The notes under the pieces were generated by a model. The model did no database searches and was not told the origin of the DNA. It was given only the letters and a program-made list of their open reading frames with translations. From a phage: a stretch of 64,000 nt of DNA. This document shows positions 1 to 64,000 of the stretch, in pieces. Position 1 is the first letter of the stretch, and the number at the start of each line of letters is the position of its first letter. Both the position numbers and the translations under genes were made by a program. The DNA lies in NCBI GenBank assembly GCA_004257845.1, contig GCA_004257845.1_4800.1; one strand, written 5' to 3'.

Positions 1-798
1 CGCGGCAGTCCGATAATCCCATCAAACGCTATTGCGATGGCCTACCGTCGTGAGATGAAAGGTCTTTGCTATGCGATGATTGATGACTATCAGGCAGGAA
101 TTTCAGAGTGGCTTGAAAAGAAGCAGGTGCAGAAGTTCTTTGCGCAAGACTCTGCTGATTCAACATTCCAAACTCTTATGAAACGTCTGCAGCTGAAATG
201 GGCAAAGGCGTTTGCTCGTGTTGGGTCGAAGATTGCCGCTGATTTTATCAAGTCGGTTGAAAAGGGCGCTACTTCTGCTACATTTGCAAGTCTTAAGTCC
301 GCAGGCATAGAAGCGCCAAAGGCCACATATAACAAATTCGTTGAGAACACTCTTAGAACAAGCGAGACGTTCAACACGACTCTAGTGACTAAGGTTGGCG
401 AGGATATTCACAACAGAGTGTACGAAGCAGTCATGCTTTCGCTGACTTCGCCCGACCCAGCCCAGCAAGGCACGTCAGGCATTCAGGCGGCGCTGCGAAA
501 CGTAAAACACTTCTCTGCAAAGAGAGTCGACTTAATCGCTAAAGACCAGACAAGCAAATTGTATTGCGTTCTAAGCGATGAAAGGATGCGACAGAATGGA
601 GTTGAAGAATTTGAATGGTCGCACTCAGGAGCAGGGAAGGAGCCGCGAATCTCTCATGAACATGTCGACGGAATGAGATTCAAACTTGATGACAAGCGTC
701 TATGGGAAGTGGGCGGAGAGTTGAAGTTCAAAAAGGGTGACATCGGCCCTCCTGGATGGGCGATACGCTGCAAGTGCAGAAAAATACCAATCATTTGA
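1..798 (+). CDS. head morphogenesis protein, Mu F / SPP1 gp7-like C-terminal domain (5' end outside window)
   Basis: Frame is open from position 1 (no stop before first ATG at 37), so the gene probably starts upstream; C-terminal motif ISHEHVDGMRF...PPGWAIRCKCR resembles the conserved H..DG...PP.H.NCRC signature of Mu F-like head morphogenesis domains. Confidence 0.6.
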   Translation, partial: RGSPIIPSNAIAMAYRREMKGLCYAMIDDYQAGISEWLEKKQVQKFFAQDSADSTFQTLMKRLQLKWAKAFARVGSKIAADFIKSVEKGATSATFASLKSAGIEAPKATYNKFVENTLRTSETFNTTLVTKVGEDIHNRVYEAVMLSLTSPDPAQQGTSGIQAALRNVKHFSAKRVDLIAKDQTSKLYCVLSDERMRQNGVEEFEWSHSGAGKEPRISHEHVDGMRFKLDDKRLWEVGGELKFKKGDIGPPGWAIRCKCRKIPII

Positions 799-805
799 GG
801 TCATT

Positions 806-1726
806 ATGACGATACCAATCAGCACGTTTCCTCTATCTGGACAAACGCCAGTATTACCTGCTGTATATGCGAACGGTTTGGCGATTGTTTCAGAATTTAC
901 ATCCGATAAAAATTTGATTGTTCCATTGAGTCCGCCATTGGCATCTGGATACAATTCAGTCGGACAATTCTTTATGATTGGCAATGATGGCGATTCGACC
1001 AGCAAGCCTAATCTGACATTGTCTGTACCTAAGATGGACATCACAGATGTTCAAACTGGCTTGACTGCATCAACAATCACCATTGCTTTTGGAGAAGCGG
1101 TGATTATAGGAATGGAGTCTGGAGGGTCCAAGAATGCTGTCGCCGTTAAGGTAGTCAAATCCAGCGACAACCAATACACGTTACCAGCTGCGACGGCTTC
1201 CGTTCTCGGCGGCGTCAAAATAGGAAGCGGAATAAGCGTCGCAGGTGACGGTACAATTAGCGTTACTCAATACTCATTGCCGATTGCGTCAGCATCTACT
1301 TTAGGCGGCGTAAAGGTCGGTACAACTCTATCAATTGATGGTTCCGGTGTGCTTAACGCAGCGGAAAGCACCGTCCAGAATGCCATGAACAGTGTTAGCA
1401 ATCCTCCAACCACTTTGGTTAATCTGGCAACCTTAAACCTTCCTGCAGGAAAGTGGCTTGTGACGGCAAGTCAGTTGACTGTCGCGACAGCAGGAATTCA
1501 AGCGAATACCGGAATTACAGCCAAATTGTCAACAAGCGATTCAGATATTACGGATGATGCATTTACGATGTCAGCTGGCATTCGGGCTGCAGGTCGTTTC
1601 GGCGGCAATATTCCAACAAAGATAATTACTCTTGCCGCGCCTGGCAACGTGTATCTAAACTATCAATGCACAGATGCGTTGACATCTACCGTTTACGGAC
1701 AGATCACCGCAATTAAGCTGAACTAA
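806..1726 (+). CDS. virion structural protein with internal tandem repeats (possible head fibre/decoration)
   Basis: ATG at 806 preceded by GAGG; internal repeat YTLPAATASVLGGVKIGSGISVAGDGTISV / YSLPIASASTLGGVKVGTTLSIDGSGVLN; position between head morphogenesis and capsid genes. Confidence 0.4.
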   Translation: MTIPISTFPLSGQTPVLPAVYANGLAIVSEFTSDKNLIVPLSPPLASGYNSVGQFFMIGNDGDSTSKPNLTLSVPKMDITDVQTGLTASTITIAFGEAVIIGMESGGSKNAVAVKVVKSSDNQYTLPAATASVLGGVKIGSGISVAGDGTISVTQYSLPIASASTLGGVKVGTTLSIDGSGVLNAAESTVQNAMNSVSNPPTTLVNLATLNLPAGKWLVTASQLTVATAGIQANTGITAKLSTSDSDITDDAFTMSAGIRAAGRFGGNIPTKIITLAAPGNVYLNYQCTDALTSTVYGQITAIKLN

Positions 1727-1736
1727 AGAGGAAGTT

Positions 1737-1874
1737 ATGCAAAAGATTATTCAGTCACGTTATGTTAAAGTGCGAAATATTAATTGCAACTCTTTGCTTT
1801 CTTGGAAATGGGCTGTTTACGACTCGATGTTAATTGGCGTTTTAGTTGCAGGAGTGCTATTTAATATTCACTGA
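1737..1874 (+). CDS. small hydrophobic protein (45 aa), hypothetical
   Basis: Not in ORF track (below 60 aa); ATG at 1737 preceded by AAAGAGGAAG; C-terminal hydrophobic segment SMLIGVLVAGVLF; stop TGA at 1872-1874. Confidence 0.3.
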   Translation: MQKIIQSRYVKVRNINCNSLLSWKWAVYDSMLIGVLVAGVLFNIH

Positions 1875-1904
1875 ATTCATCGGCAAAGGATTGCCGCGAG
1901 TTTT

Positions 1905-2190
1905 ATACGTATAATGACGTATCATACGTATCAAGTAAGTTATTGTTTTCAAAAGAATCTTACGGATGATACGGATGATACGCGTTGCCGCCGTACTATA
2001 TAGGAATTCAAATAAATTAATTTAAAATTATATATCTAATTTAATTTTATTTTTTTATAAACTCTTATATATGAAAAGTATCCGTATCATCCGTATCATC
2101 CGTAGCACACCAGTGATAGCGCGGCTTATACACCGATACGGATAAAAATACGCCTCATTTTATCCGTATCATCCGTATCACACTAATAAA
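1905..2190. repeat. iteron-like region 1: tandem 9-mers (ACGGATGAT) in direct and inverted orientation flanking an AT-rich core
   Basis: TACGGATGATACGGATGATACGCGT at 1961-1985; inverted copies GTATCCGTATCATCCGTATCATCCGTAG at 2078-2105 and TATCCGTATCATCCGTATCA at 2161-2180; AT-rich stretch about 2000-2070; box CGTATAATGACGTA at 1908-1921. Confidence 0.7.
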
Positions 2191-2237
2191 GGCGCGGCTA
2201 TATCGGTTGTTATACATATTCAAACCATAATTATTGT

Positions 2238-2266
2238 TTGCCTAAGTTTTTTTCATTAGATATAAT
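2238..2266 (+). promoter_or_regulatory. sigma70-like promoter (TTGCCT-17 nt-TATAAT) upstream of scaffold/capsid genes
   Basis: -35 TTGCCT 2238-2243, 17-nt spacer, -10 TATAAT 2261-2266, about 24 nt before start codon at 2290. Confidence 0.5.
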
Positions 2267-2289
2267 ACACAATACTTATTTGAGGGTGG

Positions 2290-3708
2290 ATGCGAATGCA
2301 AACGGCACGCGAAATTGACAAAAATGGATTCTTGACGATTATGGGTTGTCCAATTTCGTCATTTGGCATTTTTGATTATTCTGCTGGTCAAGTTGGTCTT
2401 GATGGTGATCCGAATCGCATCGTAAAAGTCTATCGCCCTGAGTCAGCGGTGAAAGACCCCGAAGCGATAGATTCATTCAAAAATATCCCTTTCATCGACA
2501 ATCACGAAATGCTTTCTGGATTTGAAGGTGATGAGGATAACACAGCACCCGAAGAGTATGGAGTTGATGGCGTTCTGACTGGCAATGTTTATTATGACAA
2601 GCCATGGATGCGCGGCGACCTTAAAGTGTTTAGCCGTCGTCTGAAGAAGGCCATTGATTCTGGAAAGGTTGACTTGTCTTTGGGCTATGACTGTGAATTC
2701 ATCATACAGTCTGGAGAGTTTGACGGGCAGCCGTATGAAGTGGTGCAGACAACTCTTCGCGGCAACCACATTGCTCTCGTGGACGTTGGTCGAGTACCAG
2801 GTGCACGGGTGCTGGATGGTCGTTGCTTTGACCATCTTTGTTTGACGACTGTAACACCATCCAACGAGGATTTAGACATGCCAAAACCGTTAAAAGGTAA
2901 AGCGCGTGATAATGCTGTTGAACAGCTGAAATCACTGATCCCTGCGCTCGAACAATTTCTGAATGAAGAGAGCACTGAAGCTGCTCATCAGGACGAAGTT
3001 GAAGTGAAAGCAGAAGAGAAGGACTCAACCGAAAATCGTGAAGAAGTAATGGTTGATCCAGAAGTCAAGGCAGAAGCAGAAGAAACCCCAGAAGGTGAAG
3101 AGAAGTTTGAAGTTGAAACTGAATCTAACGCTGGCGGCGAACTTCCGCAATTGATCAGCCAAATCGAAGCACTTATTGCAAAACTGAAAGGTGGCGCGGT
3201 AGGTGATGAAGAAGAAGTTGAAGCCGAAGTCAAAGACGAAGAAGTTGAAGTCAAGGCTGAAGATGTATCACCTTGCGACAAAGCTGAAGATGTGGTTAGC
3301 GGCCTGCAAAACAGCAACGTAAAGGGGGCTTCGGTCGAAAAAGATGACAAACCGACAAAAGCGGCGAAAGCGTCGCCAGGTCCAGCAAAAGGGGAACACT
3401 CAATGGCATCTGATTCAGCAGTTGCTGCTTTCTACGCTGATTCTGCTCGTAAGAATAGCCTCTACCAGCGCCTGTCTAAAGTTGTTGGTGCCTTTGATCA
3501 TGCAACTATGGACTCCAAGTCCGTAGCGAAATATGGCGCTAAAAAGTTAGGCTTGAAGTGCGTTGATGGCGCTGAGTTTGACGTGGTGGATAACTATCTG
3601 CGCGGCGTTGAACACGGTCAAAAACAGCGTGTAGTCGCAAAACAAAAGGCCGCTGCGGATTCTGCAGCAACTGACGAAGCATTTGAAGCTTGGTTGAAAG
3701 GGGAATAA
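2290..3708 (+). CDS. prohead scaffold / prohead protease-like protein
   Basis: Immediately upstream of capsid gene; long acidic low-complexity central region (EEVEVKAEEKD..., EEVEAEVKDEEVEVKAED) typical of scaffolding proteins; RBS GAGGGTGG before ATG. Confidence 0.45.
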   Translation: MRMQTAREIDKNGFLTIMGCPISSFGIFDYSAGQVGLDGDPNRIVKVYRPESAVKDPEAIDSFKNIPFIDNHEMLSGFEGDEDNTAPEEYGVDGVLTGNVYYDKPWMRGDLKVFSRRLKKAIDSGKVDLSLGYDCEFIIQSGEFDGQPYEVVQTTLRGNHIALVDVGRVPGARVLDGRCFDHLCLTTVTPSNEDLDMPKPLKGKARDNAVEQLKSLIPALEQFLNEESTEAAHQDEVEVKAEEKDSTENREEVMVDPEVKAEAEETPEGEEKFEVETESNAGGELPQLISQIEALIAKLKGGAVGDEEEVEAEVKDEEVEVKAEDVSPCDKAEDVVSGLQNSNVKGASVEKDDKPTKAAKASPGPAKGEHSMASDSAVAAFYADSARKNSLYQRLSKVVGAFDHATMDSKSVAKYGAKKLGLKCVDGAEFDVVDNYLRGVEHGQKQRVVAKQKAAADSAATDEAFEAWLKGE

Positions 3709-3710
3709 AC

Positions 3711-4328
3711 ATGACTTTCCAAACTAGTGTAGGCCGTCAATATACAACTGGCTTTCCTGGCGACATCGTTCGCGACGGCCCACAGCGTGGGAAGCCAGGT
3801 CGAATCGTTAGCGCCAACGAAGGTGCAAACGTAAACGCCATCAGCCGTGTGTTTGGTTTTAAAGCTGACGTATCTTTAATGGGCACTGGCCAAACCAAAA
3901 CCTTGGGCGCGCAGGACTTTGAAGTTGAACTGGGCGGCACCAATTACTATGGCATCCTTGGCAACAGCAAGCGTTACGCTCTGTATGGCAACTCTACTGG
4001 GCCTTTGGGTGCCAGCATGGTTCTGCCTCAATATAGCGAAGGCGAGTTTTACGATATGTGCACGGGCCTCGTAGTTGAAGTATTCAACCCTGGCACCAGT
4101 CCGCAGACGCTGAACTACGGCGACCTGCTCGCTTATGTACCTAAAGGCATTTCCAGCGGCAACAACCCGAACAACTTGCCTATCGGTGCAATTATCGCCT
4201 ATACTGGCTCACTGCCAACTGGCATGGCTGCCATTCCAGGCGGTATCGTGATTGACCCGACTGCTATTGCCCTTTCCGGCCCAAGCGTCCAGTCTTCCAC
4301 TTATACCATTGTACAATTGACTCGTTAA
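3711..4328 (+). CDS. capsid-associated structural protein (possible decoration protein)
   Basis: ATG at 3711 preceded by AAAGGGGA; Gly/Thr/Ser-rich; sits between scaffold-like and major capsid genes. Confidence 0.4.
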   Translation: MTFQTSVGRQYTTGFPGDIVRDGPQRGKPGRIVSANEGANVNAISRVFGFKADVSLMGTGQTKTLGAQDFEVELGGTNYYGILGNSKRYALYGNSTGPLGASMVLPQYSEGEFYDMCTGLVVEVFNPGTSPQTLNYGDLLAYVPKGISSGNNPNNLPIGAIIAYTGSLPTGMAAIPGGIVIDPTAIALSGPSVQSSTYTIVQLTR

Positions 4329-4342
4329 TAGGCAGGTGAATA

Positions 4343-5482
4343 ATGACTCGCATTAGCCAAACACACTCTCGCCTCCCAGCGAGCAAGGTGCGCCCTTTTG
4401 ATATGCAATCCGTTACCGACGCGGCTGTTTCCCAGCTTGCTCGTATCGGTATTGTGTTTGATTCCGCGATTGTGCGTGATCAGATTGAGCACTTAAACCG
4501 TGCAGGCGCTTTCCGCGTAGGTGATGCCGCGTTTACTGCGCCGCAGACCACTCCGTCAATCCCGACCCCGTTGCAGTTCCTGCAGCAGTGGTTGCCTGGC
4601 TTCGTCAAAATCATGACCGCCGCTCGTAAAATCGACGAGCTGGTTGGTATTGATACCGTTGGTCAGTGGGAAGATGCAGAAATCGTTCAGGGTATCGTTG
4701 AACCAGCTGGCACCGCAGTTGAATATGGTGATTTCACCTCTATTCCTCTGGCAAGCTGGAACGTAAACTTTGAACGTCGTTCTATCGTTCGTGGCGAAAT
4801 GGGCATGGCAGTTGGTATGCTGGAAGAAGGCCGCGCGTCTGCGATGCGTCTGAACTCCGCAGAAACCAAGCGCCAGCAGGCTGCTGTATCTCTGGAAATC
4901 ATGCGTAACGCAATCGGCTTCTATGGCTGGTACAACGGGAACAACCGTACATTCGGCTTCCTGAATGATCCAAATCTGCCAGCGGCGATGACTTCCAACA
5001 CCACTTCCGGCTGGGCTACTGCGACCTTCCAACAGGTGACTGCAGACATCCGTTTGATGGTTCGTCAAATTCGTGTGAACTCTCAGGACCAGATTGATCC
5101 AGAGAAGGTTGACATGACTCTGGCACTGCCGACCAACTCTATCGATTGGCTGTCCAACACCACTGACTTCGGTATTTCTGTACGTGACTGGATCACCCAG
5201 ACTTATCCGAAGATGAAGATCAAGTCTGCACCGGAACTCAACGGCGCACTTGGCAGCGACCCGACTTTCTTGAACGTGGCATACCTGTACGCTGATCACA
5301 TCGATTCCTCAATCGATGGTTCAAGCGATGATGGTTCCGTATTCAGTCAGCTGGTTCAGACCAAGTTCATGACTCTGGGCGTTGAAAAGCGTGCTAAGAG
5401 CTACGTCGAAGACTACGCAAACGCAACAGCAGGCGTTCTGCTCAAGCGTCCTTTCGCAGTCGTCCGTATGACTGGTATTTAA
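4343..5482 (+). CDS. major capsid protein (putative)
   Basis: 379-aa ORF following scaffold-like gene; RBS AGGTGAA before ATG; followed by GC-rich stem-loop; position and size typical of major capsid genes. Confidence 0.5.
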
Positions 5483-5509
5483 TTGCTGTGATTACACAGT
5501 AAAACACAT

Positions 5510-5535
5510 GGGGCGTGGTCGAAAGGCTTCGCCCC
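5510..5535 (+). terminator. GC-rich stem-loop after capsid gene (possible terminator/RNA-stabilising hairpin)
   Basis: GGGGCG(5510-5515)...loop...CGCCCC(5530-5535); no clear T-run downstream. Confidence 0.35.
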
Positions 5536-5597
5536 ATATCAATAGACCTCAAGGGCTGTAGGGGCTTATCTGAGGCTTATATAAATAGGACTACAAA

Positions 5598-6062
5598 ATG
5601 TCAAAATACATCGTTTCAACTATGTCTATGTCAGTAAACTACACCTTCTATACGGAAGTGAAAGAAAACCCGAATGCAAAAGCTGGTTCAGGCGCTCTTC
5701 CAAATATTCGCAAACAGATTCTAATCAAGGGCGGCGCTGGTCTTACTTCAGCAACTTCCGGCTTTGGTGAAATGGCAAAAGGCGCTGACGGTGCACCTTT
5801 GTGGACTCCTGAAGGAATCGTCACCGTTGTAAGCGATGCAGATTTTGAGCATCTGAAAGATCATCACGTATTTAAGCAGCATCTTGAAAAAGGTTTGGTG
5901 AAAGTCGTAAATCACGACATTGTTGGCAATCACAAAGCCGTCGCTAAAGAAGTTCGCGGCATGTCAGACGACCCGTTTGCGCCTATGACGCGCGAAACTG
6001 CTGACAAGCGCATCAAGGTGAAATTGAGCGGCGACCAAGAAGATGATTTATTCCGCGTTTAA
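5598..6062 (+). CDS. hypothetical virion protein
   Basis: ORF in same-strand morphogenesis array after capsid gene. Confidence 0.4.
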   Translation: MSKYIVSTMSMSVNYTFYTEVKENPNAKAGSGALPNIRKQILIKGGAGLTSATSGFGEMAKGADGAPLWTPEGIVTVVSDADFEHLKDHHVFKQHLEKGLVKVVNHDIVGNHKAVAKEVRGMSDDPFAPMTRETADKRIKVKLSGDQEDDLFRV

Positions 6063-6076
6063 ATAAGGTGAATGCC

Positions 6077-6532
6077 ATGTCATTAGATTACGAAAAGTTC
6101 AGAATTAAATTTCCACAGTTTGCTGATCAGGTTAAATTCCCTGACACAACACTTCAAGTATTCTATGACATGGCATGTGAATTTATTGAATCACAAGACA
6201 GTCCTTGTCGTGTTTTAAATGGCAGTAAATTGGAGCTGGCATTGGAATATATGACGGCTCATCTTTTATGCATAGCCGCAGACCAACAAGTGTCTGTGTC
6301 TTCTGGTGACGGAGTTGAACAAAGCGGCTTCGTGACTGGCGCAACAATTGGTGATATCACAGTGAACAAAGTCGCGCCGCCTGCAAGTGATGGTTGGGAA
6401 TACTGGCTTTCAAGCACTCCTTATGGCATGGCGCTGTGGGCGCTTCTTCAAGCACTGGCCGTTGGCGGCTTGTCATTCGGCGGTCTTCCAGAGCGTGAAG
6501 GATTCCGTAAAATTGGTGGGGTATTCTGGTGA
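6077..6532 (+). CDS. hypothetical head-tail joining region protein
   Basis: ATG at 6077 preceded by AAGGTGAA (track ORF begins at a GTG at 6068); stop overlaps next start. Confidence 0.4.
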   Translation: MSLDYEKFRIKFPQFADQVKFPDTTLQVFYDMACEFIESQDSPCRVLNGSKLELALEYMTAHLLCIAADQQVSVSSGDGVEQSGFVTGATIGDITVNKVAPPASDGWEYWLSSTPYGMALWALLQALAVGGLSFGGLPEREGFRKIGGVFW

Positions 6533-6915
6533 GGATTCCTGGCGTAAACTTATATCGAGTTGCGACAAAGGTTATCGGTCGCCAACCGATTCAATATTAC
6601 ATGTACAAGGGGCGCACCCTTGATAAGATGCGCAACTATGTCACTACATATGAAGAACCAATCACCTTACTTGCTTCGGTGCAGGCTGTACTTCGAAACC
6701 AATACGTTGAGCTTGGATTAGAGCTTCAAAAGAACTATGTCAAAATCTGGGTGGACAAAGACATTGTTGACCTTGACCGCGACGCTTCCGGCGACTATTT
6801 TGTGTTTGGTGGCAAAACGTACAAGATGGAAGATGAAACGACATGGTTTGACCAAGATGGTTGGACGTCTTGCCTTGCCGTGGAAGTAAAACAAAGCTTT
6901 CCAGTGTCTACTTGA
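6529..6915 (+). CDS. hypothetical head-tail joining region protein
   Basis: ORF with 4-nt start/stop overlap with neighbours. Confidence 0.4.
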   Translation: MRIPGVNLYRVATKVIGRQPIQYYMYKGRTLDKMRNYVTTYEEPITLLASVQAVLRNQYVELGLELQKNYVKIWVDKDIVDLDRDASGDYFVFGGKTYKMEDETTWFDQDGWTSCLAVEVKQSFPVST

Positions 6916-6916
6916 G

Positions 6917-7498
6917 GTGTATATGACAGATGTCGACCTGATTGACATGCTGGCAACGCGAATTGAAGAAGGTCTGGCGGCGTATAGTCGTGCAGACCTT
7001 TCTGCTGTTCCGGTCCAGAAAAAATACCAACCGACTCAACAGGGCATTCCGACTGGTGATCAGATTTGGTTTAACCTTTTATTCTCAGTTCCATTCGGTT
7101 GGTCGATGAGAAAGAATGAATTTGTCAATGATGAATCTCAATTCGTTAATGGCAAATTTAAAGATATTGAAGATCAGATATATGCAACACGTTTTCAAAT
7201 TAGCGGCTTATTTCCAGAAGTCCCTGGCAATCCAGAAAAGCCTACGGCTAATGACGTTTTGACTTATTTAGCAAGATTCATAACCCACAAGGCTAATTTG
7301 AGGGATTGGTTTAAAAGGCATCAAGCTTCAGTATATAGAGTCGACATGAACAACAATGAAAAGTTCTATGACGACATGTCTCAGTTCGAATCGTTTCCTT
7401 CTTTTGATTTGGTAATCCTTCACAGAAACGCAATTTCAATTGACACGCCTGCTGTTGCAAGAGCTGTTAATAATGATTTAGGCGATATTCCGGTGTGA
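6917..7498 (+). CDS. hypothetical neck/tail completion protein
   Basis: ORF in morphogenesis array; RBS-like GAGGTG before ATG. Confidence 0.4.
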   Translation: MYMTDVDLIDMLATRIEEGLAAYSRADLSAVPVQKKYQPTQQGIPTGDQIWFNLLFSVPFGWSMRKNEFVNDESQFVNGKFKDIEDQIYATRFQISGLFPEVPGNPEKPTANDVLTYLARFITHKANLRDWFKRHQASVYRVDMNNNEKFYDDMSQFESFPSFDLVILHRNAISIDTPAVARAVNNDLGDIPV

Positions 7499-7499
7499 T

Positions 7500-7985
7500 A
7501 TGACAAAATCAAAAATGATAGAAAAACAGATAAAGGCGCTTCAATCGATGAAGGGTCTTACTGTAGAGGCAGGATGGTTTGATTCTACCAGATACCCTTC
7601 AGAAACTGGTGGAGAAGGGATGTTGGTGTCAGAAGTCGCGCGACTTAATGAATTTGGTCACATAGCCGTTTTGAACTTTGGACAAGGTCCAGTCAGGGTA
7701 GAAGTGCCACCCAGACCATTCATGAGATATGCCTATGAATTATTCGTTAGTGAGCGCAGTGAAATAGAGAATAAAATTGCTAAAAAGATTTTTTCCGGTA
7801 AAATAGACGCTAGACAGGCATTAGGTCAGATTGGGCTTGCGATGGAAGCAAAGATTGTCGAATCAATTAAAAACGGACCTTGGCAAAGAAACGCCAGATA
7901 TACCGTGCGTGTGAAAGGATTCGACAAACCTTTAATTCACAGCAGCCTTATGTGGCAATCTGTCAACAGCCAAGTCATTAAATAA
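7500..7985 (+). CDS. hypothetical neck/tail completion protein
   Basis: ORF in morphogenesis array. Confidence 0.4.
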   Translation: MTKSKMIEKQIKALQSMKGLTVEAGWFDSTRYPSETGGEGMLVSEVARLNEFGHIAVLNFGQGPVRVEVPPRPFMRYAYELFVSERSEIENKIAKKIFSGKIDARQALGQIGLAMEAKIVESIKNGPWQRNARYTVRVKGFDKPLIHSSLMWQSVNSQVIK

Positions 7986-7997
7986 GAGGACACCGAC

Positions 7998-9536
7998 GTG
8001 ATCAGTCAATCTCGTTATATTAAAATTGTATCAGGGGTCGGAGCAGGCGCGGCTGTTGCAGTTCGCAAACTGTCGCTTCGCATCATGACTTCCAATACAG
8101 TTCTGCCGCCTGGCATTGTAGCAGAATTTTCAACTGCTGATGCCGTTGGATCATATTTCGGTTTTTCTTCCGAAGAATACAAGCGTGCAGCACTGTATTT
8201 CGGATTCATCAGCAAGCAAATCAACTCGCCTGATTCAATCAGCTTTTCTCGCGTTGTATCCACGGCGATTCCTGCAATGGTTATCGGCGACACTGAGCCT
8301 AAAACGCTTGCTACTTTCCAGGCATTCACTGGCGCTATCTTAAGCATCACTTATGACGGCACAGACTACCTGACTGACGCCATCAACCTTTCAGCGGCAA
8401 CAAGTCTTGCCAACGTAGCGGAACTTTTGGAAACGGCAATCAACACCAAGTTTGCAGCAGAAGGTGGCACGTCGGTGCCTGCACTTGCTGATGCAGAAGT
8501 GTATTGGAATGCCAACACCCAGCAGTTCACTTTGGAAGCCGCTCCGTCGACCGCTGGTGCTGGAAACCTTTCGATTAACGTCACAGGTCAACCGACAGAC
8601 CCATCTCAGGCGCTTGGTTGGACGACTACTGGCACCGTTACGGTTGCTGGACAGGGTGTAGCAAGTCCGGTAGAAGCCATCGCGGCATCTGTGGAGATTT
8701 CCAACAACTTTGGCTCATTCCTTTTCGCTGGAGCAGACCGAACGCTGGAAGAAATCACAGCCGTTGCAGCTTGGACTCACTCGCAGAACAACATGTACAT
8801 GTATCTGTTCTCGACTGCATTCGCCAACATCGGCTCATACTATACCGCGTTGAAAGGTTACTCAGGCGTTGGTATGATGATCCGTGCAACTAACCTCGCG
8901 AATGATTACATCGACCAGGCACCTGCTGAAATTCTTGCGGCGACAAACTATAACACTGTAAATGCAACTCAAAACTACATGTATTATCAGTTTGAAACGC
9001 GAAATGTAACCGTATCGACTGATTCACGCGCAGATACTGCTGATCAAAACCGTGCAAACTATATCGGTGCGACTCAGCAAGCTGGTCAAACTCTCGCGTT
9101 CTTCCAGCGTGGTGTTCTGATGGGCGGGTCTACCGCAGCAGTTGACATGAACACTTATGCCAACGAGATGTGGCTTAAATCTGCTATCACTTCTCAGCTG
9201 TTCAGCATGTTCTTGAATCTTGGTCGCGTGCCTGCAAACGAAGAAGGCAAAGCGACTGTCCAAGCCATGATTCAAGTTGCTGTTGACAATGCGAAGGTTA
9301 ACGGCACCATCTCTGTCGGTAAGGCGCTGACGGAAATTCAGAAACAGTACATCACGCAAACCTCCGGTGACAACACTGCTTGGCGGCAGGTTGAGACTAT
9401 CGGTTATTGGTTGACTGTCGATTTTGACACTGAAACCACTTCCGATAACCGCACCGAATACTATGCAACATACACGCTAATCTACTCTAAAGATGATGCT
9501 GTGCGTCGCGTTGAAGGTCGTGACGTTCTTATTTAA
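7998..9536 (+). CDS. tail sheath-like protein (putative)
   Basis: 512-aa ORF with GTG start preceded by AAGAGGA; directly upstream of a tube-like ~155-aa gene and separated from it by a GC hairpin, an arrangement typical of contractile tails; call by position and size only. Confidence 0.4.
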   Translation: MISQSRYIKIVSGVGAGAAVAVRKLSLRIMTSNTVLPPGIVAEFSTADAVGSYFGFSSEEYKRAALYFGFISKQINSPDSISFSRVVSTAIPAMVIGDTEPKTLATFQAFTGAILSITYDGTDYLTDAINLSAATSLANVAELLETAINTKFAAEGGTSVPALADAEVYWNANTQQFTLEAAPSTAGAGNLSINVTGQPTDPSQALGWTTTGTVTVAGQGVASPVEAIAASVEISNNFGSFLFAGADRTLEEITAVAAWTHSQNNMYMYLFSTAFANIGSYYTALKGYSGVGMMIRATNLANDYIDQAPAEILAATNYNTVNATQNYMYYQFETRNVTVSTDSRADTADQNRANYIGATQQAGQTLAFFQRGVLMGGSTAAVDMNTYANEMWLKSAITSQLFSMFLNLGRVPANEEGKATVQAMIQVAVDNAKVNGTISVGKALTEIQKQYITQTSGDNTAWRQVETIGYWLTVDFDTETTSDNRTEYYATYTLIYSKDDAVRRVEGRDVLI

Positions 9537-9542
9537 ATAATT

Positions 9543-9560
9543 GCCGCCGTAAATGGCGGC
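9543..9560 (+). terminator. stem-loop between sheath-like and tube-like genes
   Basis: GCCGCC (9543-9548) ... GGCGGC (9555-9560); no T-run. Confidence 0.3.
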
Positions 9561-9583
9561 CATCTCTCTGAGAGGAATCTGTA

Positions 9584-10051
9584 ATGATTAACGTTTCCGG
9601 TTTTGGCGCTTCGATTCGTTTGGTAGCATCAAACACTTTTCCGAATGGTGTGACTCTTTCTGATTTTGCAGATGATGCTGATCCGATTGACGCGCCGGAC
9701 CTGCAAATCTCTGAGGCTGCAATGGGCCTTAACGGTGACTTAGTAGTATGGAACCGTGCAAACCCGCTTGAAGTAGGTGTGAACATCATCCCTACTTCTG
9801 AAAGTGATGTCAACTTGGACGTTCTTGCAGCTGCAAACCGCGTAGGCAAGCGTAAGAACTCTGCAAAAGACGTGATCACACTTGTGCTGACTTATCCTTC
9901 TGGAATGGTTATCACGCTAAACAAAGGCACCTTGACAACTGGTTCAGTAATTCCTGGCATCCAGTCTCAAGGTCGTGTGAAAACACGCCAATATCGCTTC
10001 AAGTTTGAGAACGTAGTCAAAACTGGCGTGAGCAACCAAGAGATTTTATAA
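9584..10051 (+). CDS. tail tube-like protein
   Basis: 155 aa; strong RBS GAGAGGAA; paralogous to product of 11002-11499 (MINVSGFGASIRLVA... vs MVNISGFGTSIRIVA..., shared ITYP.G..., KTR/KTNRY motifs). Confidence 0.45.
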   Translation: MINVSGFGASIRLVASNTFPNGVTLSDFADDADPIDAPDLQISEAAMGLNGDLVVWNRANPLEVGVNIIPTSESDVNLDVLAAANRVGKRKNSAKDVITLVLTYPSGMVITLNKGTLTTGSVIPGIQSQGRVKTRQYRFKFENVVKTGVSNQEIL

Positions 10052-10380
10052 TGTATCAAATACCACTTGACAGCGTACCTAACCAGAATATCAGCTTTAA
10101 CGTTGACGGTGCATATTGGCAGTTGCACATTTTTGCTGCTATCGAGCACATGTGCGCCGACGTATACCGCAACGGTGAACTTTTGATTCAAGGGGTGCGC
10201 TGTTTTGGTGGTATCCCAATGGTGCCTTATAAGTATCTCATGATTGGGTACGGTAATTTCATTTTCGACAGCGTACCTGATTATGAAAGTTTTAACTCTG
10301 GCGGCTGTAATCTATATTACATGTCAGAATCTGAGTTGGCTGAATTCCAGGCAACTGCTGAAGCGGAGTTTGCAATTTGA
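10051..10380 (+). CDS. hypothetical tail protein
   Basis: ORF, start overlaps previous stop. Confidence 0.4.
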   Translation: MYQIPLDSVPNQNISFNVDGAYWQLHIFAAIEHMCADVYRNGELLIQGVRCFGGIPMVPYKYLMIGYGNFIFDSVPDYESFNSGGCNLYYMSESELAEFQATAEAEFAI

Positions 10381-10733
10381 CAACTCTAACAATTGAAGTT
10401 AACGAAAATAATGACCTTTTTCTGCCTGATGGAAGAAACTTAAATATTCTTTCAGGAGAAAAAGCGATGGTGCAAGTAATCAAGGCCGCGCACCAGATGC
10501 GACTTGGTGAAGACTTGTACGATATAGAAAACGGTGTCGATTATTTGGGGACCGTTTTCAAGTCGCCCGTTGACGAAGACGGTGCGCGAAAGTCGATTGC
10601 AGATGCTATTCTGAAGAAAGCAGACGTTGCCGGAATCGACTCATTGACTGTCACCATCCAAAACGGTATCCTTGGATTCACTGCAGAAGTGGTGACTATT
10701 TATGGCGAACGTATAAAGGTGAGTAATCAATAA
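10377..10733 (+). CDS. hypothetical tail protein
   Basis: ORF, 4-nt overlap with previous gene. Confidence 0.4.
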   Translation: MTTLTIEVNENNDLFLPDGRNLNILSGEKAMVQVIKAAHQMRLGEDLYDIENGVDYLGTVFKSPVDEDGARKSIADAILKKADVAGIDSLTVTIQNGILGFTAEVVTIYGERIKVSNQ

Positions 10734-10999
10734 TGGCACAAGTAATTCATTTTGCAAATGGCGTCATGAAATTTGGCGAAAAATTTGAAGACGCATCAGA
10801 GCTGTTTAATAAGAAGGTTGAGCCTGTTGCAGAAATCAAAGAGCAGGTCGAAGAAAAATCCGTTGAACAAAAACTAGATTTTGATTCCATGAGCGTTTCA
10901 GAATTGAAGTCTTATGCTAAAGAAAATGGCATTGACATCAAGGGTCTTTCTTATAAGGATGAAATTCTTGCTGCAGTTAAATCTGCATCTGCGGAGTAA
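10733..10999 (+). CDS. hypothetical protein
   Basis: ORF, overlapping start/stop. Confidence 0.4.
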   Translation: MAQVIHFANGVMKFGEKFEDASELFNKKVEPVAEIKEQVEEKSVEQKLDFDSMSVSELKSYAKENGIDIKGLSYKDEILAAVKSASAE

Positions 11000-11001
11000 A
11001 C

Positions 11002-11499
11002 ATGGTCAATATTAGTGGATTTGGCACAAGCATTAGAATTGTCGCTCTTCAATCTTTTCCTGTTGGGCTGAATATCAGTTCTTTGTCTGATGACCAGGAT
11101 TCGCTAATTATTGAGGAAGTTGAATCAGTAGGTTATCAACTTACTTACGACGGCGGCATTTGCATATACGACAAAGCCGCCGTCGTTCGCGTATCCATTG
11201 CGGTCATTCCAAACACTGAAGACGACATAAATCTTAAGCTTTTATTATCTGCCCGTAAAGGTGGATTCAAGTGGTTGCCAATTCAGGATGTGACATCGAT
11301 GCTCATTACATATCCTGACGGTGGAAGGGTGGCATTCTCTAACGGAACGATAATCAGCGGTCCGCTTGGTGACTCCATAGAGCAATCAGGCCGTCGCAAG
11401 ACAAACCGATACACATTTGTGTTTGCCAGCTACGGTGGCGCACAGAGCACGTCTCAAATTGCCAAGGGCGTGGTGCAGAGCATATTGGGGTCCATTTAA
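11002..11499 (+). CDS. tail tube-like protein, second paralog
   Basis: 165 aa; clear sequence similarity to product of 9584-10051. Confidence 0.45.
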   Translation: MVNISGFGTSIRIVALQSFPVGLNISSLSDDQDSLIIEEVESVGYQLTYDGGICIYDKAAVVRVSIAVIPNTEDDINLKLLLSARKGGFKWLPIQDVTSMLITYPDGGRVAFSNGTIISGPLGDSIEQSGRRKTNRYTFVFASYGGAQSTSQIAKGVVQSILGSI

Positions 11500-12032
11500 T
11501 GGCTATCGATTTACTGTCATATAGTCTATCAAACAGAAGCTTCACGATAAAGAGCTTCAACCTTGGAGAAGTATCCACGCTTGGATGGGCCATAGTCAAC
11601 GTCAAAATAAGACTCCAAGCGAAGATATTCAAAAACCAAAGGGAAGACGGCAGCTATATTGTCGATGGCAGAGTAAAGATGCCGCGAATACTCACTGTCA
11701 CCGTGATAGCTCAGACGAAAAGCGCATCAGATGCAATAGCTAAGATGTTGCAAAACAGGTCGACTATATACACAATTAATTCCCGTGGTCTAATATTCGA
11801 ACGTATGGTGCTGCAAAATAACAACTTCAGCCAGGACGCTGACAATATAACGTCTCAGCCCATACAATTGGTCTTCCATGAGATATTAACACAGCAGGAT
11901 GTGTCTATTCAAACAGCGCAGGCAGGCGACTCAACAGTAATAGAGCGCGGCATTGCATACATAAAAGAAACTTCTGCCAGCGTCACTGGCGTCGCTACAA
12001 AGGTGATGAATGGTATCAAGGGGATGTTCTGA
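11499..12032 (+). CDS. hypothetical tail protein
   Basis: ORF, start overlaps previous stop. Confidence 0.4.
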   Translation: MAIDLLSYSLSNRSFTIKSFNLGEVSTLGWAIVNVKIRLQAKIFKNQREDGSYIVDGRVKMPRILTVTVIAQTKSASDAIAKMLQNRSTIYTINSRGLIFERMVLQNNNFSQDADNITSQPIQLVFHEILTQQDVSIQTAQAGDSTVIERGIAYIKETSASVTGVATKVMNGIKGMF

Positions 12033-12592
12033 TGGACTTCGTTTCGATTCTGCTTTCTGGTCAATCTTTGACCATAACGAATGAGTCAACAGGTCTTCCT
12101 GTCTGGACAAGGCTTTCACCTGTTTCTGCAGAAATAACATCCCCAGCAGAAACAACTCAATTCCCTCTTGCTGGTACAGCCATGCAGGTTGTCGAAGTAT
12201 CAAGCACGTCATCAGTAAGCAATTTACAGGCGGCAAAGGTTGTAATGCCAGCCCATATGGCGTTAAACGTAATTTGCAATGACCAGTCTACAATTGAAAA
12301 TATCATAAATTCATTTGATGATGACGAAGTCACATTTTCAATAACTTCTCGAAGCATCATTGCCAGTAAAATGTCGATGTCCGACGTTGAAATAACCCAG
12401 TCAGAAGAAAACTTGAATGGAGTCTCAATAGTAATAACTTTCGAGCAAACGTCATTTAGCATTCAAGGAAGCTTCGACCCTAAACAATCTGCAGACGAAT
12501 CATCAAATGGTGTTGCCATTAAAGAACCAGTCAGTTTGACTACAACTGTGAGTTCGTTATATAATAAAATAAAATCAACAGTAGGAATATAA
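12032..12592 (+). CDS. hypothetical tail protein
   Basis: ORF, start overlaps previous stop. Confidence 0.4.
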   Translation: MDFVSILLSGQSLTITNESTGLPVWTRLSPVSAEITSPAETTQFPLAGTAMQVVEVSSTSSVSNLQAAKVVMPAHMALNVICNDQSTIENIINSFDDDEVTFSITSRSIIASKMSMSDVEITQSEENLNGVSIVITFEQTSFSIQGSFDPKQSADESSNGVAIKEPVSLTTTVSSLYNKIKSTVGI

Positions 12593-12593
12593 A

Positions 12594-13010
12594 ATGAAGA
12601 TCACCAACAAACAAACTGGTCGTACAGTAGAAATTAAAATCAGCAAAATGACTGCGATGGAAGGCTGGAATATTCAGCGTCGATTCGTAGAATTTGCAAT
12701 GTCGAAAGACCCTGCTTTTCGTTCAGAGTATACGATGGAAGTGTTGGGCTTTGCAAAAGTCGAGCTTGACGTGGGACAAGAAATCCCATTAAGCACTGGT
12801 GCACTAATTGACAACCATCTTGGTGACTGGGAAAACCTTAAAGAAGTATTTGAAGCAGTTCTCATGGAGAACGGTATAAACCCAGACACCCACGCCGAGC
12901 GTGAAGGCTACTGGGAACAAGCTGGCGGCGAAATGGCTGCAGCATTCATCGGCGAATCGATGCGATTAATCGCGCCATTCCTCAGCGGCGAGACTCCAAA
13001 CAAGGGGTAA
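12594..13010 (+). CDS. hypothetical protein (tail assembly chaperone position)
   Basis: ORF immediately upstream of tape measure gene. Confidence 0.35.
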   Translation: MKITNKQTGRTVEIKISKMTAMEGWNIQRRFVEFAMSKDPAFRSEYTMEVLGFAKVELDVGQEIPLSTGALIDNHLGDWENLKEVFEAVLMENGINPDTHAEREGYWEQAGGEMAAAFIGESMRLIAPFLSGETPNKG

Positions 13011-13013
13011 ACT

Positions 13014-15194
13014 GTGTCTGACTCATTAGAAAAATTTGTGCTTCAATATACGGTGGACTTGAAAGAGTCCATCAATCGTCTTGAGCAATTGCAAGATAAG
13101 GTTGATCAGACAAACAAAAAGGCAAAATCCGCTGGCAAAGATTTCTCTGGAGCATTCAAAGATGTTTTTGGCGAGCTAAAGCCGCTTACTGGTGAGCTAG
13201 GGTCAATTGACGGAATACTTGCGCGGCTGACATATCGTTTTGCCGCGCTCGTTCCTGTTGTCGCAGGATTGGCCGTCGTCGTCAAATCCATCGTTGATGT
13301 TCGAAAAGAATACGAAGCGCAAAGAAAGCTTGGTTTTGAAGCCGGACTCTCTCCAATGGGTGTCGAACAACTACAACGACAGTTGAATGAAAGTTCAGGT
13401 GGCATCCTTGGCGCACAGGGGTCGCGAGACTTAATCAGCAAAGCTTCTAATCTGGCATTCAATGCATACACCAACCCCGATGTGATGAACAAGGACAACT
13501 TGTTGTTGAACAAGATGGGGACAAGTCCTTTCAACAGTAACGGCGGCATCAAAGACACGAATCAGCTGCTTGATGAAATTGGAACAAAGCTGAGAAGTGT
13601 GAATGAGCAAACCGCTCGTGCTATTGGTGCCCTGGCAGGTTTTACCGCCGATGAAGTCCGCGCCCTTCGTGAGCGCAACCAGTCTGTGAAAGAAAGCACG
13701 CGCATAAGCGACGAAGAAACCGCGAAGCTGCAAAGACAGCAAGCTGCTCTTGAGACTATACGAAATAGTATGGGGCAAATTCAAGAAGATTGGCGGCGTA
13801 TTGAGTTGGTAATTGGTGAAAATGTCATGCCTGCATTCTCGACTCTTGTCAGCAAAACTGCTGATACAGTCGAAGGATTCCAGATGATGTTTCAGAGAAT
13901 GTCTGACGGATGGAGCGAATTTGTCGACAACTTCATCGCTGACTTGAAACATCCGTTCGACAAGCAGGCCGCTGTCAACGAACGTCACGAAAGAGCGGTT
14001 GACCGATGGATCACCCAAATGGCTGATGGCGATGTTAAACGCCAAAGGAATCAAGAACAGAACGCCGCTGAACAACGTTCTGCACAGGCTCTTTTTACTC
14101 GTGACATAAATCTTTTTTCAAGTGCTGTGTCAACCTTTGCTGGCGTGATTGATGAGCGTCAAGCTTGGGCGGCATGGGCAGGTGAAATCGGGCGCAGCGC
14201 AGGGCAATCCGCGATGCCTGGAACACCAGCATTGAATACTGGCGCGACCGTAGGGAATAATCTTGGGTCAGGGAATCCGACAGCATATGACTCAATATAT
14301 GAGGAAGCTTCAAAACGCTATGGCATACCTGTAGCAATGATGAAGGCTGTAACTGAAGTCGAATCTGGATTCAATCCAAATGCTGTGAGCGGAGCAGGCG
14401 CGACTGGTTTGATGCAAATCATGCCTTCTAACTTCAAGGGTCTTGGTATCACAGACGGCAACGACCCTAGACAAAACATTATGGGCGGCGCTCAACTGTT
14501 GAAAGAGTATTTAAACGCTGCCAACGGCGATTGGAATCTTGCGCTGACGATGTATCACGGTGGCTACGACCGCAGCGGCTGGGGCAAGAATACACGCGCT
14601 TATCCTGGAAAGGTCATGGCTGCTCTCGACCGACAATCCAATGGTGAGTATGCCACGGCAGCGCCGCAAGGTGCACCAGTTACTCCAGTACTTAGCGGTA
14701 GCGGAGCGGAAGCACCAAAGGGCCGTTATGCACCAGTACAAGGTCAATCGCGCCAAACGGTGCAATACAGGCAATTGCAAGAAGCCATTGCAGGATACCT
14801 GAACGTACCAGTTGAGCAGTTGATGCAGGGACAAGTCAACAAAGGTGATATTGACTTTGCTCAAACTTACCTTAAGCTCGGAACGCAAAGGGATTATATT
14901 AAAAATATGCAGCTGGCTTCAACTCCAGGTGTAAGACCGAACATTCAAGCCGAAGCGATGAAAAACGCTCGTCTTGCTGCATTCCAACTTGAAGCGTTCC
15001 AGAAATATGGCGGCGACCTTTCCGCGAATAGTCGACCTGGTGGGCGTGATATTACTATGGGTCAGAAAAACGTTGTCATCAACGTCAACGGCGCCCAAGA
15101 CCCACGCAGCACGGCATTCGAAACGAAACGGGTGCTTGAACAAGATGATATCAACGACATAAACAACCTTACTGCTACACCTTTGAAGTGGTGA
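13014..15194 (+). CDS. tail tape measure protein with lytic transglycosylase (SLT) domain
   Basis: 726 aa, GTG start after AAGGGG; coiled-coil-like N-terminal region; SLT motifs EVESGFNPNAVSGAGATGLMQIMP and MYHGGY (about nt 14300-14580). Confidence 0.7.
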   Translation: MSDSLEKFVLQYTVDLKESINRLEQLQDKVDQTNKKAKSAGKDFSGAFKDVFGELKPLTGELGSIDGILARLTYRFAALVPVVAGLAVVVKSIVDVRKEYEAQRKLGFEAGLSPMGVEQLQRQLNESSGGILGAQGSRDLISKASNLAFNAYTNPDVMNKDNLLLNKMGTSPFNSNGGIKDTNQLLDEIGTKLRSVNEQTARAIGALAGFTADEVRALRERNQSVKESTRISDEETAKLQRQQAALETIRNSMGQIQEDWRRIELVIGENVMPAFSTLVSKTADTVEGFQMMFQRMSDGWSEFVDNFIADLKHPFDKQAAVNERHERAVDRWITQMADGDVKRQRNQEQNAAEQRSAQALFTRDINLFSSAVSTFAGVIDERQAWAAWAGEIGRSAGQSAMPGTPALNTGATVGNNLGSGNPTAYDSIYEEASKRYGIPVAMMKAVTEVESGFNPNAVSGAGATGLMQIMPSNFKGLGITDGNDPRQNIMGGAQLLKEYLNAANGDWNLALTMYHGGYDRSGWGKNTRAYPGKVMAALDRQSNGEYATAAPQGAPVTPVLSGSGAEAPKGRYAPVQGQSRQTVQYRQLQEAIAGYLNVPVEQLMQGQVNKGDIDFAQTYLKLGTQRDYIKNMQLASTPGVRPNIQAEAMKNARLAAFQLEAFQKYGGDLSANSRPGGRDITMGQKNVVINVNGAQDPRSTAFETKRVLEQDDINDINNLTATPLKW

Positions 15195-15198
15195 TAAT

Positions 15199-16071
15199 TT
15201 GAAAAAGAGAATCCTTAAAGTCACCTTATCTATGCCGGATGGCACAAGCCAAGTGCTTGATGAAGGATTGATGCTCAGATGCCGAATCAAAAAGGCAGCA
15301 CTTTCCGTGCAGAATAAGGCCACAATCGAAGTTGCAGGATTGACAGGGTACTTGAGAGAGTACCTGCTTTCCAACTTCACGGCATTCAACAAACGTCTGC
15401 GTGATCAAGGCCAGTTGGCGGAGAACTATGTCAACGTGACTATTGAAGCTGGGTACAGAGAGGGGAACGTAATCAGCAGCAACTTGGTATACAAGGGACA
15501 GGTGACGACTGTCGAGATAACAGCGCCGCCGCCGAACATCGTCATACGCATCACTTGCTACACCAACCAGATAAACAGGACTAAGTTTATCACTCAAGCT
15601 GCACCGTCAAACCCAACCTTCAAAGAGTTTGTGGAGTGGTCAGCAAAGCAAATGGATATTGATACTGTTATATGCGATACGTCGATTAACAATCAACGCC
15701 TTGTGAACCCAGGCCGAACAACATATGTTGCAGCTGCCTTGCTGCTTGAGATTCAGAACTATCAAAGGAACTCTATTGCGGCATATATTGATGATGATAC
15801 GCTAATCGTCAAGGATAAAGACAAAATTCTGAATCCAGAACAGATAACGGTGATTGAGGAATTTGTCGGAATACCGATGTGGAACGAGTGGGGCGCTGAC
15901 TTCACTTGCATGTATAACGCGGATTTGAAGCTTGCCCAAGGTGTGAAATTCAAATCAGTCTTAAACCCAAGCTTGAACGACACCACATTCGTCATCATGC
16001 AACTTGAATATGATTTAGCAAGTCGTGATGACATATTTACGGTGACGGGCGGCGTTGCACCATCGGCCTAA
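15199..16071 (+). CDS. distal tail / baseplate hub protein (putative)
   Basis: ORF directly after tape measure gene (TTG start in track); call by position. Confidence 0.35.
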   Translation: MKKRILKVTLSMPDGTSQVLDEGLMLRCRIKKAALSVQNKATIEVAGLTGYLREYLLSNFTAFNKRLRDQGQLAENYVNVTIEAGYREGNVISSNLVYKGQVTTVEITAPPPNIVIRITCYTNQINRTKFITQAAPSNPTFKEFVEWSAKQMDIDTVICDTSINNQRLVNPGRTTYVAAALLLEIQNYQRNSIAAYIDDDTLIVKDKDKILNPEQITVIEEFVGIPMWNEWGADFTCMYNADLKLAQGVKFKSVLNPSLNDTTFVIMQLEYDLASRDDIFTVTGGVAPSA

Positions 16072-16073
16072 AT

Positions 16074-16595
16074 ATGAGAAAGAATAAAGTAATTGATCTG
16101 TTTGGAGTCACTTATGAAATACATCAATTCAGCGCAATAGATGCGTTTGAAATGGTTGATGCGATAAGCATATTAACTCCACTTGAATTATTAAGTGAAT
16201 GTCATGTTATCAAATATGACGGAACTAAAGTCAGGTTAAACTCTGAGAAGGCAATAAGTGAAGAAGTGAAAAGTGTGCCAAATCATTTGCCGCCCAACCT
16301 TGTATTGAAAGTTCTAATGGAAGCGGTAAAGAAGCACAATTTTGGATTCCTCAGCGATTGGAAAGGTACTAAGATTCCAAATAGATTCTTGGCTGACGTT
16401 CCGACCGTAGAGCCTAATTATCTTGAGCCGATGGTTGCAAGCCTAATAAACAATGGTCTTGCTTCGTTAAAAGAATTGGAAGAATATTATTCATTGCGTG
16501 ATGCATTCGCTATGTTTGATGGACTAATAGCAAAATCACTTAATGAAGCCTACTCAAACGAAGCTGCCATTAAAGAATCAAAGTCAAATCGCTAA
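16074..16595 (+). CDS. hypothetical tail/baseplate protein
   Basis: ORF in tail array. Confidence 0.4.
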   Translation: MRKNKVIDLFGVTYEIHQFSAIDAFEMVDAISILTPLELLSECHVIKYDGTKVRLNSEKAISEEVKSVPNHLPPNLVLKVLMEAVKKHNFGFLSDWKGTKIPNRFLADVPTVEPNYLEPMVASLINNGLASLKELEEYYSLRDAFAMFDGLIAKSLNEAYSNEAAIKESKSNR

Positions 16596-16599
16596 AATA

Positions 16600-16628
16600 T
16601 TGCTTATAGACTCCTTATAGATTATAAT
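16600..16628 (+). promoter_or_regulatory. sigma70-like promoter (TTGCTT-17 nt-TATAAT)
   Basis: -35 TTGCTT 16600-16605, -10 TATAAT 16623-16628, upstream of RBS AAGGAG and ATG at 16653. Confidence 0.4.
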
Positions 16629-16652
16629 TTGTTGATCAGATATAAGGAGTCT

Positions 16653-17381
16653 ATGATGGCAGAAAAGTTAACCCAACTTACAAGCCCCAACCAAACTGAC
16701 AAATCAAGTATGTTTGCCGCGCTGCAGGGAATGCTGGACCGTGGCAAGTATACCACTGACGGCATGATTCCTGCACAAGTAATATCTTATGACCGCAAAC
16801 AGAATTTAGCAGTCATAAAGCCTGTTATTCATTTCGTAAGTCTTGATGATAAACCAGTGGAGCGTCAACCTTTGGTGTCAATTCCTGTATTGGCAATCGG
16901 CGGCGGCGGCTTCGTAATCAACTTTCCTCTGAAAGAGGGTGATTTGGGCTGGATATTCGCTGGCGACCGCGAGTTGTCGACATTCCTTGAAGAATTGAAG
17001 CCGACCGCGCCTACCAATGGCCGTGCGAAAACTTTCGCTGATGGACTGTTCATACCGGATGTATTTCGAAAATACACCATAAGCGGAGAGGATGCAGGCT
17101 CAATGGTAATCCAGTCACTCAGCGGAGATGTCCGCATCGCATTAAGTGATGACTCGATAAACATAACTGCATCGGCTGGAGTAAATGTGAAAACACCAAT
17201 AACCACTATCGACCAACAATTGATAGTTAATGGAAAGGCAACGTTCAATGGTGGTATAGAAGGGAAAGAAGGAACGACGGCAACGCTTCCGACTGGCACA
17301 ACAATCGGCGGCACAAATGTATCCACTCACGGTCACATAGGTAACGGACCTGGAAACAGAACTGGGGATATGATAGAATGA
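16653..17381 (+). CDS. baseplate spike/needle-like protein (putative)
   Basis: ATG 16653 after AAGGAG; Gly-rich C-terminal region; position before baseplate-like genes. Confidence 0.35.
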   Translation: MMAEKLTQLTSPNQTDKSSMFAALQGMLDRGKYTTDGMIPAQVISYDRKQNLAVIKPVIHFVSLDDKPVERQPLVSIPVLAIGGGGFVINFPLKEGDLGWIFAGDRELSTFLEELKPTAPTNGRAKTFADGLFIPDVFRKYTISGEDAGSMVIQSLSGDVRIALSDDSINITASAGVNVKTPITTIDQQLIVNGKATFNGGIEGKEGTTATLPTGTTIGGTNVSTHGHIGNGPGNRTGDMIE

Positions 17382-18649
17382 GTGCACAATATTCTTACAT
17401 AGTAAGCACTGGTGTAATAACCATCGACACAGCCGATTTGCTGGCTGACGTTCAAAGTGAATGGATTGAGTCATTAGGGGTCGGGCTTGACGTTGATGCA
17501 TCGACACCGCAAGGCACCCTAATCGCGACAGAGACTTTGGCAAGAACTTCAGTCATGAAGAACAACGCCGAGCTGGGAAGTCTCATCAACCCTAATTATT
17601 CATATGGCGTATACCTTGATGCCATCGCGGCATTGCTTGGGATTGAGCGAACTAAAAACATCAGCACGATGCTAAAAGGAATTACCGCAGAAGGAACGCC
17701 GCTGTTGGAAATTCCTGCTGGAAGTTTGCTGACGGATTCAAACGGCACATACTGGTATGTTCTTGAAGACGTTCAAATCACTTCGACTGGCAAGACAAGC
17801 AACATGACTCTTGCATCAAAAGATTATGGCTCATTTACGGTTGCCCCTGATGAAGAGTTTACCGTGGTGCAAGGTTATGACGTCATCGGATGGTCAAGAA
17901 CGTATTCAACATCAGCAACGACGACCGTACCAGGTACGCAATACATGGGCGACGGAGCGTTAAAGGCCGCTCGCGTTAAGCGCCTTTACCAGCAGGGAAT
18001 TGCATCGCTTGGTGCTATTCGCGCTCGCGCCATGTCGGTCGACGGCGTGGAATCGGTGATGGTAGTGGAGAATGACACGGGATTGCCTGGAACGGTGCGC
18101 GGCATCACCTTTTCAACGCCTAACGGTGTCTGGGTGTGCGCAAGCGGAACGTTCGATAAGCAAGTTTTTGCTGAGACTATTTTCAAGGCAAAGATGGGCG
18201 GCCAGCCGTGGGACTTTGGTGCTGCCAACCAGGGTGATCCAGTCAACTCGCCTGATGGAATAGAAGTTGTCGACGAAGAATCGCAACTGTCTTATTTCGT
18301 AAAGTTCAACACTGCTGTCATATATGACTTGTATGTCGATATTACTGTTGTAAGAGGCACCGCAACCGCCGATGCCGAATCTATTATTGCCGCTGTGTTG
18401 AATTACGGTAATGGAAATTTTAACGGCGAGCAAGGATATGCAGTGGGCCAATCTCAATCTTCTTTTGAGATTGCTTCAGCAGTGTCTTGCGAGTATCCAG
18501 GCTTGTATATTAAAGATTGCAAAATTGCAGCAGTTAAAAGCGGACAGGCAGCGCCAAATTATCCATCCGATTACGGCAGCGAGTGGATTGCCAATCCTTG
18601 GGATAAGGCGAATACTATGCGCGGCTTCATCAACGTTAAATTTGTGTGA
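17378..18649 (+). CDS. baseplate wedge protein (J-like position), putative
   Basis: 423-aa ORF with 4-nt overlap to previous gene; call by position. Confidence 0.35.
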   Translation: MSAQYSYIVSTGVITIDTADLLADVQSEWIESLGVGLDVDASTPQGTLIATETLARTSVMKNNAELGSLINPNYSYGVYLDAIAALLGIERTKNISTMLKGITAEGTPLLEIPAGSLLTDSNGTYWYVLEDVQITSTGKTSNMTLASKDYGSFTVAPDEEFTVVQGYDVIGWSRTYSTSATTTVPGTQYMGDGALKAARVKRLYQQGIASLGAIRARAMSVDGVESVMVVENDTGLPGTVRGITFSTPNGVWVCASGTFDKQVFAETIFKAKMGGQPWDFGAANQGDPVNSPDGIEVVDEESQLSYFVKFNTAVIYDLYVDITVVRGTATADAESIIAAVLNYGNGNFNGEQGYAVGQSQSSFEIASAVSCEYPGLYIKDCKIAAVKSGQAAPNYPSDYGSEWIANPWDKANTMRGFINVKFV

Positions 18650-18655
18650 GGAACT

Positions 18656-21394
18656 ATGCAAAAGTTTGACACAAACCTGTTGCAAAACCTTAAGTGGATG
18701 CAGAACAATGCACCAAACATTACATCTTTGGTGCAAAAGAAAAGTGACTGGTATGAAAGATACCAAGATCAGTTTTGGACTGACTGGTACAATAACATTT
18801 TTAACATTGACACTTGTGATGCAATGGGCATTTATATTTGGTGCGACATTCTTTGCATACCAAGAGACTTTGTGGACTTAAGCAATTATGAGCACAACTG
18901 GGCGTTTGGACCGACGCGCGACAACTTTGAAGGTGCGGACAACATCGGCGGCAACTTCTTTGGTGCTGGCGGGAAGGTTGTAAAGAATATCGAAGAAGCG
19001 CGCATACTTCTTAAGCTTCGTTATCTGACGCTTACAAGTGATGGCCGCATCGAAAGTATCAACCGCATGCTTAAGTGGATTTTTAACCGTGGAGAGGCTT
19101 GGGATTACTCTTCATCACGCTACGCATATGTGACCGACAATACTCAAGGTGCGGTGTCTTCATCTGAATCAACAAATGGCTCATTCCTTCTGTACGACTG
19201 GCAAGGGTCAACTGAGATTCAGCATGATTATAAGCAGATACTTTTAAGCCATGGCAACAATGCCGGGCTGACCATCAGCGGAGTGTCAGGCACCGTGTCA
19301 CGGATGGCGCACCCAGATTGGTACTCATGGGGAAATGGTTCCGGCACAGGGCTTGTCGGCGGCGACACCAGACAGTATGGTGGGCCTGATTACTATGGGC
19401 AGTTGTGTGGTGATTACCCAGGCGAGGCCATAGAGAATTTTGCCAACGCAGTAAGGGTCATCAAGACGGCTTCAAGCGGTGAGCCTGTGTATTCTTTGGC
19501 CAATAATCCAAGTGCCAAATCAATTTCGCTTCCTTCGCAGGCTGGCGTCAACGTTTGCTATAGCTTCTACATAAAGGTGCTTTCTGAAAATGTCGCTTCT
19601 GTTTCTGTTACAGAGAATAGTGATGCATCGAGTAATGGAAAGCTGTTTGACCCCGTCACTGGACAGTTCAACTTAGACTCGTCCTTGAGTTATTTCATCA
19701 CAGGCAAGTTTGATGGGGTGAGAAGGGAATCAAGCCGTGGTGGCATAAAAGCAATCGGCGGCGATTGGTATCGAATCTGGATTGTAGAGCAGACGGCAAC
19801 CGATGCTTCTGGAGTAAGTACCAGCTTTTCAATAGAGTTGAAGGCAACTGCCGCTGGATCAACTCAAACTCGTGAATTGCCTGAAGGGTCTGACGCTCTT
19901 TTGTTTGGATACTCGATTTGCGTCTGCGACCCTGTTCAGAATCCAAATGGACCTGAGCCTTATTTTTATGGAACGCAAAACCCTCCTTCTGACGGAACAG
20001 CAATCCTGTCTGTAACGGCGGGAACGCTCAATAACATCTCCTGTGCAAACGGACCGCTGACGACAAGAAACGGTGTAGTTGGCGAGTCATTCATGCAACC
20101 TGGCTCATCACTTGCATACTCTGGCTCAATCGGCGGCTACCCGTACCCAGGGAACGCCACGCTGATTGCAGAGACTGATGGAATCAGACGCTCATGGAAC
20201 GTTAGCAGGCTGGATGGAGCACCGCCGCCGCCGACCGCCGACTATTACATGGAATACGTCATCGGACCTTATTTCGCCAACAACCTGTCTGACAACTTTA
20301 AGACGCTAGTTGGCGACAGGAATGAAGGATTCTTGCCAGCAAATGCCGGAATACGCTGGCAGCTTTACCAAGAAGTCGCAGACTTATCTGATATTGATTT
20401 GACTGTCAGCGACATAACGGACACGCGAGTAGGATTTGAAACGGAAGGTGTTGCGTGGATTAACACTGATGGCATCATCAGAGTTGGCGGCATTAACGAG
20501 TGGCCACTGAACAACTTCAACGGTGTGATACGCCAACTTGAATCTTTGAAAGGTGTTAACCAAGTCGTCGATGGCGCTTTTGTCAACGACTATTCAATCT
20601 CCAAGGCTTCTCGCGATGACTTTGGCCGTGAAATACCGCGCGCAGCCATCACAAACTATTGGCGATATACTCAGCCTAATGATGGAACTTCATTTGGCAA
20701 TATCATTGAGGATGGCGCAAACACTGTCACAGCGACGCCAATCAGCGGTGTGCCCAACCAGTTCCCATCATTCAAGCTTTCCGCTACAATAGGGACTGTG
20801 CCAGCATCCGGTTATGCACGCGCTGTACTTGCTACTAAATACACTGGCACCCTGACTGGCCCTTTGTCATTTATCGCAATAGTCAAAAACAACACGGTTA
20901 ACGGTCAAAAACTTTTTGTAACTGTACCGGATGGGATGGGTGGCTATATCCCTAAATTCTACAACATAGGCGCAGGTGATTTGCAACGTATCGAAATTGA
21001 CCTTGCCGCTGAGATTGTTGAAGGCGCTACCTGGGATGGATCAACAGGCGGCATCAGCATCGGTTTGATATCAGGGAAAGACTTGCCGACCGAAGTTGGT
21101 ACGACTCTTGAACTTGATATTTTAAGCTTGATGCTTGTGTCTGGTAATACGATGAATGCGCTTGCAATTTCAACAAGCGAAGATTTCGCAAAGAAAACTG
21201 CGACTTCTATATACATCAAAAACCCAGGATCACTTGCCACTGGAGTTCAATTGATTGCTTCTAATGGTGATGTTGTAGCAACAGTAAACTTTCCGAGAAG
21301 TGCTGCTGGTGGTTATGTTTCAAGCATGAACATAACTGACTTAACTGGTGATTGGGCATCAACCCTTTTATCAAAAATTAAATACATCGTGTAG
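18656..21394 (+). CDS. large baseplate/tail fibre-associated structural protein
   Basis: 912-aa ORF after GAGGAA RBS; Gly/Ser/Thr-rich; upstream of tail fibre gene. Confidence 0.45.
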   Translation: MQKFDTNLLQNLKWMQNNAPNITSLVQKKSDWYERYQDQFWTDWYNNIFNIDTCDAMGIYIWCDILCIPRDFVDLSNYEHNWAFGPTRDNFEGADNIGGNFFGAGGKVVKNIEEARILLKLRYLTLTSDGRIESINRMLKWIFNRGEAWDYSSSRYAYVTDNTQGAVSSSESTNGSFLLYDWQGSTEIQHDYKQILLSHGNNAGLTISGVSGTVSRMAHPDWYSWGNGSGTGLVGGDTRQYGGPDYYGQLCGDYPGEAIENFANAVRVIKTASSGEPVYSLANNPSAKSISLPSQAGVNVCYSFYIKVLSENVASVSVTENSDASSNGKLFDPVTGQFNLDSSLSYFITGKFDGVRRESSRGGIKAIGGDWYRIWIVEQTATDASGVSTSFSIELKATAAGSTQTRELPEGSDALLFGYSICVCDPVQNPNGPEPYFYGTQNPPSDGTAILSVTAGTLNNISCANGPLTTRNGVVGESFMQPGSSLAYSGSIGGYPYPGNATLIAETDGIRRSWNVSRLDGAPPPPTADYYMEYVIGPYFANNLSDNFKTLVGDRNEGFLPANAGIRWQLYQEVADLSDIDLTVSDITDTRVGFETEGVAWINTDGIIRVGGINEWPLNNFNGVIRQLESLKGVNQVVDGAFVNDYSISKASRDDFGREIPRAAITNYWRYTQPNDGTSFGNIIEDGANTVTATPISGVPNQFPSFKLSATIGTVPASGYARAVLATKYTGTLTGPLSFIAIVKNNTVNGQKLFVTVPDGMGGYIPKFYNIGAGDLQRIEIDLAAEIVEGATWDGSTGGISIGLISGKDLPTEVGTTLELDILSLMLVSGNTMNALAISTSEDFAKKTATSIYIKNPGSLATGVQLIASNGDVVATVNFPRSAAGGYVSSMNITDLTGDWASTLLSKIKYIV

Positions 21395-21404
21395 AGGAAC
21401 GGCA

Positions 21405-23192
21405 ATGCCAACACTTATTAACAGACCTTTCGCGCAAAGCGGTGATGTATCCGTGGTGCCGGATGCAAGTCCAAGCGGTTATGTGAACTTCCAGCGCGGC
21501 TACACCCCTGACTATGCACTTGCCCTGGAAGCCGGAAACGTCGCCGCGAAAGCGGTTGAACGTGAGTCGATGAACTGGTTGCTGAATCTGATCACCGACA
21601 ACCTTATGTTCATCCAGGACCACGGCGCTCAACAGTATTTCTCGTCTGACTTGAAGCCAGACGGATACCCGAAAAATGCCATCGTTGTCAGCAACTCTGG
21701 CACCCCTTCAGCGCCTGAATGGCGCATTTTCCAGAGTGCGGTAGACGGCAACACCAGCGCAGTCCCAGCTAACGGCGAAACGGAATCTTGGCAGGAATTG
21801 ACGCTGCCTAGCGAAGCGAGAAAATATATTCCTATGCCTGCTGGCGGCGATGCGCAAAACCCGTATTTTGTTCGCGGACTGATTTCAAACTTTGTGGACT
21901 TTGATAATATCACGACTTCCACAACTATTGTCATTCAATCTGATGCCGTTGCCGCTCTCTGCTCTAACATCCCGAACGCGGTTGGTGCGACGAAGGTTGC
22001 AGGCCGTCTCCAGGTTTGCGCTTGGCAGGTTAATGCGCAGACTTTCGCCCTGCAACAATACACGTCAATGAACGGATATGTTTTCACCCGCTCTTATACT
22101 TCTGGTGCTTGGAGTGCCTGGATTCAAAATGCTACTGTTCAAGACGTGCAAATTGGAACGCCGAATCTTGCATCAGGTAAAGGCGCACAAGATATAATCC
22201 TTACCGTTCCAGCAGGTTATTCATGGCCTCCGTCAGCAGGTAGTCGCCTGACCATCGTTAATGATGTCACGACCACCGGACCTGTCACCGTGACCATTGG
22301 TGCAAACAAAGTTGCAGTCCTTGGATTCGACGGCGGCGAGCTGCCAGCAGGGTCCATCGTCGGTCTTCTTCCTTTTACTATTATTTATGACGGCACCGTT
22401 TGGCGTCTTCTTCAAGCGTTCGGCGCGGCGCAAATCGGTGTCGATGCTAGTGAGCCGCAACAGTTTGTTACAAAGCGCCAACTCGATGCTTTGGCCGCGA
22501 AGTTGATCACTATGGGTGATGTGTTCGAAGTCGGTGAGACTCGATTCTTGACTAATGGCACCAACCCAAATACTAAACTGGGCGCTTACGGTCAGGTATG
22601 GACCAGGTTGCCTGATAACATGGTCATCAGGACGTCTGGCACGGCAAGAAACGGTCTTGACACTGGAGGTGCAGACTCTGTTACTCTTACCGCCGCCATG
22701 CTTCCTCTGCACAATCACAGCGTGAACATAACTACGCGACAGAGTGGTCCATGGTCCAATACCACTGGAGACGCAGGCAACCATAACCACACAGGCGATA
22801 CCAGTCAAAACGGTGCTCACGTGCACGGAATGGATTCAGCAGGCAACCACCACCATGACAGTAGCTGGGGTGAATCAAATACGACTGATGCGCGGTATGG
22901 CGTGTATGATGGGACGCACAACAACTTCGGAAGTCGAAAGGGTGGCGACTGGGACAACTATAAATACAACACCTCAACTAACGGCAACCACGTTCACAAT
23001 ATTCAATCTTCTGGGTCACACACTCATGGGTTGAATATAAATTACGCTGGCAATCACAGCCATGGATATACCCTCCCAGCTCACACTCACGATGTGGTCG
23101 GTAACACTGGCGATGCAGGGCAGGCCGTCCCAACGGCTGTTTCAACTCTGCCGCGATATGTCGTCTTGAACGGCTGGTACAGAAGCGCATAA
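21405..23192 (+). CDS. tail fibre protein with histidine-rich HxH repeats
   Basis: ATG at 21405 after GAGGAACGG; C-terminal repeats NHNHTGD, AHVHG, NHHHD, HVHNIQSSGSHTHG, NHSHGYTLPAHTHD resembling metal-coordinating HxH motifs of tail fibre tips. Confidence 0.55.
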   Translation: MPTLINRPFAQSGDVSVVPDASPSGYVNFQRGYTPDYALALEAGNVAAKAVERESMNWLLNLITDNLMFIQDHGAQQYFSSDLKPDGYPKNAIVVSNSGTPSAPEWRIFQSAVDGNTSAVPANGETESWQELTLPSEARKYIPMPAGGDAQNPYFVRGLISNFVDFDNITTSTTIVIQSDAVAALCSNIPNAVGATKVAGRLQVCAWQVNAQTFALQQYTSMNGYVFTRSYTSGAWSAWIQNATVQDVQIGTPNLASGKGAQDIILTVPAGYSWPPSAGSRLTIVNDVTTTGPVTVTIGANKVAVLGFDGGELPAGSIVGLLPFTIIYDGTVWRLLQAFGAAQIGVDASEPQQFVTKRQLDALAAKLITMGDVFEVGETRFLTNGTNPNTKLGAYGQVWTRLPDNMVIRTSGTARNGLDTGGADSVTLTAAMLPLHNHSVNITTRQSGPWSNTTGDAGNHNHTGDTSQNGAHVHGMDSAGNHHHDSSWGESNTTDARYGVYDGTHNNFGSRKGGDWDNYKYNTSTNGNHVHNIQSSGSHTHGLNINYAGNHSHGYTLPAHTHDVVGNTGDAGQAVPTAVSTLPRYVVLNGWYRSA

Positions 23193-23200
23193 GGTGATTT

Positions 23201-23845
23201 ATGATTAATGCAAACGTAATATCTAAAGGGACCGGATGCAGCATGGATGTTGCTGAAAAATGGGTCGACCCCTTCAAGCAGGCTTGTGAGCACTACGGAA
23301 TCAAAAGCAAGAATGCCATCGCGGCGCTGCTTGCAAACGTAGGAGTGGAAACAGGCAGCCTGAAGACCTTTGTGGAAAACCTGAATTATTCCGCTCAAGG
23401 TCTTGCTAATACGTGGCCTAGCCGTTACAGCGCCAGCGGTCGTTTCGGTGGCGCACCAAACTCCTTGGCATTGTCGATTGCCCGTAAACCAATGGAAATC
23501 GCCAATAATACATATGCAAACCGAATGGGAAATGGTTCGGTAGCATCTGGCGACGGTTGGAAGTACCGTGGCCGTGGTGCCATTCAGCTGACTGGAAAGG
23601 CTAACTATGCAGAGTATTCAAAGCAATCAGGGTATGACGCATTGAATAACCCTGACATTTTGACTGAGCCGAAATACATCGCTGACAGCGCGGCGTGGTT
23701 CTTCAAGAACAGCGGTTGCATTCCACTTGCCGATGCGGGTGCATTTGATTCGACCGTGAAGCGGATTAACGGGGCCGCGCCGAATACGGCTAACCATGGG
23801 GATTTGCGACGGAAGCGTTACAAGGATGCACTAGCAGTTATGTAA
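23201..23845 (+). CDS. endolysin, glycoside hydrolase family 19-like
   Basis: Motif WKYRGRGAIQLTGKANY matches the GH19 chitinase/lysozyme signature; RBS AAGGTGA; located at end of late operon. Confidence 0.75.
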   Translation: MINANVISKGTGCSMDVAEKWVDPFKQACEHYGIKSKNAIAALLANVGVETGSLKTFVENLNYSAQGLANTWPSRYSASGRFGGAPNSLALSIARKPMEIANNTYANRMGNGSVASGDGWKYRGRGAIQLTGKANYAEYSKQSGYDALNNPDILTEPKYIADSAAWFFKNSGCIPLADAGAFDSTVKRINGAAPNTANHGDLRRKRYKDALAVM

Positions 23846-23848
23846 GAA

Positions 23849-23868
23849 AAAGGCCCATATGGGCCTTT
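23849..23868. terminator. bidirectional intrinsic terminator between convergent genes
   Basis: Perfect palindrome AAAGGCCCATATGGGCCTTT with A/T runs on both sides, between endolysin stop (23845) and minus-strand gene end (23871). Confidence 0.6.
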
Positions 23869-23870
23869 GT

Positions 23871-24101
23871 TTATTTTACGGCTTCAACCTGGACGGGCGG
23901 CGCGGAACTTGTATCAATGTCTGGCAAGTCGAAGTAATACCCCGCCATGCCAATCACGCCAACAATCGCGGCCCGTGCCACCTTGTTGCTAATTGACTCC
24001 CCAATAAGCTTTACCAACAGGGACAAGATTTGAGACGTCAAAGCCTTTTTCAGCCTTTTGTTTTCTTCCAAATCTTTCTGCATAACTACCACCCATGTCA
24101 A
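23871..24101 (-). CDS. small protein with C-terminal hydrophobic segment, hypothetical
   Basis: ORF; segment AAIVGVIGMAGYYF. Confidence 0.35.
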   Translation of the reverse strand: MTWVVVMQKDLEENKRLKKALTSQILSLLVKLIGESISNKVARAAIVGVIGMAGYYFDLPDIDTSSAPPVQVEAVK

Positions 24102-24640
24102 CGCACATCCTGTGTCTTAACATTACCTGAAGCATCTCTTAAGGGCAGTGGATAGTAGGCCATTTGGTAGTCTGATACGCCTTCAACATGATAAAACACG
24201 ATTACGTCTTTGCTGTTGATGAGCATGTTAACGACATCTGATTTATCTTCTGGAGTGAGTATGAGTGCGCCGCCTGTCCTGCTGTCTACTGCAACAGGGT
24301 ATGTCTTGTCGACAAGGCCGCTGTCCAATGTATTATACCTGACAACGATTTCAGCGGCATCAACTTTTGCAATTGACATTCCGAACACAAACGAAACGAC
24401 TTGGCGACCGCGATCATTCATTACGCACATCTTTTCCTTATCAAACCTTTCCTTTATCACATCATATTTGTTCCAGCAAAATTCGAACGATTGGCCGTTG
24501 TTAAAATATCTCGTTAACACTTTGGCATTACTATTTGGCGGCGTAAACATACTTTCAGCCGCTGCACTTTTGGTGAAGAACAAGACTGTCAGCATAGCCA
24601 TGATGGTGATCAAAACAATCTTTAAAGTTTTCGATTTCAT
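24098..24640 (-). CDS. secreted/periplasmic protein, hypothetical
   Basis: N-terminal signal-peptide-like sequence MKSKTLKIVLITIMAMLTVLFFTKSAAAE. Confidence 0.45.
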   Translation of the reverse strand: MKSKTLKIVLITIMAMLTVLFFTKSAAAESMFTPPNSNAKVLTRYFNNGQSFEFCWNKYDVIKERFDKEKMCVMNDRGRQVVSFVFGMSIAKVDAAEIVVRYNTLDSGLVDKTYPVAVDSRTGGALILTPEDKSDVVNMLINSKDVIVFYHVEGVSDYQMAYYPLPLRDASGNVKTQDVR

Positions 24641-24723
24641 TATAATTCACCTTTTGATTACGAATATTAATAGTATAGGCCGAAGGTTTTGAAAGTAAAT
24701 AAGGCGAAAGGTAAATAAAAGAA

Positions 24724-24743
24724 AAGCCGGAGATTTCCGGCTT
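24724..24743 (-). terminator. intrinsic terminator downstream of ligase-like gene
   Basis: Stem AAGCCGGA / TCCGGCTT with 4-nt loop; T-rich tract follows on the minus strand. Confidence 0.5.
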
Positions 24744-24816
24744 TATGTATACACTGTATATTAAATTCTATAAAACGACGCGATAGATTATCCGCACCAA
24801 TTATTTATCTAGTGTC

Positions 24817-25779
24817 TTAAAAATACTCCATATCGGTAATATCACGGAAGCATTTATACAAAGCAGAGCGCGGCACGTCGACGATGCCAAAGTTAAAGAA
24901 TTTATACGTTAGGTATTTATCGCGATAGTTCTCGCGATTCTCCCAAAGCATTTTACGCTCTGCCATAGGCATTGAACCAGCGGAGACGCGGAAAGGAATC
25001 ATTTCACCTTTCTCATCCACATATTTTGGATTGACGACTACGAATGAGCCAAGGTATCCTTTCGCAACTAAACCTTCAGCCTCTTTTGAACGCTTGGTGC
25101 GACCCAATTCGTCAATGAATGCTTCGTTGTTGTTCTCCATCATCTCAACGAAGTCTATGATCAACCCTTCTTCATCGGTCCACGGCTTGTCCTTCCACAC
25201 ATCACGTGACTTCGGCGTCGCGCGGCCATGCTTATATTTGCCCGTCCAAGACTTGCCATACAAGCCTTCATATCCAAGCTGGTCTGCTTCGATTTGCATC
25301 GCCGCGTACTGTTCCATATTTTCGATGTTTCGATATTCGAGAGCGCGAAGGAATGGGCGTCGACCATGGTTGATGAGATGTTGATTAACTTCAGCAACTC
25401 TAGCTCGATAGTTTGCATAACGCTTTTCAAAAGGCAGATCAGGGTCGCTGAAGTCATCAAACACCCACCATGTAAAGTTAGTGATTGCATCAGTATTCAT
25501 GCATGCAGTATAGGCCTGTTGCATGACGTTCTTATCATTTGGATTGCCGTCGATTAGCTCTCCATCAAGTCCGTGAATTAGTTCACCCAAAAAGAGGAAC
25601 TCTTTTTTGATTTGAACGTTGCGCAACGGCATGCCGGAAGTGCCCATTGGCAAGTTGTCATACGCCATTGCACGTATGCCATCGACCTTGAATGACAGTC
25701 CGCAAGGCAGCGGCACGTCCTCGCCGCGCTCGATAATCTGCTTACGTTGGCAACCCTTCATTGGTTTTAATGCTGTCAT
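24817..25779 (-). CDS. ATP-dependent polynucleotide ligase (DNA or RNA ligase), nucleotidyltransferase superfamily
   Basis: Motif I KVDGIR (KxDGxR), motif III-like FLGELI, motif IV-like EEGLIID. Confidence 0.5.
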   Translation of the reverse strand: MTALKPMKGCQRKQIIERGEDVPLPCGLSFKVDGIRAMAYDNLPMGTSGMPLRNVQIKKEFLFLGELIHGLDGELIDGNPNDKNVMQQAYTACMNTDAITNFTWWVFDDFSDPDLPFEKRYANYRARVAEVNQHLINHGRRPFLRALEYRNIENMEQYAAMQIEADQLGYEGLYGKSWTGKYKHGRATPKSRDVWKDKPWTDEEGLIIDFVEMMENNNEAFIDELGRTKRSKEAEGLVAKGYLGSFVVVNPKYVDEKGEMIPFRVSAGSMPMAERKMLWENRENYRDKYLTYKFFNFGIVDVPRSALYKCFRDITDMEYF

Positions 25780-25781
25780 AA

Positions 25782-26405
25782 TTATTGTCCTGTAACTTCT
25801 CTGATCACACGGTCTTCAAGTTCCAGCTTCTTTACCATTTTGCAGGAGTGCTCATAAGCTGGATCAGTAGATTTGATGAACGTTCCGTTGTACATGACAC
25901 CTTTGCGGTCCTTGATGTCTTCGTAGGCCGCTTGCGCACAGTCGGATAAGCGAAGGCCATAATCATGAGCTACGCCGGAAAGGTAATCGACTGCGGCCAT
26001 GATGGTGACGTCAATATCCATGGTCTGATTCTTAGCAATAGCATCACCAAGCCGTCCAAGGGTCTTTGCCAGGCGAAGGATGAATGAATGAGGGTGAGCG
26101 CCTTTATCAGCACAACCGCCGCCATTAATGTTTTCGATTTCAGTACCGTTTTGCGCCGCCAGGATGGTCAACACAACAAGACAATCGCCAATGTCGTCCT
26201 TGATTGCAGCTTGCAAGTCACAGATGGCCTGCTCTGTATATCCAATTTCAGGGTCGAAGAACACAAGGTCATGGAGTTGATCAACGTGGTCGGTTAACTC
26301 CCCAAACTCGCTGATAAGCTTCGGGTATTGGTCCTTAAGGTCGCAACCTTGGATGATGTTACGGTCAGAAGCCCACTGGCGAATGTTTGCATAAATCTGT
26401 TTCAT
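25782..26405 (-). CDS. MazG-like nucleotide pyrophosphohydrolase
   Basis: EFGELTD ... DDIGDCLVVL arrangement resembling the ExxE ... ExxD metal-binding motifs of MazG/NTP-PPase domains. Confidence 0.45.
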   Translation of the reverse strand: MKQIYANIRQWASDRNIIQGCDLKDQYPKLISEFGELTDHVDQLHDLVFFDPEIGYTEQAICDLQAAIKDDIGDCLVVLTILAAQNGTEIENINGGGCADKGAHPHSFILRLAKTLGRLGDAIAKNQTMDIDVTIMAAVDYLSGVAHDYGLRLSDCAQAAYEDIKDRKGVMYNGTFIKSTDPAYEHSCKMVKKLELEDRVIREVTGQ

Positions 26406-26921
26406 TTATTTTTCCTTTGATGCATTGAATTGATCGATTTTTATTTTAGCCTGATTATAAGTATCAATCAAGCTATTAACTTTCTCTTTTAATCGATTTG
26501 TTTCTGCGGCGAACTGAACAAGAAATCTGACATCCTCTTCTGATAGTCCACAGTTTCCTTCTGGGATAGAGAGGCGTCCAGTGGTCGCAGAGTCGGGCAC
26601 ACTCCTGAGTAACTCACGGGAGCAGCTGAGTTGCTCGCGCAACTTGACATTCCCAGACTTGTAACGAGCAATAGTGTCATCAGCAACCAGTTGCGCTTCC
26701 TGGCGACCCTTCTCATATGCCGATGCCGATTCAACCTGTAAAGTTGCAATTTGCTCTTCGAGTGCATTTATCTTGTCCTTACGCTCATTAAGCGATGTCA
26801 GATATTGATTATCCTTGGCCAGTGATGCGTTGGTTTGCTGCAGGTCTTCAACGTATGATCCAGCGGCAAACGCGCCAACAAGGGCCAGAATCTTCAGGAG
26901 CGGTACAATTCTTTCTATCAT
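26406..26921 (-). CDS. membrane-anchored coiled-coil protein (i-spanin-like)
   Basis: N-terminal hydrophobic segment IVPLLKILALVGAFAAGSY followed by heptad-rich region; alternate-frame ORF inside it has a signal/lipobox-like LLLVTSLGMSSC. Confidence 0.3.
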   Translation of the reverse strand: MIERIVPLLKILALVGAFAAGSYVEDLQQTNASLAKDNQYLTSLNERKDKINALEEQIATLQVESASAYEKGRQEAQLVADDTIARYKSGNVKLREQLSCSRELLRSVPDSATTGRLSIPEGNCGLSEEDVRFLVQFAAETNRLKEKVNSLIDTYNQAKIKIDQFNASKEK

Positions 26922-26978
26922 GATGCACCAGATAAATAAAAGGCCGCCAAACGGCAGCCTTGTTGATTTGATTGTCGA

Positions 26979-27839
26979 TTAAAACTCTTCTGCGTCGGTC
27001 GGAGTTTCATTGACAGGACCAGCGGCACCGCTTGCTTCTTCCTGCTTGCTGCGGTCGATGTTAACGTTACCGCCAACTACGTCGTTGCGGAATGCCTTGG
27101 CGACTTCGTACAGACCTTTGTCCTGCACCAGACCTTCCAGCTCAAACTTCAGAACGGACCAGGTGTTGCCGTCTTTGGACTGGGATGCAGTACCCATGCG
27201 AACGATGTTCATAAAGGTCGGCGGCGTTTTCAAACCTTGCGGAGTTTGAACTTTCTTCTGCTGCAGCGCGGTCATCAGCATACGAGACGGCTTGATCATC
27301 GAAGAAGTCAAAGACAGCATGGCACTGCCAAATTCACCCGTTTCTTCGTTCAACAGAATCACGAAGTGGTTACGTGTATCTGCATAGTAAGGAGATTTCT
27401 TCTCGTGCACTTTGCCGTTTTCGTCCGGCACAAATACCTTACCGTTGATCTCAACAGCGCGGCCTGCCGCGACTTCTGCATCAACGTGCTCTTTGGTGAA
27501 TTCACCTTTAAAGCCTTTATCGTCGGACTCGCGACCGCCCCAAAGGATGAAGGTGCGTTTGAATGCGCAAGGGATGATCTGCACGCCTTTCTTGCCGTCA
27601 TACAACTCACCAGTAACGGTGTTGTAAAGCATGCCAGCTTTTGCACCAGGAACGTGTTTTGGATCATCTTCGTCGACCATAGGAGACATCTTCTGCAGGA
27701 CGACGATAAAAGGAATGGCATACGCATCGGCATCGGCACCTTCAAAACCAGCGCCAAAATCGGTCATGTCGACAAAATCAGCCATAGCGGACATCTGGGT
27801 GTTTTTCACTGCAACTTCGGTGGTTTCTTTCTTAGACAT
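26979..27839 (-). CDS. ssDNA-binding protein (T7 gp2.5-like), putative
   Basis: Acidic C-terminal tail ending ...TDAEEF (terminal aromatic), as in gp2.5-type SSBs; located in replication module. Confidence 0.4.
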   Translation of the reverse strand: MSKKETTEVAVKNTQMSAMADFVDMTDFGAGFEGADADAYAIPFIVVLQKMSPMVDEDDPKHVPGAKAGMLYNTVTGELYDGKKGVQIIPCAFKRTFILWGGRESDDKGFKGEFTKEHVDAEVAAGRAVEINGKVFVPDENGKVHEKKSPYYADTRNHFVILLNEETGEFGSAMLSLTSSMIKPSRMLMTALQQKKVQTPQGLKTPPTFMNIVRMGTASQSKDGNTWSVLKFELEGLVQDKGLYEVAKAFRNDVVGGNVNIDRSKQEEASGAAGPVNETPTDAEEF

Positions 27840-27898
27840 TTGATATTTTCCTATAGTATCAAGTTTCGTGGCAACCTGATTTCAAGATAAAGGTTAAA

Positions 27899-28456
27899 TT
27901 ACTTTTTGCTTTTAGGCAAGGTTATTTTAGCTTCTTTGTATTCAAAAACGCTAATATCTTCACTAACTGGATTGCCCGCTTCCAGCTGTTCTTTTACAAA
28001 CGACTTCAGTGTAGCAGAATGAACGCCTTGTTTCAACGTGGCTTCAACACCATCTTCACGCAGCGCGGCAACAATCTCTTGCGCCTGTTCGATTTCTTCG
28101 CGACCGAACTCAGCCGTGACGCTGGACTTGATCAAGCCGCCGTAACCGTTGTTGACAAGCCAATCGAAAACTTTTAATTCGTTTTCTTTCTTGATTGAAG
28201 CGTTCACCTTGGACTCGACCTTGATTTTGGTCTTGTCCTCAAGCTTGATTTCGGACACGCCAAGCTCATCCATAACGCCAGGAAGCAGAACAGTTTTGAT
28301 TTCACTGATTCGCTGCTTTTGCATATCAGCTTCATCTTCAAGCTCTGTCAAAGCTTCTTGGCGTTCTGCCAGTTCAGATACTAAGCGCGCAAGGCGCTCT
28401 TGAATGCTCTCAGGAGCGACCTGCGGCAAATCATCTTCCCAATTAATATTGCTCAT
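27899..28456 (-). CDS. acidic coiled-coil protein, hypothetical
   Basis: ORF; 4-nt overlap with downstream gene. Confidence 0.4.
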   Translation of the reverse strand: MSNINWEDDLPQVAPESIQERLARLVSELAERQEALTELEDEADMQKQRISEIKTVLLPGVMDELGVSEIKLEDKTKIKVESKVNASIKKENELKVFDWLVNNGYGGLIKSSVTAEFGREEIEQAQEIVAALREDGVEATLKQGVHSATLKSFVKEQLEAGNPVSEDISVFEYKEAKITLPKSKK

Positions 28457-28716
28457 ATTTTACCTTCTTGCATTAGCCCTTCAACACGGGTCATTTGATA
28501 ACGTTCAGGTTTCCAAGCCGCCAAAGCCTTCTCAGCGCCTTTCAAGGTTTTATATGCCTTGATGCCAGGCATAATAACGGTATTCACCCCAGCACCGTTG
28601 CCATAATCAAACTCTTTAACAACGCGGAACATCCCGTCAATTTCTTTGACCAAAAGACGTTTGAAAGCGATTGCACCAGTAGCTTCATTTTTGTAACGTT
28701 CAAGGATGCGTACCAT
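28453..28716 (-). CDS. hypothetical protein
   Basis: ORF; sigma70-like promoter just upstream. Confidence 0.4.
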   Translation of the reverse strand: MVRILERYKNEATGAIAFKRLLVKEIDGMFRVVKEFDYGNGAGVNTVIMPGIKAYKTLKGAEKALAAWKPERYQMTRVEGLMQEGKI

Positions 28717-28748
28717 TTTGTATTCCTCTGTTTCGTTTCGATGAAGTA

Positions 28749-28777
28749 ATTATGACTCATCTTCCGTGACAAGTCAA
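28749..28777 (-). promoter_or_regulatory. sigma70-like promoter on minus strand (TTGACT-17 nt-CATAAT)
   Basis: Minus-strand -35 TTGACT (plus coords 28772-28777), -10 CATAAT (28749-28754). Confidence 0.4.
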
Positions 28778-28790
28778 ATTATTTTTGATA

Positions 28791-30314
28791 TTAATTCATC
28801 TTTTTGCCGTCGAGGATGTGATCAGCAAGCATAGACTTCATACTTAATGAACGCTGAATTTCTTCATCGATGGTATCAACACCAATAAAATCAACATACA
28901 GCACACTTGATTTGGTGCCGATGCGGTGATTTCGGTCTTCGGATTGTTTGCGCAACTCGTTGTCATAGTTGCAAGAATAATAGATTGCCAAGTCGGCGGC
29001 GGTAAGCGTGATACCGATTCCTGCCGCTGCAGCGTGACAAACAAGCACTTGCGTCCCACCGTTCTCGACTGTGTTCTTCTGGAAGTCATCAATCAAGAAC
29101 TCACGCTGCTCTTTTGACGTCTCACCGTTATATACACCAGTGACCACGCCTTCAGACTCAAGCCAGTCCTTAATCTGGTTCATTTCTTCCTTAAAGATGG
29201 CCCAAACGATGAATTTGCGCTCTGGGTCGTCTTCCAGCACCCCTTCCACATAATCCTTAAAGGCCGTGAATCGTGGGTTGTCTTCCATGTAGACCATCTC
29301 ATCATACACCTTGACAAAGCCGGATGTAACCTGCTTCATCTTGGTGCGCGACGCGATCATCTCAAACTTGACGTTTTCTTCTTCGCCCTTGTATTCCATC
29401 AAATAGTTGTACTCATTCTTGAGTTCATCGTAGACATCGCGTTGTTTAGGCGACAGCTCGAAGTCGATAAACTTATACACCTTCTCTGGAAGGTCAGGCA
29501 AGTATTCCGCTTTTGTCGCACGAAAATAGTGCGGTTCCATCAGCCGGATAAGCTTGTCAAGGTTTTTGTACATCGGTCGGCCAAACTGGTCTTTGCGCGG
29601 CACTTGCGGAATCCCATAGCCATTGCCGCCGATTTTCTTGAGGATGGCTTGCATTTCTGGGTCGTGCGCTTCAAGTAGCACAGTGAATTCAGAGTTGAAG
29701 GCGCGGAAAGATTTGGTGCCGAGCAAGCCTGCTTCAAGGAAGTGATATTGCATGTAAATATCCGCAGGCGAGCGCGGCAACGGCGTGCCAGAAAGGATTC
29801 GACGGGCCTTTGCCAGCCGACCCAATTCCACGACCTTGATGGAGCGTTTTGCTGTGTTATTTTTGATGCGAGTCGATTCATCAATGATCATCAGGCAGCG
29901 GTATTTCTTCAAGACCGACTCGATGTGTTGATAACCTACTGGTGTGTTGACGGTATCGATGTTGAATGAGAAGATGCGCGCAGGCACTTCGCCTTCAGGG
30001 TAGTGATCAGCAAACATCTTCTCCCAAAGCGCCTTGCCCTTTTTAGTCTTCATCTTGTCGTTGCCGCGCCAGTAGTGCCCAATCCACTTGATGGAAAGGT
30101 GTTCTGGTGCTTCACGACGAATCCAGTTGGAGTGGACACCGTTTGGAGCGATGACGACCATGGCATCGAACGCGCCAGCAGTGAAGTGCTTTTCAAACTC
30201 TGCCAAAGCGGTCCAAGTTTTACCAAGACCCTGTTCCATGAAATAGGCAAAGTATTTTCTGCGGCCTGCTTTATCAAGCGCCAGAAGCTGGTGGCGCATC
30301 CCTTGTGTTTTCAT
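28791..30314 (-). CDS. SNF2-family DNA helicase
   Basis: Motif I GLGKT, motif II IIDESTRIKN, C-terminal helicase motifs HAAAAGIGITL. Confidence 0.75.
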   Translation of the reverse strand: MKTQGMRHQLLALDKAGRRKYFAYFMEQGLGKTWTALAEFEKHFTAGAFDAMVVIAPNGVHSNWIRREAPEHLSIKWIGHYWRGNDKMKTKKGKALWEKMFADHYPEGEVPARIFSFNIDTVNTPVGYQHIESVLKKYRCLMIIDESTRIKNNTAKRSIKVVELGRLAKARRILSGTPLPRSPADIYMQYHFLEAGLLGTKSFRAFNSEFTVLLEAHDPEMQAILKKIGGNGYGIPQVPRKDQFGRPMYKNLDKLIRLMEPHYFRATKAEYLPDLPEKVYKFIDFELSPKQRDVYDELKNEYNYLMEYKGEEENVKFEMIASRTKMKQVTSGFVKVYDEMVYMEDNPRFTAFKDYVEGVLEDDPERKFIVWAIFKEEMNQIKDWLESEGVVTGVYNGETSKEQREFLIDDFQKNTVENGGTQVLVCHAAAAGIGITLTAADLAIYYSCNYDNELRKQSEDRNHRIGTKSSVLYVDFIGVDTIDEEIQRSLSMKSMLADHILDGKKMN

Positions 30315-30733
30315 GACAATTCCTCTAAATACTTGATGATGTGATGGATGGACCCGCTCGCGGCGACCATAGCCAGAATCTCATGCTTAGTATATTCTTT
30401 TAATCGCAATGAAGGGTGAACTAAATAATAAGCCTTTTCAGAGTCCACCTTCAGCAACACGAATGACGAGAATTTCCAATCACTCCAAGAAGTCAAAAAG
30501 CTTTGTTGACCTTTCTCAAATGCGCTCTTGAAAGGAAGAGTGGTGGCCCTTGCAGGCCACGATTCAAAGAACTTCATTTCAAGCCAAAAGCCGCGCCCTT
30601 TCCGGTTGGTGCCGATTACGTCCGGCACACCATCACCCGTCATTGATTCGATTCTTTGAAGCTTCAAGATTGATTCTGAATGCTTCTTCAAAGGCACGAA
30701 TATGTATTTCTGTTCACGGTTATTTGTTGCCAT
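30311..30733 (-). CDS. VRR-NUC domain nuclease
   Basis: PD-(D/E)xK-like GVPDVIG...WLEMKF; 4-nt overlap with SNF2 helicase gene; start taken at internal Met just after polymerase stop. Confidence 0.5.
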   Translation of the reverse strand: MATNNREQKYIFVPLKKHSESILKLQRIESMTGDGVPDVIGTNRKGRGFWLEMKFFESWPARATTLPFKSAFEKGQQSFLTSWSDWKFSSFVLLKVDSEKAYYLVHPSLRLKEYTKHEILAMVAASGSIHHIIKYLEELS

Positions 30734-33617
30734 CTGGATACACCTGTTTGATAACGTCGACGATGAACATGTCAATGCCTTCAAGTTTGCGGCCTTTCAT
30801 CAGGAAGAATGCGCCGTTCCCGACGTTCTCTGCAATGTATTTCCCGTATTTCTGGAACTTCTCTGGACGAATCCTGAAGCGCATTGGCGAGTCGGTCGAA
30901 TCGTCCTTGCACATAAGGTCAATGAACTGAGTCTCAAGCTTGTTTCCATACTGGTCAAACTCTGCGTAGCGGCCATCAGCTTGAAGACCCTTTTTAAGTT
31001 TGCCGTGCTTTGTATAAATGCCGCGCTCAAGACGTTTACGGATGCGTGTCGCTTCGTTCTCGTCAGCCAGCACTTTCTTGGTCAACTTGCCGATCACTAT
31101 TGCACGCTCGTCATCGCCGACTTCCTTCATCTGGCGTATTGAAGCACCGGAAGTAACGCCAATCAGATAGGGGTCATTATATGCCCATCCGAACTTTGTG
31201 TGCATCTCTGTAAGGTCGCCGTATTTGACTTCAGCATTGGCCAATGCATCCTTTTGCTTTTGCGTTAAGGTTCCGGCTTCACGTGCTTCGATATACTTCA
31301 TCGCCTTCACCATGCCATATCCTTTTGCGTTCATGATGCCGCCGATTAGCTTTCCGTTAGCGATGGTCCAGTTCATTGAAGAGTGATCAGGGTCGATTGG
31401 CACATAATCCACGCCTTCCTTCGCAAGTTCACGTAATATCGCAATCGTCTGGTCTTCGTCCTTAGCAGCGCGTAAGCAAGCAGCGGCAAATTCCAACGGG
31501 TAGTGTCGCTTAAGCCACAAGGTCCAGTAGGTCACGACCGCGTATGATACGGAGTGTGACTTGTTAAAGCCCCATGACCCGAACGTCGCCATCGCTTGCC
31601 AAAGCTTTCTTGCATCCGCTTCCGGTACGCCGTTATTTATTGCTCCTGCAACGAAGTCTTCGCCAAGCTTGTTAAAGTATTCCTCACCCTTACGACCTGA
31701 CATCGCCTTACGTACAGCGGATGTTTTCGCCCAGTCAAATGAACCAATCTCTTTGACCACGGCCATGATTTGCTCTTGGTAAAGAAACACGCCGTAAGTC
31801 TCTTTTAAGTACGGCTCAAGCTGCGGCACGTCGTACTCAATCGGCGCACGTCCTGCCGCGCGTTCAATGTATTTCTGGGCCATACCGGACGACAACGGGC
31901 CAGGTCGGCCAAGTGCTGTCAGGTTATCGATTTTGTTAAAGTTATCAACGTGCACAAAGTTGGTTACTGAGCGTACAGCGTCGCCTTCAAACTGGAAGAT
32001 GCCTGACATCTTGTTTTCGTTAAGGATGTCAAGGACGCTTTGGTCATCAAGCTTGATTCCGTACAGCGTTTCAGCATCTATCACGCCAGTATCAGAAATG
32101 ATTCCGAGAGTACGAAGGCCCAGCGCATCAAGCTTCAAAAGGTTTAGGTATTCGCTGTCAGGCTTATCGATTTGCGCAATCCCTTCTGCAGTTACAGTAC
32201 AGTAATCAGAGATTGGGTCATTACACACAATGATTCCCGCTGCGTGAACACCTGTGTGAGACGGGTGAATCTCAAGGTCACCCATGCAACGCGCGGCGTC
32301 AGGATATTTCGCCACGAACTCTTGGCCCGTGGTCGTTGTTGCAAAGGTATCCTCCAGGCCGTGACCATAACGGGCGTCACCGGATGAGTATTCAAGCAGT
32401 GCGTTTTTAATGTTGGCTGTTTCGTGGTATCCAATGTTGAACTTCTTACCAACTTGAGCCATTACTGAGTTGGCCTTAAGCGTGTTGATGTTGCCAAGCT
32501 TTGCAACGTTCATTTCGCCGTATTTCTCTTTAAGATAATCAAACACCATATAGCGTTTGGTATCTTCAAAGTCGATGTCGATGTCAGGAAGGTCGGCGCG
32601 GCTTACGTCGATGAATCGGGCAAACAGTAGCTTATACGGGATTGGGTCCACTTCCGTGATGCCGAGGCAATAGCAAACAAGTGAACCAGCCGATGAGCCG
32701 CGAGCAGGACCGACGAGCATTTTTGTTTTTGCGAATCGTACAAGGTCTGCTACCACCAGAAAGTATGAGTCGAAATCTTTCAGCTGAATCTGGTGAATTT
32801 CTTCGTTGAAGCGGTCCTCGTATTCCTGAGTCCATTCTTTGATGTGACCTGCTTTGAGACGGTACTCCATGCCCTCACGCGCAAGCTTTACCATGTCACC
32901 AGCAAGGTGAATAATCGGTGCCTTACGCAATTTCAGGTCAAGTCCGACTATGCCGTTTGCTATGTCAACAGCATTGGCCGTTGCCTGATTGAGCTCATCT
33001 TCAGTCAAGATGCCTTTAAGCTGTTTTCGCAAGTCTTCCGCGTCAACGATGCAATGCGGCTTCACCGTGTCGCGCACTTCCCAAGCATAAGCAAAGTCAA
33101 CGTGCTCAGGTGAAGGCATGTGGTTGTATCCGGTTAAAACCAGCGGCCTTCCACCACTACGATGAGCCAACACCTGGCGCTTTGCCAAAAGGAACGACGA
33201 TGGGTTGACGTCTATATAGTCGTAGTCCTCTGGCCGCAGCAGTTCCACGGCACCGCCACAGAATTTAACGACGCCATCGAGCGCCCCGAACTCTGCACGG
33301 GTAAGACCACCACGCTGCGTTGCAAGTGTTGTAGCGTTGTAAAAAGATTTTAAGTCAAGGGCCAATATCCAAGCCTTCGGTTTGAATCCCTTTTTCGGGT
33401 CCGCATCAGGGTCGATGATTGGAATCTCCATTCCAAACATAGGATTAATATCATTTTTCTGGCATTCCTTTTCCCAGCGAACGTGACCCCATGTGTTGTT
33501 ATCAACTAATGCCGCGACTTCGCAGCCCAACTCTTTGAGCCGTGCTATAATTTCAGGATGCCGTCCATAAACTTCTTTGAACGTGTAACCGCTGCGAACT
33601 CTCAATTGTGGAAACAT
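30720..33617 (-). CDS. dnaE: DNA polymerase III alpha subunit-like (DnaE-type) replicative polymerase
   Basis: Catalytic palm motif LPDIDIDFED, FNKSHSVSYAVVTYWTLWLKRHYPLEF, GRPGP; N-terminal PHP-like region. Confidence 0.8.
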   Translation of the reverse strand: MFPQLRVRSGYTFKEVYGRHPEIIARLKELGCEVAALVDNNTWGHVRWEKECQKNDINPMFGMEIPIIDPDADPKKGFKPKAWILALDLKSFYNATTLATQRGGLTRAEFGALDGVVKFCGGAVELLRPEDYDYIDVNPSSFLLAKRQVLAHRSGGRPLVLTGYNHMPSPEHVDFAYAWEVRDTVKPHCIVDAEDLRKQLKGILTEDELNQATANAVDIANGIVGLDLKLRKAPIIHLAGDMVKLAREGMEYRLKAGHIKEWTQEYEDRFNEEIHQIQLKDFDSYFLVVADLVRFAKTKMLVGPARGSSAGSLVCYCLGITEVDPIPYKLLFARFIDVSRADLPDIDIDFEDTKRYMVFDYLKEKYGEMNVAKLGNINTLKANSVMAQVGKKFNIGYHETANIKNALLEYSSGDARYGHGLEDTFATTTTGQEFVAKYPDAARCMGDLEIHPSHTGVHAAGIIVCNDPISDYCTVTAEGIAQIDKPDSEYLNLLKLDALGLRTLGIISDTGVIDAETLYGIKLDDQSVLDILNENKMSGIFQFEGDAVRSVTNFVHVDNFNKIDNLTALGRPGPLSSGMAQKYIERAAGRAPIEYDVPQLEPYLKETYGVFLYQEQIMAVVKEIGSFDWAKTSAVRKAMSGRKGEEYFNKLGEDFVAGAINNGVPEADARKLWQAMATFGSWGFNKSHSVSYAVVTYWTLWLKRHYPLEFAAACLRAAKDEDQTIAILRELAKEGVDYVPIDPDHSSMNWTIANGKLIGGIMNAKGYGMVKAMKYIEAREAGTLTQKQKDALANAEVKYGDLTEMHTKFGWAYNDPYLIGVTSGASIRQMKEVGDDERAIVIGKLTKKVLADENEATRIRKRLERGIYTKHGKLKKGLQADGRYAEFDQYGNKLETQFIDLMCKDDSTDSPMRFRIRPEKFQKYGKYIAENVGNGAFFLMKGRKLEGIDMFIVDVIKQVYPDGNK

Positions 33618-34159
33618 TATTTACTCCAGATGTCATATACGCCAATTTGTTGGCAGACTTTGTGCAGTAATATTACGTCGTCTAATGCACGGTGTTTCTG
33701 TTCATATTTTCCGAAATATAATTCATACAGCTCTTGAAGCTTAACTCTTCGGCCAAAAATAGGCAAGGTTTGCTCAACTGTACAAATGTTTATTTCTGGA
33801 AAATTAACATCATCAAGCGTAAGTCCTTCGCGCTGTAGTGCATAATCAAGAATGTTTTTATCGAACGCATGGTTGTGCGCGATAGTTGCATCAGTCTTCT
33901 TGAAGATTTCTTTTAGCTGCGGGACGAAATTGATGAACGGTGGATTGCACTCAAGGTCTTCATTTGTTAATCCGGTAATCTTTGTGATAATTTCTTCAAT
34001 CACGATTTCAGGATTAATTATGAATTCAAACGTTTCAAGAATCTCTTTGCCGTCTGTCAACAGACCTGCAAATTCAATAGGGCGCGGCTGCATCCCAAGC
34101 GGCGCTTTCGGGTGCACGGTCAATCCGGTTGTTTCGAAGTCATAAGGGAGAAATAACAC
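33617..34159 (-). CDS. dnaQ: DnaQ-like 3'-5' exonuclease (DEDDh)
   Basis: Exo I YDFETTGL, Exo II IAHNHAFDKNIL, Exo III HRALDDV. Confidence 0.75.
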   Translation of the reverse strand: MLFLPYDFETTGLTVHPKAPLGMQPRPIEFAGLLTDGKEILETFEFIINPEIVIEEIITKITGLTNEDLECNPPFINFVPQLKEIFKKTDATIAHNHAFDKNILDYALQREGLTLDDVNFPEINICTVEQTLPIFGRRVKLQELYELYFGKYEQKHRALDDVILLHKVCQQIGVYDIWSK

Positions 34160-34213
34160 ATTAGCCTCCTACAAAAAGGCCGCCCATTAGGACGGCCACA
34201 GATTCACGATTCG

Positions 34214-34765
34214 TTATACAGTGTACGGAGTACCGTCTTGATTCAAGCGCACGATAAACTTCAAATCAACGCCGATGATTTCACGCGTATCAAAGATCAC
34301 ATAGTTGTAACGACGTTGACCAGCAATGTTCGGGTTGGTATGAGAGTCAGTTACAACTTCCTGTGCAACCTGAATGCCTTCTTCGCTAAAGAACTTACGC
34401 CATTCAGCAAGTTCAGCGGCAGTTACGTGCATACCAAGATGGCTAACCTGATTGTCATGCGCATCGATATATTCGATGTTTTCGTTAATCCAGTTGCAGC
34501 CCATTGTGTAGTCAAGGATTTCAAGCTCAAGAGGCTTACCAGCGCCGCCATCAGTACCGTTGCCAGCCTGATAGTTGAAGCGCAAGTCAGCTTCATTGGT
34601 GCAATCGTCGCGACGACCTTTAAAGTCATCAGCTTCAAATACGCGACCAGTAGCAACAACATGATCATGGAACCATTCTGTCAGGCCGATTTTAGCCAAG
34701 AAATCCTGTGCGCGCTGAGCATCTGGAATTGACAGGGCGATTTGTTCAATTTTAAAATGTGGCAT
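34214..34765 (-). CDS. hypothetical protein (possibly VOC/glyoxalase-like)
   Basis: ORF; weak resemblance only. Confidence 0.3.
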   Translation of the reverse strand: MPHFKIEQIALSIPDAQRAQDFLAKIGLTEWFHDHVVATGRVFEADDFKGRRDDCTNEADLRFNYQAGNGTDGGAGKPLELEILDYTMGCNWINENIEYIDAHDNQVSHLGMHVTAAELAEWRKFFSEEGIQVAQEVVTDSHTNPNIAGQRRYNYVIFDTREIIGVDLKFIVRLNQDGTPYTV

Positions 34766-34861
34766 TTTGTTTCCTTAATTAAATATTATTGATTAATTAC
34801 TGTGTTGTCTTCGTCCTGTTTCTTTTCAGGAGCGGGTGTGACAACTTCAAATGTTCGTGAT

Positions 34862-35545
34862 TTATTTACCAAATGGAATATCAGTACCAGACATAAAGCG
34901 CCATGCGCCAGTAATTAAGATATGGCGAATGAAGTCAGCAATTACTTGCGGCTCAGTCTCCAATCCATTCATCAATGCCTTTTTCTGGTATTCAGCAGCG
35001 TATTCAGGAGTCCAGCCGCGAGTCGCGCAAACGGCATCTTCAATCTGTTTAGACATGCCAGTGCCGCGCAACTTGTTAGGACTAATAGAGAATACCGTGA
35101 TGCCGTACTTAGGCGTAAGTTCGTGAGCCATCTGCTTGCTGATCATAAGCGCAGCAGCCTTGGATGCATTATAACACAAGCTGGACGTCATAGGAATATG
35201 CGCAGCGTTGGAAACGATGTTGATCACAAAGCCTTTGTTGTCGATAAGACTTTTCAGCGCAGCCTGAGTCGTGTTAACGAAAGAGAATGCGTTGGTGTGC
35301 ATAACGCGGTTAAACTCTTCATAGTTTACATCTTCAAACCAATTGTTAGAGTTGACACCAGCACAGTTGATCAAGCCTTCAACATCATATGGGCTTAAAA
35401 TTTCTTTCATCTGTTTAGCATCGCGGACGTCATATCCGTATGCTGAATCGATGCCAAGCACGTTATGACCGTAAGCGCCAAGGGTGTCAAAAATAGATTT
35501 ACCAAGACCGGAATTGGAACCTGTTACAACAATTACTTTTTTCAT
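34862..35545 (-). CDS. short-chain dehydrogenase/reductase (SDR)
   Basis: TGSNSGLGKS (TGxxxGxG), NCAG, catalytic YNASK (YxxxK). Confidence 0.7.
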   Translation of the reverse strand: MKKVIVVTGSNSGLGKSIFDTLGAYGHNVLGIDSAYGYDVRDAKQMKEILSPYDVEGLINCAGVNSNNWFEDVNYEEFNRVMHTNAFSFVNTTQAALKSLIDNKGFVINIVSNAAHIPMTSSLCYNASKAAALMISKQMAHELTPKYGITVFSISPNKLRGTGMSKQIEDAVCATRGWTPEYAAEYQKKALMNGLETEPQVIADFIRHILITGAWRFMSGTDIPFGK

Positions 35546-35610
35546 TTATTTATCCTTTTTGGACTTCGTTTCGATGAGGTAAATATAACTCATCGAAACG
35601 CACAAGTAAA

Positions 35611-36483
35611 CTATTTATTGAAATTAATATTATGGGTGTTTACAAGACGTTCACACATGGCGCTATAAACACCATCGTCGTGTATTGAGTCTTCGTGCTT
35701 CAGGCCGCTGATTGCGAAGCGTGTAAGCTTGACAATCTTAAGCTCGAACAGATGCCACATGTGGTAGTCTTCCGGCGTTTTCAGCGTCACGCCATTAGGG
35801 AACAACACCTGCATAACCTGACCTACCATCACAGCGTTATCGCCATAAACGGCATTGCGCTCACGGAAGGTCGCGGCCATCGCATCAAGAATATCGGCGG
35901 CAGTTGCCGGAGATTGTTCAACTTCCACAGCCTTAGTCTCTTCTTGCCCTGTTGCGCTTGGATCAATTGCTAATTGTTGCACCACTTCACCTGCTTTGCA
36001 AAGATTAAATGTAAAAGCGATTTTATTTTGAGCAACGGAGTTATAATACAATGCTTCATCTTGCATCCGCGCGAGTACGTCTTGTCGGTCGTCGAATACA
36101 TTGATGATTCGATAATCGCCGTGCCGCAAAGCGTGCGATAGCCATGCAGATTTCATAATAGTTGATGGACGTTTGTCGCCATAGTCTCTCATCTTGATTG
36201 TAAATTCATCAAAAGGGAAAACATTGTCCAGACGTTCAAAAGTCACTTGTCTGTATTTTTCTGGCCTTGCAGTCCAATATTCAACCGCCTCACCGCGAAG
36301 AGATGCCGACTCTACTGCTGATGCAATGTGAGGATAGAACTGATCATAACCAATACCGCTGTGATAGTCATCATAGTCTGACAACGGACCTGCCACCTTG
36401 ATGCGGTCTAAGCGCCAACGGTCATCAAACAGCGTTCCGTCAAGGTCGAATACGTTTAAGATTTCGCTGTTTTTAATGCTCAT
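35611..36483 (-). CDS. HAD-superfamily phosphatase-like protein
   Basis: Motif I VFDLDGTLFD; later INVFDD. Confidence 0.5.
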   Translation of the reverse strand: MSIKNSEILNVFDLDGTLFDDRWRLDRIKVAGPLSDYDDYHSGIGYDQFYPHIASAVESASLRGEAVEYWTARPEKYRQVTFERLDNVFPFDEFTIKMRDYGDKRPSTIMKSAWLSHALRHGDYRIINVFDDRQDVLARMQDEALYYNSVAQNKIAFTFNLCKAGEVVQQLAIDPSATGQEETKAVEVEQSPATAADILDAMAATFRERNAVYGDNAVMVGQVMQVLFPNGVTLKTPEDYHMWHLFELKIVKLTRFAISGLKHEDSIHDDGVYSAMCERLVNTHNINFNK

Positions 36484-37283
36484 CCTTTTGATACTCCATC
36501 TTTAGCAACTGGATTGTTGGTGATTGGCATTGCACTCCAAAACTGGATGCGCAACTCTTCTTGCTGTGCCGTGGTATCCATCCAATCACGATACCAAGGG
36601 CAATGGGCTTTGCCATGACGAGGAAACGCGCACTTACCCATACCGATGCACTGAGGCTGTAGTAAAGGATTGGCCCACGGGTGCACCTTAAGGACTTCCG
36701 CAACCATTGCACGGAATACTTCTTGATACTCGCCTTGAGTACGCGTGCACAAGCGGTTAGAGGCCATTTGTTGCAGAGTGCGCAAGTTGAACTTTGCCAT
36801 GATATGCGTTTGCATATTAGAAGGCAACACGGCACGTGCATCTTGAATCTCTGCGCCAGCCGCGCGAAGTTCTTGGTATAGGGCGTCAATGGTTGCCATT
36901 GCATCATCCCATTTCTCTGCCAGTTCAGCAGCCTTCTCGTCATGACGAGTCCATCCCTTTGGATCATCCTCTGGGTAAGTAAATTTGGCAGGACGAATCG
37001 CATCAAATGCTGACGACTCCTGAGCGCGGCTTGTGCGTTCTTGATATGCACCTGTGCGTGTGCGCACCATCTGATGAGTCATATTCTTTGATACATCAGT
37101 GATGTCAAAGATATAGTCCACAAAGTCAAAAGGCGACTTGATTGTATCAAGCATGTAGCGCCAGTGCTCTTGCTTCTCTGATTCTGTCATCTCAGAGACT
37201 GGCTTACCAGTCATGCGCGTGTTCTTTGTTTCCAGCAAAAGGTCAAGTGCATCTTGGGTGTATCGAATTAATTCAACTTTCAT
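36480..37283 (-). CDS. thyX: flavin-dependent thymidylate synthase (ThyX)-like protein, RTR variant
   Basis: THQMVRTRTGAYQERTSR aligns with ThyX signature (Q..RHR..SY.E.S.R) but has Thr in place of His in RHR. Confidence 0.55.
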   Translation of the reverse strand: MKVELIRYTQDALDLLLETKNTRMTGKPVSEMTESEKQEHWRYMLDTIKSPFDFVDYIFDITDVSKNMTHQMVRTRTGAYQERTSRAQESSAFDAIRPAKFTYPEDDPKGWTRHDEKAAELAEKWDDAMATIDALYQELRAAGAEIQDARAVLPSNMQTHIMAKFNLRTLQQMASNRLCTRTQGEYQEVFRAMVAEVLKVHPWANPLLQPQCIGMGKCAFPRHGKAHCPWYRDWMDTTAQQEELRIQFWSAMPITNNPVAKDGVSKG

Positions 37284-37296
37284 TTTAATTATCCTA

Positions 37297-37743
37297 TTAA
37301 CGGTAATTCACTAGTTGCTGATCACCAGAGAAGGTGCAATGATAAACGAATTGTGCGTTATAAAGCAACTGAAAACTTTTCTTTGGTTCATTATTAGAAC
37401 TCATTGATGTAAAGATTTCTGCACCAGAACGGTTTTCACCAATCAGGTTAATAAAGCCGCCAGTTGAACGAGGCTGAACGAAAGTGAAACGCTGCATCCA
37501 CGGAGTCCGGTTGGCACCTTTTCCAGTGAATCCCTGAATCTGAATATTCAGACCTTCTTGCTCGTTCACACCGATGTAAGTGGTAATTGTTGCGCCAGTC
37601 GTCGCTGCGGTCTTGCCGTCCATCGCTTCGCAATCGTAAACAGCGATTGAATCGGAAGTACGGACAGCGGCTTCAGTCGCTTCCATATACATGGTTCCGA
37701 GAATAGCAGTCGCGGCAAGCGCGATTCCAGTGATGCGTTTCAT
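37297..37743 (-). CDS. secreted protein, hypothetical
   Basis: Signal-peptide-like N-terminus MKRITGIALAATAILGTMYMEA. Confidence 0.4.
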   Translation of the reverse strand: MKRITGIALAATAILGTMYMEATEAAVRTSDSIAVYDCEAMDGKTAATTGATITTYIGVNEQEGLNIQIQGFTGKGANRTPWMQRFTFVQPRSTGGFINLIGENRSGAEIFTSMSSNNEPKKSFQLLYNAQFVYHCTFSGDQQLVNYR

Positions 37744-37808
37744 TTTCGTTTCCTCTATGAGTTCTGCTTCAATGATTAAAGTATACGCCCATTGAAGCAG
37801 AAAGCAAA

Positions 37809-38804
37809 TTATTTATTAGCAATATAAGCAAATTTTTGATAGTTATTTGCTTTGATGAGTTTTTCAACTTCAGCAAGGTCATGAGCGACGTCATCAAGCA
37901 AAATGTTTCGCCAAGTAGCGAATCGACCGACACTAAATACGTTCAAATCCATAGTCAACTGGAGCAGTAAGGCGTGGCGCAAGTCTTTCGGAATGTCGAC
38001 AATTTTGCCATACTTCTGGTCAACCTTTTCAACTTCTTCCAAAGAGATGTCATTCCATGAAAGACCAAAAGCGGTAAGAACTTCATCCACTTCTGCACGC
38101 AGCTTCATGTCGCGATAACGGGTAATGCCGCCAGCGGCTTCAACTGCTGCCGCGCTGACGCTTACCAATGGAATTGTTTCAATGATCAGCGTGTCACCAG
38201 TGATTGATGCGCGGTAAGTCCTTACAGAATAGTCAGGGAAGTAAATTGTTTGATAAAGTTCACACTTGCGCTTAATCTTAAAACGATAAACGCGAATATT
38301 TGCCTTATCAAACGAGAAGTCGAGTTTTTGATCAATACCAGCAAGCTTCATCATGACTGGCAGCGGCGATGTGTTGATGATTGGCGTCTCGCTATAGCCG
38401 CAAAGCGTGTCGACCGGAGTATTAAAGAATATACGGTCACCCAGTTTATCGACAAGTTGATCATAAAAGTCATCCGGCGCTATGTAGCGCGTAGCAGTTT
38501 GAAGCTTCATGATTGAGCGGCTGCCAAACTGGTTGGTGACTTTCATAGAGTACATGTTGGCAAGGTTAATCGGGCAGTGGTCGTGATAGTAGTTGCCGCG
38601 AAAATACACAGCCTTATCGACTGTCACGGCCTTAAAGGGGATTCCGGTAATACGGCTTACTTCTTCGCCGCGAAATCGTAGCAGCGCCTTGTGCTGCGCG
38701 ACGCGTTCGCCTGCTTCGTACACAATAGAGTTCGGAAAGTGACAAGCCGTGATAAGTCCTGCCAGTCCGCCGCCGATAATCATTACAGGTTGTTTCATGT
38801 TCAT
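37809..38804 (-). CDS. FAD/NAD(P)-binding Rossmann-fold oxidoreductase-like protein
   Basis: N-terminal VMIIGGGLAGLITA (GxGxxG) followed by IVYEAG. Confidence 0.5.
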   Translation of the reverse strand: MNMKQPVMIIGGGLAGLITACHFPNSIVYEAGERVAQHKALLRFRGEEVSRITGIPFKAVTVDKAVYFRGNYYHDHCPINLANMYSMKVTNQFGSRSIMKLQTATRYIAPDDFYDQLVDKLGDRIFFNTPVDTLCGYSETPIINTSPLPVMMKLAGIDQKLDFSFDKANIRVYRFKIKRKCELYQTIYFPDYSVRTYRASITGDTLIIETIPLVSVSAAAVEAAGGITRYRDMKLRAEVDEVLTAFGLSWNDISLEEVEKVDQKYGKIVDIPKDLRHALLLQLTMDLNVFSVGRFATWRNILLDDVAHDLAEVEKLIKANNYQKFAYIANK

Positions 38805-38888
38805 TTGTCCTTTGTGGGTGATATGATAAGTATAATAGCTAAATTATCTTACAGCAACAAGTCATTTTATTTAGTACAGACGAAAAAA

Positions 38889-38909
38889 GACCCACAACTG
38901 GTGTGGGTC
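38889..38909 (-). terminator. intrinsic terminator downstream of Lys/Ala/Glu-rich protein gene
   Basis: Stem GACCCACA / TGTGGGTC followed on the minus strand by TCTTTTTTC. Confidence 0.65.
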
Positions 38910-38937
38910 AATTACCGCTACATAACCGTCCTAGAGG

Positions 38938-39786
38938 TTATTCTGCTTGATCGTCGTGCTCTTCGGCATCTGCTTCGGATTCAACATCGATGAACTCGAT
39001 GTGGCCCATCTCTTCCAGTTTGCTCAGGTAAGAGCGAACTGAAGCGCCAAACAGCTGATCTTTAACTTTTTCACCCAGCTCGTCGATAGACTGCGGCTGA
39101 CCGATTTCACCTTCTTTGATCGCAGCCAGTACGCGACCACGGGTGGAATGTTCTTGCGGCTGGCTCAGGCCGTTTCCGGTGTAAACAAAGTGAGTTGCTT
39201 TAGCGCGACGCTGACCATTAGCTTTCTTGGCGGCTTTACGCTCTGCAATCGCTTTGCGACGCTCTTCAGCTTCTTTCTTACGCTGTTCTTTCTGTTGTTC
39301 TGCAGCTTCTTTCGCCGCAATCTTAGCAGCTTCACGCTCTGCCTTGCGTTTCGCTTTCGCTTCTTCTTTAGCCTTTTCTTTTTCGGCTTTCGCTTCTGCA
39401 CGGGCCTGATCACGTTCAGCCTTTTTCGCCGCAGCTTGTTCAGCTTTCAGGCGCTTGGCTTCTTCTTTCGCCTTTGCCTTTTCAATTTCTTTAGCGGCTT
39501 TAGCGGCTTCACGCTCTGCCTTCTTAGCAGCAGCCTTTTCAGCACGCTCTGCAGCCTTCTTAGCGGCTTCTTCAGCACGCTTCTGAGCCTTCTCGTCAGC
39601 AGCCTGCTTGCGTTTCAGCGCAGCTTCTTCACGCTTGGCTTGTTTTTCCTGCTCACGCTTCTGGCGTTTTTCTTCGGCTTCTTTCTTTTTAGCCAGGCGT
39701 TTTTCTTCAGCCACGCGACGACGTTCTGCTGCAGCTGCTTGTTTTTCTTCTTTAGATAATACTTTGATTGCTTCGGCCATATTCAC
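38938..39786 (-). CDS. Lys/Ala/Glu-rich low-complexity protein with C-terminal globular domain (histone H1-like composition)
   Basis: About 190 aa of KAE-rich repeats (KKAAERAEKAAAKKAEREAAKAAKE...) then non-repetitive C-terminus; strong terminator downstream. Confidence 0.5.
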   Translation of the reverse strand: MNMAEAIKVLSKEEKQAAAAERRRVAEEKRLAKKKEAEEKRQKREQEKQAKREEAALKRKQAADEKAQKRAEEAAKKAAERAEKAAAKKAEREAAKAAKEIEKAKAKEEAKRLKAEQAAAKKAERDQARAEAKAEKEKAKEEAKAKRKAEREAAKIAAKEAAEQQKEQRKKEAEERRKAIAERKAAKKANGQRRAKATHFVYTGNGLSQPQEHSTRGRVLAAIKEGEIGQPQSIDELGEKVKDQLFGASVRSYLSKLEEMGHIEFIDVESEADAEEHDDQAE

Positions 39787-39939
39787 AGTCCTTAAATAAA
39801 TTAGTTTATTTTATATTCCCCGTTTGGGATAACTTAATTGTGCCTTAAGTCGCCGCCAGTAGCAACTAAAAACTATGGCGGAAATGCCACTTTAATTAAA
39901 CTGATTTTCAGTTTTATTTTTCGTAAATTTACGTCAACA

Positions 39940-41124
39940 TTAACGCGCTTTCAAATCACGGTACACGGTCAGATTCTTCTTAGCACGGGTGATAGCTGTG
40001 TACATCATCTTGGAGTACGGAACGCCGCGCAAGATTTCTTCCAGCACGCACACATTGTCCCACTCGCTGCCTTGCGATTTGTGCACCGTGATGACATAGC
40101 CATAATCCATCCCGCCAACAGCGCGTTGGGCCTCTTTGCGCACTTCCTGATCAGTAGAGAAGGAAAGAGGATTAATCTTAACCTTTATATCTTTGCCATC
40201 GGTAAGCGAGCGCAAATTGACATACATGATTTCATTGGACTCGTCTTCGTCCCTTTCAAAGTCCGGCACTGGTTCATAGCTAATAACAATCCCTTGCTCG
40301 CCATTACAGAATCCTGGCCCGTGCTGGTTGAAGGTGCAAATAACTTTCTCGCCGATTCCTGGCATTGGCGTTATACGTCCGCTCACTTGCCGTAATAATG
40401 AATTCCATTTATCTTTGGTGCTATTATAGGAGCAAATAATTTGATCATCTTCGCCCATGAATTTCTTCAATGCAGTAACGCGCGGCGATTCTGCCAGAAC
40501 TTTTACATCGTCGTATTCACGCGGAGGAAGGCGGTTGCCTTGGCGCACGAAGAAGGAGGCGCGGATGATGTTGGACTCTTTCCCTTGGCGCATGATTTCT
40601 GTTAACAGTACGTCAACGGCTTCTTCGGTAAAGTAGGCGGCGGCTTTTACCGGAGGGACTTGTCCAATGTCGCCTAATGCCAGGACAGGGATGCGGTGAT
40701 CAAGAAGGCGCTCTGTGTCCCACTCGCCAACCATTGACGCTTCATCAAGAACAACAAGGAGCGGCTTTTCGTCCAGCTTTGACTTTCTCGAGAATATTGG
40801 CTCATTGTCGTCATTTACGCCGCGCACGTTATAGATGAACTGGTGAAGGGTCTTAGCTCCACGACAGCCTTTTTGCTTTAATCGGCTTGCAGCCTTTCCG
40901 GTAGGCGCAATATAGATAGCGCCGTACTCACCGACACAGCGGCGCACAATCTCGCGAGCAATAGAGGTTTTACCAGTCCCTGCATAGCCAGCGATGAAAA
41001 ACACGCGCTTCGTCGTTTTACCGTCCTGCAATCGCTTGTACCATGCAACGGCCTTCTCGATGGCATCGATTTGTTGCGCGTTAAACTGAATCACTGGCTC
41101 ATCATTAAATTCTGGAATGTTCAT
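39940..41124 (-). CDS. SF1 DNA helicase, RecD/Dda-like
   Basis: Walker A GYAGTGKTS, VVLDEASMV, C-terminal TVHKSQGSEWD. Confidence 0.75.
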   Translation of the reverse strand: MNIPEFNDEPVIQFNAQQIDAIEKAVAWYKRLQDGKTTKRVFFIAGYAGTGKTSIAREIVRRCVGEYGAIYIAPTGKAASRLKQKGCRGAKTLHQFIYNVRGVNDDNEPIFSRKSKLDEKPLLVVLDEASMVGEWDTERLLDHRIPVLALGDIGQVPPVKAAAYFTEEAVDVLLTEIMRQGKESNIIRASFFVRQGNRLPPREYDDVKVLAESPRVTALKKFMGEDDQIICSYNSTKDKWNSLLRQVSGRITPMPGIGEKVICTFNQHGPGFCNGEQGIVISYEPVPDFERDEDESNEIMYVNLRSLTDGKDIKVKINPLSFSTDQEVRKEAQRAVGGMDYGYVITVHKSQGSEWDNVCVLEEILRGVPYSKMMYTAITRAKKNLTVYRDLKAR

Positions 41125-41450
41125 TATAACTCCACTACGCTTTCAAGGTCCAGATATACTGGAATAAAATGGCAATCTTCTTTTCGTTCAAACATCTCAC
41201 CATCAACATGGCTGAAGAAAACAGTCGTGTTTGGTATCTTCCATCCTTTCTCGTCGCGCACTAAGTACGCCATGGATTCAACAGGGATGTACAGAGATAC
41301 CGGATTTGCGGCAAAAATAAATTTGATTCTGTCTGGTTGACCCAGGAATCGCATGATTGTTAGGCTTGAATTCAATCTTGTATTAAGGAAGGACTCAACG
41401 ATTCCGACGTGTGTTGCACGTTCGCGTTGCTTCGTCTCTTTTTCGTTCAT
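41124..41450 (-). CDS. hypothetical protein
   Basis: ORF; start overlaps helicase; minus-strand promoter upstream. Confidence 0.4.
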   Translation of the reverse strand: MNEKETKQRERATHVGIVESFLNTRLNSSLTIMRFLGQPDRIKFIFAANPVSLYIPVESMAYLVRDEKGWKIPNTTVFFSHVDGEMFERKEDCHFIPVYLDLESVVEL

Positions 41451-41488
41451 TTCAGGCGACCTTTGTTAGTGCGGAAATATTTTCTGAT

Positions 41489-41517
41489 AGTATAATTGCA
41501 GATATAGTATAAAGCAA
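41489..41517 (-). promoter_or_regulatory. sigma70-like promoter on minus strand (TTGCTT-17 nt-TATACT)
   Basis: Minus-strand -35 TTGCTT (plus 41512-41517), -10 TATACT (plus 41489-41494); divergent from + strand promoter. Confidence 0.4.
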
Positions 41518-41553
41518 AGTAAATCGAAATTGTGAACTAAATGGTAAATATTG

Positions 41554-41581
41554 TTGACTTTGTATCACTCAATATTATACT
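41554..41581 (+). promoter_or_regulatory. sigma70-like early promoter (TTGACT-16 nt-TATACT)
   Basis: -35 TTGACT 41554-41559, -10 TATACT 41576-41581, upstream of RBS GAAGGAAAG and ATG at 41611. Confidence 0.5.
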
Positions 41582-41610
41582 GCAGGTATTGATCACCGAA
41601 GGAAAGAAAG

Positions 41611-42693
41611 ATGGCTAGTTTAAGAGAAGAAGCAAAAATAATTGAAGAGTTTTTAACAGAACTCCAAAGAGGCATCCCAGAAGATGAGCGCGTCATGACG
41701 GTGTTTGCTCCTGAAGCAACGGTGCAGACCGACGAGCGCGGCAAGAAGATCAACAGCAGCTTCTGGCCTAAGCCTTGGAAGTTGGGCAAGCCGCTCATGC
41801 AGCACCAAAACGGCTATGCATGCATCAGTTCAATGCGTAAGTCTCCCAACCCAAAGACGGGTGAGATGCGATACTGGCGTACAGAGTCGGCCTTTGGTCA
41901 CGGCATGGCGATGATGGTCGACGACATCGGTCACGGTAAAGGTTCCAAAGGCGATTTAGATTTGGAATTCTTTTTTGAGCGACTGAAGCCGACTGTCATC
42001 GTCGAGACTTCACCGAACAACCACCAGCTTTGGTACTTCTTTAAAGAACCGATTGACCATCTTATTCAGTTCAAAGCGTTCCTTGGGTCTTTCGTTAACA
42101 TGGTACTCAAGAAGGGCGGCGACAACACGATTAAAGACGTAACGCGCGTGGGTCGTGTTCCTGGGTGCATCAACAACAAGCGTGTGACTCACGACGGCCC
42201 CTATAAATATGTCGATGAGAACGGCGACCCGTTCCGCTGCCGACTTGTCCATGCAGACTACTCATTGCGCTACACCATCGAAGACATTTGTCAGGCATTT
42301 GGCTTTCACGTCGTCATGCCACAAAATCGTGAGATTCAAATTGACGTCGATGAATACAAGTATGATGCTGTTTGGTATAAAATAGCCCAGCAGATTCTAT
42401 CGCGCAACAAGATGGGTGAAGGGTCTGATGGCGACGTCATCGAGAATATGTCAGGCAAGTGCCGCATAATCTGTCCTTGGGGTGAAGAACACACCAACGG
42501 CGACCCGTATGGCGCTTACTTTCGCGGCCCTATCCCTGGTGCAGAACATGAGTTTGTGTTCGGTTGCGCCCACGACTGTCACCGGAAAGGGGAAGGCAAG
42601 AAAGGTTGGACTGCTTTTGTTGAAGCAATCGTCATGCCTTATATTGAGAATCAACTTGACATGATAAATCGTCGTGCAGGTGGCATAAAATAG
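41611..42693 (+). CDS. AEP-type primase-polymerase-like protein with C-terminal zinc-binding motif
   Basis: MMVDDIGHG (acidic motif), ETSPNNHQLWYFF (SxH-like), C-terminal Cys/His cluster CPWGEEH...GCAHDCH. Confidence 0.45.
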   Translation: MASLREEAKIIEEFLTELQRGIPEDERVMTVFAPEATVQTDERGKKINSSFWPKPWKLGKPLMQHQNGYACISSMRKSPNPKTGEMRYWRTESAFGHGMAMMVDDIGHGKGSKGDLDLEFFFERLKPTVIVETSPNNHQLWYFFKEPIDHLIQFKAFLGSFVNMVLKKGGDNTIKDVTRVGRVPGCINNKRVTHDGPYKYVDENGDPFRCRLVHADYSLRYTIEDICQAFGFHVVMPQNREIQIDVDEYKYDAVWYKIAQQILSRNKMGEGSDGDVIENMSGKCRIICPWGEEHTNGDPYGAYFRGPIPGAEHEFVFGCAHDCHRKGEGKKGWTAFVEAIVMPYIENQLDMINRRAGGIK

Positions 42694-42751
42694 TTTGCTT
42701 TTATTTTCATAGCAACTATAATCATTTTATGAACTGAAGCAGAGGTGATTT

Positions 42752-42898
42752 ATGCAAAGCGAAGAATTGAAAATCGAGGTTGAATGTCTGTTAAAGTCGT
42801 TAGAACCTAAACCAGCAGAGCTTCCGACCCTTCAAGGAGTCATGGCTCACCATCAAGCGGCTGCGGCCAAACACTACTCTGAATTTGTTAAGGAATAA
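42752..42898 (+). CDS. small protein (48 aa), hypothetical
   Basis: Not in ORF track; ATG 42752 preceded by AGAGGTGA; stop at 42896-42898 adjacent to next gene start. Confidence 0.35.
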   Translation: MQSEELKIEVECLLKSLEPKPAELPTLQGVMAHHQAAAAKHYSEFVKE

Positions 42899-42900
42899 AG

Positions 42901-43191
42901 ATGAACGAACCAAAAATGATGACCGTTGAAGAAGCGCAAAAGCTTCGTGTTGAAAACGAGCTTAAGCTTGTCAACCAGATTCTTCCTTTGTTTGCAGGCT
43001 ACGCAGTGGAGGAAGTTGTTGGGGCAATCCTTAACGTATCCACGCATGTCGCTATGAATCTTCAGGCCGAGCGATTCAACACACTGCTGACTATTAAAGA
43101 CCTTACCGTCAGCGCAACGTTCACTGTTGAGCCAGTCAATTTTGACGAAGCTTCAGCCGCGATTCAACAGCAAAGAGATCAAGAGGTGTAG
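42901..43191 (+). CDS. hypothetical protein
   Basis: ORF in early array. Confidence 0.4.
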   Translation: MNEPKMMTVEEAQKLRVENELKLVNQILPLFAGYAVEEVVGAILNVSTHVAMNLQAERFNTLLTIKDLTVSATFTVEPVNFDEASAAIQQQRDQEV

Positions 43192-43192
43192 C

Positions 43193-43456
43193 ATGGGTGC
43201 TTTCCGTAACGAGTTCATCTGGAACGTTACCAGCAATCTCTCGACTTGTCCTAACTGTGCGAGCGATGTTATCAAGGTGCGGCAGCATCGCAACGCGGAG
43301 AAGGGTGCATGGGAAGATGGCGACCTTGTAGAGTGCCAGTGCTGCTCTCATGAAGGTGTTGTTGAGCTTCAAGCTGGTGAAGGTTGCCCACCAGCAGAGC
43401 GCACAGCACGCGTTGAATGGGATGCAACAGACTCCATTGGTGATCCTCAACAGTAA
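43193..43456 (+). CDS. four-cysteine zinc-ribbon protein, hypothetical
   Basis: ATG 43193 after AGAGGTG; CPNC...CQCC. Confidence 0.4.
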   Translation: MGAFRNEFIWNVTSNLSTCPNCASDVIKVRQHRNAEKGAWEDGDLVECQCCSHEGVVELQAGEGCPPAERTARVEWDATDSIGDPQQ

Positions 43457-43474
43457 ATTTAGGTATAGATACTT

Positions 43475-43579
43475 ATGAAAGCCGTAAAGAAATACACATT
43501 AATCATTTCCCTTGTCATCATCCTGGGGCTATTATATGTATTGGATATGGCATATTATTTGGCAGGGGTGAGTGGATGA
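43475..43579 (+). CDS. small hydrophobic peptide (34 aa), hypothetical
   Basis: Not in ORF track; MKAVKKYTLIISLVIILGLLYVLDMAYYLAGVSG; stop overlaps next ATG (ATGA). Confidence 0.3.
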   Translation: MKAVKKYTLIISLVIILGLLYVLDMAYYLAGVSG

Positions 43580-43866
43580 ATATTGTAATTCTTTATGGTG
43601 AAAATATCAGCGATGACGACATCGAAGTTGCCGTTGATGTTTACGGTATCGATGAGGTGAAACGTGTTGAAGAAATTAGTGGCGCAAATCTCAATGAGAT
43701 TGTCAAAGAGGCTGGCTGTCCTTCGGAAGAGATTCTGGTGGTTACTAACGATGACCTGTCTTCTATGGATCATTTGCGCCGCATCTTCACCGATTGCCAA
43801 TACCTTCATGCTGTTCAATCAGTAAACAAATTGAGAAAGGCATACGCCAACCAATTTCCTTGCTGA
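43576..43866 (+). CDS. hypothetical protein
   Basis: ORF in early array. Confidence 0.4.
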   Translation: MNIVILYGENISDDDIEVAVDVYGIDEVKRVEEISGANLNEIVKEAGCPSEEILVVTNDDLSSMDHLRRIFTDCQYLHAVQSVNKLRKAYANQFPC

Positions 43867-44002
43867 TAGTTCACCAGTTATATTGCTTTAAATTGAGTTT
43901 TACTATATTAATATACAACGCCAGATTTCTGGCGTTTATTTACCGCACCCTGAAAGGATATATCCATGCAACAATATAACAAAGCCGTATCAGGAGGATT
44001 AA

Positions 44003-45673
44003 ATGTCAATTAATAATGACAATCTTCCAGAGGATACAGGTGATGAATTTGGTGCAATCTTTGACGAAATTCAAGATGCAGGTGTTTCGGAAGAAATGCA
44101 GGCAGCAGAGCAGCAAGGCACCAGAGCTAAAATCAGCCTTCAACACAAAGCTGTTGAAAAAGATTCAGAGCGCATGGAATGCTACGGTGAAGAAGACTTG
44201 GTTGAAAGAGCACGCTTGCTCGCCTCACTTCAGGTAATCAAGTTCCCTCACTACAAGCCTACCAAAGATGACTTCGTTCTACAGGCAGACCGGACGAGTG
44301 ACATGAACCGTTATGCGGTTTTCGACGCGTTGTTTGATAAGGGAAGTGGCATTGTTCCATTCCCTCACAAAGATACTTTTCGTGGGCGCTTAGTCGACCA
44401 TCGCGGCGAAACATTCACTGACCGTACCTTGGAAGTCACAGAGATAGTCGCTGCTGTCGACGCAGCAGGGTTGTCCAACCCAAACTCACGTCAGGTCGCT
44501 CAATCCTATAAGGAATGGGCCATGCGTTATCAGCGTGACGACCTGATGGACTTCTTCTACAAGAAGCTGCCTGAATGGGACGGTACTGCGCGCATCGAGA
44601 AATACCTTATCGAGCTATTCCGACCGTTCGATACAGAGTTAAACCGACAAATCGGTGTGTATTTTTGGCTATCGCTCTACAACCGCCTGACCAACCCTGG
44701 CTGTCAAGCGCCAATCTCCATCGCGCTAATCGGCGGCCAGAACGCAGGGAAGAGTTATTTTAGCAAGCTGCTTTGCGAAGCTATTATGAACGACCGCCAC
44801 GCAACACCGATTCCGTTGAACTTAGCCGCGCAAAACTTCAACCCGTTCTTGCGAGCTATTACGGGTCGCTCAATTATCGCGAACGTTGGCGAGATGACAG
44901 GCTTTAAAAAGGCCGACATCGAAAACATGAAAGCATTCCTGACTAAGACGGAAGATGACCTGGACTTCAAATTTGAAGATACGCAGGTTAAACCACGCCA
45001 GTGGATTGCCATCATGGACGGCAACGAATACGCAGGCATGCAGCGTGACGATACGGGCAACCGTCGTGTTTACCCTATCTTTGTTGGCCAACTTGCTGAC
45101 AAGGACGGGCAACCGAACTGGTCTAAAGACTTCCAAGCTGACCTTTCCACTTTGAAAGAAGATGTTTGGCAGCTTATGGCTGAGTGCGCTGCGTGGATGG
45201 AGAAGCACGGCGAAGCAGGCTATAACGCGTTTGTTGGTGAAACATCTCGCATGCTTACTGAGTTCAGTAAAAACGAAATGGAACGTGCACGCGGCGTTAT
45301 CCGTGATGAGATGGTCGACAACGACCTTGTTGAAGTCGTCATCACCGCGCCTTATGACCGACATCACAGCGGACGCTGGCACATCACAAGTGGTGCTATT
45401 GCTATGGGATTCAGAGCGAAGTGCGGCAAGTCGCCTTTCTCTCGTACCCTTGCGCCGCACATGTCGAAGCTTGGCTTTGAGCCTGCGACCTATCGCAACC
45501 AGCGCGGCTACTTTACGCCGCTGATTAAGAATGAAGCAGGGGAATACATTTCTGATCTGATGACCATCTTAGCGTATCTTATCCGCGATGAGTCTGACCC
45601 TGAAGATATTGAATTCTTGAAGAAGGTTATTGAGCGTAAACGTTCTTTGGGAAGAGATAAGGATGAATTCTGA
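44003..45673 (+). CDS. P-loop NTPase, primase-associated/D5-like helicase family (putative)
   Basis: Walker A LIGGQNAGKSYFSKLL; Walker B-like IAIMDGNE; RBS AGGAGG. Confidence 0.5.
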   Translation: MSINNDNLPEDTGDEFGAIFDEIQDAGVSEEMQAAEQQGTRAKISLQHKAVEKDSERMECYGEEDLVERARLLASLQVIKFPHYKPTKDDFVLQADRTSDMNRYAVFDALFDKGSGIVPFPHKDTFRGRLVDHRGETFTDRTLEVTEIVAAVDAAGLSNPNSRQVAQSYKEWAMRYQRDDLMDFFYKKLPEWDGTARIEKYLIELFRPFDTELNRQIGVYFWLSLYNRLTNPGCQAPISIALIGGQNAGKSYFSKLLCEAIMNDRHATPIPLNLAAQNFNPFLRAITGRSIIANVGEMTGFKKADIENMKAFLTKTEDDLDFKFEDTQVKPRQWIAIMDGNEYAGMQRDDTGNRRVYPIFVGQLADKDGQPNWSKDFQADLSTLKEDVWQLMAECAAWMEKHGEAGYNAFVGETSRMLTEFSKNEMERARGVIRDEMVDNDLVEVVITAPYDRHHSGRWHITSGAIAMGFRAKCGKSPFSRTLAPHMSKLGFEPATYRNQRGYFTPLIKNEAGEYISDLMTILAYLIRDESDPEDIEFLKKVIERKRSLGRDKDEF

Positions 45674-46320
45674 TGAATAAAGCAATCAACATCGCTAAAT
45701 TCTTTCAACATCTTGGTGAACTGAACAAAGAGAGTGATGTTCACGGCGAAGAAATGAACCGGATGATTTCAACAGTGTTGCGCGGCTTTGGTTATGATAA
45801 GGACTCAATCACTTGCAAGCGCACAAAGCTTGTCGATGAGTCTTATCTTTACTACGTAGAGCTGCGCATTGGTAAAGATGTAATGATCATTGACCCTAAA
45901 CTGGAAGGGGCACACTGTTTTGGCGCTCATCCTCGTGCGAGTGAATTCAAGGGTCGCGGTCGCAACCGAATCCAGAAGCTTGATGACGCAGGCGACTTGA
46001 ACATCGCAATGTTCCTTAAAGAGTTCCTTGCGCTACCGAAGGTTGCATCATCCACGGGCCGTGATGACCCTTGCAAGATTGGATTCCGAACTAAAGATTT
46101 GCGCAATGCGCTACGCAAGAAGGGATTTGTGCCTTCTTATGACAATGTCGCCGCGCTGATGGCTTCAATGGAGGAAGCTGAAGCGATGGACAAGGTACGC
46201 GGCTATTTCCTGAATACAGGCTTCACCATGTATGAATGGCACACGAAGGGATTGACTGTCGCCGACTTCATCTATTCATTAGAGCAGAAGTATGTACGCA
46301 ATATGCAGGCCACAGGATAA
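45673..46320 (+). CDS. hypothetical protein
   Basis: ORF; ATGA overlap with previous gene. Confidence 0.4.
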   Translation: MNKAINIAKFFQHLGELNKESDVHGEEMNRMISTVLRGFGYDKDSITCKRTKLVDESYLYYVELRIGKDVMIIDPKLEGAHCFGAHPRASEFKGRGRNRIQKLDDAGDLNIAMFLKEFLALPKVASSTGRDDPCKIGFRTKDLRNALRKKGFVPSYDNVAALMASMEEAEAMDKVRGYFLNTGFTMYEWHTKGLTVADFIYSLEQKYVRNMQATG

Positions 46321-46359
46321 TCATCATCAAAATATTTGCTTTTCTGACGAGGTGATATT

Positions 46360-46584
46360 ATGATTAATTTAGACAGGATTGAGTTAGCACTTAGTACCTT
46401 AATCAAATATTACCAGTTTGCTTTTAAGGCTAGTTTGTTTGGCTTGTTCAATCCTCATCAAGCAGCAAAGGCGCGAAGCAATGCCAACCGCCTGCGCTGC
46501 ACTGGTATAGTCATCCATGACCGGATATTGACAGAGGGTAGATTCAGCCATGAATACACAGTGGAGAATAACAAATCAACGTAG
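46360..46584 (+). CDS. hypothetical protein
   Basis: ORF preceded by GAGGTGA. Confidence 0.35.
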   Translation: MINLDRIELALSTLIKYYQFAFKASLFGLFNPHQAAKARSNANRLRCTGIVIHDRILTEGRFSHEYTVENNKST

Positions 46585-46759
46585 GGCTTTACAAGTCCTC
46601 ATCCACTACCTGTCACGCCTTTATCCAACGGCGCACGAGCAGAATCCAGCAACTGGTCATCTGTTTAAGCGCCGTAACCTTTCGCTAAAAACATTCGCTT
46701 TAATCCAATATGACCGCTACCTGGACGGGCGCTACTGCGGCCCGAAGGATTCTCTATGA
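46550..46759 (+). CDS. hypothetical protein
   Basis: ORF preceded by GAGGGTAG; overlaps previous ORF by 35 nt. Confidence 0.3.
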   Translation: MNTQWRITNQRRALQVLIHYLSRLYPTAHEQNPATGHLFKRRNLSLKTFALIQYDRYLDGRYCGPKDSL

Positions 46760-47034
46760 TTACTACATACAAAGTATTCTTTGTCAAATGCACATCATCT
46801 ATTGATGACCAATTTACTGCTGGCAAGAATTATCCCGTGATTTCTGAGTCAAAGCTAGATATAATCTTGAACGATCATGAAATCTATGAGCCGATGCCAG
46901 CGACTGCGTTTGATGTTATCGGTCACGTTCGGATTAAGACGAATGTTGAGACGATGCACGATCCGTTGTTCAAGAAGCAAATCAAGAATGCCATGCAAGA
47001 CTTTTGCGCGGCTATGTTTAAATATTATAAGTGA
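46756..47034 (+). CDS. hypothetical protein
   Basis: ORF with 4-nt overlap. Confidence 0.4.
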   Translation: MITTYKVFFVKCTSSIDDQFTAGKNYPVISESKLDIILNDHEIYEPMPATAFDVIGHVRIKTNVETMHDPLFKKQIKNAMQDFCAAMFKYYK

Positions 47035-47041
47035 GTTGAAG

Positions 47042-47263
47042 ATGAGCAAGAAAACCCTTAAGGCTGGCGACCGTATCCGTTGGATGTCAGGACAGAATAT
47101 GCGCGCAGGCACCATCCTTGAGCTGGACCAATACCTTACTGATTCACGCGGTCGCAATCATTACCGTGTAAGAATCGATACGGTAAAAGAAGATGACAAG
47201 TCACTGGTTGGTGAAGTCGTCATCGTAACTCCACGTCAAATCAAGGCGGCTTGTGAAGCATGA
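47042..47263 (+). CDS. hypothetical protein
   Basis: ATG 47042 (internal Met of track ORF 46877-47263) preceded by GAAGATGAG. Confidence 0.35.
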   Translation: MSKKTLKAGDRIRWMSGQNMRAGTILELDQYLTDSRGRNHYRVRIDTVKEDDKSLVGEVVIVTPRQIKAACEA

Positions 47264-47415
47264 ATAAATATCAATTTAGCGATAATAAAATCAGTAAGGC
47301 AGACGCAATCAAGCAGCTTCGCCGCGTACTTGAAGCCAGCGGCCATACGAAAGAGCGCGCACGCGTCCTGGCCAAAGAGCATTATAAACGTTTCGTGTCA
47401 CAAATCAGAGGTTAA
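47260..47415 (+). CDS. small protein (51 aa), hypothetical
   Basis: Not in ORF track; ATGA overlap with previous stop; stop at 47413-47415 just before next ATG. Confidence 0.3.
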   Translation: MNKYQFSDNKISKADAIKQLRRVLEASGHTKERARVLAKEHYKRFVSQIRG

Positions 47416-47417
47416 TT

Positions 47418-47909
47418 ATGATCATCCATCGCCCTTTAATGTTAAACAAAGAAGAAGCTAAAGAAATTTTACACGCATTGAGACGTGCAGAAGCAGATGT
47501 TAACCTTCGCGTAAAGGTAAGAGACTTCATTATGAAGCAGTTCGAAAGTTATGATGTTGACTATGCCATCGATGAATTACTGAAGCGAAACGTCAAGGGT
47601 GCAACAAGACCTATTCACCATCAATCACGTTGCGTAAGAGTTCCTATTAAAACTTATGTTGATAAAAAGCCGCGCCTTAAGCCAATTGACATATTTGACA
47701 TAAAGAACGGCGACTCAATCATAAGCAAGGACGCGGAAGAGGGTGCAATTCCTGTCAATGGCCGAGTGATTTACGTGTCGCATGACGCTGATCAGACTTT
47801 AATTCAATGGGTAAGGTTTGATAACACCGGCGGCGGCAAATATCGCTACTATGGCGACGAGCGATTCACCACTAAATTCTATAAGGTACTCGACCATGGC
47901 TCATGTTAA
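47418..47909 (+). CDS. hypothetical protein
   Basis: ORF in early array. Confidence 0.4.
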   Translation: MIIHRPLMLNKEEAKEILHALRRAEADVNLRVKVRDFIMKQFESYDVDYAIDELLKRNVKGATRPIHHQSRCVRVPIKTYVDKKPRLKPIDIFDIKNGDSIISKDAEEGAIPVNGRVIYVSHDADQTLIQWVRFDNTGGGKYRYYGDERFTTKFYKVLDHGSC

Positions 47910-48243
47910 AGACGAAGTGTTGTTTGGCGCAGAGATTAAGAAACGTGTCAGAGAAATGGCAGGAGAAGAAAGAATGAAGTCGCTGCGAAAAGGTTTTGAT
48001 CACATCAATGGCGTATCCGGCACGAAGGAGATGGGCGTGTTGGTAAAAGACATTCGCATTGGCGATGTCATGGTCATCGACCGACAAGCGCGCGTCGTTA
48101 TCCAGGTACAGCCGAACGATGATGAAGGTTGTGTCCTATTGAAGTTGAAGAAGCTTTCATCAAGCCCAGCGAAGGCCGTCATCAAGAAGGTATGGCCCGA
48201 AGGATTACGCAAACTCATTCGTCGACCAGTGGAGAATGTATAA
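47896..48243 (+). CDS. hypothetical protein
   Basis: ATG 47896 (internal Met of track ORF) overlapping previous stop. Confidence 0.35.
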   Translation: MAHVKDEVLFGAEIKKRVREMAGEERMKSLRKGFDHINGVSGTKEMGVLVKDIRIGDVMVIDRQARVVIQVQPNDDEGCVLLKLKKLSSSPAKAVIKKVWPEGLRKLIRRPVENV

Positions 48244-48479
48244 TGGAAGATTATATCAATGCTATGTATATGGCATTCTATGTCGTGCAACTTCCGAATG
48301 GCGCGGTATTCTATGGCGAGTATACCTTTGACGTTCAATATGACGTTTCAGAGCGTACAGTGTTAACAAGGGAGTTGATTGCTGACCTTAAGGACGACAT
48401 CAAACGCGTCGCGCGGCAGCAGTTCAATTTGGATGACACCGTCATCGTTCGAATTACTGGAATAACAGAGGTGCAGTGA
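48243..48479 (+). CDS. hypothetical protein
   Basis: ATG 48243 (internal Met of track ORF 48129-48479). Confidence 0.35.
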   Translation: MEDYINAMYMAFYVVQLPNGAVFYGEYTFDVQYDVSERTVLTRELIADLKDDIKRVARQQFNLDDTVIVRITGITEVQ

Positions 48480-48808
48480 TGACCCGTGATCAGATACTTG
48501 CCGCGTATGAGCGTAGGAAGGTGAACGAAATCTGGAAAAGACACAACGCCTTTGCCGAGTCCTATTACTTCTTAAAGAGGTGCATAAAAGAGAATGTGAG
48601 GATGGGCGATACCGTTTTGACATTTAACATTTTGTCTTATGGTAATAAGCTTAATGCAATATATGCTTGTCGACTAGCCAACATGAAGTTCGATAGAGGA
48701 GGTGACGGAGAGTTGACCATCTATCGATTCTCTCACCGGACGGGTGATACAAAGATAACAAGGACACGTGACCAGATAGAGATTGACCTACTCCACTATG
48801 TAAAATGA
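48476..48808 (+). CDS. hypothetical protein
   Basis: ORF with 4-nt overlap. Confidence 0.4.
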   Translation: MMTRDQILAAYERRKVNEIWKRHNAFAESYYFLKRCIKENVRMGDTVLTFNILSYGNKLNAIYACRLANMKFDRGGDGELTIYRFSHRTGDTKITRTRDQIEIDLLHYVK

Positions 48809-48826
48809 ATATCAAAAAGGTGATTT

Positions 48827-49021
48827 ATGAGTGTTAAACTAGACATACAGAAAACTCTTGATAAGGCCGCTGCAATAAAGAACTTCATGGATTGTTACGC
48901 CAGTTGCACGCTTTATGGAAGCGTTCCAAACGGCGACGTAAGACCGGAAAGTATGCTTGAGTGGCTTGTTGAGCATCGCTACATAATCGACATAGTTGAT
49001 GAATACATAAAGCAGAAATGA
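48827..49021 (+). CDS. hypothetical protein
   Basis: ORF preceded by AAAAAGGTGA element. Confidence 0.4.
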   Translation: MSVKLDIQKTLDKAAAIKNFMDCYASCTLYGSVPNGDVRPESMLEWLVEHRYIIDIVDEYIKQK

Positions 49022-49106
49022 ATATCAAAAAGGTGAGCTAAATGCTTGCCTTTTCTTTTATCAATATTTATACTCTTTTCATCAATACGAACAAGTGAGG
49101 TGAATT

Positions 49107-49424
49107 ATGATTTACTTAGGCATCGACAAGGAACAGGACGAGCGGTTAGGAAGCGTGTTAAACGTAGACTTGAACACAGCTGTACACACCAAGCCTTGGC
49201 CAGAGGGCCACCCCGACGTAGTTGTACCCGTTGCACCTTGGACGCGTTACGTGGCCATTGACGATAACGGCCTTGTTCATTGTTACTCAGAAAAGCCGAC
49301 ATACTTCGAAAAGTATCACCAATGGCTCATGACTGGATGGGCAAAGGTGCGCTGTTGCGGCGAAGTCGGTCTGGATGGCTGGAGCTTCGAGGCTAGTGAA
49401 TCGTGTGTCGAGGTGCAATTATGA
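49107..49424 (+). CDS. hypothetical protein
   Basis: ORF preceded by AGTGAGGTGA. Confidence 0.4.
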   Translation: MIYLGIDKEQDERLGSVLNVDLNTAVHTKPWPEGHPDVVVPVAPWTRYVAIDDNGLVHCYSEKPTYFEKYHQWLMTGWAKVRCCGEVGLDGWSFEASESCVEVQL

Positions 49425-49639
49425 ATGCCGCGCTGGGTAAGTTGTCTTTTAATAAGCGCAATGAGTTGCGTATGGTGTCGGCTTTTCAGCGCACCCTTAA
49501 TGCCATGTCAAGCATTGCAATGACAATTCTTCGTGCCGATTGTCCTGAAGAAGAACGTGAGTGCTTGTACGCAAGACACAAACAACTAAACAAAGCTGCA
49601 TTCAAGTTGCAGCAATATGCTATGGAGTATGCGAAATGA
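49421..49639 (+). CDS. hypothetical protein
   Basis: ATG 49421 overlapping previous stop (ATGA). Confidence 0.35.
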   Translation: MNAALGKLSFNKRNELRMVSAFQRTLNAMSSIAMTILRADCPEEERECLYARHKQLNKAAFKLQQYAMEYAK

Positions 49640-50019
49640 GAATGAAGCGTTGCCCTTACTGCCACGATGTGATGCACCTTCCACACGAAGAGTTTGTGCA
49701 GCACATGACTGACTGTGATAAGAATCCTAATAGCGAAAGCCAACTTGAAGAAAGAATGTTCTTGGTGTCATTCAAAGCTTCTGCTTATGAAGTGCAACGT
49801 TCTTACGGCGCACCAAGTACGATTTACTGTCCAACAACATTGAGAAGCGACATCGACTCAATTCAGCTTGCGGCCTGGATTAACGTTAAGGAAGGAATCA
49901 CGCCGCACTTTATTGCGCGCATCCAATCTCAGATTCTACAAATCAAGCGCGAATACAACCGTGACATCACTGAAGTGAAGGTGTTGTCTATCACGCCGAT
50001 GAATAAGGAGTTGCCGTGA
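49636..50019 (+). CDS. putative zinc-binding protein, hypothetical
   Basis: ATG 49636; N-terminal CPYCHDVMHLPHEEFVQHMTDC. Confidence 0.4.
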   Translation: MRMKRCPYCHDVMHLPHEEFVQHMTDCDKNPNSESQLEERMFLVSFKASAYEVQRSYGAPSTIYCPTTLRSDIDSIQLAAWINVKEGITPHFIARIQSQILQIKREYNRDITEVKVLSITPMNKELP

Positions 50020-50276
50020 ACAAGGGTCCGATGACCAAGTTGGCCGTTGGCGCGCGGAAGCTTCGACAAGCCGTTAATGGGTCGCGGCCCGTGGCGTTAA
50101 CACTAGACGATGCAAAGGCACTGGTAGAGCTACTCGACGAGCACAACCGACGCAAGAATCTGGAGAACACATTACGCTGGCGCGTTACTCCGAAAGGGCG
50201 GGAGAGCGAAAAGAAAGCTTACTTGCGACGCAAACTAAGGTCGGTCGGCCTTCACGAAGAGGCGAAGAAGATTTGA
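50016..50276 (+). CDS. basic small protein, hypothetical
   Basis: ORF with 4-nt overlap. Confidence 0.4.
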   Translation: MNKGPMTKLAVGARKLRQAVNGSRPVALTLDDAKALVELLDEHNRRKNLENTLRWRVTPKGRESEKKAYLRRKLRSVGLHEEAKKI

Positions 50277-50348
50277 TTCAAAAAGGTGAGCTAAATGCTT
50301 GCCTTTTTATTTACCTGTATTATACTTAGTTCATCAAGCAAAGGAGAA

Positions 50349-50657
50349 ATGATTATGAGTTACGACGAAAGGTTTGGCAGAAGCGGATTATTTCATGACG
50401 CTGTACACAAAGACAGCAAAGATGTTGTCTGCGCATTCAAGGTTGATTCTTACGGTACGCTGAAACCTTTTAAGGTCGGCGAAACATACAAGCTGTTTCA
50501 CGGATGGTTAACGCGTCGCAACAACTTGCCTGACATGGAAGTCTGGTGGATAGAATACAATGGTCAGGCTCATCGGTGCAAGGTTGTAGAGGTGCGCGGC
50601 GTGACCTACTACCAATCTGTTATCAGCGGCTTTGTTTTTAAAGAGGGTGAGTTATGA
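50349..50657 (+). CDS. hypothetical protein
   Basis: ATG 50349 preceded by AAGGAG. Confidence 0.4.
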   Translation: MIMSYDERFGRSGLFHDAVHKDSKDVVCAFKVDSYGTLKPFKVGETYKLFHGWLTRRNNLPDMEVWWIEYNGQAHRCKVVEVRGVTYYQSVISGFVFKEGEL

Positions 50658-50959
50658 GCACCAAAGCGATGAAGATTAAGTTGTTGAAGGTGATGCAGGC
50701 CGCTGTAGAGTGCGGCGCTATTCAGGAGTTCAAAGAGACTCAAGAAGGCGGTGAGCCAGTATTCTTCTTTAAGAATAAGAAAGGTGCGGCAGTTGCGTTG
50801 ATGCTCTTGAAGAACAGCGACACGACCTTTATTCTTTGCGCAGGCGGTTATGACCTTGTTGCCGATGACGCTTACATCACCTGCGCGACGGGCCTTAATC
50901 CTATGTTAACGTTCGAGCGTCGCGGTATTCGTGTTGCGACATTTGGAGGCTGTTTATGA
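50654..50959 (+). CDS. hypothetical protein (N-terminal module shared with 51469 product)
   Basis: KLLKVMQAAVECGAIQEFKE resembles QLEAVLEMAVKAGAIKSWRRE of the 51469-51972 product. Confidence 0.4.
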   Translation: MSTKAMKIKLLKVMQAAVECGAIQEFKETQEGGEPVFFFKNKKGAAVALMLLKNSDTTFILCAGGYDLVADDAYITCATGLNPMLTFERRGIRVATFGGCL

Positions 50960-51252
50960 AACTAAGTTTAGCACAAGTCCAAACATTATACCGTATGGAA
51001 GACGGGACGCGATATATGTTGCGTGGCGATTGCAAGAAGGCTCATGAGAAGCGCCCATCGCTGTTTCATGACGTCAATGCACCATCAATCCCTGTTTTGT
51101 TTCGCCTTGGGCTTGTTGATTGGGCGGTTCAAGGAGAAAAAGACCCAAGGCTATATTCATTTGTGGTGATGACAAAGAAGGGTCGCGAGGCATTACAAGG
51201 AATTAAAGAGAATATGAGAGGAGGAAAATACTATTATGACATCCAACCTTAA
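50956..51252 (+). CDS. hypothetical protein
   Basis: ORF with 4-nt overlap. Confidence 0.4.
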   Translation: MKLSLAQVQTLYRMEDGTRYMLRGDCKKAHEKRPSLFHDVNAPSIPVLFRLGLVDWAVQGEKDPRLYSFVVMTKKGREALQGIKENMRGGKYYYDIQP

Positions 51253-51472
51253 AGCCCGTTTGTTATTCATCAAGCCACATATGCCTTATAAGATTAGTAA
51301 ACGCACCTGGCTCAACATCTACAACCGCAGCGGCGACCGTTGCTTGTACAAGGCGAAGCGACGCAAGAAGGTATATTTAAAAGCGGTGATGTCGCAGCCA
51401 GTCGATGCATTCATCATCGGAGAAAATGAATTGTCAGTAGGACATCAAATCGAACTCGGAGCAAAGAAATGA
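51236..51472 (+). CDS. hypothetical protein
   Basis: ORF in early array. Confidence 0.35.
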   Translation: MTSNLKARLLFIKPHMPYKISKRTWLNIYNRSGDRCLYKAKRRKKVYLKAVMSQPVDAFIIGENELSVGHQIELGAKK

Positions 51473-51972
51473 AAATCGAACAACTCGAAGCAGTATTGGA
51501 AATGGCTGTTAAAGCAGGCGCAATCAAAAGCTGGCGTCGCGAGAAGTCGGATGACGCCGCGCACTTTTGCCGCAACTTCTATATTGTCGGCAACCTTAAC
51601 GACCACTACACCATCGAGTGGTATACTAATATGATGACGCTTAAGTCGCGCACCATGGAGCTTTGGTGCAATGACATTTGCTTATCCAACACTCATCCAT
51701 CCTACGACGTTGCATTGGCATTCTATCACGGAAGTCATCAACCAGTAGCCCACATTGGTGAGAAGCACGAATACCTGAAGGCGGGACCAGAAGATCCAAT
51801 GGAAGGTTGGATTGAATGGTCTGGCGGCAAGAATCCGGTGCCTGGTAAAAAGGTCATGTTGATGTGGAGGAATGGCGCAAAGTCATCATACGCTTTCAAT
51901 TCAAAAGGATACATATGGACTCACGACGGAAGCACCCATGACATCATCGCTTATCGCGTCGTGGAGGAATAA
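51469..51972 (+). CDS. hypothetical protein with shared C-terminal module
   Basis: C-terminal WIEWSGGKNPVPGKKV...IIAYRVVEE similar to C-terminus of 53118-53537 product. Confidence 0.4.
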   Translation: MKIEQLEAVLEMAVKAGAIKSWRREKSDDAAHFCRNFYIVGNLNDHYTIEWYTNMMTLKSRTMELWCNDICLSNTHPSYDVALAFYHGSHQPVAHIGEKHEYLKAGPEDPMEGWIEWSGGKNPVPGKKVMLMWRNGAKSSYAFNSKGYIWTHDGSTHDIIAYRVVEE

Positions 51973-52313
51973 TGGAAGAGCAAGAAGGCCGTGAGCTAAC
52001 GTTCGACGAGCAGATGCAAGAGCTTCAGCGCACATCGCCGCTGCGCGGTAAGGTTGTTGACATCGAGGCGAGAGAATCCAATCTCACCCAGTGGCGGCTC
52101 AAGTGCACCAGCGCAAGCAAGGATATGTTAAGCTTCAAAGTCGGTCAGACCTATTTGCTTTATGAGGCAAAAGGACTTATTATTGATGGAAGGCAAATTG
52201 TCTTCACGGTCGTCAGCGGAATGCGTTGGTTTGTGAAGCGTGATGTCGAGGGCCGTGACATGTTTGTCGCAGGCTTTCCAGCAACAAGATTCCAATTGGA
52301 GAAGGTTGAATGA
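51972..52313 (+). CDS. hypothetical protein
   Basis: ORF, overlapping start/stop. Confidence 0.4.
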   Translation: MEEQEGRELTFDEQMQELQRTSPLRGKVVDIEARESNLTQWRLKCTSASKDMLSFKVGQTYLLYEAKGLIIDGRQIVFTVVSGMRWFVKRDVEGRDMFVAGFPATRFQLEKVE

Positions 52314-52633
52314 AGTCTCTTCAACTGCACGCGCAATCGCTTGCATCTAAGTTCGGATTCATGGATGGTGACATCGTGTCACTTTTCTGTGAAGAAAATA
52401 ATATTGAATCAGAATTAAAGGACAAAGACTCCCACGACGTTTTAATCAAATTAGTAAGGAAGCACCTTTTGCCGCTGGTAAGTCACGTTGAGGTGTTTGA
52501 AATATCAACGATGCACAACCCGATACGTTGTGAAGATGAATTCATTGATGATATGCGTCAAAGCGATGTGCAAGTTGAAGTTGGCATCAAAGAAGTATTA
52601 CAGTGCATTAAAGAAACGGAGAAATTTGAATGA
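52310..52633 (+). CDS. hypothetical protein
   Basis: ORF with 4-nt overlap. Confidence 0.4.
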   Translation: MKSLQLHAQSLASKFGFMDGDIVSLFCEENNIESELKDKDSHDVLIKLVRKHLLPLVSHVEVFEISTMHNPIRCEDEFIDDMRQSDVQVEVGIKEVLQCIKETEKFE

Positions 52634-53121
52634 CTAACAAAACGCAGCGCATCAATTTTGAAGGTAAAGAATACGAAATAGACGCTCGTGCAAGATTTGT
52701 TGCGCGCGATTCTAACGGAACCATCTGGGCGTATGAGGGGAAACCTGCATGGAACGATTGGCGCGGCCAGTGGGGATACGAAGTCGGCGATTCGCTTTGG
52801 TGCAAGCAAATTGGTGATGGAAAGATGTTTGAAGAGAACAGACCCGCATCACGCGATTCATTGAAGGAAGTGGCAGAAATCAAAATCCAGGACCCAACGC
52901 CGTCGACCGATAATCAATACGCAGTCGGGCAACGTGACATCGAGCAACTCGACGAGGGCGGCTATTATACGCGCCACATCTATGCTATGACTCAAGAAGG
53001 ACTTTACAGCAAGTCGGACATTGCCGCTGAACTGGCCCATCGTGACTTGCAAATTGACCTGCTCAAGATAGAAGTGCAAAACTTACGCAACACCCTTTTA
53101 AATACCTGGAGCTTAAAATGA
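52630..53121 (+). CDS. hypothetical protein
   Basis: ORF with 4-nt overlap. Confidence 0.4.
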   Translation: MTNKTQRINFEGKEYEIDARARFVARDSNGTIWAYEGKPAWNDWRGQWGYEVGDSLWCKQIGDGKMFEENRPASRDSLKEVAEIKIQDPTPSTDNQYAVGQRDIEQLDEGGYYTRHIYAMTQEGLYSKSDIAAELAHRDLQIDLLKIEVQNLRNTLLNTWSLK

Positions 53122-53537
53122 TACAGCGTTACGATGTTGATTATTGCACGCAGCACGCTTGCACTTGTGAAGTTGTAAAGGATGATGAAGGCGGCTATGT
53201 TGAATATGAGGACTATGAATCACTACTCAAGCTTAATGAGTCGCTAACAAAAGAGATTGAGCAATACCGCGAGCGCATCAAAGTCGCTGAAGATATTATC
53301 AAGCTTTTTAGCGAGGCTGTTGAGAAATACAAGGAGCGCAACGTACCGATTAAGGAGGAAGCGTGGACCGTGTGGTTTGGTGGCGTGAATCCGGTGCCTG
53401 GGAAGATGGTTGAGTTTGAATTACTCAACGGTTATAAATCAAAAGGTGCTGTTCCTTCGGATAGTTTGACATGGGATAAAGTCACAAGCCCGACTGGTGC
53501 AAAGATTGTTGCTTATCGGGTCGTTAAGGAGGGGTGA
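53118..53537 (+). CDS. hypothetical protein with shared C-terminal module
   Basis: C-terminal WTVWFGGVNPVPGKMV...IVAYRVVKEG similar to 51469 product. Confidence 0.4.
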   Translation: MIQRYDVDYCTQHACTCEVVKDDEGGYVEYEDYESLLKLNESLTKEIEQYRERIKVAEDIIKLFSEAVEKYKERNVPIKEEAWTVWFGGVNPVPGKMVEFELLNGYKSKGAVPSDSLTWDKVTSPTGAKIVAYRVVKEG

Positions 53538-53986
53538 TGGGTAAACGGCTTATCGCCGCTGGTTGGGCCATACCGAAGTGGGGCCATCGTGCGCATTACT
53601 TTGACGAAGGAGAAGTGCAAAGCCTTTGTGGTCGCGCAACATACTTCGGTGATGAGCGCGTCAGCGGCGATTACATCGACTCGCTTTTAGGCAAAGGTGA
53701 TTGCAAGAAATGTCAGGATATATTAAGAGATATTCTTACGCAAAGAGGATTGCTTGAGCTTGATGAATCGGAGGAAGTAATTGAACTTAAGCTTGAAGCG
53801 AATTACCTTATTTATACGTTCAAGAACTATTACGCAACTAATATGCGCTCAAAAATGAGCGAGGAAGTAATAGAAAAGGTGTTCACCTACAATCCGCTAA
53901 GGATGAATAAAACTAAATTGAAGAAGTTTAATATAATGTTAAGGAAAGAATTTAAAAGGCTTGGAGTGAAGAATTTTATATTTTAA
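53534..53986 (+). CDS. hypothetical protein
   Basis: Last ORF of early array, followed by strong terminator. Confidence 0.4.
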   Translation: MMGKRLIAAGWAIPKWGHRAHYFDEGEVQSLCGRATYFGDERVSGDYIDSLLGKGDCKKCQDILRDILTQRGLLELDESEEVIELKLEANYLIYTFKNYYATNMRSKMSEEVIEKVFTYNPLRMNKTKLKKFNIMLRKEFKRLGVKNFIF

Positions 53987-54003
53987 TAGTGATTAATGTT
54001 AAG

Positions 54004-54027
54004 AGGGCCGATTGGCCCTTTTTGTTT
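54004..54027 (+). terminator. rho-independent terminator ending the + strand early gene array
   Basis: Stem AGGGCC / GGCCCT with 4-nt loop followed by TTTTTGTTT. Confidence 0.65.
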
Positions 54028-54312
54028 GCCTGTGGAATGTGAGGCTTTATTATCGGATAAAGCGATTGATTTGTGTAAATCTATTAGAGGGTCGTGGGTA
54101 GTAAGGATTGTGACGTGAATTTTGTGTCTTGAATATGTGTGCGAATTTGGAAGAATATTGTACTGTGGTGCTGTGGGATTGGAGAGGGAATCACTAGGAA
54201 TTGGAGCGTGTACCGTGGTGTGTGGTCCTGTAGGCTGCGCCGTATATGGGATTGTCGCTTGAAACTAAAAAGGAGATATAGTTAGCTGGCTAACCTTACG
54301 CATAGAATTTAA

Positions 54313-54604
54313 GCGTATAATGACGTAAGATTTGGACCTATCCGTAGTTCACTCCACACACTTCTATGGTGCGCCGCGACTGGGTTCAGTGGTACATCTT
54401 ACGGATGATACGGATGATACGCGTCGCCGCTATACTTTATACAACTTTGAAAAAACAATTAACTCCATTTTGAATTAATTTAAATTAATTTTTTTCTACA
54501 TCCTCATACTTATACTAAACTTATATTTATACGTATTATCCGTAAGATATAAGTAAAAACAAAGACTTGCGGCAATACGGATGATACGTCATGATACGCT
54601 TCGA
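54313..54604. repeat. iteron-like region 2 (diverged paralog of region 1)
   Basis: GCGTATAATGACGTA at 54313-54327; TACGGATGATACGGATGATACGCGT at 54400-54424; AT-rich stretch about 54430-54530; inverted TATTATCCGTAAGAT at 54533-54547; ACGGATGATACGTCATGATACGC at 54578-54600. Confidence 0.7.
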
Positions 54605-54710
54605 CCAGCCAGCAGCGGCTAAGTCATTGATTTGCATAACAAGCGGCGAAAGGGATGGATTTCTTTTATACGTATCAAACAGTACACCACGCACCACGGT
54701 CCGCAATCCT

Positions 54711-56283
54711 ATTTGCACTATGATTTGTGTACGTTTATAGCCATAATGAACATCAATCTGCACTTGAATATAATGTCCATCCATTGTATAATTCACACTA
54801 TTAATTTGCACTATGGGATTTTGCACTATGAGTCAAGATTATGTAGCGATGCCTGAAGACTTTGAAGACCCGCGATTCGCAGAGCACAATCAGGCTTTAT
54901 TCGATGAGTTCATTGACCTTGTTATTCAGGGCCATGACATGCGCGCAGCTTTTGCACTAGTATTTGGAATGGAAGTTGCAACGGATAACTACACTGGCCA
55001 GCGAATCCTTTGCGCACAACGCAATCCGTACTACAAAATGCGCTTCAAAAAGCGTATGGAAGAGATGCCACTCAAGGATTTGTGGAGCGTAAAAGGTGCA
55101 ATTCACAATTTGGTCAAGCTTGTGCGTGATCCAGAAGTCGCGGCGTCAGCCAAGCTTAATGCTATTCGTGAACTGAATATCATCTACGGCATCACGATGA
55201 TTGATGAAAACGGCAATAGTAAAATGGGCCGTTCCATGGACGATTTCTACAAGGATTTTGGAGAGGCAGCCAAAGAAGGTGAGCAATTCTCCCGCCACTA
55301 GCCAATTTGCACTATAAAACGGCCCTAGAACACATTTTCTCCACTTCTAGGGCCATCGGTAATACGACGGGGAAGGTTACAACCGTAAACGCGTTAGAAA
55401 GTGTATTATTATAAGTCATCTTTTAGTCACTTTACGTAACAATTTACGACCTTCAACCGTCCAATCGAACGACTCCACCAGCAGATTTGCACTATAACCT
55501 AAGACGATGCGCCCTTTCTCGTTATCGACCCGCCAACAAGTCTCGAATAGCATTCGATTTGCACTATTAACTATTGCCGCAACTCGCGTAGGATAAGCGC
55601 AATTTGCACTATGGTCGTAAAGGGATAAGGTGCGACCACTTCCGATGGACAACGTAGCGATGAGAATGAGTGTATTCATAAGCCACCAATTTGCACTATG
55701 AAAAGCGACCCCGAAGGGCCGCCATTCGATTAGATAATCTGGAAGGTGTAGGACTTGTTGCCGAACTCGAAGTTTAAGCGTCCAGCTTCCTTAAGCTTCA
55801 TGCGGAAGCGAATGTGCTTGCTATCCGGTAAGCCCAGCGCGGCGAACGCTACGCGGACCGATTTGAACTCGCCTACACCCTCGACCATGACACCGTTACG
55901 GGTAAGACGCTTTTGCGCCACTTCCTTATTATCCCAACTTTTTGCAATACCTTCGCTATTCGAACGGCGATGGGATGGAGTTCCATTTTGCACTACGCAA
56001 TTTGCACTATCGTTTAAACCGCTCTTAACGAAGGCTTCATACTCTTCGTCGGTCATCGCGTCGAGTTCTTCCTGGGTCGGCTCGGACTTTTTAACGACCG
56101 CACGCGCCTTATGCGTTTTTACATCGTTGGGCACTTCCTCGCGCGACTTCGCGTCTGGGATGGGCGACTCGTTGGACGGCTCATCGAGCGCGTTTAAGGA
56201 CTCGATTAACGCTATTACGCGAGTCTCGGCGGTCCGGCGGTCCGCAAATTTTTTGATCGGCTTCGAACCGGAATTTGCATTAT
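54711..56283 (+). repeat. dispersed same-orientation array of 12-bp motif AATTTGCACTAT (at least 11 copies including variants)
   Basis: Copies at about 54711, 54803, 54819, 55304, 55485, 55557, 55601, 55688, 55985, 55999, 56272, all on the + strand; several lie antisense within minus-strand ORFs. Confidence 0.75.
54813..55301 (+). CDS. hypothetical protein
   Basis: ORF; start could be ATG 54813 or 54828 (no clear SD for either); followed by hairpin 55321-55354 (10-bp stem GGCCCTAGAA / TTCTAGGGCC). Confidence 0.4.
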   Translation: MGFCTMSQDYVAMPEDFEDPRFAEHNQALFDEFIDLVIQGHDMRAAFALVFGMEVATDNYTGQRILCAQRNPYYKMRFKKRMEEMPLKDLWSVKGAIHNLVKLVRDPEVAASAKLNAIRELNIIYGITMIDENGNSKMGRSMDDFYKDFGEAAKEGEQFSRH

Positions 56284-56356
56284 AAAATGCAACGAGGTCG
56301 GCGGTCTTAGTTGCGATAACGTCGCCGCTAGTCGAGAAACGATTTAAGCTAACCAT
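55730..56356 (-). CDS. hypothetical protein (CpG-rich island)
   Basis: 208-aa ORF with distinct codon usage; contains antisense motif copies encoding SANCVVQNG. Confidence 0.4.
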   Translation of the reverse strand: MVSLNRFSTSGDVIATKTADLVAFYNANSGSKPIKKFADRRTAETRVIALIESLNALDEPSNESPIPDAKSREEVPNDVKTHKARAVVKKSEPTQEELDAMTDEEYEAFVKSGLNDSANCVVQNGTPSHRRSNSEGIAKSWDNKEVAQKRLTRNGVMVEGVGEFKSVRVAFAALGLPDSKHIRFRMKLKEAGRLNFEFGNKSYTFQII

Positions 56357-56436
56357 AATGAACTCCTATTTGTTAGGGCGCTAGGCGCGAAAGAATTTTA
56401 TTAAAGCGCCGCGCACGACGCTCTAAAAATCCTCTC

Positions 56437-56721
56437 TTACGCTTCGACGAGGGAGAAGGTCTCAAATTCTTCTTCGCCCATAACGAGTAAGATGTTACCG
56501 ATTTCGACCGCTTCGAAGAAGTATCCGTTAACGTTTACTTCGAAGGCTTCGCGGTCCGATTCCGGTAACGCCGCGTAAAGTTTAAAAGCCTCGGCGACCG
56601 TAACCCCACCCGCCTCGATAGTTTGGTCTACGTTCGCGGCGTAGACTTCGGATAAAATTTGTTTTACGCCGTAGTTCTCGACGATAGCGTTACGGATAGA
56701 AGAAACGTTAAGAATAGCCAT
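56437..56721 (-). CDS. hypothetical small protein, paralog A
   Basis: 94 aa; similar to product of 57355-57645 (SIRNAIVE/AIRSARVE, VYxxNVDxTIE, NGxxxxxxEIG). Confidence 0.45.
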   Translation of the reverse strand: MAILNVSSIRNAIVENYGVKQILSEVYAANVDQTIEAGGVTVAEAFKLYAALPESDREAFEVNVNGYFFEAVEIGNILLVMGEEEFETFSLVEA

Positions 56722-56945
56722 TTTAAACTCCTAGTTGGGAGAGGCGTTAACGACCTATTCGTTAACTCATCCCGTCCCGATATGAGTACATTATAATATA
56801 GTGTAGAAAAAAGTAAAGCACTTTTTCGATAAAGATGAGATAAATTATTTTATCTTTTTTCTTTACTTCTTCGTACACTCGCGTATACTTGTTTATATCG
56901 AGACGGGCGATGACCCTTTCTTTTACTACCATCGGGAGTTTTATT

Positions 56946-57248
56946 ATGGCTACTTTAATTTCTTCTCTTCTTACTTACGACGAAGACCGCTTAACCGTCG
57001 CTTCTCTTCTTAAAGCCGTTAACGCAGAATTAGACGGGACCGCTATTAAGGTCCGCGCGTTCGCCTTCGTCGGCCTTTCCTTCGACGATATGAAGTACGT
57101 CGAACGTAGCGCCATCCGCTTCGCGAAGACCGACGACGAAGCCGTTACCCTTATCGAAACCGTAACGCCGCGCGGCGAAGCGCTAATTATCGTCGAGTAT
57201 CTCGATATAGAAGGCTATAAAGCTTATAAACATTTTATCGCAAAATAA
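56946..57248 (+). CDS. hypothetical small protein
   Basis: ATG 56946 preceded by GGGAG; CpG-rich codon usage. Confidence 0.4.
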   Translation: MATLISSLLTYDEDRLTVASLLKAVNAELDGTAIKVRAFAFVGLSFDDMKYVERSAIRFAKTDDEAVTLIETVTPRGEALIIVEYLDIEGYKAYKHFIAK

Positions 57249-57354
57249 CGAAAAGTGCTTTACTTCTTCGTACACTAAGACTATAATGTTTTATATCGAG
57301 AGGGGATGAGGTAGCGAATAGGTCGCTACCCGCCCGACCAACTAGGAGATTATT

Positions 57355-57645
57355 ATGATTACTTTAGCCGCTATCCGTTCCGCTCGCGTCGAGACTTCCG
57401 AAAACTCTAACGTATTTGGCGAAACCTTAGAGAGCGTTTATCTCTCTAACGTAGACGCAACTATCGAATCTATTTATGAGCCGATCAACTTCCTCGACCT
57501 TTACAAGTATCGCGATGAGGACATCGTATCTTGCCGCGTAACCATCAACGGCTTCGTCTATACGATTACCGAAATCGGCGGCGAATATCTCGCGGTCCCG
57601 CAACTCGGCGGCGAAGTAACTTTCTTTAAAATCGTAAGCCTGTAA
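57355..57645 (+). CDS. hypothetical small protein, paralog B
   Basis: 96 aa; similar to product of 56437-56721 but on the opposite strand; RBS AGGAGA. Confidence 0.45.
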   Translation: MITLAAIRSARVETSENSNVFGETLESVYLSNVDATIESIYEPINFLDLYKYRDEDIVSCRVTINGFVYTITEIGGEYLAVPQLGGEVTFFKIVSL

Positions 57646-57656
57646 GGAGAAGGAAG

Positions 57657-57866
57657 ATGACTAATATGAATAATTCTCTTAACGCGCGCGCCCATCGTAC
57701 CGCCGTAATCGATATGTTCCGCGAGCTTAAGGAATTATGCGATAATATGAACGCGATGTTATCCATCGGCGGCTGGGGATACGAAGAAGAGGTTAAATAC
57801 GCGGTTATGCGTCGCCGTCGCGATAACGTCCTTGGGCAAATTAAACGCGCCGGATTATTCCTTTAA
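57657..57866 (+). CDS. hypothetical small basic protein
   Basis: ORF preceded by GGAGAAGGAAG. Confidence 0.4.
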   Translation: MTNMNNSLNARAHRTAVIDMFRELKELCDNMNAMLSIGGWGYEEEVKYAVMRRRRDNVLGQIKRAGLFL

Positions 57867-57892
57867 TTATAATTACCAACAGTTACTAATAG

Positions 57893-57914
57893 GCCGCGCT
57901 TAGTCGCGGCTTTT
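57893..57914 (+). terminator. rho-independent terminator
   Basis: GCCGCG (57893-57898), loop CTTAGT, CGCGGC (57905-57910), then TTTTCTT. Confidence 0.6.
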
Positions 57915-58036
57915 CTTCGCCCCTATCTCGATGCGCTTCTCCGCGAAAACTCCTTTATCCTTCCCTTCGTCGTCGCATAATCTTCGTCGAGATGCTCCTT
58001 AGTTCGTATAACGGGTATTACGTTAAATGGAGAACA

Positions 58037-58110
58037 TCGCGTAAGTCCTTGTTTTATATAGACACCTATATCGGACCGTTAGGGCGGGTCGCGTAAGTCG
58101 TTGTTTTATA
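58037..58110 (+). repeat. 22-bp direct repeat pair TCGCGTAAGTC(C/G)TTGTTTTATA
   Basis: Copies at 58037-58058 and 58089-58110, one mismatch, in a non-coding CpG-rich stretch. Confidence 0.6.
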
Positions 58111-58386
58111 AAGGCGCAAAACTTTCCCTTCGTTCCGAACTAAAACGAGGAATATGCCGACCCTTCGTCCGAAAATAGTACGCATGCGAAATTACATGCA
58201 TCTCGAATAATTCCCACCGATATTATCCTACAAGCAATCATTCTCTTTCGAATCATTATGCTTCATATTATTATGCGTCGAATCATTCGCTTTCGAATTG
58301 TAACGCTGGAAACTGTAACGGCGATTGATTATTGCGTTCGTGTGGTTTTTAGGGCATGGGTCTTTTGGTGCGTTTTGGTACTTGAT

Positions 58387-58500
58387 GAAATTTGCAGTAC
58401 ACTAATCAAAATACGACACATTTGGTCCACTAACTTTTCAAAGAAAAAGTCCTGGACAGTACCGTACTATTTTGTACCCACAGGAAATTTGCAGTACACT
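58387..58500 (+). repeat. two exact 17-bp copies GAAATTTGCAGTACACT
   Basis: 58387-58403 and 58484-58500; share AATTTGCA core with the upstream motif array. Confidence 0.6.
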
Positions 58501-58571
58501 CCTGCGCGCCAGGCAAAATAAAGGGCCGCACTAAGCGACCCACGATTCACGGTTAAGGCAACATCCACCCA

Positions 58572-59018
58572 CTATTCACTCTTATGGGCATCACCAAAGC
58601 CATCCGCAATCTGGCTGATCAACGACTCAATGGACACAGTCTTACCAATTGATCGAGCGGTTATGGCGAGCATATTATCAATCAAACCGTGATTAACACA
58701 ACACTCTGGAGATTTAGAGTCATCTTCAGAACAACCAAAAAGCTGGTCGCGCAGACTTTCAAGAGAACGCTCAATATTTTCCAACTTCTCTTCTAAATCG
58801 GATTGGCGACGTAAAACCCATGTCAAGTCACGGTTGCCAACTTCCAATCCATCAGAATAGCAAGGTGGAGCGTCAATTTTGATACTGGAGCCAAAAGCGG
58901 TGCCGCTGCCTTTAGTATATGTGTGGCTCATAGAATCATTTTTATTTGACATATCATTACCTTTAATATTTGGGTGATTAACAATAACTATAATAAAGCC
59001 GCATAGCGCGGCATTCAA
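58572..59018 (-). CDS. hypothetical protein
   Basis: ORF; true start may be an internal Met. Confidence 0.35.
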   Translation of the reverse strand: MNAALCGFIIVIVNHPNIKGNDMSNKNDSMSHTYTKGSGTAFGSSIKIDAPPCYSDGLEVGNRDLTWVLRRQSDLEEKLENIERSLESLRDQLFGCSEDDSKSPECCVNHGLIDNMLAITARSIGKTVSIESLISQIADGFGDAHKSE

Positions 59019-59027
59019 ATCGATTTA

Positions 59028-59276
59028 TTAATTGTGACGATTGGATTCATCAATCGATACCAATTGTGCAGGGTCGCCGGATACCGTTGCGCCGATGATT
59101 CCCATCTGAGAGAAAAATTCTGAATAAACTTCTTTCCAGTACTTGCGCGCAGCTTTCTGGGCCTGCCCTTTGCGCTTGTAACTTTTTCCTTGAAAGATGA
59201 AGCGGTCTTTTGGAGCGTGATACTCCACCACACCTTCCAGCCATTGTAAGAATGCTACTGATTCATTTTGATTCAT
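59028..59276 (-). CDS. hypothetical protein
   Basis: ORF. Confidence 0.35.
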   Translation of the reverse strand: MNQNESVAFLQWLEGVVEYHAPKDRFIFQGKSYKRKGQAQKAARKYWKEVYSEFFSQMGIIGATVSGDPAQLVSIDESNRHN

Positions 59277-59283
59277 ATAATCC

Positions 59284-59679
59284 TCAATATTTTAATAAGA
59301 AAGCACCCAACCAGCTTTCCTCAATCTCGCGGCCAGTGGCCAAACGGTCGGTCTTGGCTATGGGTCTGGATTCGCCGCAGGGCAATCCGTCCTGTAGATG
59401 TGTACTATTGCCAATTCTCACCATGACCTTTCCATCAGGGTCGATATAAGCGCGACAACCCATAATTTCGAGTCGTTGTAGACACTGGCGAATCATTTTC
59501 AGCTTCTCACCTGACCGGATAGAGCGCGGTCGCGACCGCTGACCGTTCTTATTCACTGTACGCTTGAAAACCGGAATATCATTGGTGCGTTGCGGCTTGG
59601 GTCGGTAATAAGCCTCTTCGCCAGGAGTTGCACCTGGTGTCAGTTCGCGCTTGAGCGCCTTTTCAATATCAATGATCAT
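59284..59679 (-). CDS. hypothetical basic protein
   Basis: ORF. Confidence 0.4.
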   Translation of the reverse strand: MIIDIEKALKRELTPGATPGEEAYYRPKPQRTNDIPVFKRTVNKNGQRSRPRSIRSGEKLKMIRQCLQRLEIMGCRAYIDPDGKVMVRIGNSTHLQDGLPCGESRPIAKTDRLATGREIEESWLGAFLLKY

Positions 59680-59773
59680 AATTTATGCCGCAGCAGCATG
59701 GATGATTGCGTAAACAATTCCAAACAGGGCGACAACACAAACAGTGCCCCAAAATGCAAAGCGCCGTGCCTCT

Positions 59774-59980
59774 TTATCCATTGTCCACCGCCCCAATATC
59801 AGTTAAGAACTCGTGCAACGCACCTTTCTTATTGAGCTTTTGCATCGTTTTGATATCATCAAGTGATATACTTTGATCGCTTTGCTGTTTATCGATGCAA
59901 ACGAGACTGCCTTTGGCCTTGATGGTCATGCCTTTGGCTTCGATACTTTTTACAAAATCGGACAACACTTTAATTTCCAT
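59774..59980 (-). CDS. hypothetical protein
   Basis: ORF; overlaps upstream gene end. Confidence 0.35.
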   Translation of the reverse strand: MEIKVLSDFVKSIEAKGMTIKAKGSLVCIDKQQSDQSISLDDIKTMQKLNKKGALHEFLTDIGAVDNG

Positions 59981-60272
59981 TAGAGCCTTCTCCGCTGTTA
60001 ATGTTGTCCAGAATCAAGGTTGGAATTTCATCTTGAGTCCTGACTTTGTAATGCGAAGGCATTTTGCTTTCTAACAATGCCTGTTCAGCTTCTCCCTTTG
60101 TTTCAAAGAGCGGGATGCACCAATCAACTGCATTGCCGTGTTCATCACCCTTGACGGCCTTCAAAAAGACAAGACGCTTGTCCGCAGGGTCGATGCCGCA
60201 AATTAAGTATTTTGGAAGAGCCTTTGCTTTCTGAGCTTTATCAATATCTTCAAATTTCATAAAACACCTCAC
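59970..60272 (-). CDS. hypothetical protein
   Basis: ORF immediately downstream (minus strand) of fibre gene. Confidence 0.4.
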   Translation of the reverse strand: MRCFMKFEDIDKAQKAKALPKYLICGIDPADKRLVFLKAVKGDEHGNAVDWCIPLFETKGEAEQALLESKMPSHYKVRTQDEIPTLILDNINSGEGSNGN

Positions 60273-60314
60273 TTGTTAACGTATAATGAGTATAACTTAA
60301 TAGCGCATAAAGTA

Positions 60315-60334
60315 AAGGCGCTTTTCAGCGCCTT
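60315..60334 (-). terminator. stem-loop downstream of fibre gene (possible terminator)
   Basis: AAGGCGC / GCGCCTT stem with 6-nt loop, 8 nt beyond stop at 60342. Confidence 0.45.
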
Positions 60335-60341
60335 GAGTGAA

Positions 60342-62690
60342 TTATTTCGCTGCTTTCAGCGCGGCTATCTCTGCCTTGAGTTCATCAATCTGATCCATCA
60401 ATGCGAGAATAGCCTCGTGGTGCAATGCCGCTGCAACACCTGGAGTGTTTACTGACTTTACGTCGTCCAGAATTGAACCATCGCGCAGGGTGACTGGTGA
60501 AGACTTCGTTTCTGATACTGCTTCAGGAAAATCTTTCTCTACGTCCTGCGCGATGAATCCGTATCCTATTGAGCCATTGGTTTCCAGAACCCATGTGACT
60601 CCTTTGATGTTTCTCATCTTGGATAGTGGATTACTGATACGCTCAATGTTGCTTTTAATTCTTTCGTCAGATGTGTTTCGCCATTCTTGGCATCTTGCTA
60701 TACCATCAGCACCAAATAAATAAGATGCGCTGCTTCCAGTGCCACTTAAAATGTTAAGTTGCGCGCGGTCCAATGCTGTCGTGCCACTTCTGACCCCTCC
60801 GAGCATCCAAGTTCCATCGTACCAGTCGCCGCCAACAGAGTTAATATAGCCTCCTTCTGGTACATTCGCGTAGTTGATCATCCTGATGGCATTTCTTTCT
60901 GAAGCCGCTACCCCAACTGAGTTTAACGGTTGTGCAACGACATCCTTGGGTCTGACGTATGCATCAATATGTAATGCGCCATCAGGTCTTAGTGTGCCAA
61001 TTTGAGTCTCTGCGCCTGGAAAGTACAAAGTCCCAGCTTGGTTGAATGACCATTCTTGCACCCCATTAGATATCACAGCACCTTGTTCAGACGTTAATCC
61101 ATCAATCTTACCGTATGCTTGCAAGAATGCTTGATACGCAATGTTGGTGCCAATTTTATATTCAGATTTTACACTGCCGCCTCTGACAAACGTTCCGGTT
61201 GCAGGTTTTACTGCGTCACCATTAATAACGCTCCAAGTCGTATTCGCAGCAACGAACCCACCAGATGCACGGATTACCCAGACGCCGACAAAACTTGCGG
61301 GAAGCACTTCGTTGTTGGCACCACCATAAATGTTGTTGTATTTGTTGGCGTCAAAAACAGCTTCGCCATAGGACGTTGCACCTGTGGAAATAGCCCTTGT
61401 CTGATACCTTGTTTGTGGGTTTGCAGGACTAAACACCCCAGATGCCCCAGACATTGCTGTCGCGCCCGATCCACCTGTATCAGTTCCGTGAAAGGTGACT
61501 GTACCTATAATGTTTGGCAATCCAGGCTTGGTGATTCTTCCGTCAGTATTACTAAGCCCTTTGTCTCCGCGCGCGAACAAGCCTGCAACAGAACCAGTCT
61601 GCACGCCATTTCTGTCAGGTACACGGAATGTGGTTGATCCATCACCAAGGGAGTATTTGCCTCGTTGAGAATAATCAGCAAGCCAGTCTGCATCGGCGAT
61701 AGGTGACAGCATTTGCGCATACGCCCAAAGCTCAGGCCAGTCAGCACGGTTGAGTAATTGACCATCAGCAACAACTTCATACGGCTGAATATAGGCGCGA
61801 CTATCTCGTAAGTGAAAGTCACCAACGCCATAGTTCATTACGCCGTTCATGCTTGGGCCAACGGTGCCAGTATTTACTAAGTTCTCAACCCAACACTTCG
61901 TCGCGGCATCATAATCATTAACAGGGTCGCCAGCCAGTGGTGTTGGGCCTTGTGGACGAATATTCAACCATGCTTGCGCATTGTCTGCTGATCCGGTGCC
62001 GCCCATGGAAGTTGGAACGATGCTTTGATCAGCAACAGGGCCAAATCCAAAGGCATCTTTCATTCCCTGAATAGTCGTTTGTCCTGTGCCGCCGTTGGAT
62101 ACTGGGATGACAGTTCCAGCATTATATAATTGCGCCCATGGGCTCCAAACTCCATCTACCGCGTTATAAGTCCTTTGGTGTGTAATGTTTTCGTAGTACG
62201 TTGAGTATCTTTGAACGCAACTTTCTATTGATGGTCCAGTTTTTAGGACTTCAAGGACTCCTGCTTGCGCCACTGGGTAATTAAGAGCAAGTTGAGCACT
62301 AGCATTAAAGTCTTGGAAATACTGCCCAAACCAAGAGCCTGTCAGCAAGTTCAGATTTATCCCAGAAGGAAGCACTCCGTAATTCCTTACAGTTCCTGTC
62401 AATGTTGCGGCAGTAGTTCGAATGGAAAGCATGTCACCAGCAGCCCATGCACGCGCTGCAGTCCCTTCCTGTGCACGCTGAACGGTCAGGACATCACCAA
62501 CGACGGCTGTTACTGTGATGATTTCGAATTGGAGGCCTGTTGCAGCGTCTACGATTGTCGCCACTACACGCTCGTTTGCAGCCAAGGTCGGAAAGCCCGA
62601 CCCTGAGCGGATTGTGATTGTGGTGTCTGAAGTCGTCGTTGGCTGAGCGAGCGCGACCTCAAAGTTGTTTTTGAATATTAGCCTTGGCAT
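60342..62690 (-). CDS. tail fibre/tailspike protein with C-terminal intramolecular chaperone (peptidase S74-like) domain
   Basis: C-terminal SDERIKSNIERISNPLSKMRNIKGVTWVLETNGSIGYGFIAQDVEKDFPEAV...coiled coil matches the auto-cleaving chaperone domain of phage fibres/endosialidases; Gly/Thr/Ser-rich body. Confidence 0.65.
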   Translation of the reverse strand: MPRLIFKNNFEVALAQPTTTSDTTITIRSGSGFPTLAANERVVATIVDAATGLQFEIITVTAVVGDVLTVQRAQEGTAARAWAAGDMLSIRTTAATLTGTVRNYGVLPSGINLNLLTGSWFGQYFQDFNASAQLALNYPVAQAGVLEVLKTGPSIESCVQRYSTYYENITHQRTYNAVDGVWSPWAQLYNAGTVIPVSNGGTGQTTIQGMKDAFGFGPVADQSIVPTSMGGTGSADNAQAWLNIRPQGPTPLAGDPVNDYDAATKCWVENLVNTGTVGPSMNGVMNYGVGDFHLRDSRAYIQPYEVVADGQLLNRADWPELWAYAQMLSPIADADWLADYSQRGKYSLGDGSTTFRVPDRNGVQTGSVAGLFARGDKGLSNTDGRITKPGLPNIIGTVTFHGTDTGGSGATAMSGASGVFSPANPQTRYQTRAISTGATSYGEAVFDANKYNNIYGGANNEVLPASFVGVWVIRASGGFVAANTTWSVINGDAVKPATGTFVRGGSVKSEYKIGTNIAYQAFLQAYGKIDGLTSEQGAVISNGVQEWSFNQAGTLYFPGAETQIGTLRPDGALHIDAYVRPKDVVAQPLNSVGVAASERNAIRMINYANVPEGGYINSVGGDWYDGTWMLGGVRSGTTALDRAQLNILSGTGSSASYLFGADGIARCQEWRNTSDERIKSNIERISNPLSKMRNIKGVTWVLETNGSIGYGFIAQDVEKDFPEAVSETKSSPVTLRDGSILDDVKSVNTPGVAAALHHEAILALMDQIDELKAEIAALKAAK

Positions 62691-62728
62691 TTTACGGTCC
62701 TCGTTTTGTCGACAACCGTATTATAACC

Positions 62729-63070
62729 TTAATTTCTTTTGAGAGGAATATGACGGTTGTTGTCATTATTTGGTTTAATAATGAGCATAAAAACGATTAG
62801 AAAGATGATGGCTGATATACTTAATTCAATCAGCGCGGCTTGAGATATAGATTGATCTTCATGATACTGCTTTTGCATTTCTGCTTTCTTCTGAGCGCAA
62901 ACTTCAGGCGATATATAATCACCTTTTGAGTTGCCATAATAAATTTCGCCGTTTTCAGAAATCAGCCTGCCGCAAATATCCGTTTCAGCCTTTGCACTTG
63001 ACATCATAATAACGGTGCCGATGATAGCGGCGATAGTCCAGATTAGCAGTTGTGATAAAGTGTTGTTCAT
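62729..63070 (-). CDS. membrane protein with signal peptide and C-terminal transmembrane segment
   Basis: Start at internal Met (MNNTLSQLLIWTIAAIIGTVIMMSSAKA) preceded by AGAGG; C-terminal ISAIIFLIVFMLII. Confidence 0.4.
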   Translation of the reverse strand: MNNTLSQLLIWTIAAIIGTVIMMSSAKAETDICGRLISENGEIYYGNSKGDYISPEVCAQKKAEMQKQYHEDQSISQAALIELSISAIIFLIVFMLIIKPNNDNNRHIPLKRN

Positions 63071-63266
63071 GATAACCTCTTTAAATTCCCTTCCCATTTC
63101 GGGAAGGGCGATGATTATTTTACGCGAAAGAATAGGCGCGTGCCACACAGCGAGTCCCAACGGCCTTCGCCATCCCATACCGACACAACGCCAGCGGTGA
63201 TGACACCAGCAGAATTGGCGGCATTGGCCCAGGCAAGACGTTTCAACTTCCAACTGCACCAACGAT

Positions 63267-63518
63267 TCACAGTTCGTCTCCAGATTGCAAAATAAGACCT
63301 GTATAGAGGATTGCCAGAGCTAAAGGCGCACCGCTTCCAGCCTCTCTATTCTCTTTAATTTGAAGCGTGTCCTTAAGGAATTGCAATTGAACGTTAAATT
63401 CATTTTCAATCCCAAGCACCACGGCCAATTCTTTTACAGAATCTGCATATGCCTTATCTAGCACTTCTTTTGGTACTTTTAAAGTTAATTCACTTGCCAT
63501 TTTCTTTCCACTCCACAA
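63267..63518 (-). CDS. hypothetical protein
   Basis: ORF. Confidence 0.35.
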   Translation of the reverse strand: MWSGKKMASELTLKVPKEVLDKAYADSVKELAVVLGIENEFNVQLQFLKDTLQIKENREAGSGAPLALAILYTGLILQSGDEL

Positions 63519-63711
63519 ATGTGCTGCCGATTGTTTCTCTGTTTAGCAGGTATCTGCCGCGCATTCCATGAAGGCTAAACTCAACCGTCGATGGATTAGA
63601 TTTTGAAAGCCACATCGCTTGACCGTCGAATGGACCGCCTACGCATGTATATTTCGCTTTTGGCTCACTCCTTTTGGGACGTTTTGCCCGCTCTTTGATT
63701 GATAGTCTCAT
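63490..63711 (-). CDS. hypothetical protein
   Basis: ORF overlapping neighbours. Confidence 0.3.
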   Translation of the reverse strand: MRLSIKERAKRPKRSEPKAKYTCVGGPFDGQAMWLSKSNPSTVEFSLHGMRGRYLLNRETIGSTFVEWKENGK

Positions 63712-63926
63712 CAGTCTTCACCTTGAGATTCCAGACAAGTAAGGACAAGCCACGTCATCGGAAGAATCAAAACCAGAGAAATGAGGGACCAGATAGACCA
63801 GCACAAGATGACAGACTTGAATGTGTGAACGTCGCCAAACGCAGCAGTAAAACAGAATCCCATAACAAATGCAATAGCGGTGGAATGGTTGTCTATGGCT
63901 TTGATGGCACGGTCGATGAGTTTCAT
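63711..63926 (-). CDS. small two-transmembrane protein (holin-like topology)
   Basis: 71 aa with two hydrophobic segments AIAFVMGFCFTAAF and ILCWSIWSLISLVLILPMTWLVL and a charged C-terminus. Confidence 0.35.
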   Translation of the reverse strand: MKLIDRAIKAIDNHSTAIAFVMGFCFTAAFGDVHTFKSVILCWSIWSLISLVLILPMTWLVLTCLESQGED

Positions 63927-64000
63927 ATTACCTCCGGTTTTGAGTTAATATGATTATAACGCAGAGTCTCAGAAAGGCAAACTTTTTGTGAATTTTAATC

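Follow-up and report, generated by a model that had tools for sequence, protein, structure and literature searches.

A probable split AEP primase and SF3 helicase module in a Wifcevirus phage of Escherichia coli, and two distant iteron modules

In the literature, archaeo-eukaryotic (AEP) primases are usually partnered with superfamily-3 (SF3) helicases, and a replicative helicase function is predicted for VirE proteins. In the case of the SaPI1 satellite of Staphylococcus aureus, the primase Pri and the helicase Rep1 (PDB 7PDS) are encoded by separate genes, and Pri co-purifies with Rep1. SaPI Rep proteins bind iterons through their winged-helix domain, and the SaPI ori, located directly downstream of rep, consists of inverted iterons of 5-6 nt around an AT-rich centre. 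The fused AEP-(PriCT/ZnBD)-VirE-WH primase-helicases of the PrimPol-PV1 supergroup join both parts in one protein; they include PrimPol of cyanophage S-2L, which is thought to be the only polymerase of that phage. The helicase is also fused to the primase in poxvirus D5/E5, ASFV C962R and phage NrS-1. The primase RepB' of RSF1010 (PDB 3H20 / 3H25) ends in a PriCT-1 helix bundle and lacks a zinc site; it recognises the ssiA and ssiB hairpins and works together with the SF4 helicase RepA and the iteron-binding protein RepC. Orthologues of the two proteins described here are found in Pbunavirus (PB1-like) phages, namely PBanzai_075 (primase) and PBanzai_077 (helicase) of phage Banzai, and gp71 and gp73 of antinowhere. 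The helicase orthologue has been presented in a 2025 paper as a SaPI-like self-loading helicase and prime candidate for the replication initiator.

We analysed a stretch of 64,000 nt (the window) that shares about 98% identity with Escherichia phage vB_EcoM_WFC (Wifcevirus). The phage is a Wifcevirus myophage of E. coli, virulent, with a genome of 68 kb and its own polymerase. Two of its genes, ORF A and ORF B (Table 1), very probably form a split primase-helicase (primosome) module, in which they would act as primase and replicative helicase. The unwinding and priming role is assigned because of homology and because of the gene context beside a DnaE-type polymerase module: genes for DnaE, DnaQ, a ligase and a Dda-like helicase adjoin the pair, those for the DnaE-type polymerase and the DnaQ-type exonuclease being located in a divergent operon. 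The annotated genes of the phage comprise no other primase and no DnaG or DnaB homologue. Against the assignment, two more helicase-like proteins are encoded, the Dda-like SF1 protein and an SNF2-like translocase, which may share the work with ORF B. An earlier note on this DNA had described a Walker A/B NTPase 1.3 kb downstream of the first gene, with small genes in between, and the layout is indeed of this kind: a gap of 1,309 nt, filled by five to six small ORFs, separates ORF A from ORF B. A PHROG search of the gap ORFs returned a single match, phrog_4446, of unknown function. The gene pair remains linked in Wifcevirus, Pbunavirus and many relatives of 65-74 kb. Pbunavirus shares orthologous proteins (about 60-64% identity for the primase and 44% for the helicase), the gene order and the neighbouring replication module with DnaE, DnaQ, Dda-like and SNF2-like genes. 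However, a single small gene is present there at the place of the gap, and the gap ORFs are a lineage-specific insertion. Upstream of ORF A, a 160-nt divergent intergenic region contains a sigma-70-like promoter followed by a GGAAAG ribosome-binding site; this promoter is the best match of the region, where the total number of hits did not exceed that of shuffled controls.

Table 1. Features of the primase-helicase region and of the iteron modules, with positions in the 64,000-nt window.
Feature	Position	Strand	Details
Iteron module 1	1961..2104	.	Perfect 22-nt inverted repeat, 2 x ACGGATGAT per arm; 100-nt spacer, 81% AT
Sigma-70-like promoter	41554..41581	+	TTGACT, 16 nt, TATACT; 10/12 matches; 30 nt upstream of primase start codon
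ORF A, RepB'-family AEP DNA primase	41611..42693	+	360 aa; heads plus-strand cluster
AEP catalytic domain	41686..42315	+	Residues about 26-235 of ORF A
C-terminal zinc-binding domain	42412..42615	+	Residues about 268-335 of ORF A
Small ORFs, primase-helicase gap	42752..43979	+	Five to six ORFs, function unassigned
Zinc-ribbon protein	43193..43456		87 aa; one of the small ORFs of the gap
ORF B, VapE/VirE-family SF3 (D5-related) hexameric helicase	44003..45673	+	556 aa; candidate replicative helicase, possible self-loading initiator
ATPase core	44573..45142	+	Residues about 191-380 of ORF B
Walker A motif	44732..44755		G244-x-Q-x2-GKS251 of ORF B
C-terminal winged-helix domain	45293..45532	+	Residues about 431-510 of ORF B; predicted
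C-terminal helical extension and tail	45533..45670	+	H519-528, H533-550 of ORF B; disordered from residue 551
215-aa ORF	45673..46320	+	Start codon overlaps helicase stop codon by 1 nt
Iteron module 2	54399..54588	.	Architecture as module 1; AT-rich spacer holds left physical genome end
Left genome end	about 54467		Start of ~3.7 kb direct terminal repeat
terS	54825..55301		~360 nt downstream of left genome end

ORF A matched Pfam PF16793 over residues 40-229 (E 6e-36, 124.4 bits for a cut-off of 24.3) and phrog_4861, "DNA primase" (E 1e-197); its RefSeq entry, gp074, bears the same label. The AEP/prim-pol-like motifs and the Cys/His zinc cluster that the earlier note had seen in this gene proved to be conserved, and the AEP (RRM-like) catalytic fold, which it had named as a check on the proposal, was found (AF2 model, pLDDT 85.7). 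Motif I corresponds to D104-D105, motif II to T133..N137..Q139, motif III to D171 and motif IV to R182. The patterns VDD[IV]G, [TS]S..N.Q and GGD were each present in all 120 homologues, and D104, D105, D171 and R182 were invariant in 29 aligned sequences, while the spacing D-x10-R agrees with D146/R157 of S-2L. Q139 is also invariant, and the segment VETSPxNxQ aligns with VETSPKNYQ of RepB'; a Gln replacing the His of motif II is the signature of the RepB' family (PMC5862659). The PriCT-1 helix bundle of the prototype RepB' was not found at the C-terminus of ORF A. Instead, this part of the protein has a zinc-ribbon fold, like the zinc-binding domain of DnaG or T4 gp61, so that in ORF A the catalytic domain is of RepB' type whereas a zinc domain stands in place of the helix bundle; S-2L PrimPol has PriCT-2 at this position. 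The probable zinc ligands are C288, H294, C319 and C/H324. C288-P-x4-H294 was found in 119 of the 120 homologues and G-C319-x-H321-D, with an equally invariant H321, in all of them, position 324 being always Cys or His.

ORF B matched Pfam PF05272 over residues 189-407 (E 1.6e-28, 100.1 bits, cut-off 25), phrog_4630 (E 3e-254) and, by sequence, PDB 7pds (E 4e-11). The same entry, SaPI1 Rep1, was the best Foldseek match (E 5e-17, about 480 columns, TM 0.51/0.61); the alignment was full-length and took in the C-terminal domain of Rep1, although sequence identity is only about 17%. NrS-1 (1e-7), D5/E5 (about 1e-6) and SaPI5 PriRep5 (2e-6) came next, together with ASFV C962R. The earlier note had compared this NTPase to primase-associated D5-type helicases. 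As regards the SF3 fold this likeness stands, since D5/E5, C962R and NrS-1 share the ATPase fold and motifs with ORF B (Foldseek E about 1e-6 to 1e-7) as well as the association with an AEP primase. It does not extend to the D5 family proper: these proteins belong to another Pfam family and score much more weakly than SaPI1 Rep1, and the search for D5-type profiles in ORF B revealed no D5_N, only DUF5906 at 22.1 bits, below its cut-off of 27.6. The Walker A pattern G.Q..GKS was present in 114 of 120 homologues and a TGNRR pattern in 111. In a 29-sequence alignment, the Walker A residues G244, Q246, G249, K250 and S251, the Walker B residue E297, N341 of motif C and the arginines R348, R354 and R355 were all invariant. 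Downstream of the ATPase core, the predicted model shows at residues 436-504 the H-S-H-H-S-S order of a winged helix (H436-448, E459-462, H463-474, H480-489, and a wing formed by E493-497 and E500-504).

By analogy with the SaPI Rep proteins, ORF B would assemble into a hexameric ring in which an N-terminal collar is followed by the ATPase tier and, at the C-terminus, by the winged-helix tier, and this ring would unwind the phage DNA in the 3'->5' direction; hexamer formation, helicase polarity and a contact between primase and helicase are all taken from homology. The catalytic domain of ORF A, aided by the zinc-ribbon domain, would produce primers, and these would be extended by the DnaE-type polymerase and DnaQ-type exonuclease of the phage. 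As in SaPI1, primase and helicase are encoded by separate genes, in contrast to the fused proteins of the PrimPol-PV1 supergroup; yet the host of this module is a virulent phage with its own replicase and not a satellite. The zinc domain of ORF A also distinguishes the module from that of RSF1010, whose hairpins, RepA and RepC are without counterpart here.

The two iteron regions that the earlier note had added to the pair, as parts of a candidate replication initiator set, do exist. ACGGATGAT is present in nine exact copies grouped in two clusters; the expected number is 0.5, and none of 100 shuffles gave more than 3. Whereas the unwinding and priming part of that proposal stands, the link with the iterons received no support: we found no computed evidence tying the ACGGATGAT iterons to ORF A or ORF B. 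No other part of the two proteins is as conserved as the zinc domain of ORF A (97% and 90% identity) in relatives with differing iterons, and this domain is therefore unlikely to read them. The winged-helix domain of ORF B is the fastest-diverging structured domain (56% and 36% identity, from three data points, with terS and the 215-aa ORF diverging as well), and iteron sequences change in the relatives. This divergence is compatible with iteron reading by the winged helix, but it could also reflect mere relaxed constraint. Both modules have the layout of the SaPI ori, with inverted iterons and an AT-rich centre. However, the iterons are 9 nt long, and no iterons were found beside the helicase gene, where SaPI has them; the coupled 215-aa ORF and then further coding sequence follow ORF B. 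Both clusters are at least 8.7 kb away from the primase and helicase genes, the nearest being module 2, 8.7 kb downstream of ORF B, while module 1 is located in front of the gene for the head maturation protease, within about 415 nt of non-coding DNA.

The location of module 2 suggests another function. Position 1 of the Mansfield record, for which PhageTerm predicted a direct terminal repeat at 1-3673, maps to the spacer of this module, and the WFC record begins at the same site; a terminal repeat of 3.7 kb has been reported (PMC6563267). Since the spacer is thus the genome terminus and lies next to terS, packaging has to be taken seriously as an alternative to an origin role. The assignments of the primase and the helicase would then stand, but the small terminase would read the ACGGATGAT modules, which would serve in packaging or determine the genome end and would not be origins. 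We consider this explanation possible, though less likely than not. The helicase would be loaded otherwise, for instance where transcription forms an R-loop or at an intermediate of recombination, and would not need to recognise a specific sequence. The position of the left end in the AT-rich spacer in two independently finished genomes, the proximity of terS and the lack of iterons beside the helicase gene all favour this explanation. In the pac site of phage P1, too, repeats flank the cleavage zone. Several observations argue against it. Module 1 has the same architecture in a more perfect form, 15.5 kb away in the head-gene cluster, where no terminus has been reported. Pbunavirus keeps a non-coding repeat region syntenic with module 1, with repeats different in sequence from ACGGATGAT; its phages are reported to package circularly permuted DNA by the headful mechanism, without fixed ends, whereas Wifcevirus has terminal repeats of 3.7 kb. 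Finally, a layout in which inverted iterons enclose the genome's most AT-rich stretch of 100 nt is classic for an origin as well. Returning to the origin role, it may be speculated that ORF B loads itself, its winged helix reading the ACGGATGAT iterons and the AT-rich spacer being melted, a tentative proposal that we hold to be rather unlikely. It is doubtful that the winged-helix tier of the VapE helicase reads both iteron/AT-rich modules as SaPI-like origins, and that one of these has a second function as the place where the 3.7 kb terminal repeat begins. If this were true, replication initiation and formation of the genome end would be coupled at one cis element. The infection cycle of these phages is reported to be very short, and such coupling might be one of the reasons.

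ORF A could alternatively be mainly a primase-polymerase, acting in repair, damage tolerance, gap filling or on special DNA, and not the replicative primase. Among solved structures the closest is indeed the PrimPol domain of S-2L, an active polymerase, and the conserved Y69 may, judging from the alignment, match the steric-gate Tyr that favours dNTPs. On the other hand, this phage possesses its own DnaE-type replicase and proofreading subunit and has no other annotated primase, the ORF A gene is tightly linked to an SF3 helicase across genera, and RepB' itself is a dedicated primase; we judge this alternative very unlikely. That ORF B is a P-loop NTPase other than a helicase, be it a terminase, another ATPase of packaging or an NTPase of defence or counter-defence, as the historical family name "virulence-associated protein E" and the GenBank mislabel "DNA primase" might suggest, has a negligible probability in view of its top structural matches, all hexameric SF3 replicative helicases, and of the conservation of SF3 motifs A, B and C and of the arginines. 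The earlier note had mentioned an unrelated family such as terminases as the outcome that would speak against a helicase; ORF B matched PF05272 and gave no terminase match in Pfam, PHROG or Foldseek, and TerL is annotated as a separate gene elsewhere, so that a terminase was rejected.

The family assignments of ORF A and ORF B are not new: both families have been described, and GenBank and RefSeq label both proteins "DNA primase", although the second of these labels should read SF3 helicase. Both genes occur, with identities of up to 100%, in phage genomes that are already public, and the orthologous pair has already been discussed as a primase and a self-loading initiator helicase, which leaves little discovery value. 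The concrete question raised by the locus is whether the iteron modules are origins or packaging sites. These phages, which are relatives of therapeutic Pbunavirus phages, can now be grown on engineered E. coli K-12 with restored O-antigen and without cryptic prophages.

The 215-aa ORF coupled to the helicase gene gave no matches in Pfam, PHROG, NCBIfam or PDB. Its position is kept in relatives while its sequence evolves fast (55% and 27% identity), and it may encode a partner of the helicase. At the C-terminus of ORF B, the confident model of the helical extension ends at about residue 530, pLDDT falling from 69 to 36 across the last four 10-residue blocks, with values below 50 at residues 530-532 and 551-556. 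The last 20 residues have a mean net charge of -3 among the homologues, and the terminal Phe (F556 in ORF B) is found in 115 of 120. By analogy with T7 gp4, one may speculate that this acidic, Phe-ending tail docks the polymerase or SSB.

Nucleotide comparison of the region 41000-46400 gave a full-length match of 98.3% identity to Escherichia phage vB_EcoM_WFC, and matches of 93-98% identity to 28 further Wifcevirus records. Since the window's first 25 kb showed the same pattern of Wifcevirus matches, these identities assign the window to a Wifcevirus genome, that of a virulent E. coli myovirus of 68 kb with a distant relationship to the Pseudomonas Pbunavirus. The two genes proposed in the earlier note as a replication initiator set, designated here ORF A and ORF B, were present at the expected places, 1.3 kb apart (1,309 nt) with five to six small ORFs in the gap. 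Upstream of ORF A, a divergent intergenic region of 160 nt contains a promoter-like site (TTGACT-16-TATACT) and a ribosome-binding site. A terminator is annotated in RefSeq between the small genes and ORF B, where our own terminator scan gave no match. Among the genes of the divergent operon, on the minus strand, are those for a DnaE-type polymerase with a DnaQ-type exonuclease, a Dda-like SF1 helicase, an SNF2-like protein, a polynucleotide kinase, a ligase, ThyX and MazG. This operon also contains a gene for a 282-aa protein made up almost entirely of Lys/Glu/Ala-rich low-complexity sequence; its PHROG match is phrog_4765, and in ECML-117 it carries the annotation 'TolA protein'.

Coordinates of the features discussed, in the window
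Feature	Coordinates	Strand	Remark
Module 1 (iteron/AT-rich element)	1961-2104		in a 415-nt non-coding gap within the head-gene cluster
282-aa low-complexity protein	38938-39786	-	
ORF A (primase)	41611-42693	+	360 aa; opens a long plus-strand gene cluster
Tiny ORFs between primase and helicase	42752-43979	+	five to six; in Wifcevirus and near relatives, absent from Pbunavirus
87-aa Cys-rich zinc-ribbon protein	43193-43456	+	phrog_4446 (unknown function)
RefSeq-annotated terminator	~43919-43934		
ORF B (helicase)	44003-45673	+	556 aa
ORF B C-terminus	45533-45670	+	
ORF215 (215-aa ORF)	45673-46320	+	start codon overlaps the helicase stop by 1 nt; position kept in relatives
Module 2 (iteron/AT-rich element)	54399-54588		
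Direct terminal repeat	~54467 to ~58365		
TTTGCACTA motif	54712-56001	+	11 copies in 1.3 kb, inside the terminal repeat
terS (annotated small terminase)	54825-55301		

ORF A encodes a RepB'-family AEP primase, which matched Pfam RepB_primase (PF16793) with an E value of 6e-36 and PHROG 4861 ('DNA primase') with an E value of 1e-197. The AEP motifs and Cys/His cluster first noticed in this single sequence are shared by its homologues: the primase motif patterns were found in 120/120, the zinc cluster elements C288-P-x4-H294 in 119/120 and G-C319-x-H321-D in 120/120. Position 324 was Cys in 105 and His in 14 of the 119 homologues with the whole motif, and never another residue, while C284 and C323, the 'extra' cysteines of this phage, were not conserved in the alignment. 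Residues D104, D105, D171, R179 and R182 were invariant. The sequence VETSPxNxQ aligned to VETSPKNYQ of RepB', with an invariant Gln at the motif II position, a signature of the RepB' family (Kazlauskas et al. 2018), and the D171-x10-R182 spacing is that of D146/R157 in S-2L; motifs were mapped from S-2L and Kazlauskas 2018. Searches of the PDB were marginal, a single sequence retrieving RepB' only (E 0.39-0.75) and a profile reaching E 0.08 across 29 residues only, so that fold comparison was required. The AlphaFold2 model, computed with 29 homologues as input, had a pLDDT of 85.7. NCBIfam gave no match for ORF A or ORF B, and the zinc domain alone gave none in a Pfam scan up to E 10.

ORF B is an SF3 helicase of the VapE/VirE family, with matches to PF05272 (E 1.6e-28) and PHROG 4630 (E 3e-254). 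A sequence search of the PDB retrieved 7PDS, the cryo-EM structure of SaPI1 Rep1-DNA (E 4e-11), and Foldseek aligned our model (pLDDT 84.1) to the entire chain of the same entry over about 480 columns (E 5e-17). The next matches, at about 1e-7 to 1e-5, were the NrS-1 helicase, poxvirus D5/E5, ASFV C962R and SaPI5 PriRep5. Walker A (G244...GKS251) was present in 114/120 homologues, and E297 of Walker B, N341 of motif C, R348, R354 and R355 were invariant in a 29-sequence alignment. In the model, residues 436-504 are predicted to be arranged as helix, strand, helix, helix and hairpin, as in a winged helix; the N-terminal and C-terminal domains alone gave no match in a Pfam scan up to E 10. The large Walker A/B NTPase that the earlier note likened to D5-type helicases is therefore upheld as an SF3 helicase with D5/E5 among its fold matches, but not as a member of the D5 family proper, for which DUF5906 scored 22.1 bits, below its cut-off of 27.6. 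The possibility that this NTPase is a terminase was rejected, as neither Pfam nor fold comparison gave a terminase match and TerL is encoded by a separate gene.

Wifcevirus and Pbunavirus phages have the ORF B gene labelled 'DNA primase' in GenBank and RefSeq. For a VapE-type SF3 helicase this name is wrong, a carry-over from fused primase-helicases, and because of it these genomes seem to carry two primases. The protein ends in a net-acidic tail whose terminal Phe is found in 115/120 homologues. Similar tails dock partner proteins in T7 gp4, T7 gp2.5 and E. coli SSB, and by analogy we infer that this one may dock the polymerase or an SSB.

Many phage contigs of 65-74 kb carry homologues of both proteins together, as do Pbunavirus and phages of Pantoea, Serratia, Erwinia, Burkholderia and Xanthomonas. 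The two genes are linked in two relatives' genomes, L008 and L009, and in Pbunavirus antinowhere, in agreement with the general rule in the literature that AEP primases are paired with SF3 helicases, VirE proteins being predicted replicative helicases. In Pbunavirus, however, a single small gene separates primase and helicase, indicating that the 1.3 kb of small genes in the window is a lineage-specific insertion. The only match found among these small ORFs was to phrog_4446. ORF215, 27-55% identical to its relatives, had no match in PHROG or the PDB, and may be a helicase partner or specificity factor.

The best-supported reading of ORF A and ORF B is a split primosome, in which ORF B would form a hexameric SF3 ring unwinding phage DNA and ORF A would provide the primers extended by the DnaE-type replicase of the phage. 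The annotations of the whole genome include no DnaG or DnaB homologue. In SaPI1, Pri co-purifies with Rep1, and the winged-helix domain of Rep binds to iterons and opens the origin unaided by a loader; by this analogy ORF B may also act as initiator. The primase and helicase assignments of the earlier note are correct yet already known: both families have been described, a 2025 paper on Pbunavirus Banzai names the orthologues, and public proteins are 100% identical to ORF A (P0001) and to ORF B (a Bas101 gene annotated 'DNA primase'). Of mild interest is the role of the iteron modules, which may act as origins, as packaging sites or in both ways.

The sequence ACGGATGAT occurs 9 times in the window, against 0.5 expected, in two clusters. 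In module 1, TACGGATGATACGGATGATACG and its complement form the arms of a perfect 22-nt inverted repeat, separated by a 100-nt spacer that is 81% AT, and module 2 is built similarly, with inverted ACGGATGAT iterons around an AT-rich spacer. When 100-nt stretches of the window are ranked by AT content, the top two lie in these spacers, the first (84% AT) within module 1. This layout looks like an origin; GC skew tracks the direction of transcription along the window and gives no origin position. Across the genus, module 1 is conserved at full length with 95-100% identity, whereas module 2 is more variable (89-99%), with a full-length match in only 12 of 29 records. In L008 and L009 the architecture is kept and the AT core recognisably similar, with altered repeats (GATACGT and GATGCGGAT in L008, TATCCGCAAGA in L009). 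A syntenic module with unrelated repeats lies upstream of the head protease gene in Pbunavirus; the gap there contains an imperfect inverted repeat of 49 nt together with short repeats that differ from those of the window.

We compared the candidate binders between the window and L008 or L009, respectively. Identities were 97% and 90% for the primase zinc domain, 87% and 67% for its AEP domain, 87% and 69% for the helicase ATPase, 56% and 36% for the helicase winged helix, 64% and 48% for TerS, and 55% and 27% for ORF215. Covariation of iterons and domains in these three genomes is suggestive of the winged helix as reader, but does not separate helicase, TerS and ORF215, all of them possible iteron binders. 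The primase, previously proposed for this role, is disfavoured because its zinc domain is too conserved to follow the changing iterons. Host DnaA was rejected: TTATCCGCA of L009 is one mismatch off a DnaA box, but ATCATCCGT of the window is not box-like.

Position 1 of phage Mansfield (L010), for which PhageTerm predicted a direct terminal repeat at 1-3673, maps midway along the spacer of module 2. The WFC record begins at the same site, with gp001 at 361-834 in both, and a 3.7 kb terminal repeat has been reported for WFC. Mansfield (by PhageTerm) and WFC thus place module 2 at the physical left genome end, where the terminal repeat is predicted to start. With module 2 at this end and beside terS, packaging competes seriously with an origin role: the repeat starts within the module 2 spacer and terS lies 360 nt inside that end, although the module layout itself resembles an origin.

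The TTTGCACTA motif of the terminal repeat, often ATTTGCACTATG, was also found in L008 (~15100-16000) and L009 (~14050). Its sequence is conserved in more distant relatives, whereas that of the iterons is not, and it may serve as a promoter or operator. Short direct repeats, two copies of ATCATTATGC and one of ATCATTCGC, lie at 3555-3600 in Mansfield (about 58250 in the window), some 80 nt before the terminal repeat reaches its right boundary, and bear a loose likeness to the ATCATCCGT iteron.

Follow-up and report, generated by a model that had tools for sequence, protein, structure and literature searches.

A recombining C-terminal module shared by two small proteins of a Wifcevirus-like Escherichia coli phage

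Most small early or accessory genes of phages have no assigned function. Three such genes, here called A, B and C, lie in a window of 64,000 nucleotides (the whole stretch of DNA analysed) from a Wifcevirus-like E. coli myophage. They raise the question of whether parts of proteins have been exchanged between neighbouring genes, and what a part that moves in this way might do. The three genes belong to a tightly packed plus-strand operon that begins with a RepB-like primase and a VapE-like protein, and within it B and C lie on the same strand, 1.4 kb apart. A sigma70-like site at 41554-41581 precedes the operon; the promoter/terminator scan as a whole stayed at background, with 26 promoter-like sites where 24.8 were expected. 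The features of the locus are listed in Table 1.

Table 1. Positions in the window of genes A, B and C and of the segments recognised in B and C.
Feature	Coordinates	Strand	Description or evidence
Gene A	50654-50959	+	ORF of 101 aa
Gene B	51469-51972	+	ORF of 167 aa
B N-domain, residues 1-104	51469..51780	+	phrog_21861; N-terminal helix followed by beta strands (AF2 secondary structure)
B inter-domain linker, residues 105-111	51781..51801	+	Variable; lower pLDDT
B module copy, residues 112-167 plus stop	51802..51972	+	WxxWxGGxNPVPG...W.H...DIIAYRVV; BLASTP, module HMM, AF2
15-nt run GAATCCGGTGCCTGG in B, encoding NPVPG (5' recombination anchor)	51831..51845	+	Identical in both copies
Gene C	53118-53537	+	ORF of 139 aa
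C segment N1, residues 1-33 (MIQRYDVD...YEDY)	53118..53216	+	Orthologue sequences; phrog_23083
C helical, coiled-coil-like segment, residues 34-80	53217..53357	+	Coiled coil suggested by sequence alone
C module copy, residues 81-139 plus stop	53358..53537	+	BLASTP; module HMM; module type cluster 6
Second copy of the 15-nt NPVPG-coding run, in C	53387..53401	+	Exact match to the run in B

Pairwise BLASTP aligned B residues 112-167 with C residues 81-138 at 47% identity over 58 residues (E=1e-11). When BLASTP was run on the full set of 464 window ORFs (40 aa or longer), the match was recovered with E=3e-9 and was one of only two protein pairs from unrelated loci; no module copy beyond those of B and C was found among these ORFs. 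The Smith-Waterman score of 109 compares with 28.4 ± 4.7 for shuffled sequences, and 0 of 2000 shuffles reached it. Profile-profile comparison of the B and C orthologue families gave P=1.2e-22 and a probability of 99.5%. The alignment was confined to B 90-167 and C 65-138, and the N-termini of the two proteins are thus unrelated. Moreover, the C family showed no N-terminal similarity to the B N-domain profile (P=0.095). A preliminary description had proposed a C-terminal module of about 55 residues behind unrelated N-termini; both parts of this proposal hold, with a module of about 56 residues. In DNA the two copies are 57% identical, with differences at all bases, and the 15-nt run is the longest exact stretch that they have in common. 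Diversification of the DGR type was rejected on these features, there being no template/variable repeat pattern.

The relation of A to B emerged at the level of profiles. BLASTP returned no alignment of the two at E<=100, and their Smith-Waterman score of 44 (shuffles 24.2 ± 4.0; 2 of 2000 reached 44) ranked fourth among 300 early-gene pairs. With shallow orthologue profiles, hhalign gave P=1.5-2.2e-4 over 35 columns. Once Phapecoctavirus homologues had been added to the B profile the alignment covered 82 columns (P=9e-5), and with distant metagenomic homologues added it joined A 9-99 to B 5-98 over 83 columns (P=1.1e-6, 91% probability). Against this deepest B profile, the best of 23 unrelated families gave P=0.018 and reversed A gave P=0.0018. 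The deeper-profile alignment and its controls therefore point to distant homology of a whole domain and not to a 20-residue module. The earlier claim that A and B share about 20 N-terminal residues stands as homology at the profile level, but its extent must be revised to the whole domain of about 95 residues; on formal alignment, the B-C similarity was significant and the A-B similarity gave no BLASTP alignment. A is probably a free-standing distant paralogue of the entire B N-domain and not an ordinary member of phrog_21861: hmmscan of A against PHROGs gave nothing at E<=0.01, whereas our own deeper B profile detected it. The tblastn matches of gene A came from 23 records, all Wifcevirus. 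An FKVGxTYxL motif common to 50295-50657 and 51972-52313 was also considered and rejected (P=0.004, not significant after correction for 300 comparisons).

An iterated HMM of the module matched B 112-165 with an i-Evalue of 4e-27 and C 81-136 with an i-Evalue of 3e-22. Its consensus reads [DE]GWIEW-x-GG-x-[CN]PV...V.V..R.G...W.H...DIIAYR.V. The near-invariant W, W, G(G), P, central W and I-A-Y-R are all present in the B and C copies; missing from the C copy are the His that often follows the central W and the Asp that precedes IVAYR. As these family-conserved residues are absent from C and the other well-conserved positions are only W, G, P, Y and R, the module is presumably non-enzymatic. A metal-binding or catalytic role was rejected on the same absence of His and Asp, and also because the only conserved Cys is Asn in Wifcevirus. 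Modelled alone with AF2, the module gave a pLDDT of 90.5. In the full-length B model (pTM 0.38) it kept a pLDDT of 91-96, while residues 51-110 were of low confidence and the block 101-110 averaged 61. The models thus predict an autonomous, independently folding small beta domain of about 55 residues. In its size, mostly beta content and use in tandem or with oligomerising segments it resembles small beta-barrel binders (SH3-like, Tudor, Sm), and one family member has a weak Tudor_Coilin match (E=2.3e-5). The PDB contained no counterpart of the module.

A first profile, built from an alignment of 17 sequences, gave 119 homologues, none of which (0/119) carries a precomputed Pfam domain and 66 of which are no longer than 80 aa. 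Since most members found with this profile are stand-alone proteins of 57-80 residues, the module is probably functional alone. With the threshold at E<=1e-3 the family counts at least 11,194 cluster representatives, and with E<=1e-10 it counts 4,253; the best 150 of the 11,194 all have 2-7 module copies. Tandem pairs are found in phiM19 gp326 and O4_67. Across eight phage groups the module is N-terminal, central or C-terminal, and it occurs stand-alone, in tandem arrays or fused to varied partners, including helical segments. The phages that carry it infect Escherichia, Sinorhizobium, Pseudomonas, Edwardsiella, Klebsiella and Campylobacter. Most stand-alone modules are acidic, with a median pI of 4.8 and a net charge of -5, and 85% fall below pI 6; in temperate phages they lie in early accessory regions beside Lar, NinX and Ead/Ea22.

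For the module, Pfam, NCBIfam and PADLOC gave no match above the curated thresholds, and sub-threshold matches were at chance level. Four PHROGs (phrog_9174, phrog_11995, phrog_16943 and phrog_26870) match both modules over the module region with E-values of 6.5e-15 to 4e-3. All four are labelled 'unknown function', and they are the sole library entries that contain the module. PHROGs splits it over whole-protein families with different partner regions, and the unit of about 55 residues, its repeats and its variability are not defined there. A literature search on the module motif, Wifcevirus, vB_Eco4M-7 and DUF3310 returned nothing on these genes or on the domain. The module can now be delimited as a compact domain that neither Pfam nor NCBIfam covers and for which no structure has been solved, although at least 11,000 sequence clusters in many phage groups represent it.

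B residues 1-104 match phrog_21861 over 104/104 profile positions (E=3.3e-53). Free-standing homologues of this domain, about 100 aa long and about 48% identical, are present in Phapecoctavirus, and a stand-alone form of 108 aa is present in Mansfield, AV128 and P0318. The family phrog_21861 is thus free-standing in Phapecoctavirus and Wifcevirus, whereas the window's copy bears the C-terminal module. C residues 1-43 match phrog_23083 (E=4e-10). Segment N1 of C is one of three alternative types in the genus. The helical segment, which has weak matches to helical families, is one of two alternative, sequence-unrelated types, and these assort independently of both N1 and module type. Gene C is thus built from three independently assorting segments. 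The architecture of N1, helix and module recurs in the metagenomic proteins P0018, P0075, P0084 and P0095.

Comparison with relatives in the genus revealed how the module varies. In the 46 B orthologues compared, identity ranges from 78 to 100% (median 90) in the N-domain but from 28 to 100% (median 46) in the module core; seven core types and five linker types can be told apart. Six sets of paired linkers and paired cores have all four combinations across the NPVPG motif, which shows recombination at NPVPG. Eight module types were distinguished in 11 genomes plus the window. The B module of ECML-117 groups with C modules, namely those of FEC19, Bas101 and Bas100 (80-85% identity). In Mansfield and AV128, B has no module, and in ECO71P1, C has two. 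ECML-117 has lost everything between both module copies: its DNA switches from B-like to C-like inside the 5' motif of the module, then runs into the gene after C. The same B-C fusion is seen independently in P0296. Frameshifted or truncated B alleles (P0287, P0314 and P0319) show that the module is dispensable in some lineages. A viral-contig search for related loci yielded 6 loci only.

Throughout the genus the frame of the module is kept, with WxxWxGGxNPVPG at the 5' end, DIIAYRVV at the 3' end and a hypervariable core of about 30 codons between them. Mean pairwise DNA identity is 0.76-0.82 in these anchors and 0.39-0.50 in the core, and the NPVPG-coding run is conserved in DNA over all allele types at both loci. 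The gene downstream of B (51972-52313) is 91-96% identical whatever the module type, and also where the module is absent. Domain swapping, as proposed in the preliminary description, is strongly supported and goes further than claimed: cores move among B alleles and between the B and C positions, and they have been lost or duplicated in relatives. We are confident that a mobile domain and recombination underlie the evolution of this locus.

Chance or composition might be invoked from the shortness of the motifs and the missing BLASTP alignment of A and B. Its probability is negligible given the B-C statistics (E=1e-11, P=1e-22, 0/2000 shuffles) and, for A and B, a P of 1.1e-6 against 0.018 for the best control among 23 families and 0.0018 for reversed A. 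B and C could instead be ordinary paralogues left by an old duplication within the genome, the apparent shuffling being uneven divergence with no exchange. Their spacing, common strand and common operon would suit this origin, and 57% DNA identity is compatible with it. It is nevertheless extremely improbable: the N-termini have no profile similarity (P=0.095), the B N-domain exists without the module in other phages, and thousands of proteins consist of the module by itself. Moreover, all four linker/core combinations occur over the NPVPG junction, one core type is found at the B locus of ECML-117 and at the C locus of FEC19, Bas101 and Bas100, and the three segments of gene C assort independently. 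We also consider it very unlikely that the repeat matters mainly at the DNA level, with anchors that recombine and so favour rearrangements in the accessory region, the peptide being incidental. The identical 15-nt run, the conserved 3' DNA around a variable core, and the deletion between copies in ECML-117 and P0296 are in line with such sites. However, conservation is seen at the protein level over six host genera, the amino-acid pattern is position-specific and the predicted fold is confident. As the anchors encode the most conserved structural motifs, the conservation of their DNA can be attributed to protein constraint.

A further alternative concerns function: the module would be an accessory domain that binds nucleotides or nucleic acids in the service of the phage's nucleotide or DNA metabolism, and B and C would be replication regulators or adaptors and not host-directed effectors. 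Among the best 150 family members, all multi-copy, about 13% carry a MazG-like or HD nucleotide hydrolase domain as fusion partner, a hint of a role linked to nucleotides. The fusions in this set are to dGTP_diPhyd_N (8), DUF3310/SaV-like (7), DUF6378 (4), dATP-dGTP_PPHyd (1), HD (1) and winged-helix (1) domains. The phiM19 module follows a DNA ligase, the module of Vequintavirus I29 lies between helicase and primase genes, and the window operon itself begins with the RepB-like primase and the VapE-like protein. Tandem arrays would suit a polymeric ligand. On the other side, the median pI of 4.8 of stand-alone modules is unusual for nucleic-acid binders, about 85% of the best 150 members have no recognisable partner domain, and the genomic contexts are heterogeneous, for example between head and portal genes or beside lysis genes. 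Structurally, too, the module resembles none of the known folds that bind nucleotides or DNA. Taken together, we judge this alternative distinctly unlikely.

On balance, B and C are probably two-part proteins around one mobile domain, in which the module may serve as a binding unit with a variable core. B consists of the module on a globular N-domain, and C of the module on a small N-terminal segment and a helical, coiled-coil-like segment. Recombination at the short anchors moves cores between alleles and between the B and C positions, duplicates them, or deletes the interval. Repetition in tandem (2-7 copies) or fusion to helical segments would often make the module multivalent. As a non-enzymatic binding unit, it would owe its target specificity to the variable core, while the N-terminal parts would add a second activity or oligomerisation. 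The turnover of cassettes would reflect selection from a variable partner, be it a protein of the host or one that serves in defence. The pattern of a cassette that is hypervariable and recombines while its scaffolds are conserved makes an interaction-specificity element likely, and yet a function in binding specificity can be put forward for this module only tentatively. The conserved aromatic residues could form a ligand site instead of a hydrophobic core, and the hypervariability could stem from relaxed constraint plus recombination instead of positive selection.

The genes may have an early or host-takeover role, as their genomic context suggests; no reports on their expression or on host effects were found in the literature. 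The idea, raised at the outset, of a host partner shared by both modules is doubtful, because the divergence between the modules of B and C is greatest in the core, the part that is hypervariable throughout the genus; it is more likely that the two have different specificities. It is a more speculative and rather doubtful extension that the module is a previously unrecognised and very abundant phage specificity domain, a small binding scaffold whose hypervariable core is swapped as a cassette in response to a host or defence protein that itself varies. With it, B and C would either target two distinct N-terminal activities or act as multivalent inhibitors. In that case, the >11,000 clusters of the family would offer a large, as yet unexploited source of host-factor or anti-defence binders whose fold has no solved relative.

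Phage accessory genes ('moron' or early genes) evolve by mosaic, modular exchange. Like other mosaic loci, the present one has packed small genes with presence/absence polymorphism, domains that fuse and split, and recombination at short stretches of conserved sequence. Unlike the usual case, the unit here is a sub-domain core in a conserved fold, which is exchanged both between two paralogous positions and between genomes. Short conserved coding motifs here act as recombination anchors through which phage domains are fused, swapped or deleted. In form, B also resembles CdiA-CT and Rhs toxins and phage receptor-binding tips, with a conserved N-domain, a junction motif (NPVPG) and a recombining variable C-terminus. 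A toxin/immunity-like cassette of the CdiA-CT or Rhs kind was rejected, as all cores of the module share one fold and the downstream gene is not a cognate partner that co-varies with module type. Neither Pfam nor PADLOC recognised a toxin domain or secretion signal in the window proteins. A tractable test system is offered by the Wifcevirus phages Bas98-Bas101, which differ in their natural module combinations and can be grown on an engineered E. coli K-12 (PMC11990801).

ORFs A, B and C are present where the preliminary description had placed them, and the C-terminal module of about 55 residues that it had noticed in B and C, framed by WxxWxGGxNPVPG and DIIAYRVV, is borne out by formal alignment. 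BLASTP aligned the two modules over 58 residues with 47% identity (E=1e-11), and the pair gave E=3e-9 when all 464 ORFs of the window were compared with one another. The Smith-Waterman score was 109, against 28 +/- 5 for shuffled sequences. Profile-profile comparison of the B and C orthologue families gave P=1.2e-22, with the similarity limited to the module. B and C are fusions of this module to unrelated N-terminal parts. The sole other paralogue pair among window ORFs is 9584-10051 and 11002-11499 (33% identity, 141 residues, E=1e-25), whose products both match phrog_2420, annotated as tail fiber protein.

Structure prediction of the module alone, envisaged in the preliminary description, yielded a small, mostly beta domain (pLDDT 90.5, pTM 0.72). 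In the AlphaFold model of full-length B, the module is confident (pLDDT 91-96), the N-domain (a helix at residues 3-15, followed by strands) is weaker and the linker is of low confidence, with a pTM of 0.38. Confident module, low-confidence linker and low pTM are the signature of independent domains, and B is predicted to consist of two. Residues 34-80 of C appear from their sequence to be helical and coiled-coil-like. The same layout of N1, helical segment and module is found in the unrelated metagenomic proteins P0018, P0075, P0084 and P0095.

Coordinates of the features in the window and of related genes in other phages
Feature	Coordinates	Strand	Remarks
UvrD/PIF1-like helicase	39940-41124	-	flanks intergenic region 41100-41620, opposite the RepB-like primase at 41611
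Sigma70-like site	41554-41581		upstream of operon
RepB-like primase	41611-42693	+	first gene of the operon holding A, B and C
VapE-like protein	44003-45673	+	also at operon beginning
A	50654-50959	+	101 aa
B	51469-51972	+	167 aa; N-domain (1-104), linker (105-111), module
C	53118-53537	+	139 aa; N1 (1-33), putative helical, coiled-coil-like segment (34-80), module (81-139)
B N-domain fused to C-type module	ECML-117 L009 2683-3644		also in P0296
Free-standing 72-aa phrog_34533 gene	Bas98 L019 5001-5219		
Free-standing 72-aa phrog_34533 gene	Bas99 L018 4992-5210		
Free-standing 72-aa phrog_34533 gene	WFC L007 4255-4473		
94-aa family	Bas98 L019 2112-2396		34-residue segment in common with the 49561-50019 product

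A shared N-terminus of about 20 residues had also been proposed for A and B. BLASTP found no match between the two products. Their local alignment score of 44 (24 +/- 4 for shuffles) was equalled by 2 of 2000 shuffles and ranked fourth among 300 pairs. The profile signal rose with the depth of the B N-domain profile: shallow profiles gave P=1.5-2.2e-4 (35 columns), the addition of Phapecoctavirus homologues P=9e-5 (82 columns), and that of distant metagenomic homologues P=1.1e-6 (91% probability, 83 columns, A 9-99 and B 5-98). With the same deepened profile, the best of 23 unrelated families reached P=0.018 and reversed A P=0.0018. The strength of this match and the weakness of the controls indicate that A is a free-standing distant paralogue of the entire B N-domain. 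Thus the likeness is real at the profile level, although BLASTP misses it, and it is not confined to the N-terminus; the 'AV..GAI' motif is merely its best-conserved helix. Residues 1-104 of B match phrog_21861 end to end. The B N-domain is a free-standing gene of about 100 aa in Phapecoctavirus (about 48% identity) and a module-less 108-aa gene in P0318 and two Wifceviruses, Mansfield and AV128.

Mapping of the window genes onto 11 related genomes revealed a highly mosaic region. In relatives, the B N-domain is 84-97% identical to that of the window, the module is of differing types, and Mansfield has B without it. Among 46 full-length B orthologues drawn from a large protein collection, identity is 78-100% in the N-domain (median 90) and 28-100% in the core after NPVPG (median 46), and the two are nearly uncorrelated (r=0.16). 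These orthologues comprise seven core types and five linker types; six sets of two linker by two core types are each represented by all four pairings on either side of the NPVPG junction. Several of the metagenomic B orthologues P0287, P0314, P0319, P0324 and P0327 carry a frameshift or truncation within the module or immediately ahead of it (...GWIDWGQRRESGAW is one instance), and are either pseudogenes or sequencing errors. In relatives, the N1 segment of C comes in three types, the helical segment in two and the module in at least three, in many combinations; ECO71P1 has two tandem modules and kaset an internal insertion.

Modules also travel between the B and C loci. The ECML-117 B module, which bears a C-type 'KEG' tail, has 80-85% identity with the C modules of FEC19, Bas101 and Bas100; with other B modules its identity is only 55-61%. 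At the DNA level, nucleotides 1-387 of this gene are B-like, it is C-like from nucleotide 333 on, and it leads directly into the gene normally next after C. A crossover inside the module 5' motif therefore deleted the approximately 1.5 kb between the module copies. The same fusion, independent of ECML-117, is carried by P0296 (66-kb contig), and equivalents of window 51972-53357 are absent from both. The two window copies share 57% DNA identity and an exact 15-nt run, GAATCCGGTGCCTGG, encoding NPVPG. When all allele types are compared pairwise in 18-nt windows, DNA identity averages 0.76-0.78 at the NPVPG motif and 0.72-0.82 where the 3' end encodes DIIAYRVV, yet falls to 0.39-0.50 in the intervening core of some 30 codons. 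These conserved ends offer cassette exchange its natural anchors. The module is swapped, duplicated and deleted through recombination at such short motifs; the domain swapping first suspected is thus strongly supported, and extended to core/linker recombination, exchange between loci and the two fusions.

The module belongs to a real, very large and uncurated family, and is an autonomous, mobile protein domain. By tblastn it was found in 77 phage records, from Wifcevirus (as a rule twice in each genome), Sinorhizobium Emdodecavirus, Pseudomonas Paundecimvirus, Edwardsiella Yokohamavirus, Klebsiella phages, Vequintavirus, Jilinvirus and Kagunavirus. Its position in the protein may be N-terminal, central or C-terminal, and phiM19 gp326 and O4_67 contain exact tandem pairs. 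None of the 119 proteins retrieved by a 17-sequence profile has any Pfam domain, and 66 are of at most 80 aa and so are the module alone. When a profile of 110 sequences was used for an exhaustive HMMER search, 11,194 cluster representatives passed E<=1e-3 and 4,253 passed E<=1e-10. Every one of the best 150 of these carries 2-7 copies, with few recognisable partner domains: dGTP_diPhyd_N (8), DUF3310/SaV-like (7), DUF6378 (4), and dATP-dGTP_PPHyd, HD and winged helix (1 each). P0218, P0254, P0266 and other multi-copy members have two tandem modules followed by the dGTP_diPhyd_N (MazZ-like) domain; DUF3310/SaV-like and DUF6378 are the remaining recurrent partners. Pfam, NCBIfam and PADLOC hold no model for the module, PHROGs spreads it over several families, each of unknown function, and a literature search for its motif returned no paper containing it. 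Temperate phage contigs carry stand-alone modules in early accessory regions, with Lar, NinX and Ead/Ea22 as neighbours, or have them after a CI-like repressor gene in the downstream direction.

Conservation is strong at W, G, P, Y and R, Asn replaces the family's one conserved Cys in Wifcevirus-type phages, and its frequent His and Asp are absent from copy C; the module may therefore be a non-enzymatic binding unit. Generic nucleic-acid binding is argued against by the acidity of the stand-alone proteins (median pI 4.8). The fusions with MazG-like nucleotide hydrolases point to a possible nucleotide-linked role. Multivalency, in tandem arrays and helical fusions, together with a hypervariable core on a fixed frame, suggests that the module recognises a variable partner, and repetition or oligomerisation may supply the avidity. 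The preliminary description had the two modules perhaps targeting a shared host partner; judging from their sequences, which differ most in the variable core, a target common to B and C is unlikely. The part in host takeover that it had given to these proteins is a putative one.

Polymorphic toxins and receptor-binding tips resemble this arrangement in form, with a conserved scaffold, a junction motif and a variable C-terminal cassette. However, the B/C module fails their defining tests, and all its variants have one fold. A toxin-like cassette was rejected: the gene directly downstream of B (51972-52313) is 91-96% identical to the window in 10 of the 11 related genomes whatever the B module type, even with module-less B. 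ECML-117 is the one genome without this gene, whose product had no PHROG or Pfam match in these searches. A DGR target was rejected from the comparison of the two window copies at the DNA level, and membership of an SH3-like, Tudor or other solved fold is unsupported. Module shuffling is a phenomenon of an already known kind, the same process as classic phage mosaicism.

The 50-54 kb stretch resembles Wifcevirus-type E. coli myophages (genomes of about 68 kb), with Bas101, Bas99 and Bas98 as best matches (91-94% identity, patchy coverage of 55-88%); every gene under these matches is annotated 'hypothetical protein'. A, B and C lie within one dense + strand operon, in which stop and start codons overlap and which extends to about 54 kb via about 25 small ORFs. 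The region 41100-41620 separates it from divergent - strand replication genes, and the best sigma70-like sites of a promoter scan of both strands fall there.

Other segments of the operon are also shared. FKVGxTYxL[FY] occurs in the products of both 50295-50657 and 51972-52313, and this relation (BLASTP E=0.006; hhalign P=0.004, 14 columns) was rejected, as it is no longer significant once 300 comparisons are corrected for. A second common module links residues 44-77 of the 49107-49424 product to residues 19-52 of the 52630-53121 product (BLASTP E=1e-4; hhalign P=1.6e-5, 79% probability), and both products match phrog_1972. The C-terminal half of the latter (residues 93-163, phrog_34533) matches a free-standing 72-aa gene (hhalign P=1e-51), and is another fusion/fission polymorphism in the operon. 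Residues 26-59 of the 49561-50019 product match the N-terminus of a different 94-aa family in relatives (hhalign P=8.6e-10), and are a further exchanged segment.

Follow-up and report, generated by a model that had tools for sequence, protein, structure and literature searches.

In several well-described phages, namely P1, SPP1 and lambda, repeated terminase-binding elements flank or adjoin the cleavage site. The pac site of P1 is composed of hexamer repeats placed on both sides of the cleavage region, that of SPP1 presents the order pacL-pacC-pacR, and lambda cosB carries the R1-R3 sites of gpNu1 and an IHF site beside cosN. T4 has twin pac sites, located in genes 16 and 19. Two-copy iteron origins are found in SPP1 (oriL/oriR) and P4 (ori/crr), and the T7 genome ends present short repeat arrays by the terminal repeat, with phiOL and phiOR resembling the primary origin. 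In the case of T4, the recognition of two apposed pac sites has been ascribed to a stacked pair of small terminase (TerS) rings (review PMC9611059).

Here, a stretch of phage DNA of 64,000 nt (the window) was analysed, in which a preliminary description had noted two copies of an iteron/AT-rich arrangement and had read them as a generic regulatory module. The copy under study, region 2, is referred to as site A (54313-54604 and its surroundings) and the other, region 1, as site B (~1900-2200). The paralogy of the two copies was upheld, but their origin-like reading was not supported, as the genome end of the relatives lies in the AT-rich core of site A and the TerS gene comes next. Because of these same two observations, site A would be foremost a packaging-initiation and terminus site, and it is most likely the sequence recognised and cleaved by terminase, because known termini or pac read-starts fall in this core in four of five genera. 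Taken as a whole, we consider it probable that site A is the packaging-initiation and terminus-generating site of Wifcevirus and that site B is its complete paralogue.

Compared with the pac sites of P1 and SPP1, site A presents the same general design, with repeated putative binding elements on both sides of a bent or AT-rich cut region, in or next to the gene of the terminase small subunit, and the Pbunavirus version of the module is likewise a pac site for headful packaging (PMC10913387). It differs from them in that the cut found in Wifcevirus, Kylevirus and Myosmarvirus is the fixed end of a direct terminal repeat (DTR) of 3.6-3.9 kb with a defined right end, in a genome that is not permuted, and also in that the iterons are contiguous 9-mers and a full second site exists elsewhere in the genome. 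The resemblance to lambda cosB, a site cited in the review PMC9611059, resides in candidate small-terminase repeats in both orientations and a bend, near the cleavage site and the terminase genes; here, however, the cut is flanked by repeats on either side, the site is duplicated, there is no sign of cohesive ends, and the only IHF-like match near site A is at 54620-54632.

As in the T4 synapsis, two homologous terminase-site-like sequences several kb apart bracket the terminase genes of one genome, in this case with conservation in five genera, and the C-terminal helix of the E217-type TerS has been proposed to promote higher-order ring stacking or oligomers (PMC9611059). Unlike the T4 sites, those described here are non-coding modules of 300-400 bp placed 16-20 kb apart and kept over several genera; T4 is moreover without defined ends, and the binding or bridging of the present sites by TerS is hypothetical. 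The SPP1 and P4 origins also have two dispersed iteron clusters that are kept similar beside an AT-rich stretch, but one of the copies studied here holds the packaging cut and abuts terS, and no cognate initiator was found. Finally, T7 is also a DTR phage with repeat arrays at the boundary and a similar internal element at 15-25% of the genome length, whereas its modules are phage RNA-polymerase promoters and those of the present phage are iterons of the protein-binding type, with no phage RNA polymerase.

Phage identity and genome map

The window comes from a ~68-kb myovirus of E. coli that belongs to Wifcevirus, and region 2 is 94-97% identical to its counterparts in phages WFH, ECML-117, Bas101 and Mansfield. 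Wifcevirus is distantly related to the Pbunavirus group of Pseudomonas phages, and some E. coli phages among these relatives have reportedly an extremely fast replication (PMC11990801). Comparison with Bas101 revealed that the window begins in a head-morphogenesis gene and stops just before the large terminase gene. Because the window splits the map between the two sites, these are separated not only by the 52.4 kb of the linear window but also by ~16 kb the other way on the real map, an interval that contains the terminal repeat, the tail-fibre gene, the large terminase, portal and head-accessory genes. The earlier idea that the two sites bracket the late-structural and replication genes on one side and the early genes on the other was an artefact of reading the window as a linear map.

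Two paralogous modules in one genome

The succession of elements ascribed to the two regions was recovered in full (Table 1). It comprises the CGTATAATGACGTA 14-mer box, the identical 25-mer TACGGATGATACGGATGATACGCGT (1961-1985 and 54400-54424) followed in both regions by a GCCGC clamp, the AATTAATTTAAA element of the AT-rich core (at 2015 and 54473), the inverted 9-mer copies (54528-54546 and 2080-2106) and the further direct copies (54576-54601 and 2135-2145). The identical block is in fact 29 nt long (ATCTTACGG...CGCGT) and encloses the 25-mer; outside it the copies are diverged, their likeness is patchy and the flanks are unrelated. The alignment of region 1 with region 2 produced a Smith-Waterman score of 95 versus 21.3 +/- 2.7 for dinucleotide shuffles (z=27). 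This similarity extends past the 25-mer, since local alignments with the shared 29-mer taken out still gave z=6.6 for the left flanks and z=5.5 for the right ones, the latter being a gapped alignment of ~120 nt that runs from the AT-rich core, which aligns between the two sites, through to the inverted iterons.

Moreover, when region 2 was the query of an 8-mer-sharing scan, region 1 was the single best match in the window, with 100 shared positions versus a mean of 6.6 (sd 7.1), and 13 of the 19 window copies of the 7-mer TACGGAT fall in the two ~0.4-kb regions. The alignment and the scan support the view of paralogous modules with the same element order, and the search for both copies in related phages found them kept in 29/29 related Wifcevirus records. 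No RNA family was found by an Rfam scan of the whole window, and an RNA element is therefore unlikely.

Table 1. Features of sites A and B and of their surroundings in the window (a slash within a sequence marks the cut; a dot, no strand assigned)
Feature	Sequence	Position	Strand	Basis or remark
Site A
Left degenerate iteron box	CGTATAATGACGTA	54314..54327	-	identical 14-mer at 1908-1921
Single inverted iteron	CTATCCGTAG	54338..54347	-	invariant in the Wifcevirus alignment, even amid non-homologous flanks
GC-rich element	ATGGTGCGCCGCGACTGGG, with GCCGCG inside	54366..54384	.	same 19-mer in MyoSmar site A
Tandem 9-bp iterons	TACGGATGA x2 + partial TACGCGT	54400..54424	+	identical 25-mer at 1961-1985
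GC clamp	CGCCGCT	54425..54431	.	sequence
AT-rich core		54432..54528	.	82.5% A+T vs 53.8% in the window; phased A/T tracts
Putative left virion DNA end / DTR start	...TTAACTCC / ATTTTGAATT...	54466..54467	.	homology to relatives
Inverted iterons	TATACGTATTATCCGTAAG	54528..54546	-	conserved in 8/8 aligned Wifceviruses
GCGGC element, right of core	CTTGCGGCAA	54566..54575	+	(T/C)GCGGC(A) right of core in every lineage
Second direct iteron array	TACGGATGA TACGTCATGA TACGCTT	54576..54601	+	conserved in the genus
Outlying inverted iteron variant	TATACGTATCAA	54667..54678	-	sequence
Two overlapping sigma-70-like promoters, upstream of TerS		54747..54792	+	10/12 matches each; consensus scan only
Small terminase (TerS) gene		54828..55301	+	phmmer to PDB 7UXE_A 'Small terminase', E=6e-34
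Putative direct terminal repeat, 3,899 bp		54467..58365	+	homology to relatives
Site B
Terminator-like hairpin ending the upstream operon, just before site B		1881..1896	+	consensus scan only
Left iteron-variant box	three TACGTAT-type units	1904..1935	-	sequence
Tandem iterons	identical to 54400-54424	1961..1985	+	sequence
AT-rich core		1994..2079	.	89.5% A+T
Three inverted iterons		2080..2106	-	perfect 22-nt inverted repeat with 1961-1982
Right part	GCGCGGCT at 2119-2126 and 2192-2199	2119..2199	.	
Right part, direct iteron		2135-2145		
Right part, two inverted iterons		2162-2181		
Sigma-70-like promoter of the head-maturation protease operon	TTGCCT-17-TATAAT	2238..2266	+	consensus scan only
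Head-maturation protease gene (DUF2213)		2290..3708	+	Pfam PF09979, E=5e-35; so annotated in relatives

Site A and the genome end

Site A lies within an 841-nt non-coding gap, with the promoters placed between the module and TerS; a terminator is annotated for this site in the relative WFH, and only in that record. Read on the minus strand, the left box is made of TACGTCATTA/TACGC variants of the iteron. The alignment of 8 phages revealed that the site A iterons and the 15 nt round the cut were invariant while the neighbouring DNA had been swapped; at the inverted iterons 54528..54546, Mansfield has one substitution and the WFC-type pair has two at the 5′ edge. For the WFC-type phages, the iteron pair at 54400 is the exact point from which they are homologous to the window, and the DNA left of it is non-homologous, yet it holds TACGTCATGATACGTCATG, ATCCGTAAG and GCCGCG, with TACGTCATGATACGTCATG again at the position of the left box. 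The GC clamp 54425..54431 is not strictly required, because it is replaced in these phages.

The terminus of the window was assigned by transfer from relatives with 94-97% identity. For WFC and WFH, Korf et al. (PMC6563267) reported ~3.7-kb terminal repeats, and these two records hold both DTR copies, starting at ...AATTAACTCC/ATTTT, which corresponds to the window junction 54466/54467. The Mansfield record, produced by another group, had been opened where PhageTerm predicted the DTR boundary (PMC6753283), and its first base corresponds to window position 54467, the same base as in WFH and WFC. By homology, the virion end would therefore lie inside site A, in the AT-rich core, at 42 nt from the tandem iterons on its left and 61 nt from the inverted iterons on its right, with the cut 361 nt upstream of the start of the small terminase gene; the 15 nt that flank it (AATTAACTCCATTTT) are those invariant in the 8 phages.

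The right DTR boundary, GGGCATGGGTCTTT/TGGTGCG (58365/58366), is identical in WFH and Mansfield, in which it was determined independently. The right end of Pantoea phage Kyle falls at the place homologous to 58365, and that of WFC is 81 nt further on, at 58446. Iterons were looked for at the right DTR boundary and none were found, so that regions 1 and 2 are not the two copies of the repeat. A different motif, AAATTTGCAGTACAC, occurs near this boundary (58388-58402), with a second copy where the WFC-type end lies.

The small terminase and other candidate binders

The gene next to site A encodes TerS, as indicated by its match to 7UXE (Table 1), which is the decameric TerS of Pbunavirus E217 (PMC9611059), and by the annotation of its Mansfield orthologue as TerS. 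Site A and this gene are neighbours not only in the window but also in four other genera, at distances of 356-601 nt. TerS is the obvious candidate and most likely the binder of the iterons, because it is adjacent in every lineage, would form a ring of helix-turn-helix (HTH) domains and faces contiguous repeats in 9-bp phase. According to the review PMC9611059, the E217 TerS presented no appreciable DNA binding in vitro, the substrate not being stated. What bears on binding in the present data is a pattern in the DNA itself, the lineage-wise change of the iterons.

Two other proteins could be alternative binders, judging from the position of their genes. The first is a 208-aa protein (55730-56356, phrog_4730), encoded beside TerS in most lineages examined and 97-100% identical among the best 120 of its 309 homologues, and the second is the VirE-type primase. 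Comparisons of the neighbouring small ORFs with Pfam, PHROGs and PDB were uninformative save for TerS and a small PHROG 'transcriptional regulator' encoded inside the DTR (57657-57866).

Site B and its setting

Site B is placed in a 415-nt gap between the terminator-like hairpin and the protease promoter, and the head-maturation protease gene is its conserved right-hand neighbour. It is almost invariant within the genus, the exceptions being Bas101, whose 1961..1985 array is shorter by exactly one 9-bp unit, and Mansfield, in which this array has a TACGTAT variant. Changes by whole 9-bp units, together with invariant iterons, would be the behaviour expected of protein-binding repeats. No record of the phages compared reports site B as a virion end.

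A pure packaging role leaves this second full copy, 16-20 kb off, unexplained. Site B is kept at a syntenic position in at least five genera, where it evolves in concert with site A, and we infer that the same DNA-binding protein has a second place of assembly there. In packaging, site B may act as synapsis partner or sensor, or it could be a regulatory or titration site before the capsid operon, and it is also possible that it is a replication origin or a dual origin-plus-pac element. Only tentatively can a two-site system be put forward, in which one protein, probably the TerS ring, would act on both the end-forming site next to terS and the paralogue before the head-protease/capsid operon, and in which pairing or nicking at the second site might license packaging, prime the duplication of the ~3.7-kb repeat, or couple capsid-gene expression to terminase availability.

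The two-site layout in other genera

The same layout was found in five genera, all of which have site A ahead of TerS and site B ahead of the head-maturation protease, represented by Wifcevirus, Kylevirus, Myosmarvirus, Pbunavirus and a Salmonella phage. The relatives examined have a diverged TerS, with 30-43% identity to the window protein, and the iterons are lineage-specific, each genus having its own sequence: TACGGATGA in Wifcevirus, GGAATAACC in Pantoea phage Kyle (Kylevirus), CTTACTTTTC / TTTTCGTTTT in Serratia phage MyoSmar (Myosmarvirus), GGTAATTTG in Pbunavirus Pa193 and JG024, and ATATAACGG / AATATCGG in Salmonella phage PCSE1. Site B stands before the protease gene in Kyle, MyoSmar and the Pbunaviruses, and in the gap before it in PCSE1. 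On the other hand, GCCGC(G) left of the core and GCGGC right of it are present in all lineages examined, and the 19-mer ATGGTGCGCCGCGACTGGG is common to Wifcevirus and MyoSmar, genera with different iterons.

In the three whole genomes tested, site B was each time the best genome-wide match to site A (3/3). All 10 genomic copies of ATATAACG in PCSE1 lie within the two sites (10/10), each of which is composed of direct iterons, GC clamp, AT-rich core and inverted iterons. In Pa193, sites A and B also share several non-iteron blocks, and in Kyle the likeness of site B to site A extends even over the cut position. The same design recurs in metagenomic relatives, ahead of either TerS or the protease, and in IMG/VR pattern scans with the iterons of two metagenomic lineages only site A was retrieved in the target contigs. 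The design is absent around the more distant protease homologues found in 40-46-kb phages.

In 4/5 genera the site A core contains the known termini or pac read-starts, no terminus being known for PCSE1. The Kyle record has a DTR of 3,603 bp, whose left end is in the site A core, 356 nt before TerS, and the DTR boundary given by PhageTerm for MyoSmar is inside site A, 387 nt before TerS. In Pbunavirus the terminus consists of pac read-starts: 36/161 long reads of JG024 start at 59,376 +/- 5, with a matching pac restriction fragment (Ipoutcha et al., PMC10913387). Position 59,376 of JG024 corresponds to position 1 of the Pa193 record (...CAGCGAAAAT/CGATTGC), and this base lies inside site A, 40 nt past the left iterons and 601 nt upstream of TerS, the distance from cut to left iterons being 40 nt in Pbunavirus versus 42 nt in Wifcevirus. 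From the JG024 reads in this matching geometry it follows that site A is a headful pac site in Pbunavirus, and it is a fixed long-DTR end in Wifcevirus, Kylevirus and Myosmarvirus.

Published accounts of the Pbunavirus ends contradict one another (PMC12390725, PMC3008698). In particular, a fixed end of PB1-like phages was placed about 7.5 kb upstream of the PB1 start (Essoh 2015, PMC4482731), which conflicts with the JG024 data; it was given less weight here because its authors called the placement tentative.

Proposed mechanism

In the mechanism that we favour, terminase would recognise a composite site, in which opposed 9-bp iterons (TACGGATGA and TACGTAT variants) and the GCCGC/GCGGC elements surround the AT-rich core. 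The recognition of the iterons would be performed by the small terminase ring, as the contiguous 9-bp phase would fit neighbouring HTH domains, and the core, lying between the opposed iteron arrays, may be bendable. Binding to the iterons would then position the nuclease of the large terminase on the core, and cleavage at 54466/54467 would generate the left virion end and the start of the ~3.9-kb DTR.

Alternative explanations

The presence of direct and inverted iterons, GC clamps and a core of 82-90% A+T is textbook origin-like, and iterons do stand beside an AT-rich element at both sites. Both modules might accordingly be iteron-type origins, either two origins or one origin with a cis partner, bound by a VirE/D5-like primase-helicase, with the packaging cut placed in, or coupled to, the readily melting stretch of one module; on the balance of what follows we regard this as rather unlikely. 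The two similar copies recall the SPP1 and P4 pairs, an origin would account for the second copy never being a virion end, and the SCUT-S1 paper comments on its predicted pac site that the AT-rich region there 'could be a replication origin' (PMC6521218). The gene neighbourhood is consistent with it in some lineages, as a VirE-family primase gene directly abuts site A on its upstream side in MyoSmar, and in Pbunavirus and PCSE1 the closest annotated gene on that side bears the annotation DNA primase; in Wifcevirus, however, ~4 kb of small genes lie between the primase and site A, and it is TerS that is adjacent in every lineage. Moreover, no initiator protein was identified among the annotated genes, and neither site has a DnaA box at <=1 mismatch. 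The GC and AT skew profile of the window revealed no origin signal, and GC skew marks neither site and follows the direction of transcription (PMC12390725), for which reason it is uninformative on the origin. Only one property of site A has been measured, and in four genera it is a DNA end. A dual origin-plus-pac role of site A is possible.

It is less probable still that a transcription factor uses the iteron arrays as operators or enhancers to act on the downstream sigma-70-like promoters, the genome end being incidental. Each module does lie just upstream of a promoter with 10/12 matches, with a hairpin directly before site B, in every lineage packaging and head genes come after both modules, and the putative regulator encoded in the DTR could be named as such a factor. 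With 300-400 bp and an AT-rich spacer of ~90 nt, though, the modules are much larger than usual operators, and 60-150 nt separate their last iterons from the -35 elements downstream. That the termini of four genera lie at the same place in the core, ~40 nt from the left iterons where measured, is also hard to call incidental.

An assembly or terminal-repeat artefact, from genome ends or a mis-join, can be dismissed as practically impossible in spite of the coincidence of region 2 with the terminal-repeat boundary, as the DTR (54467-58365) excludes region 1, which is ~16 kb inside the genome, only 29 nt are identical between copies that are otherwise diverged and have unrelated flanks, and both copies occupy the same places in 29 independent Wifcevirus records and in four other genera.

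Novelty and significance

Public records already give the TerS annotation and the DTR coordinates of WFH, WFC and Mansfield, and a pac site in an AT-rich region was noted in the SCUT-S1 paper (PMC6521218). The literature search found no description of the iteron architecture around the genome end or of its conservation in five genera with changing iterons, nor of the coincidence of the JG024 pac reads with site A or of the second copy before the protease gene.

For these phages, the packaging site now has a concrete candidate, with defined repeats, a mapped cut and natural specificity variants in five genera, which makes the recognition of DNA by TerS directly testable. Closely similar machinery and sites are used for headful packaging in one genus and for fixed repeats of 3.6-3.9 kb in three, providing a natural experiment on long terminal repeats. 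The two-site system, if true, would carry the 'pac synapsis' idea beyond T4, to phages whose sites are defined. Moreover, the relatives of Wifcevirus in the Pbunavirus group are used in Pseudomonas phage therapy, and true genome ends matter for the rebooting and engineering of these phages.

Repeats within and beside the direct terminal repeat

The direct terminal repeat (DTR) of this Wifcevirus contains a second repeat system, formed by a 10-mer array and unrelated to the iterons, the 9-bp repeats of the protein-binding type found in sites A and B. Copies of TTTGCACTAT were observed on the plus strand only and were confined to approximately 1.8 kb directly after the left genome end, in an array spanning the small terminase gene (TerS) and two minus-strand genes. 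A search of the whole 64 kb, for which the expected number of exact copies is about 0.1, revealed neither exact nor one-mismatch copies outside the array. Conservation of the array extended to the close relatives WFC and Mansfield, and the Pantoea phage Kyle presented arrays of TTGCACTAC and TTCGCACTA in the equivalent position.

At the opposite end of the DTR, the first copy of AAATTTGCAGTACAC started 23 nt downstream of the right end of the type found in WFH and Mansfield (58365|58366). For the second copy, the corresponding distance was 39 nt, counted from the right end of the WFC type (58446|58447). The right end of Kyle lay in the homologous place and was followed by AATTTCACAGTACAC. AAATTTGCAGTACAC could be the element that is recognised when the right end is cut.

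Coordinates of the features described
Feature	Position	Strand	Remark
TTTGCACTAT 10-mer array	54712-56283	+	9 exact and 3 near copies
AAATTTGCAGTACAC motif	58388-58402 and 58485-58499		just two copies in the window
208-aa protein (phrog_4730)	55730-56356	-	conserved TerS neighbour
69-aa ORF	57657-57866	+	within the DTR
PCSE1 long ORF	~68552-69920 and 1-170 of record		spans start of circular record
Short diverged direct repeats	51801-51854 vs 53357-53410; 49025-49068 vs 50278-50321		families D4 and D7
GCGCGGCT octamer (examples)	2119, 2192, 8047, 13221, 18619, 21494, 45502, 47006

Other repeated sequences

The octamer GCGCGGCT occurred 18 times in the window, against 2.3 ± 1.5 occurrences expected from shuffles, with two copies in site B, the paralogue of site A, and the hexamer CGCGGC/GCCGCG was found 101 times where about 31 were expected. 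Possible sources of this excess are codon effects, the stem of a terminator or a motif that serves in recognition. The D4 and D7 direct repeats were located among small early genes and point to paralogy between such genes or to recurring terminator/RBS cassettes.

Genes in and around the repeats

The 69-aa ORF matched PHROG 10377, described as a transcriptional regulator (E = 2e-37), and its annotation was absent from the WFH and WFC records. In the Salmonella phage PCSE1, a long ORF without annotation, with the N-terminus MSDKQSYYDG and the P-loop-like GHQGVGKS, adjoined site A, the iteron/AT-rich module, on its upstream side.

Searches of Pfam and PDB with the 208-aa protein retrieved no match. 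By tblastn, it was found in 9 of 14 related genomes and contigs, including Kyle, the Serratia phage MyoSmar, Pbunavirus and PCSE1, the last carrying two paralogues, and four of the five without a match were 5-kb metagenomic loci. This protein may be regarded as an alternative candidate for the binder of the iterons.
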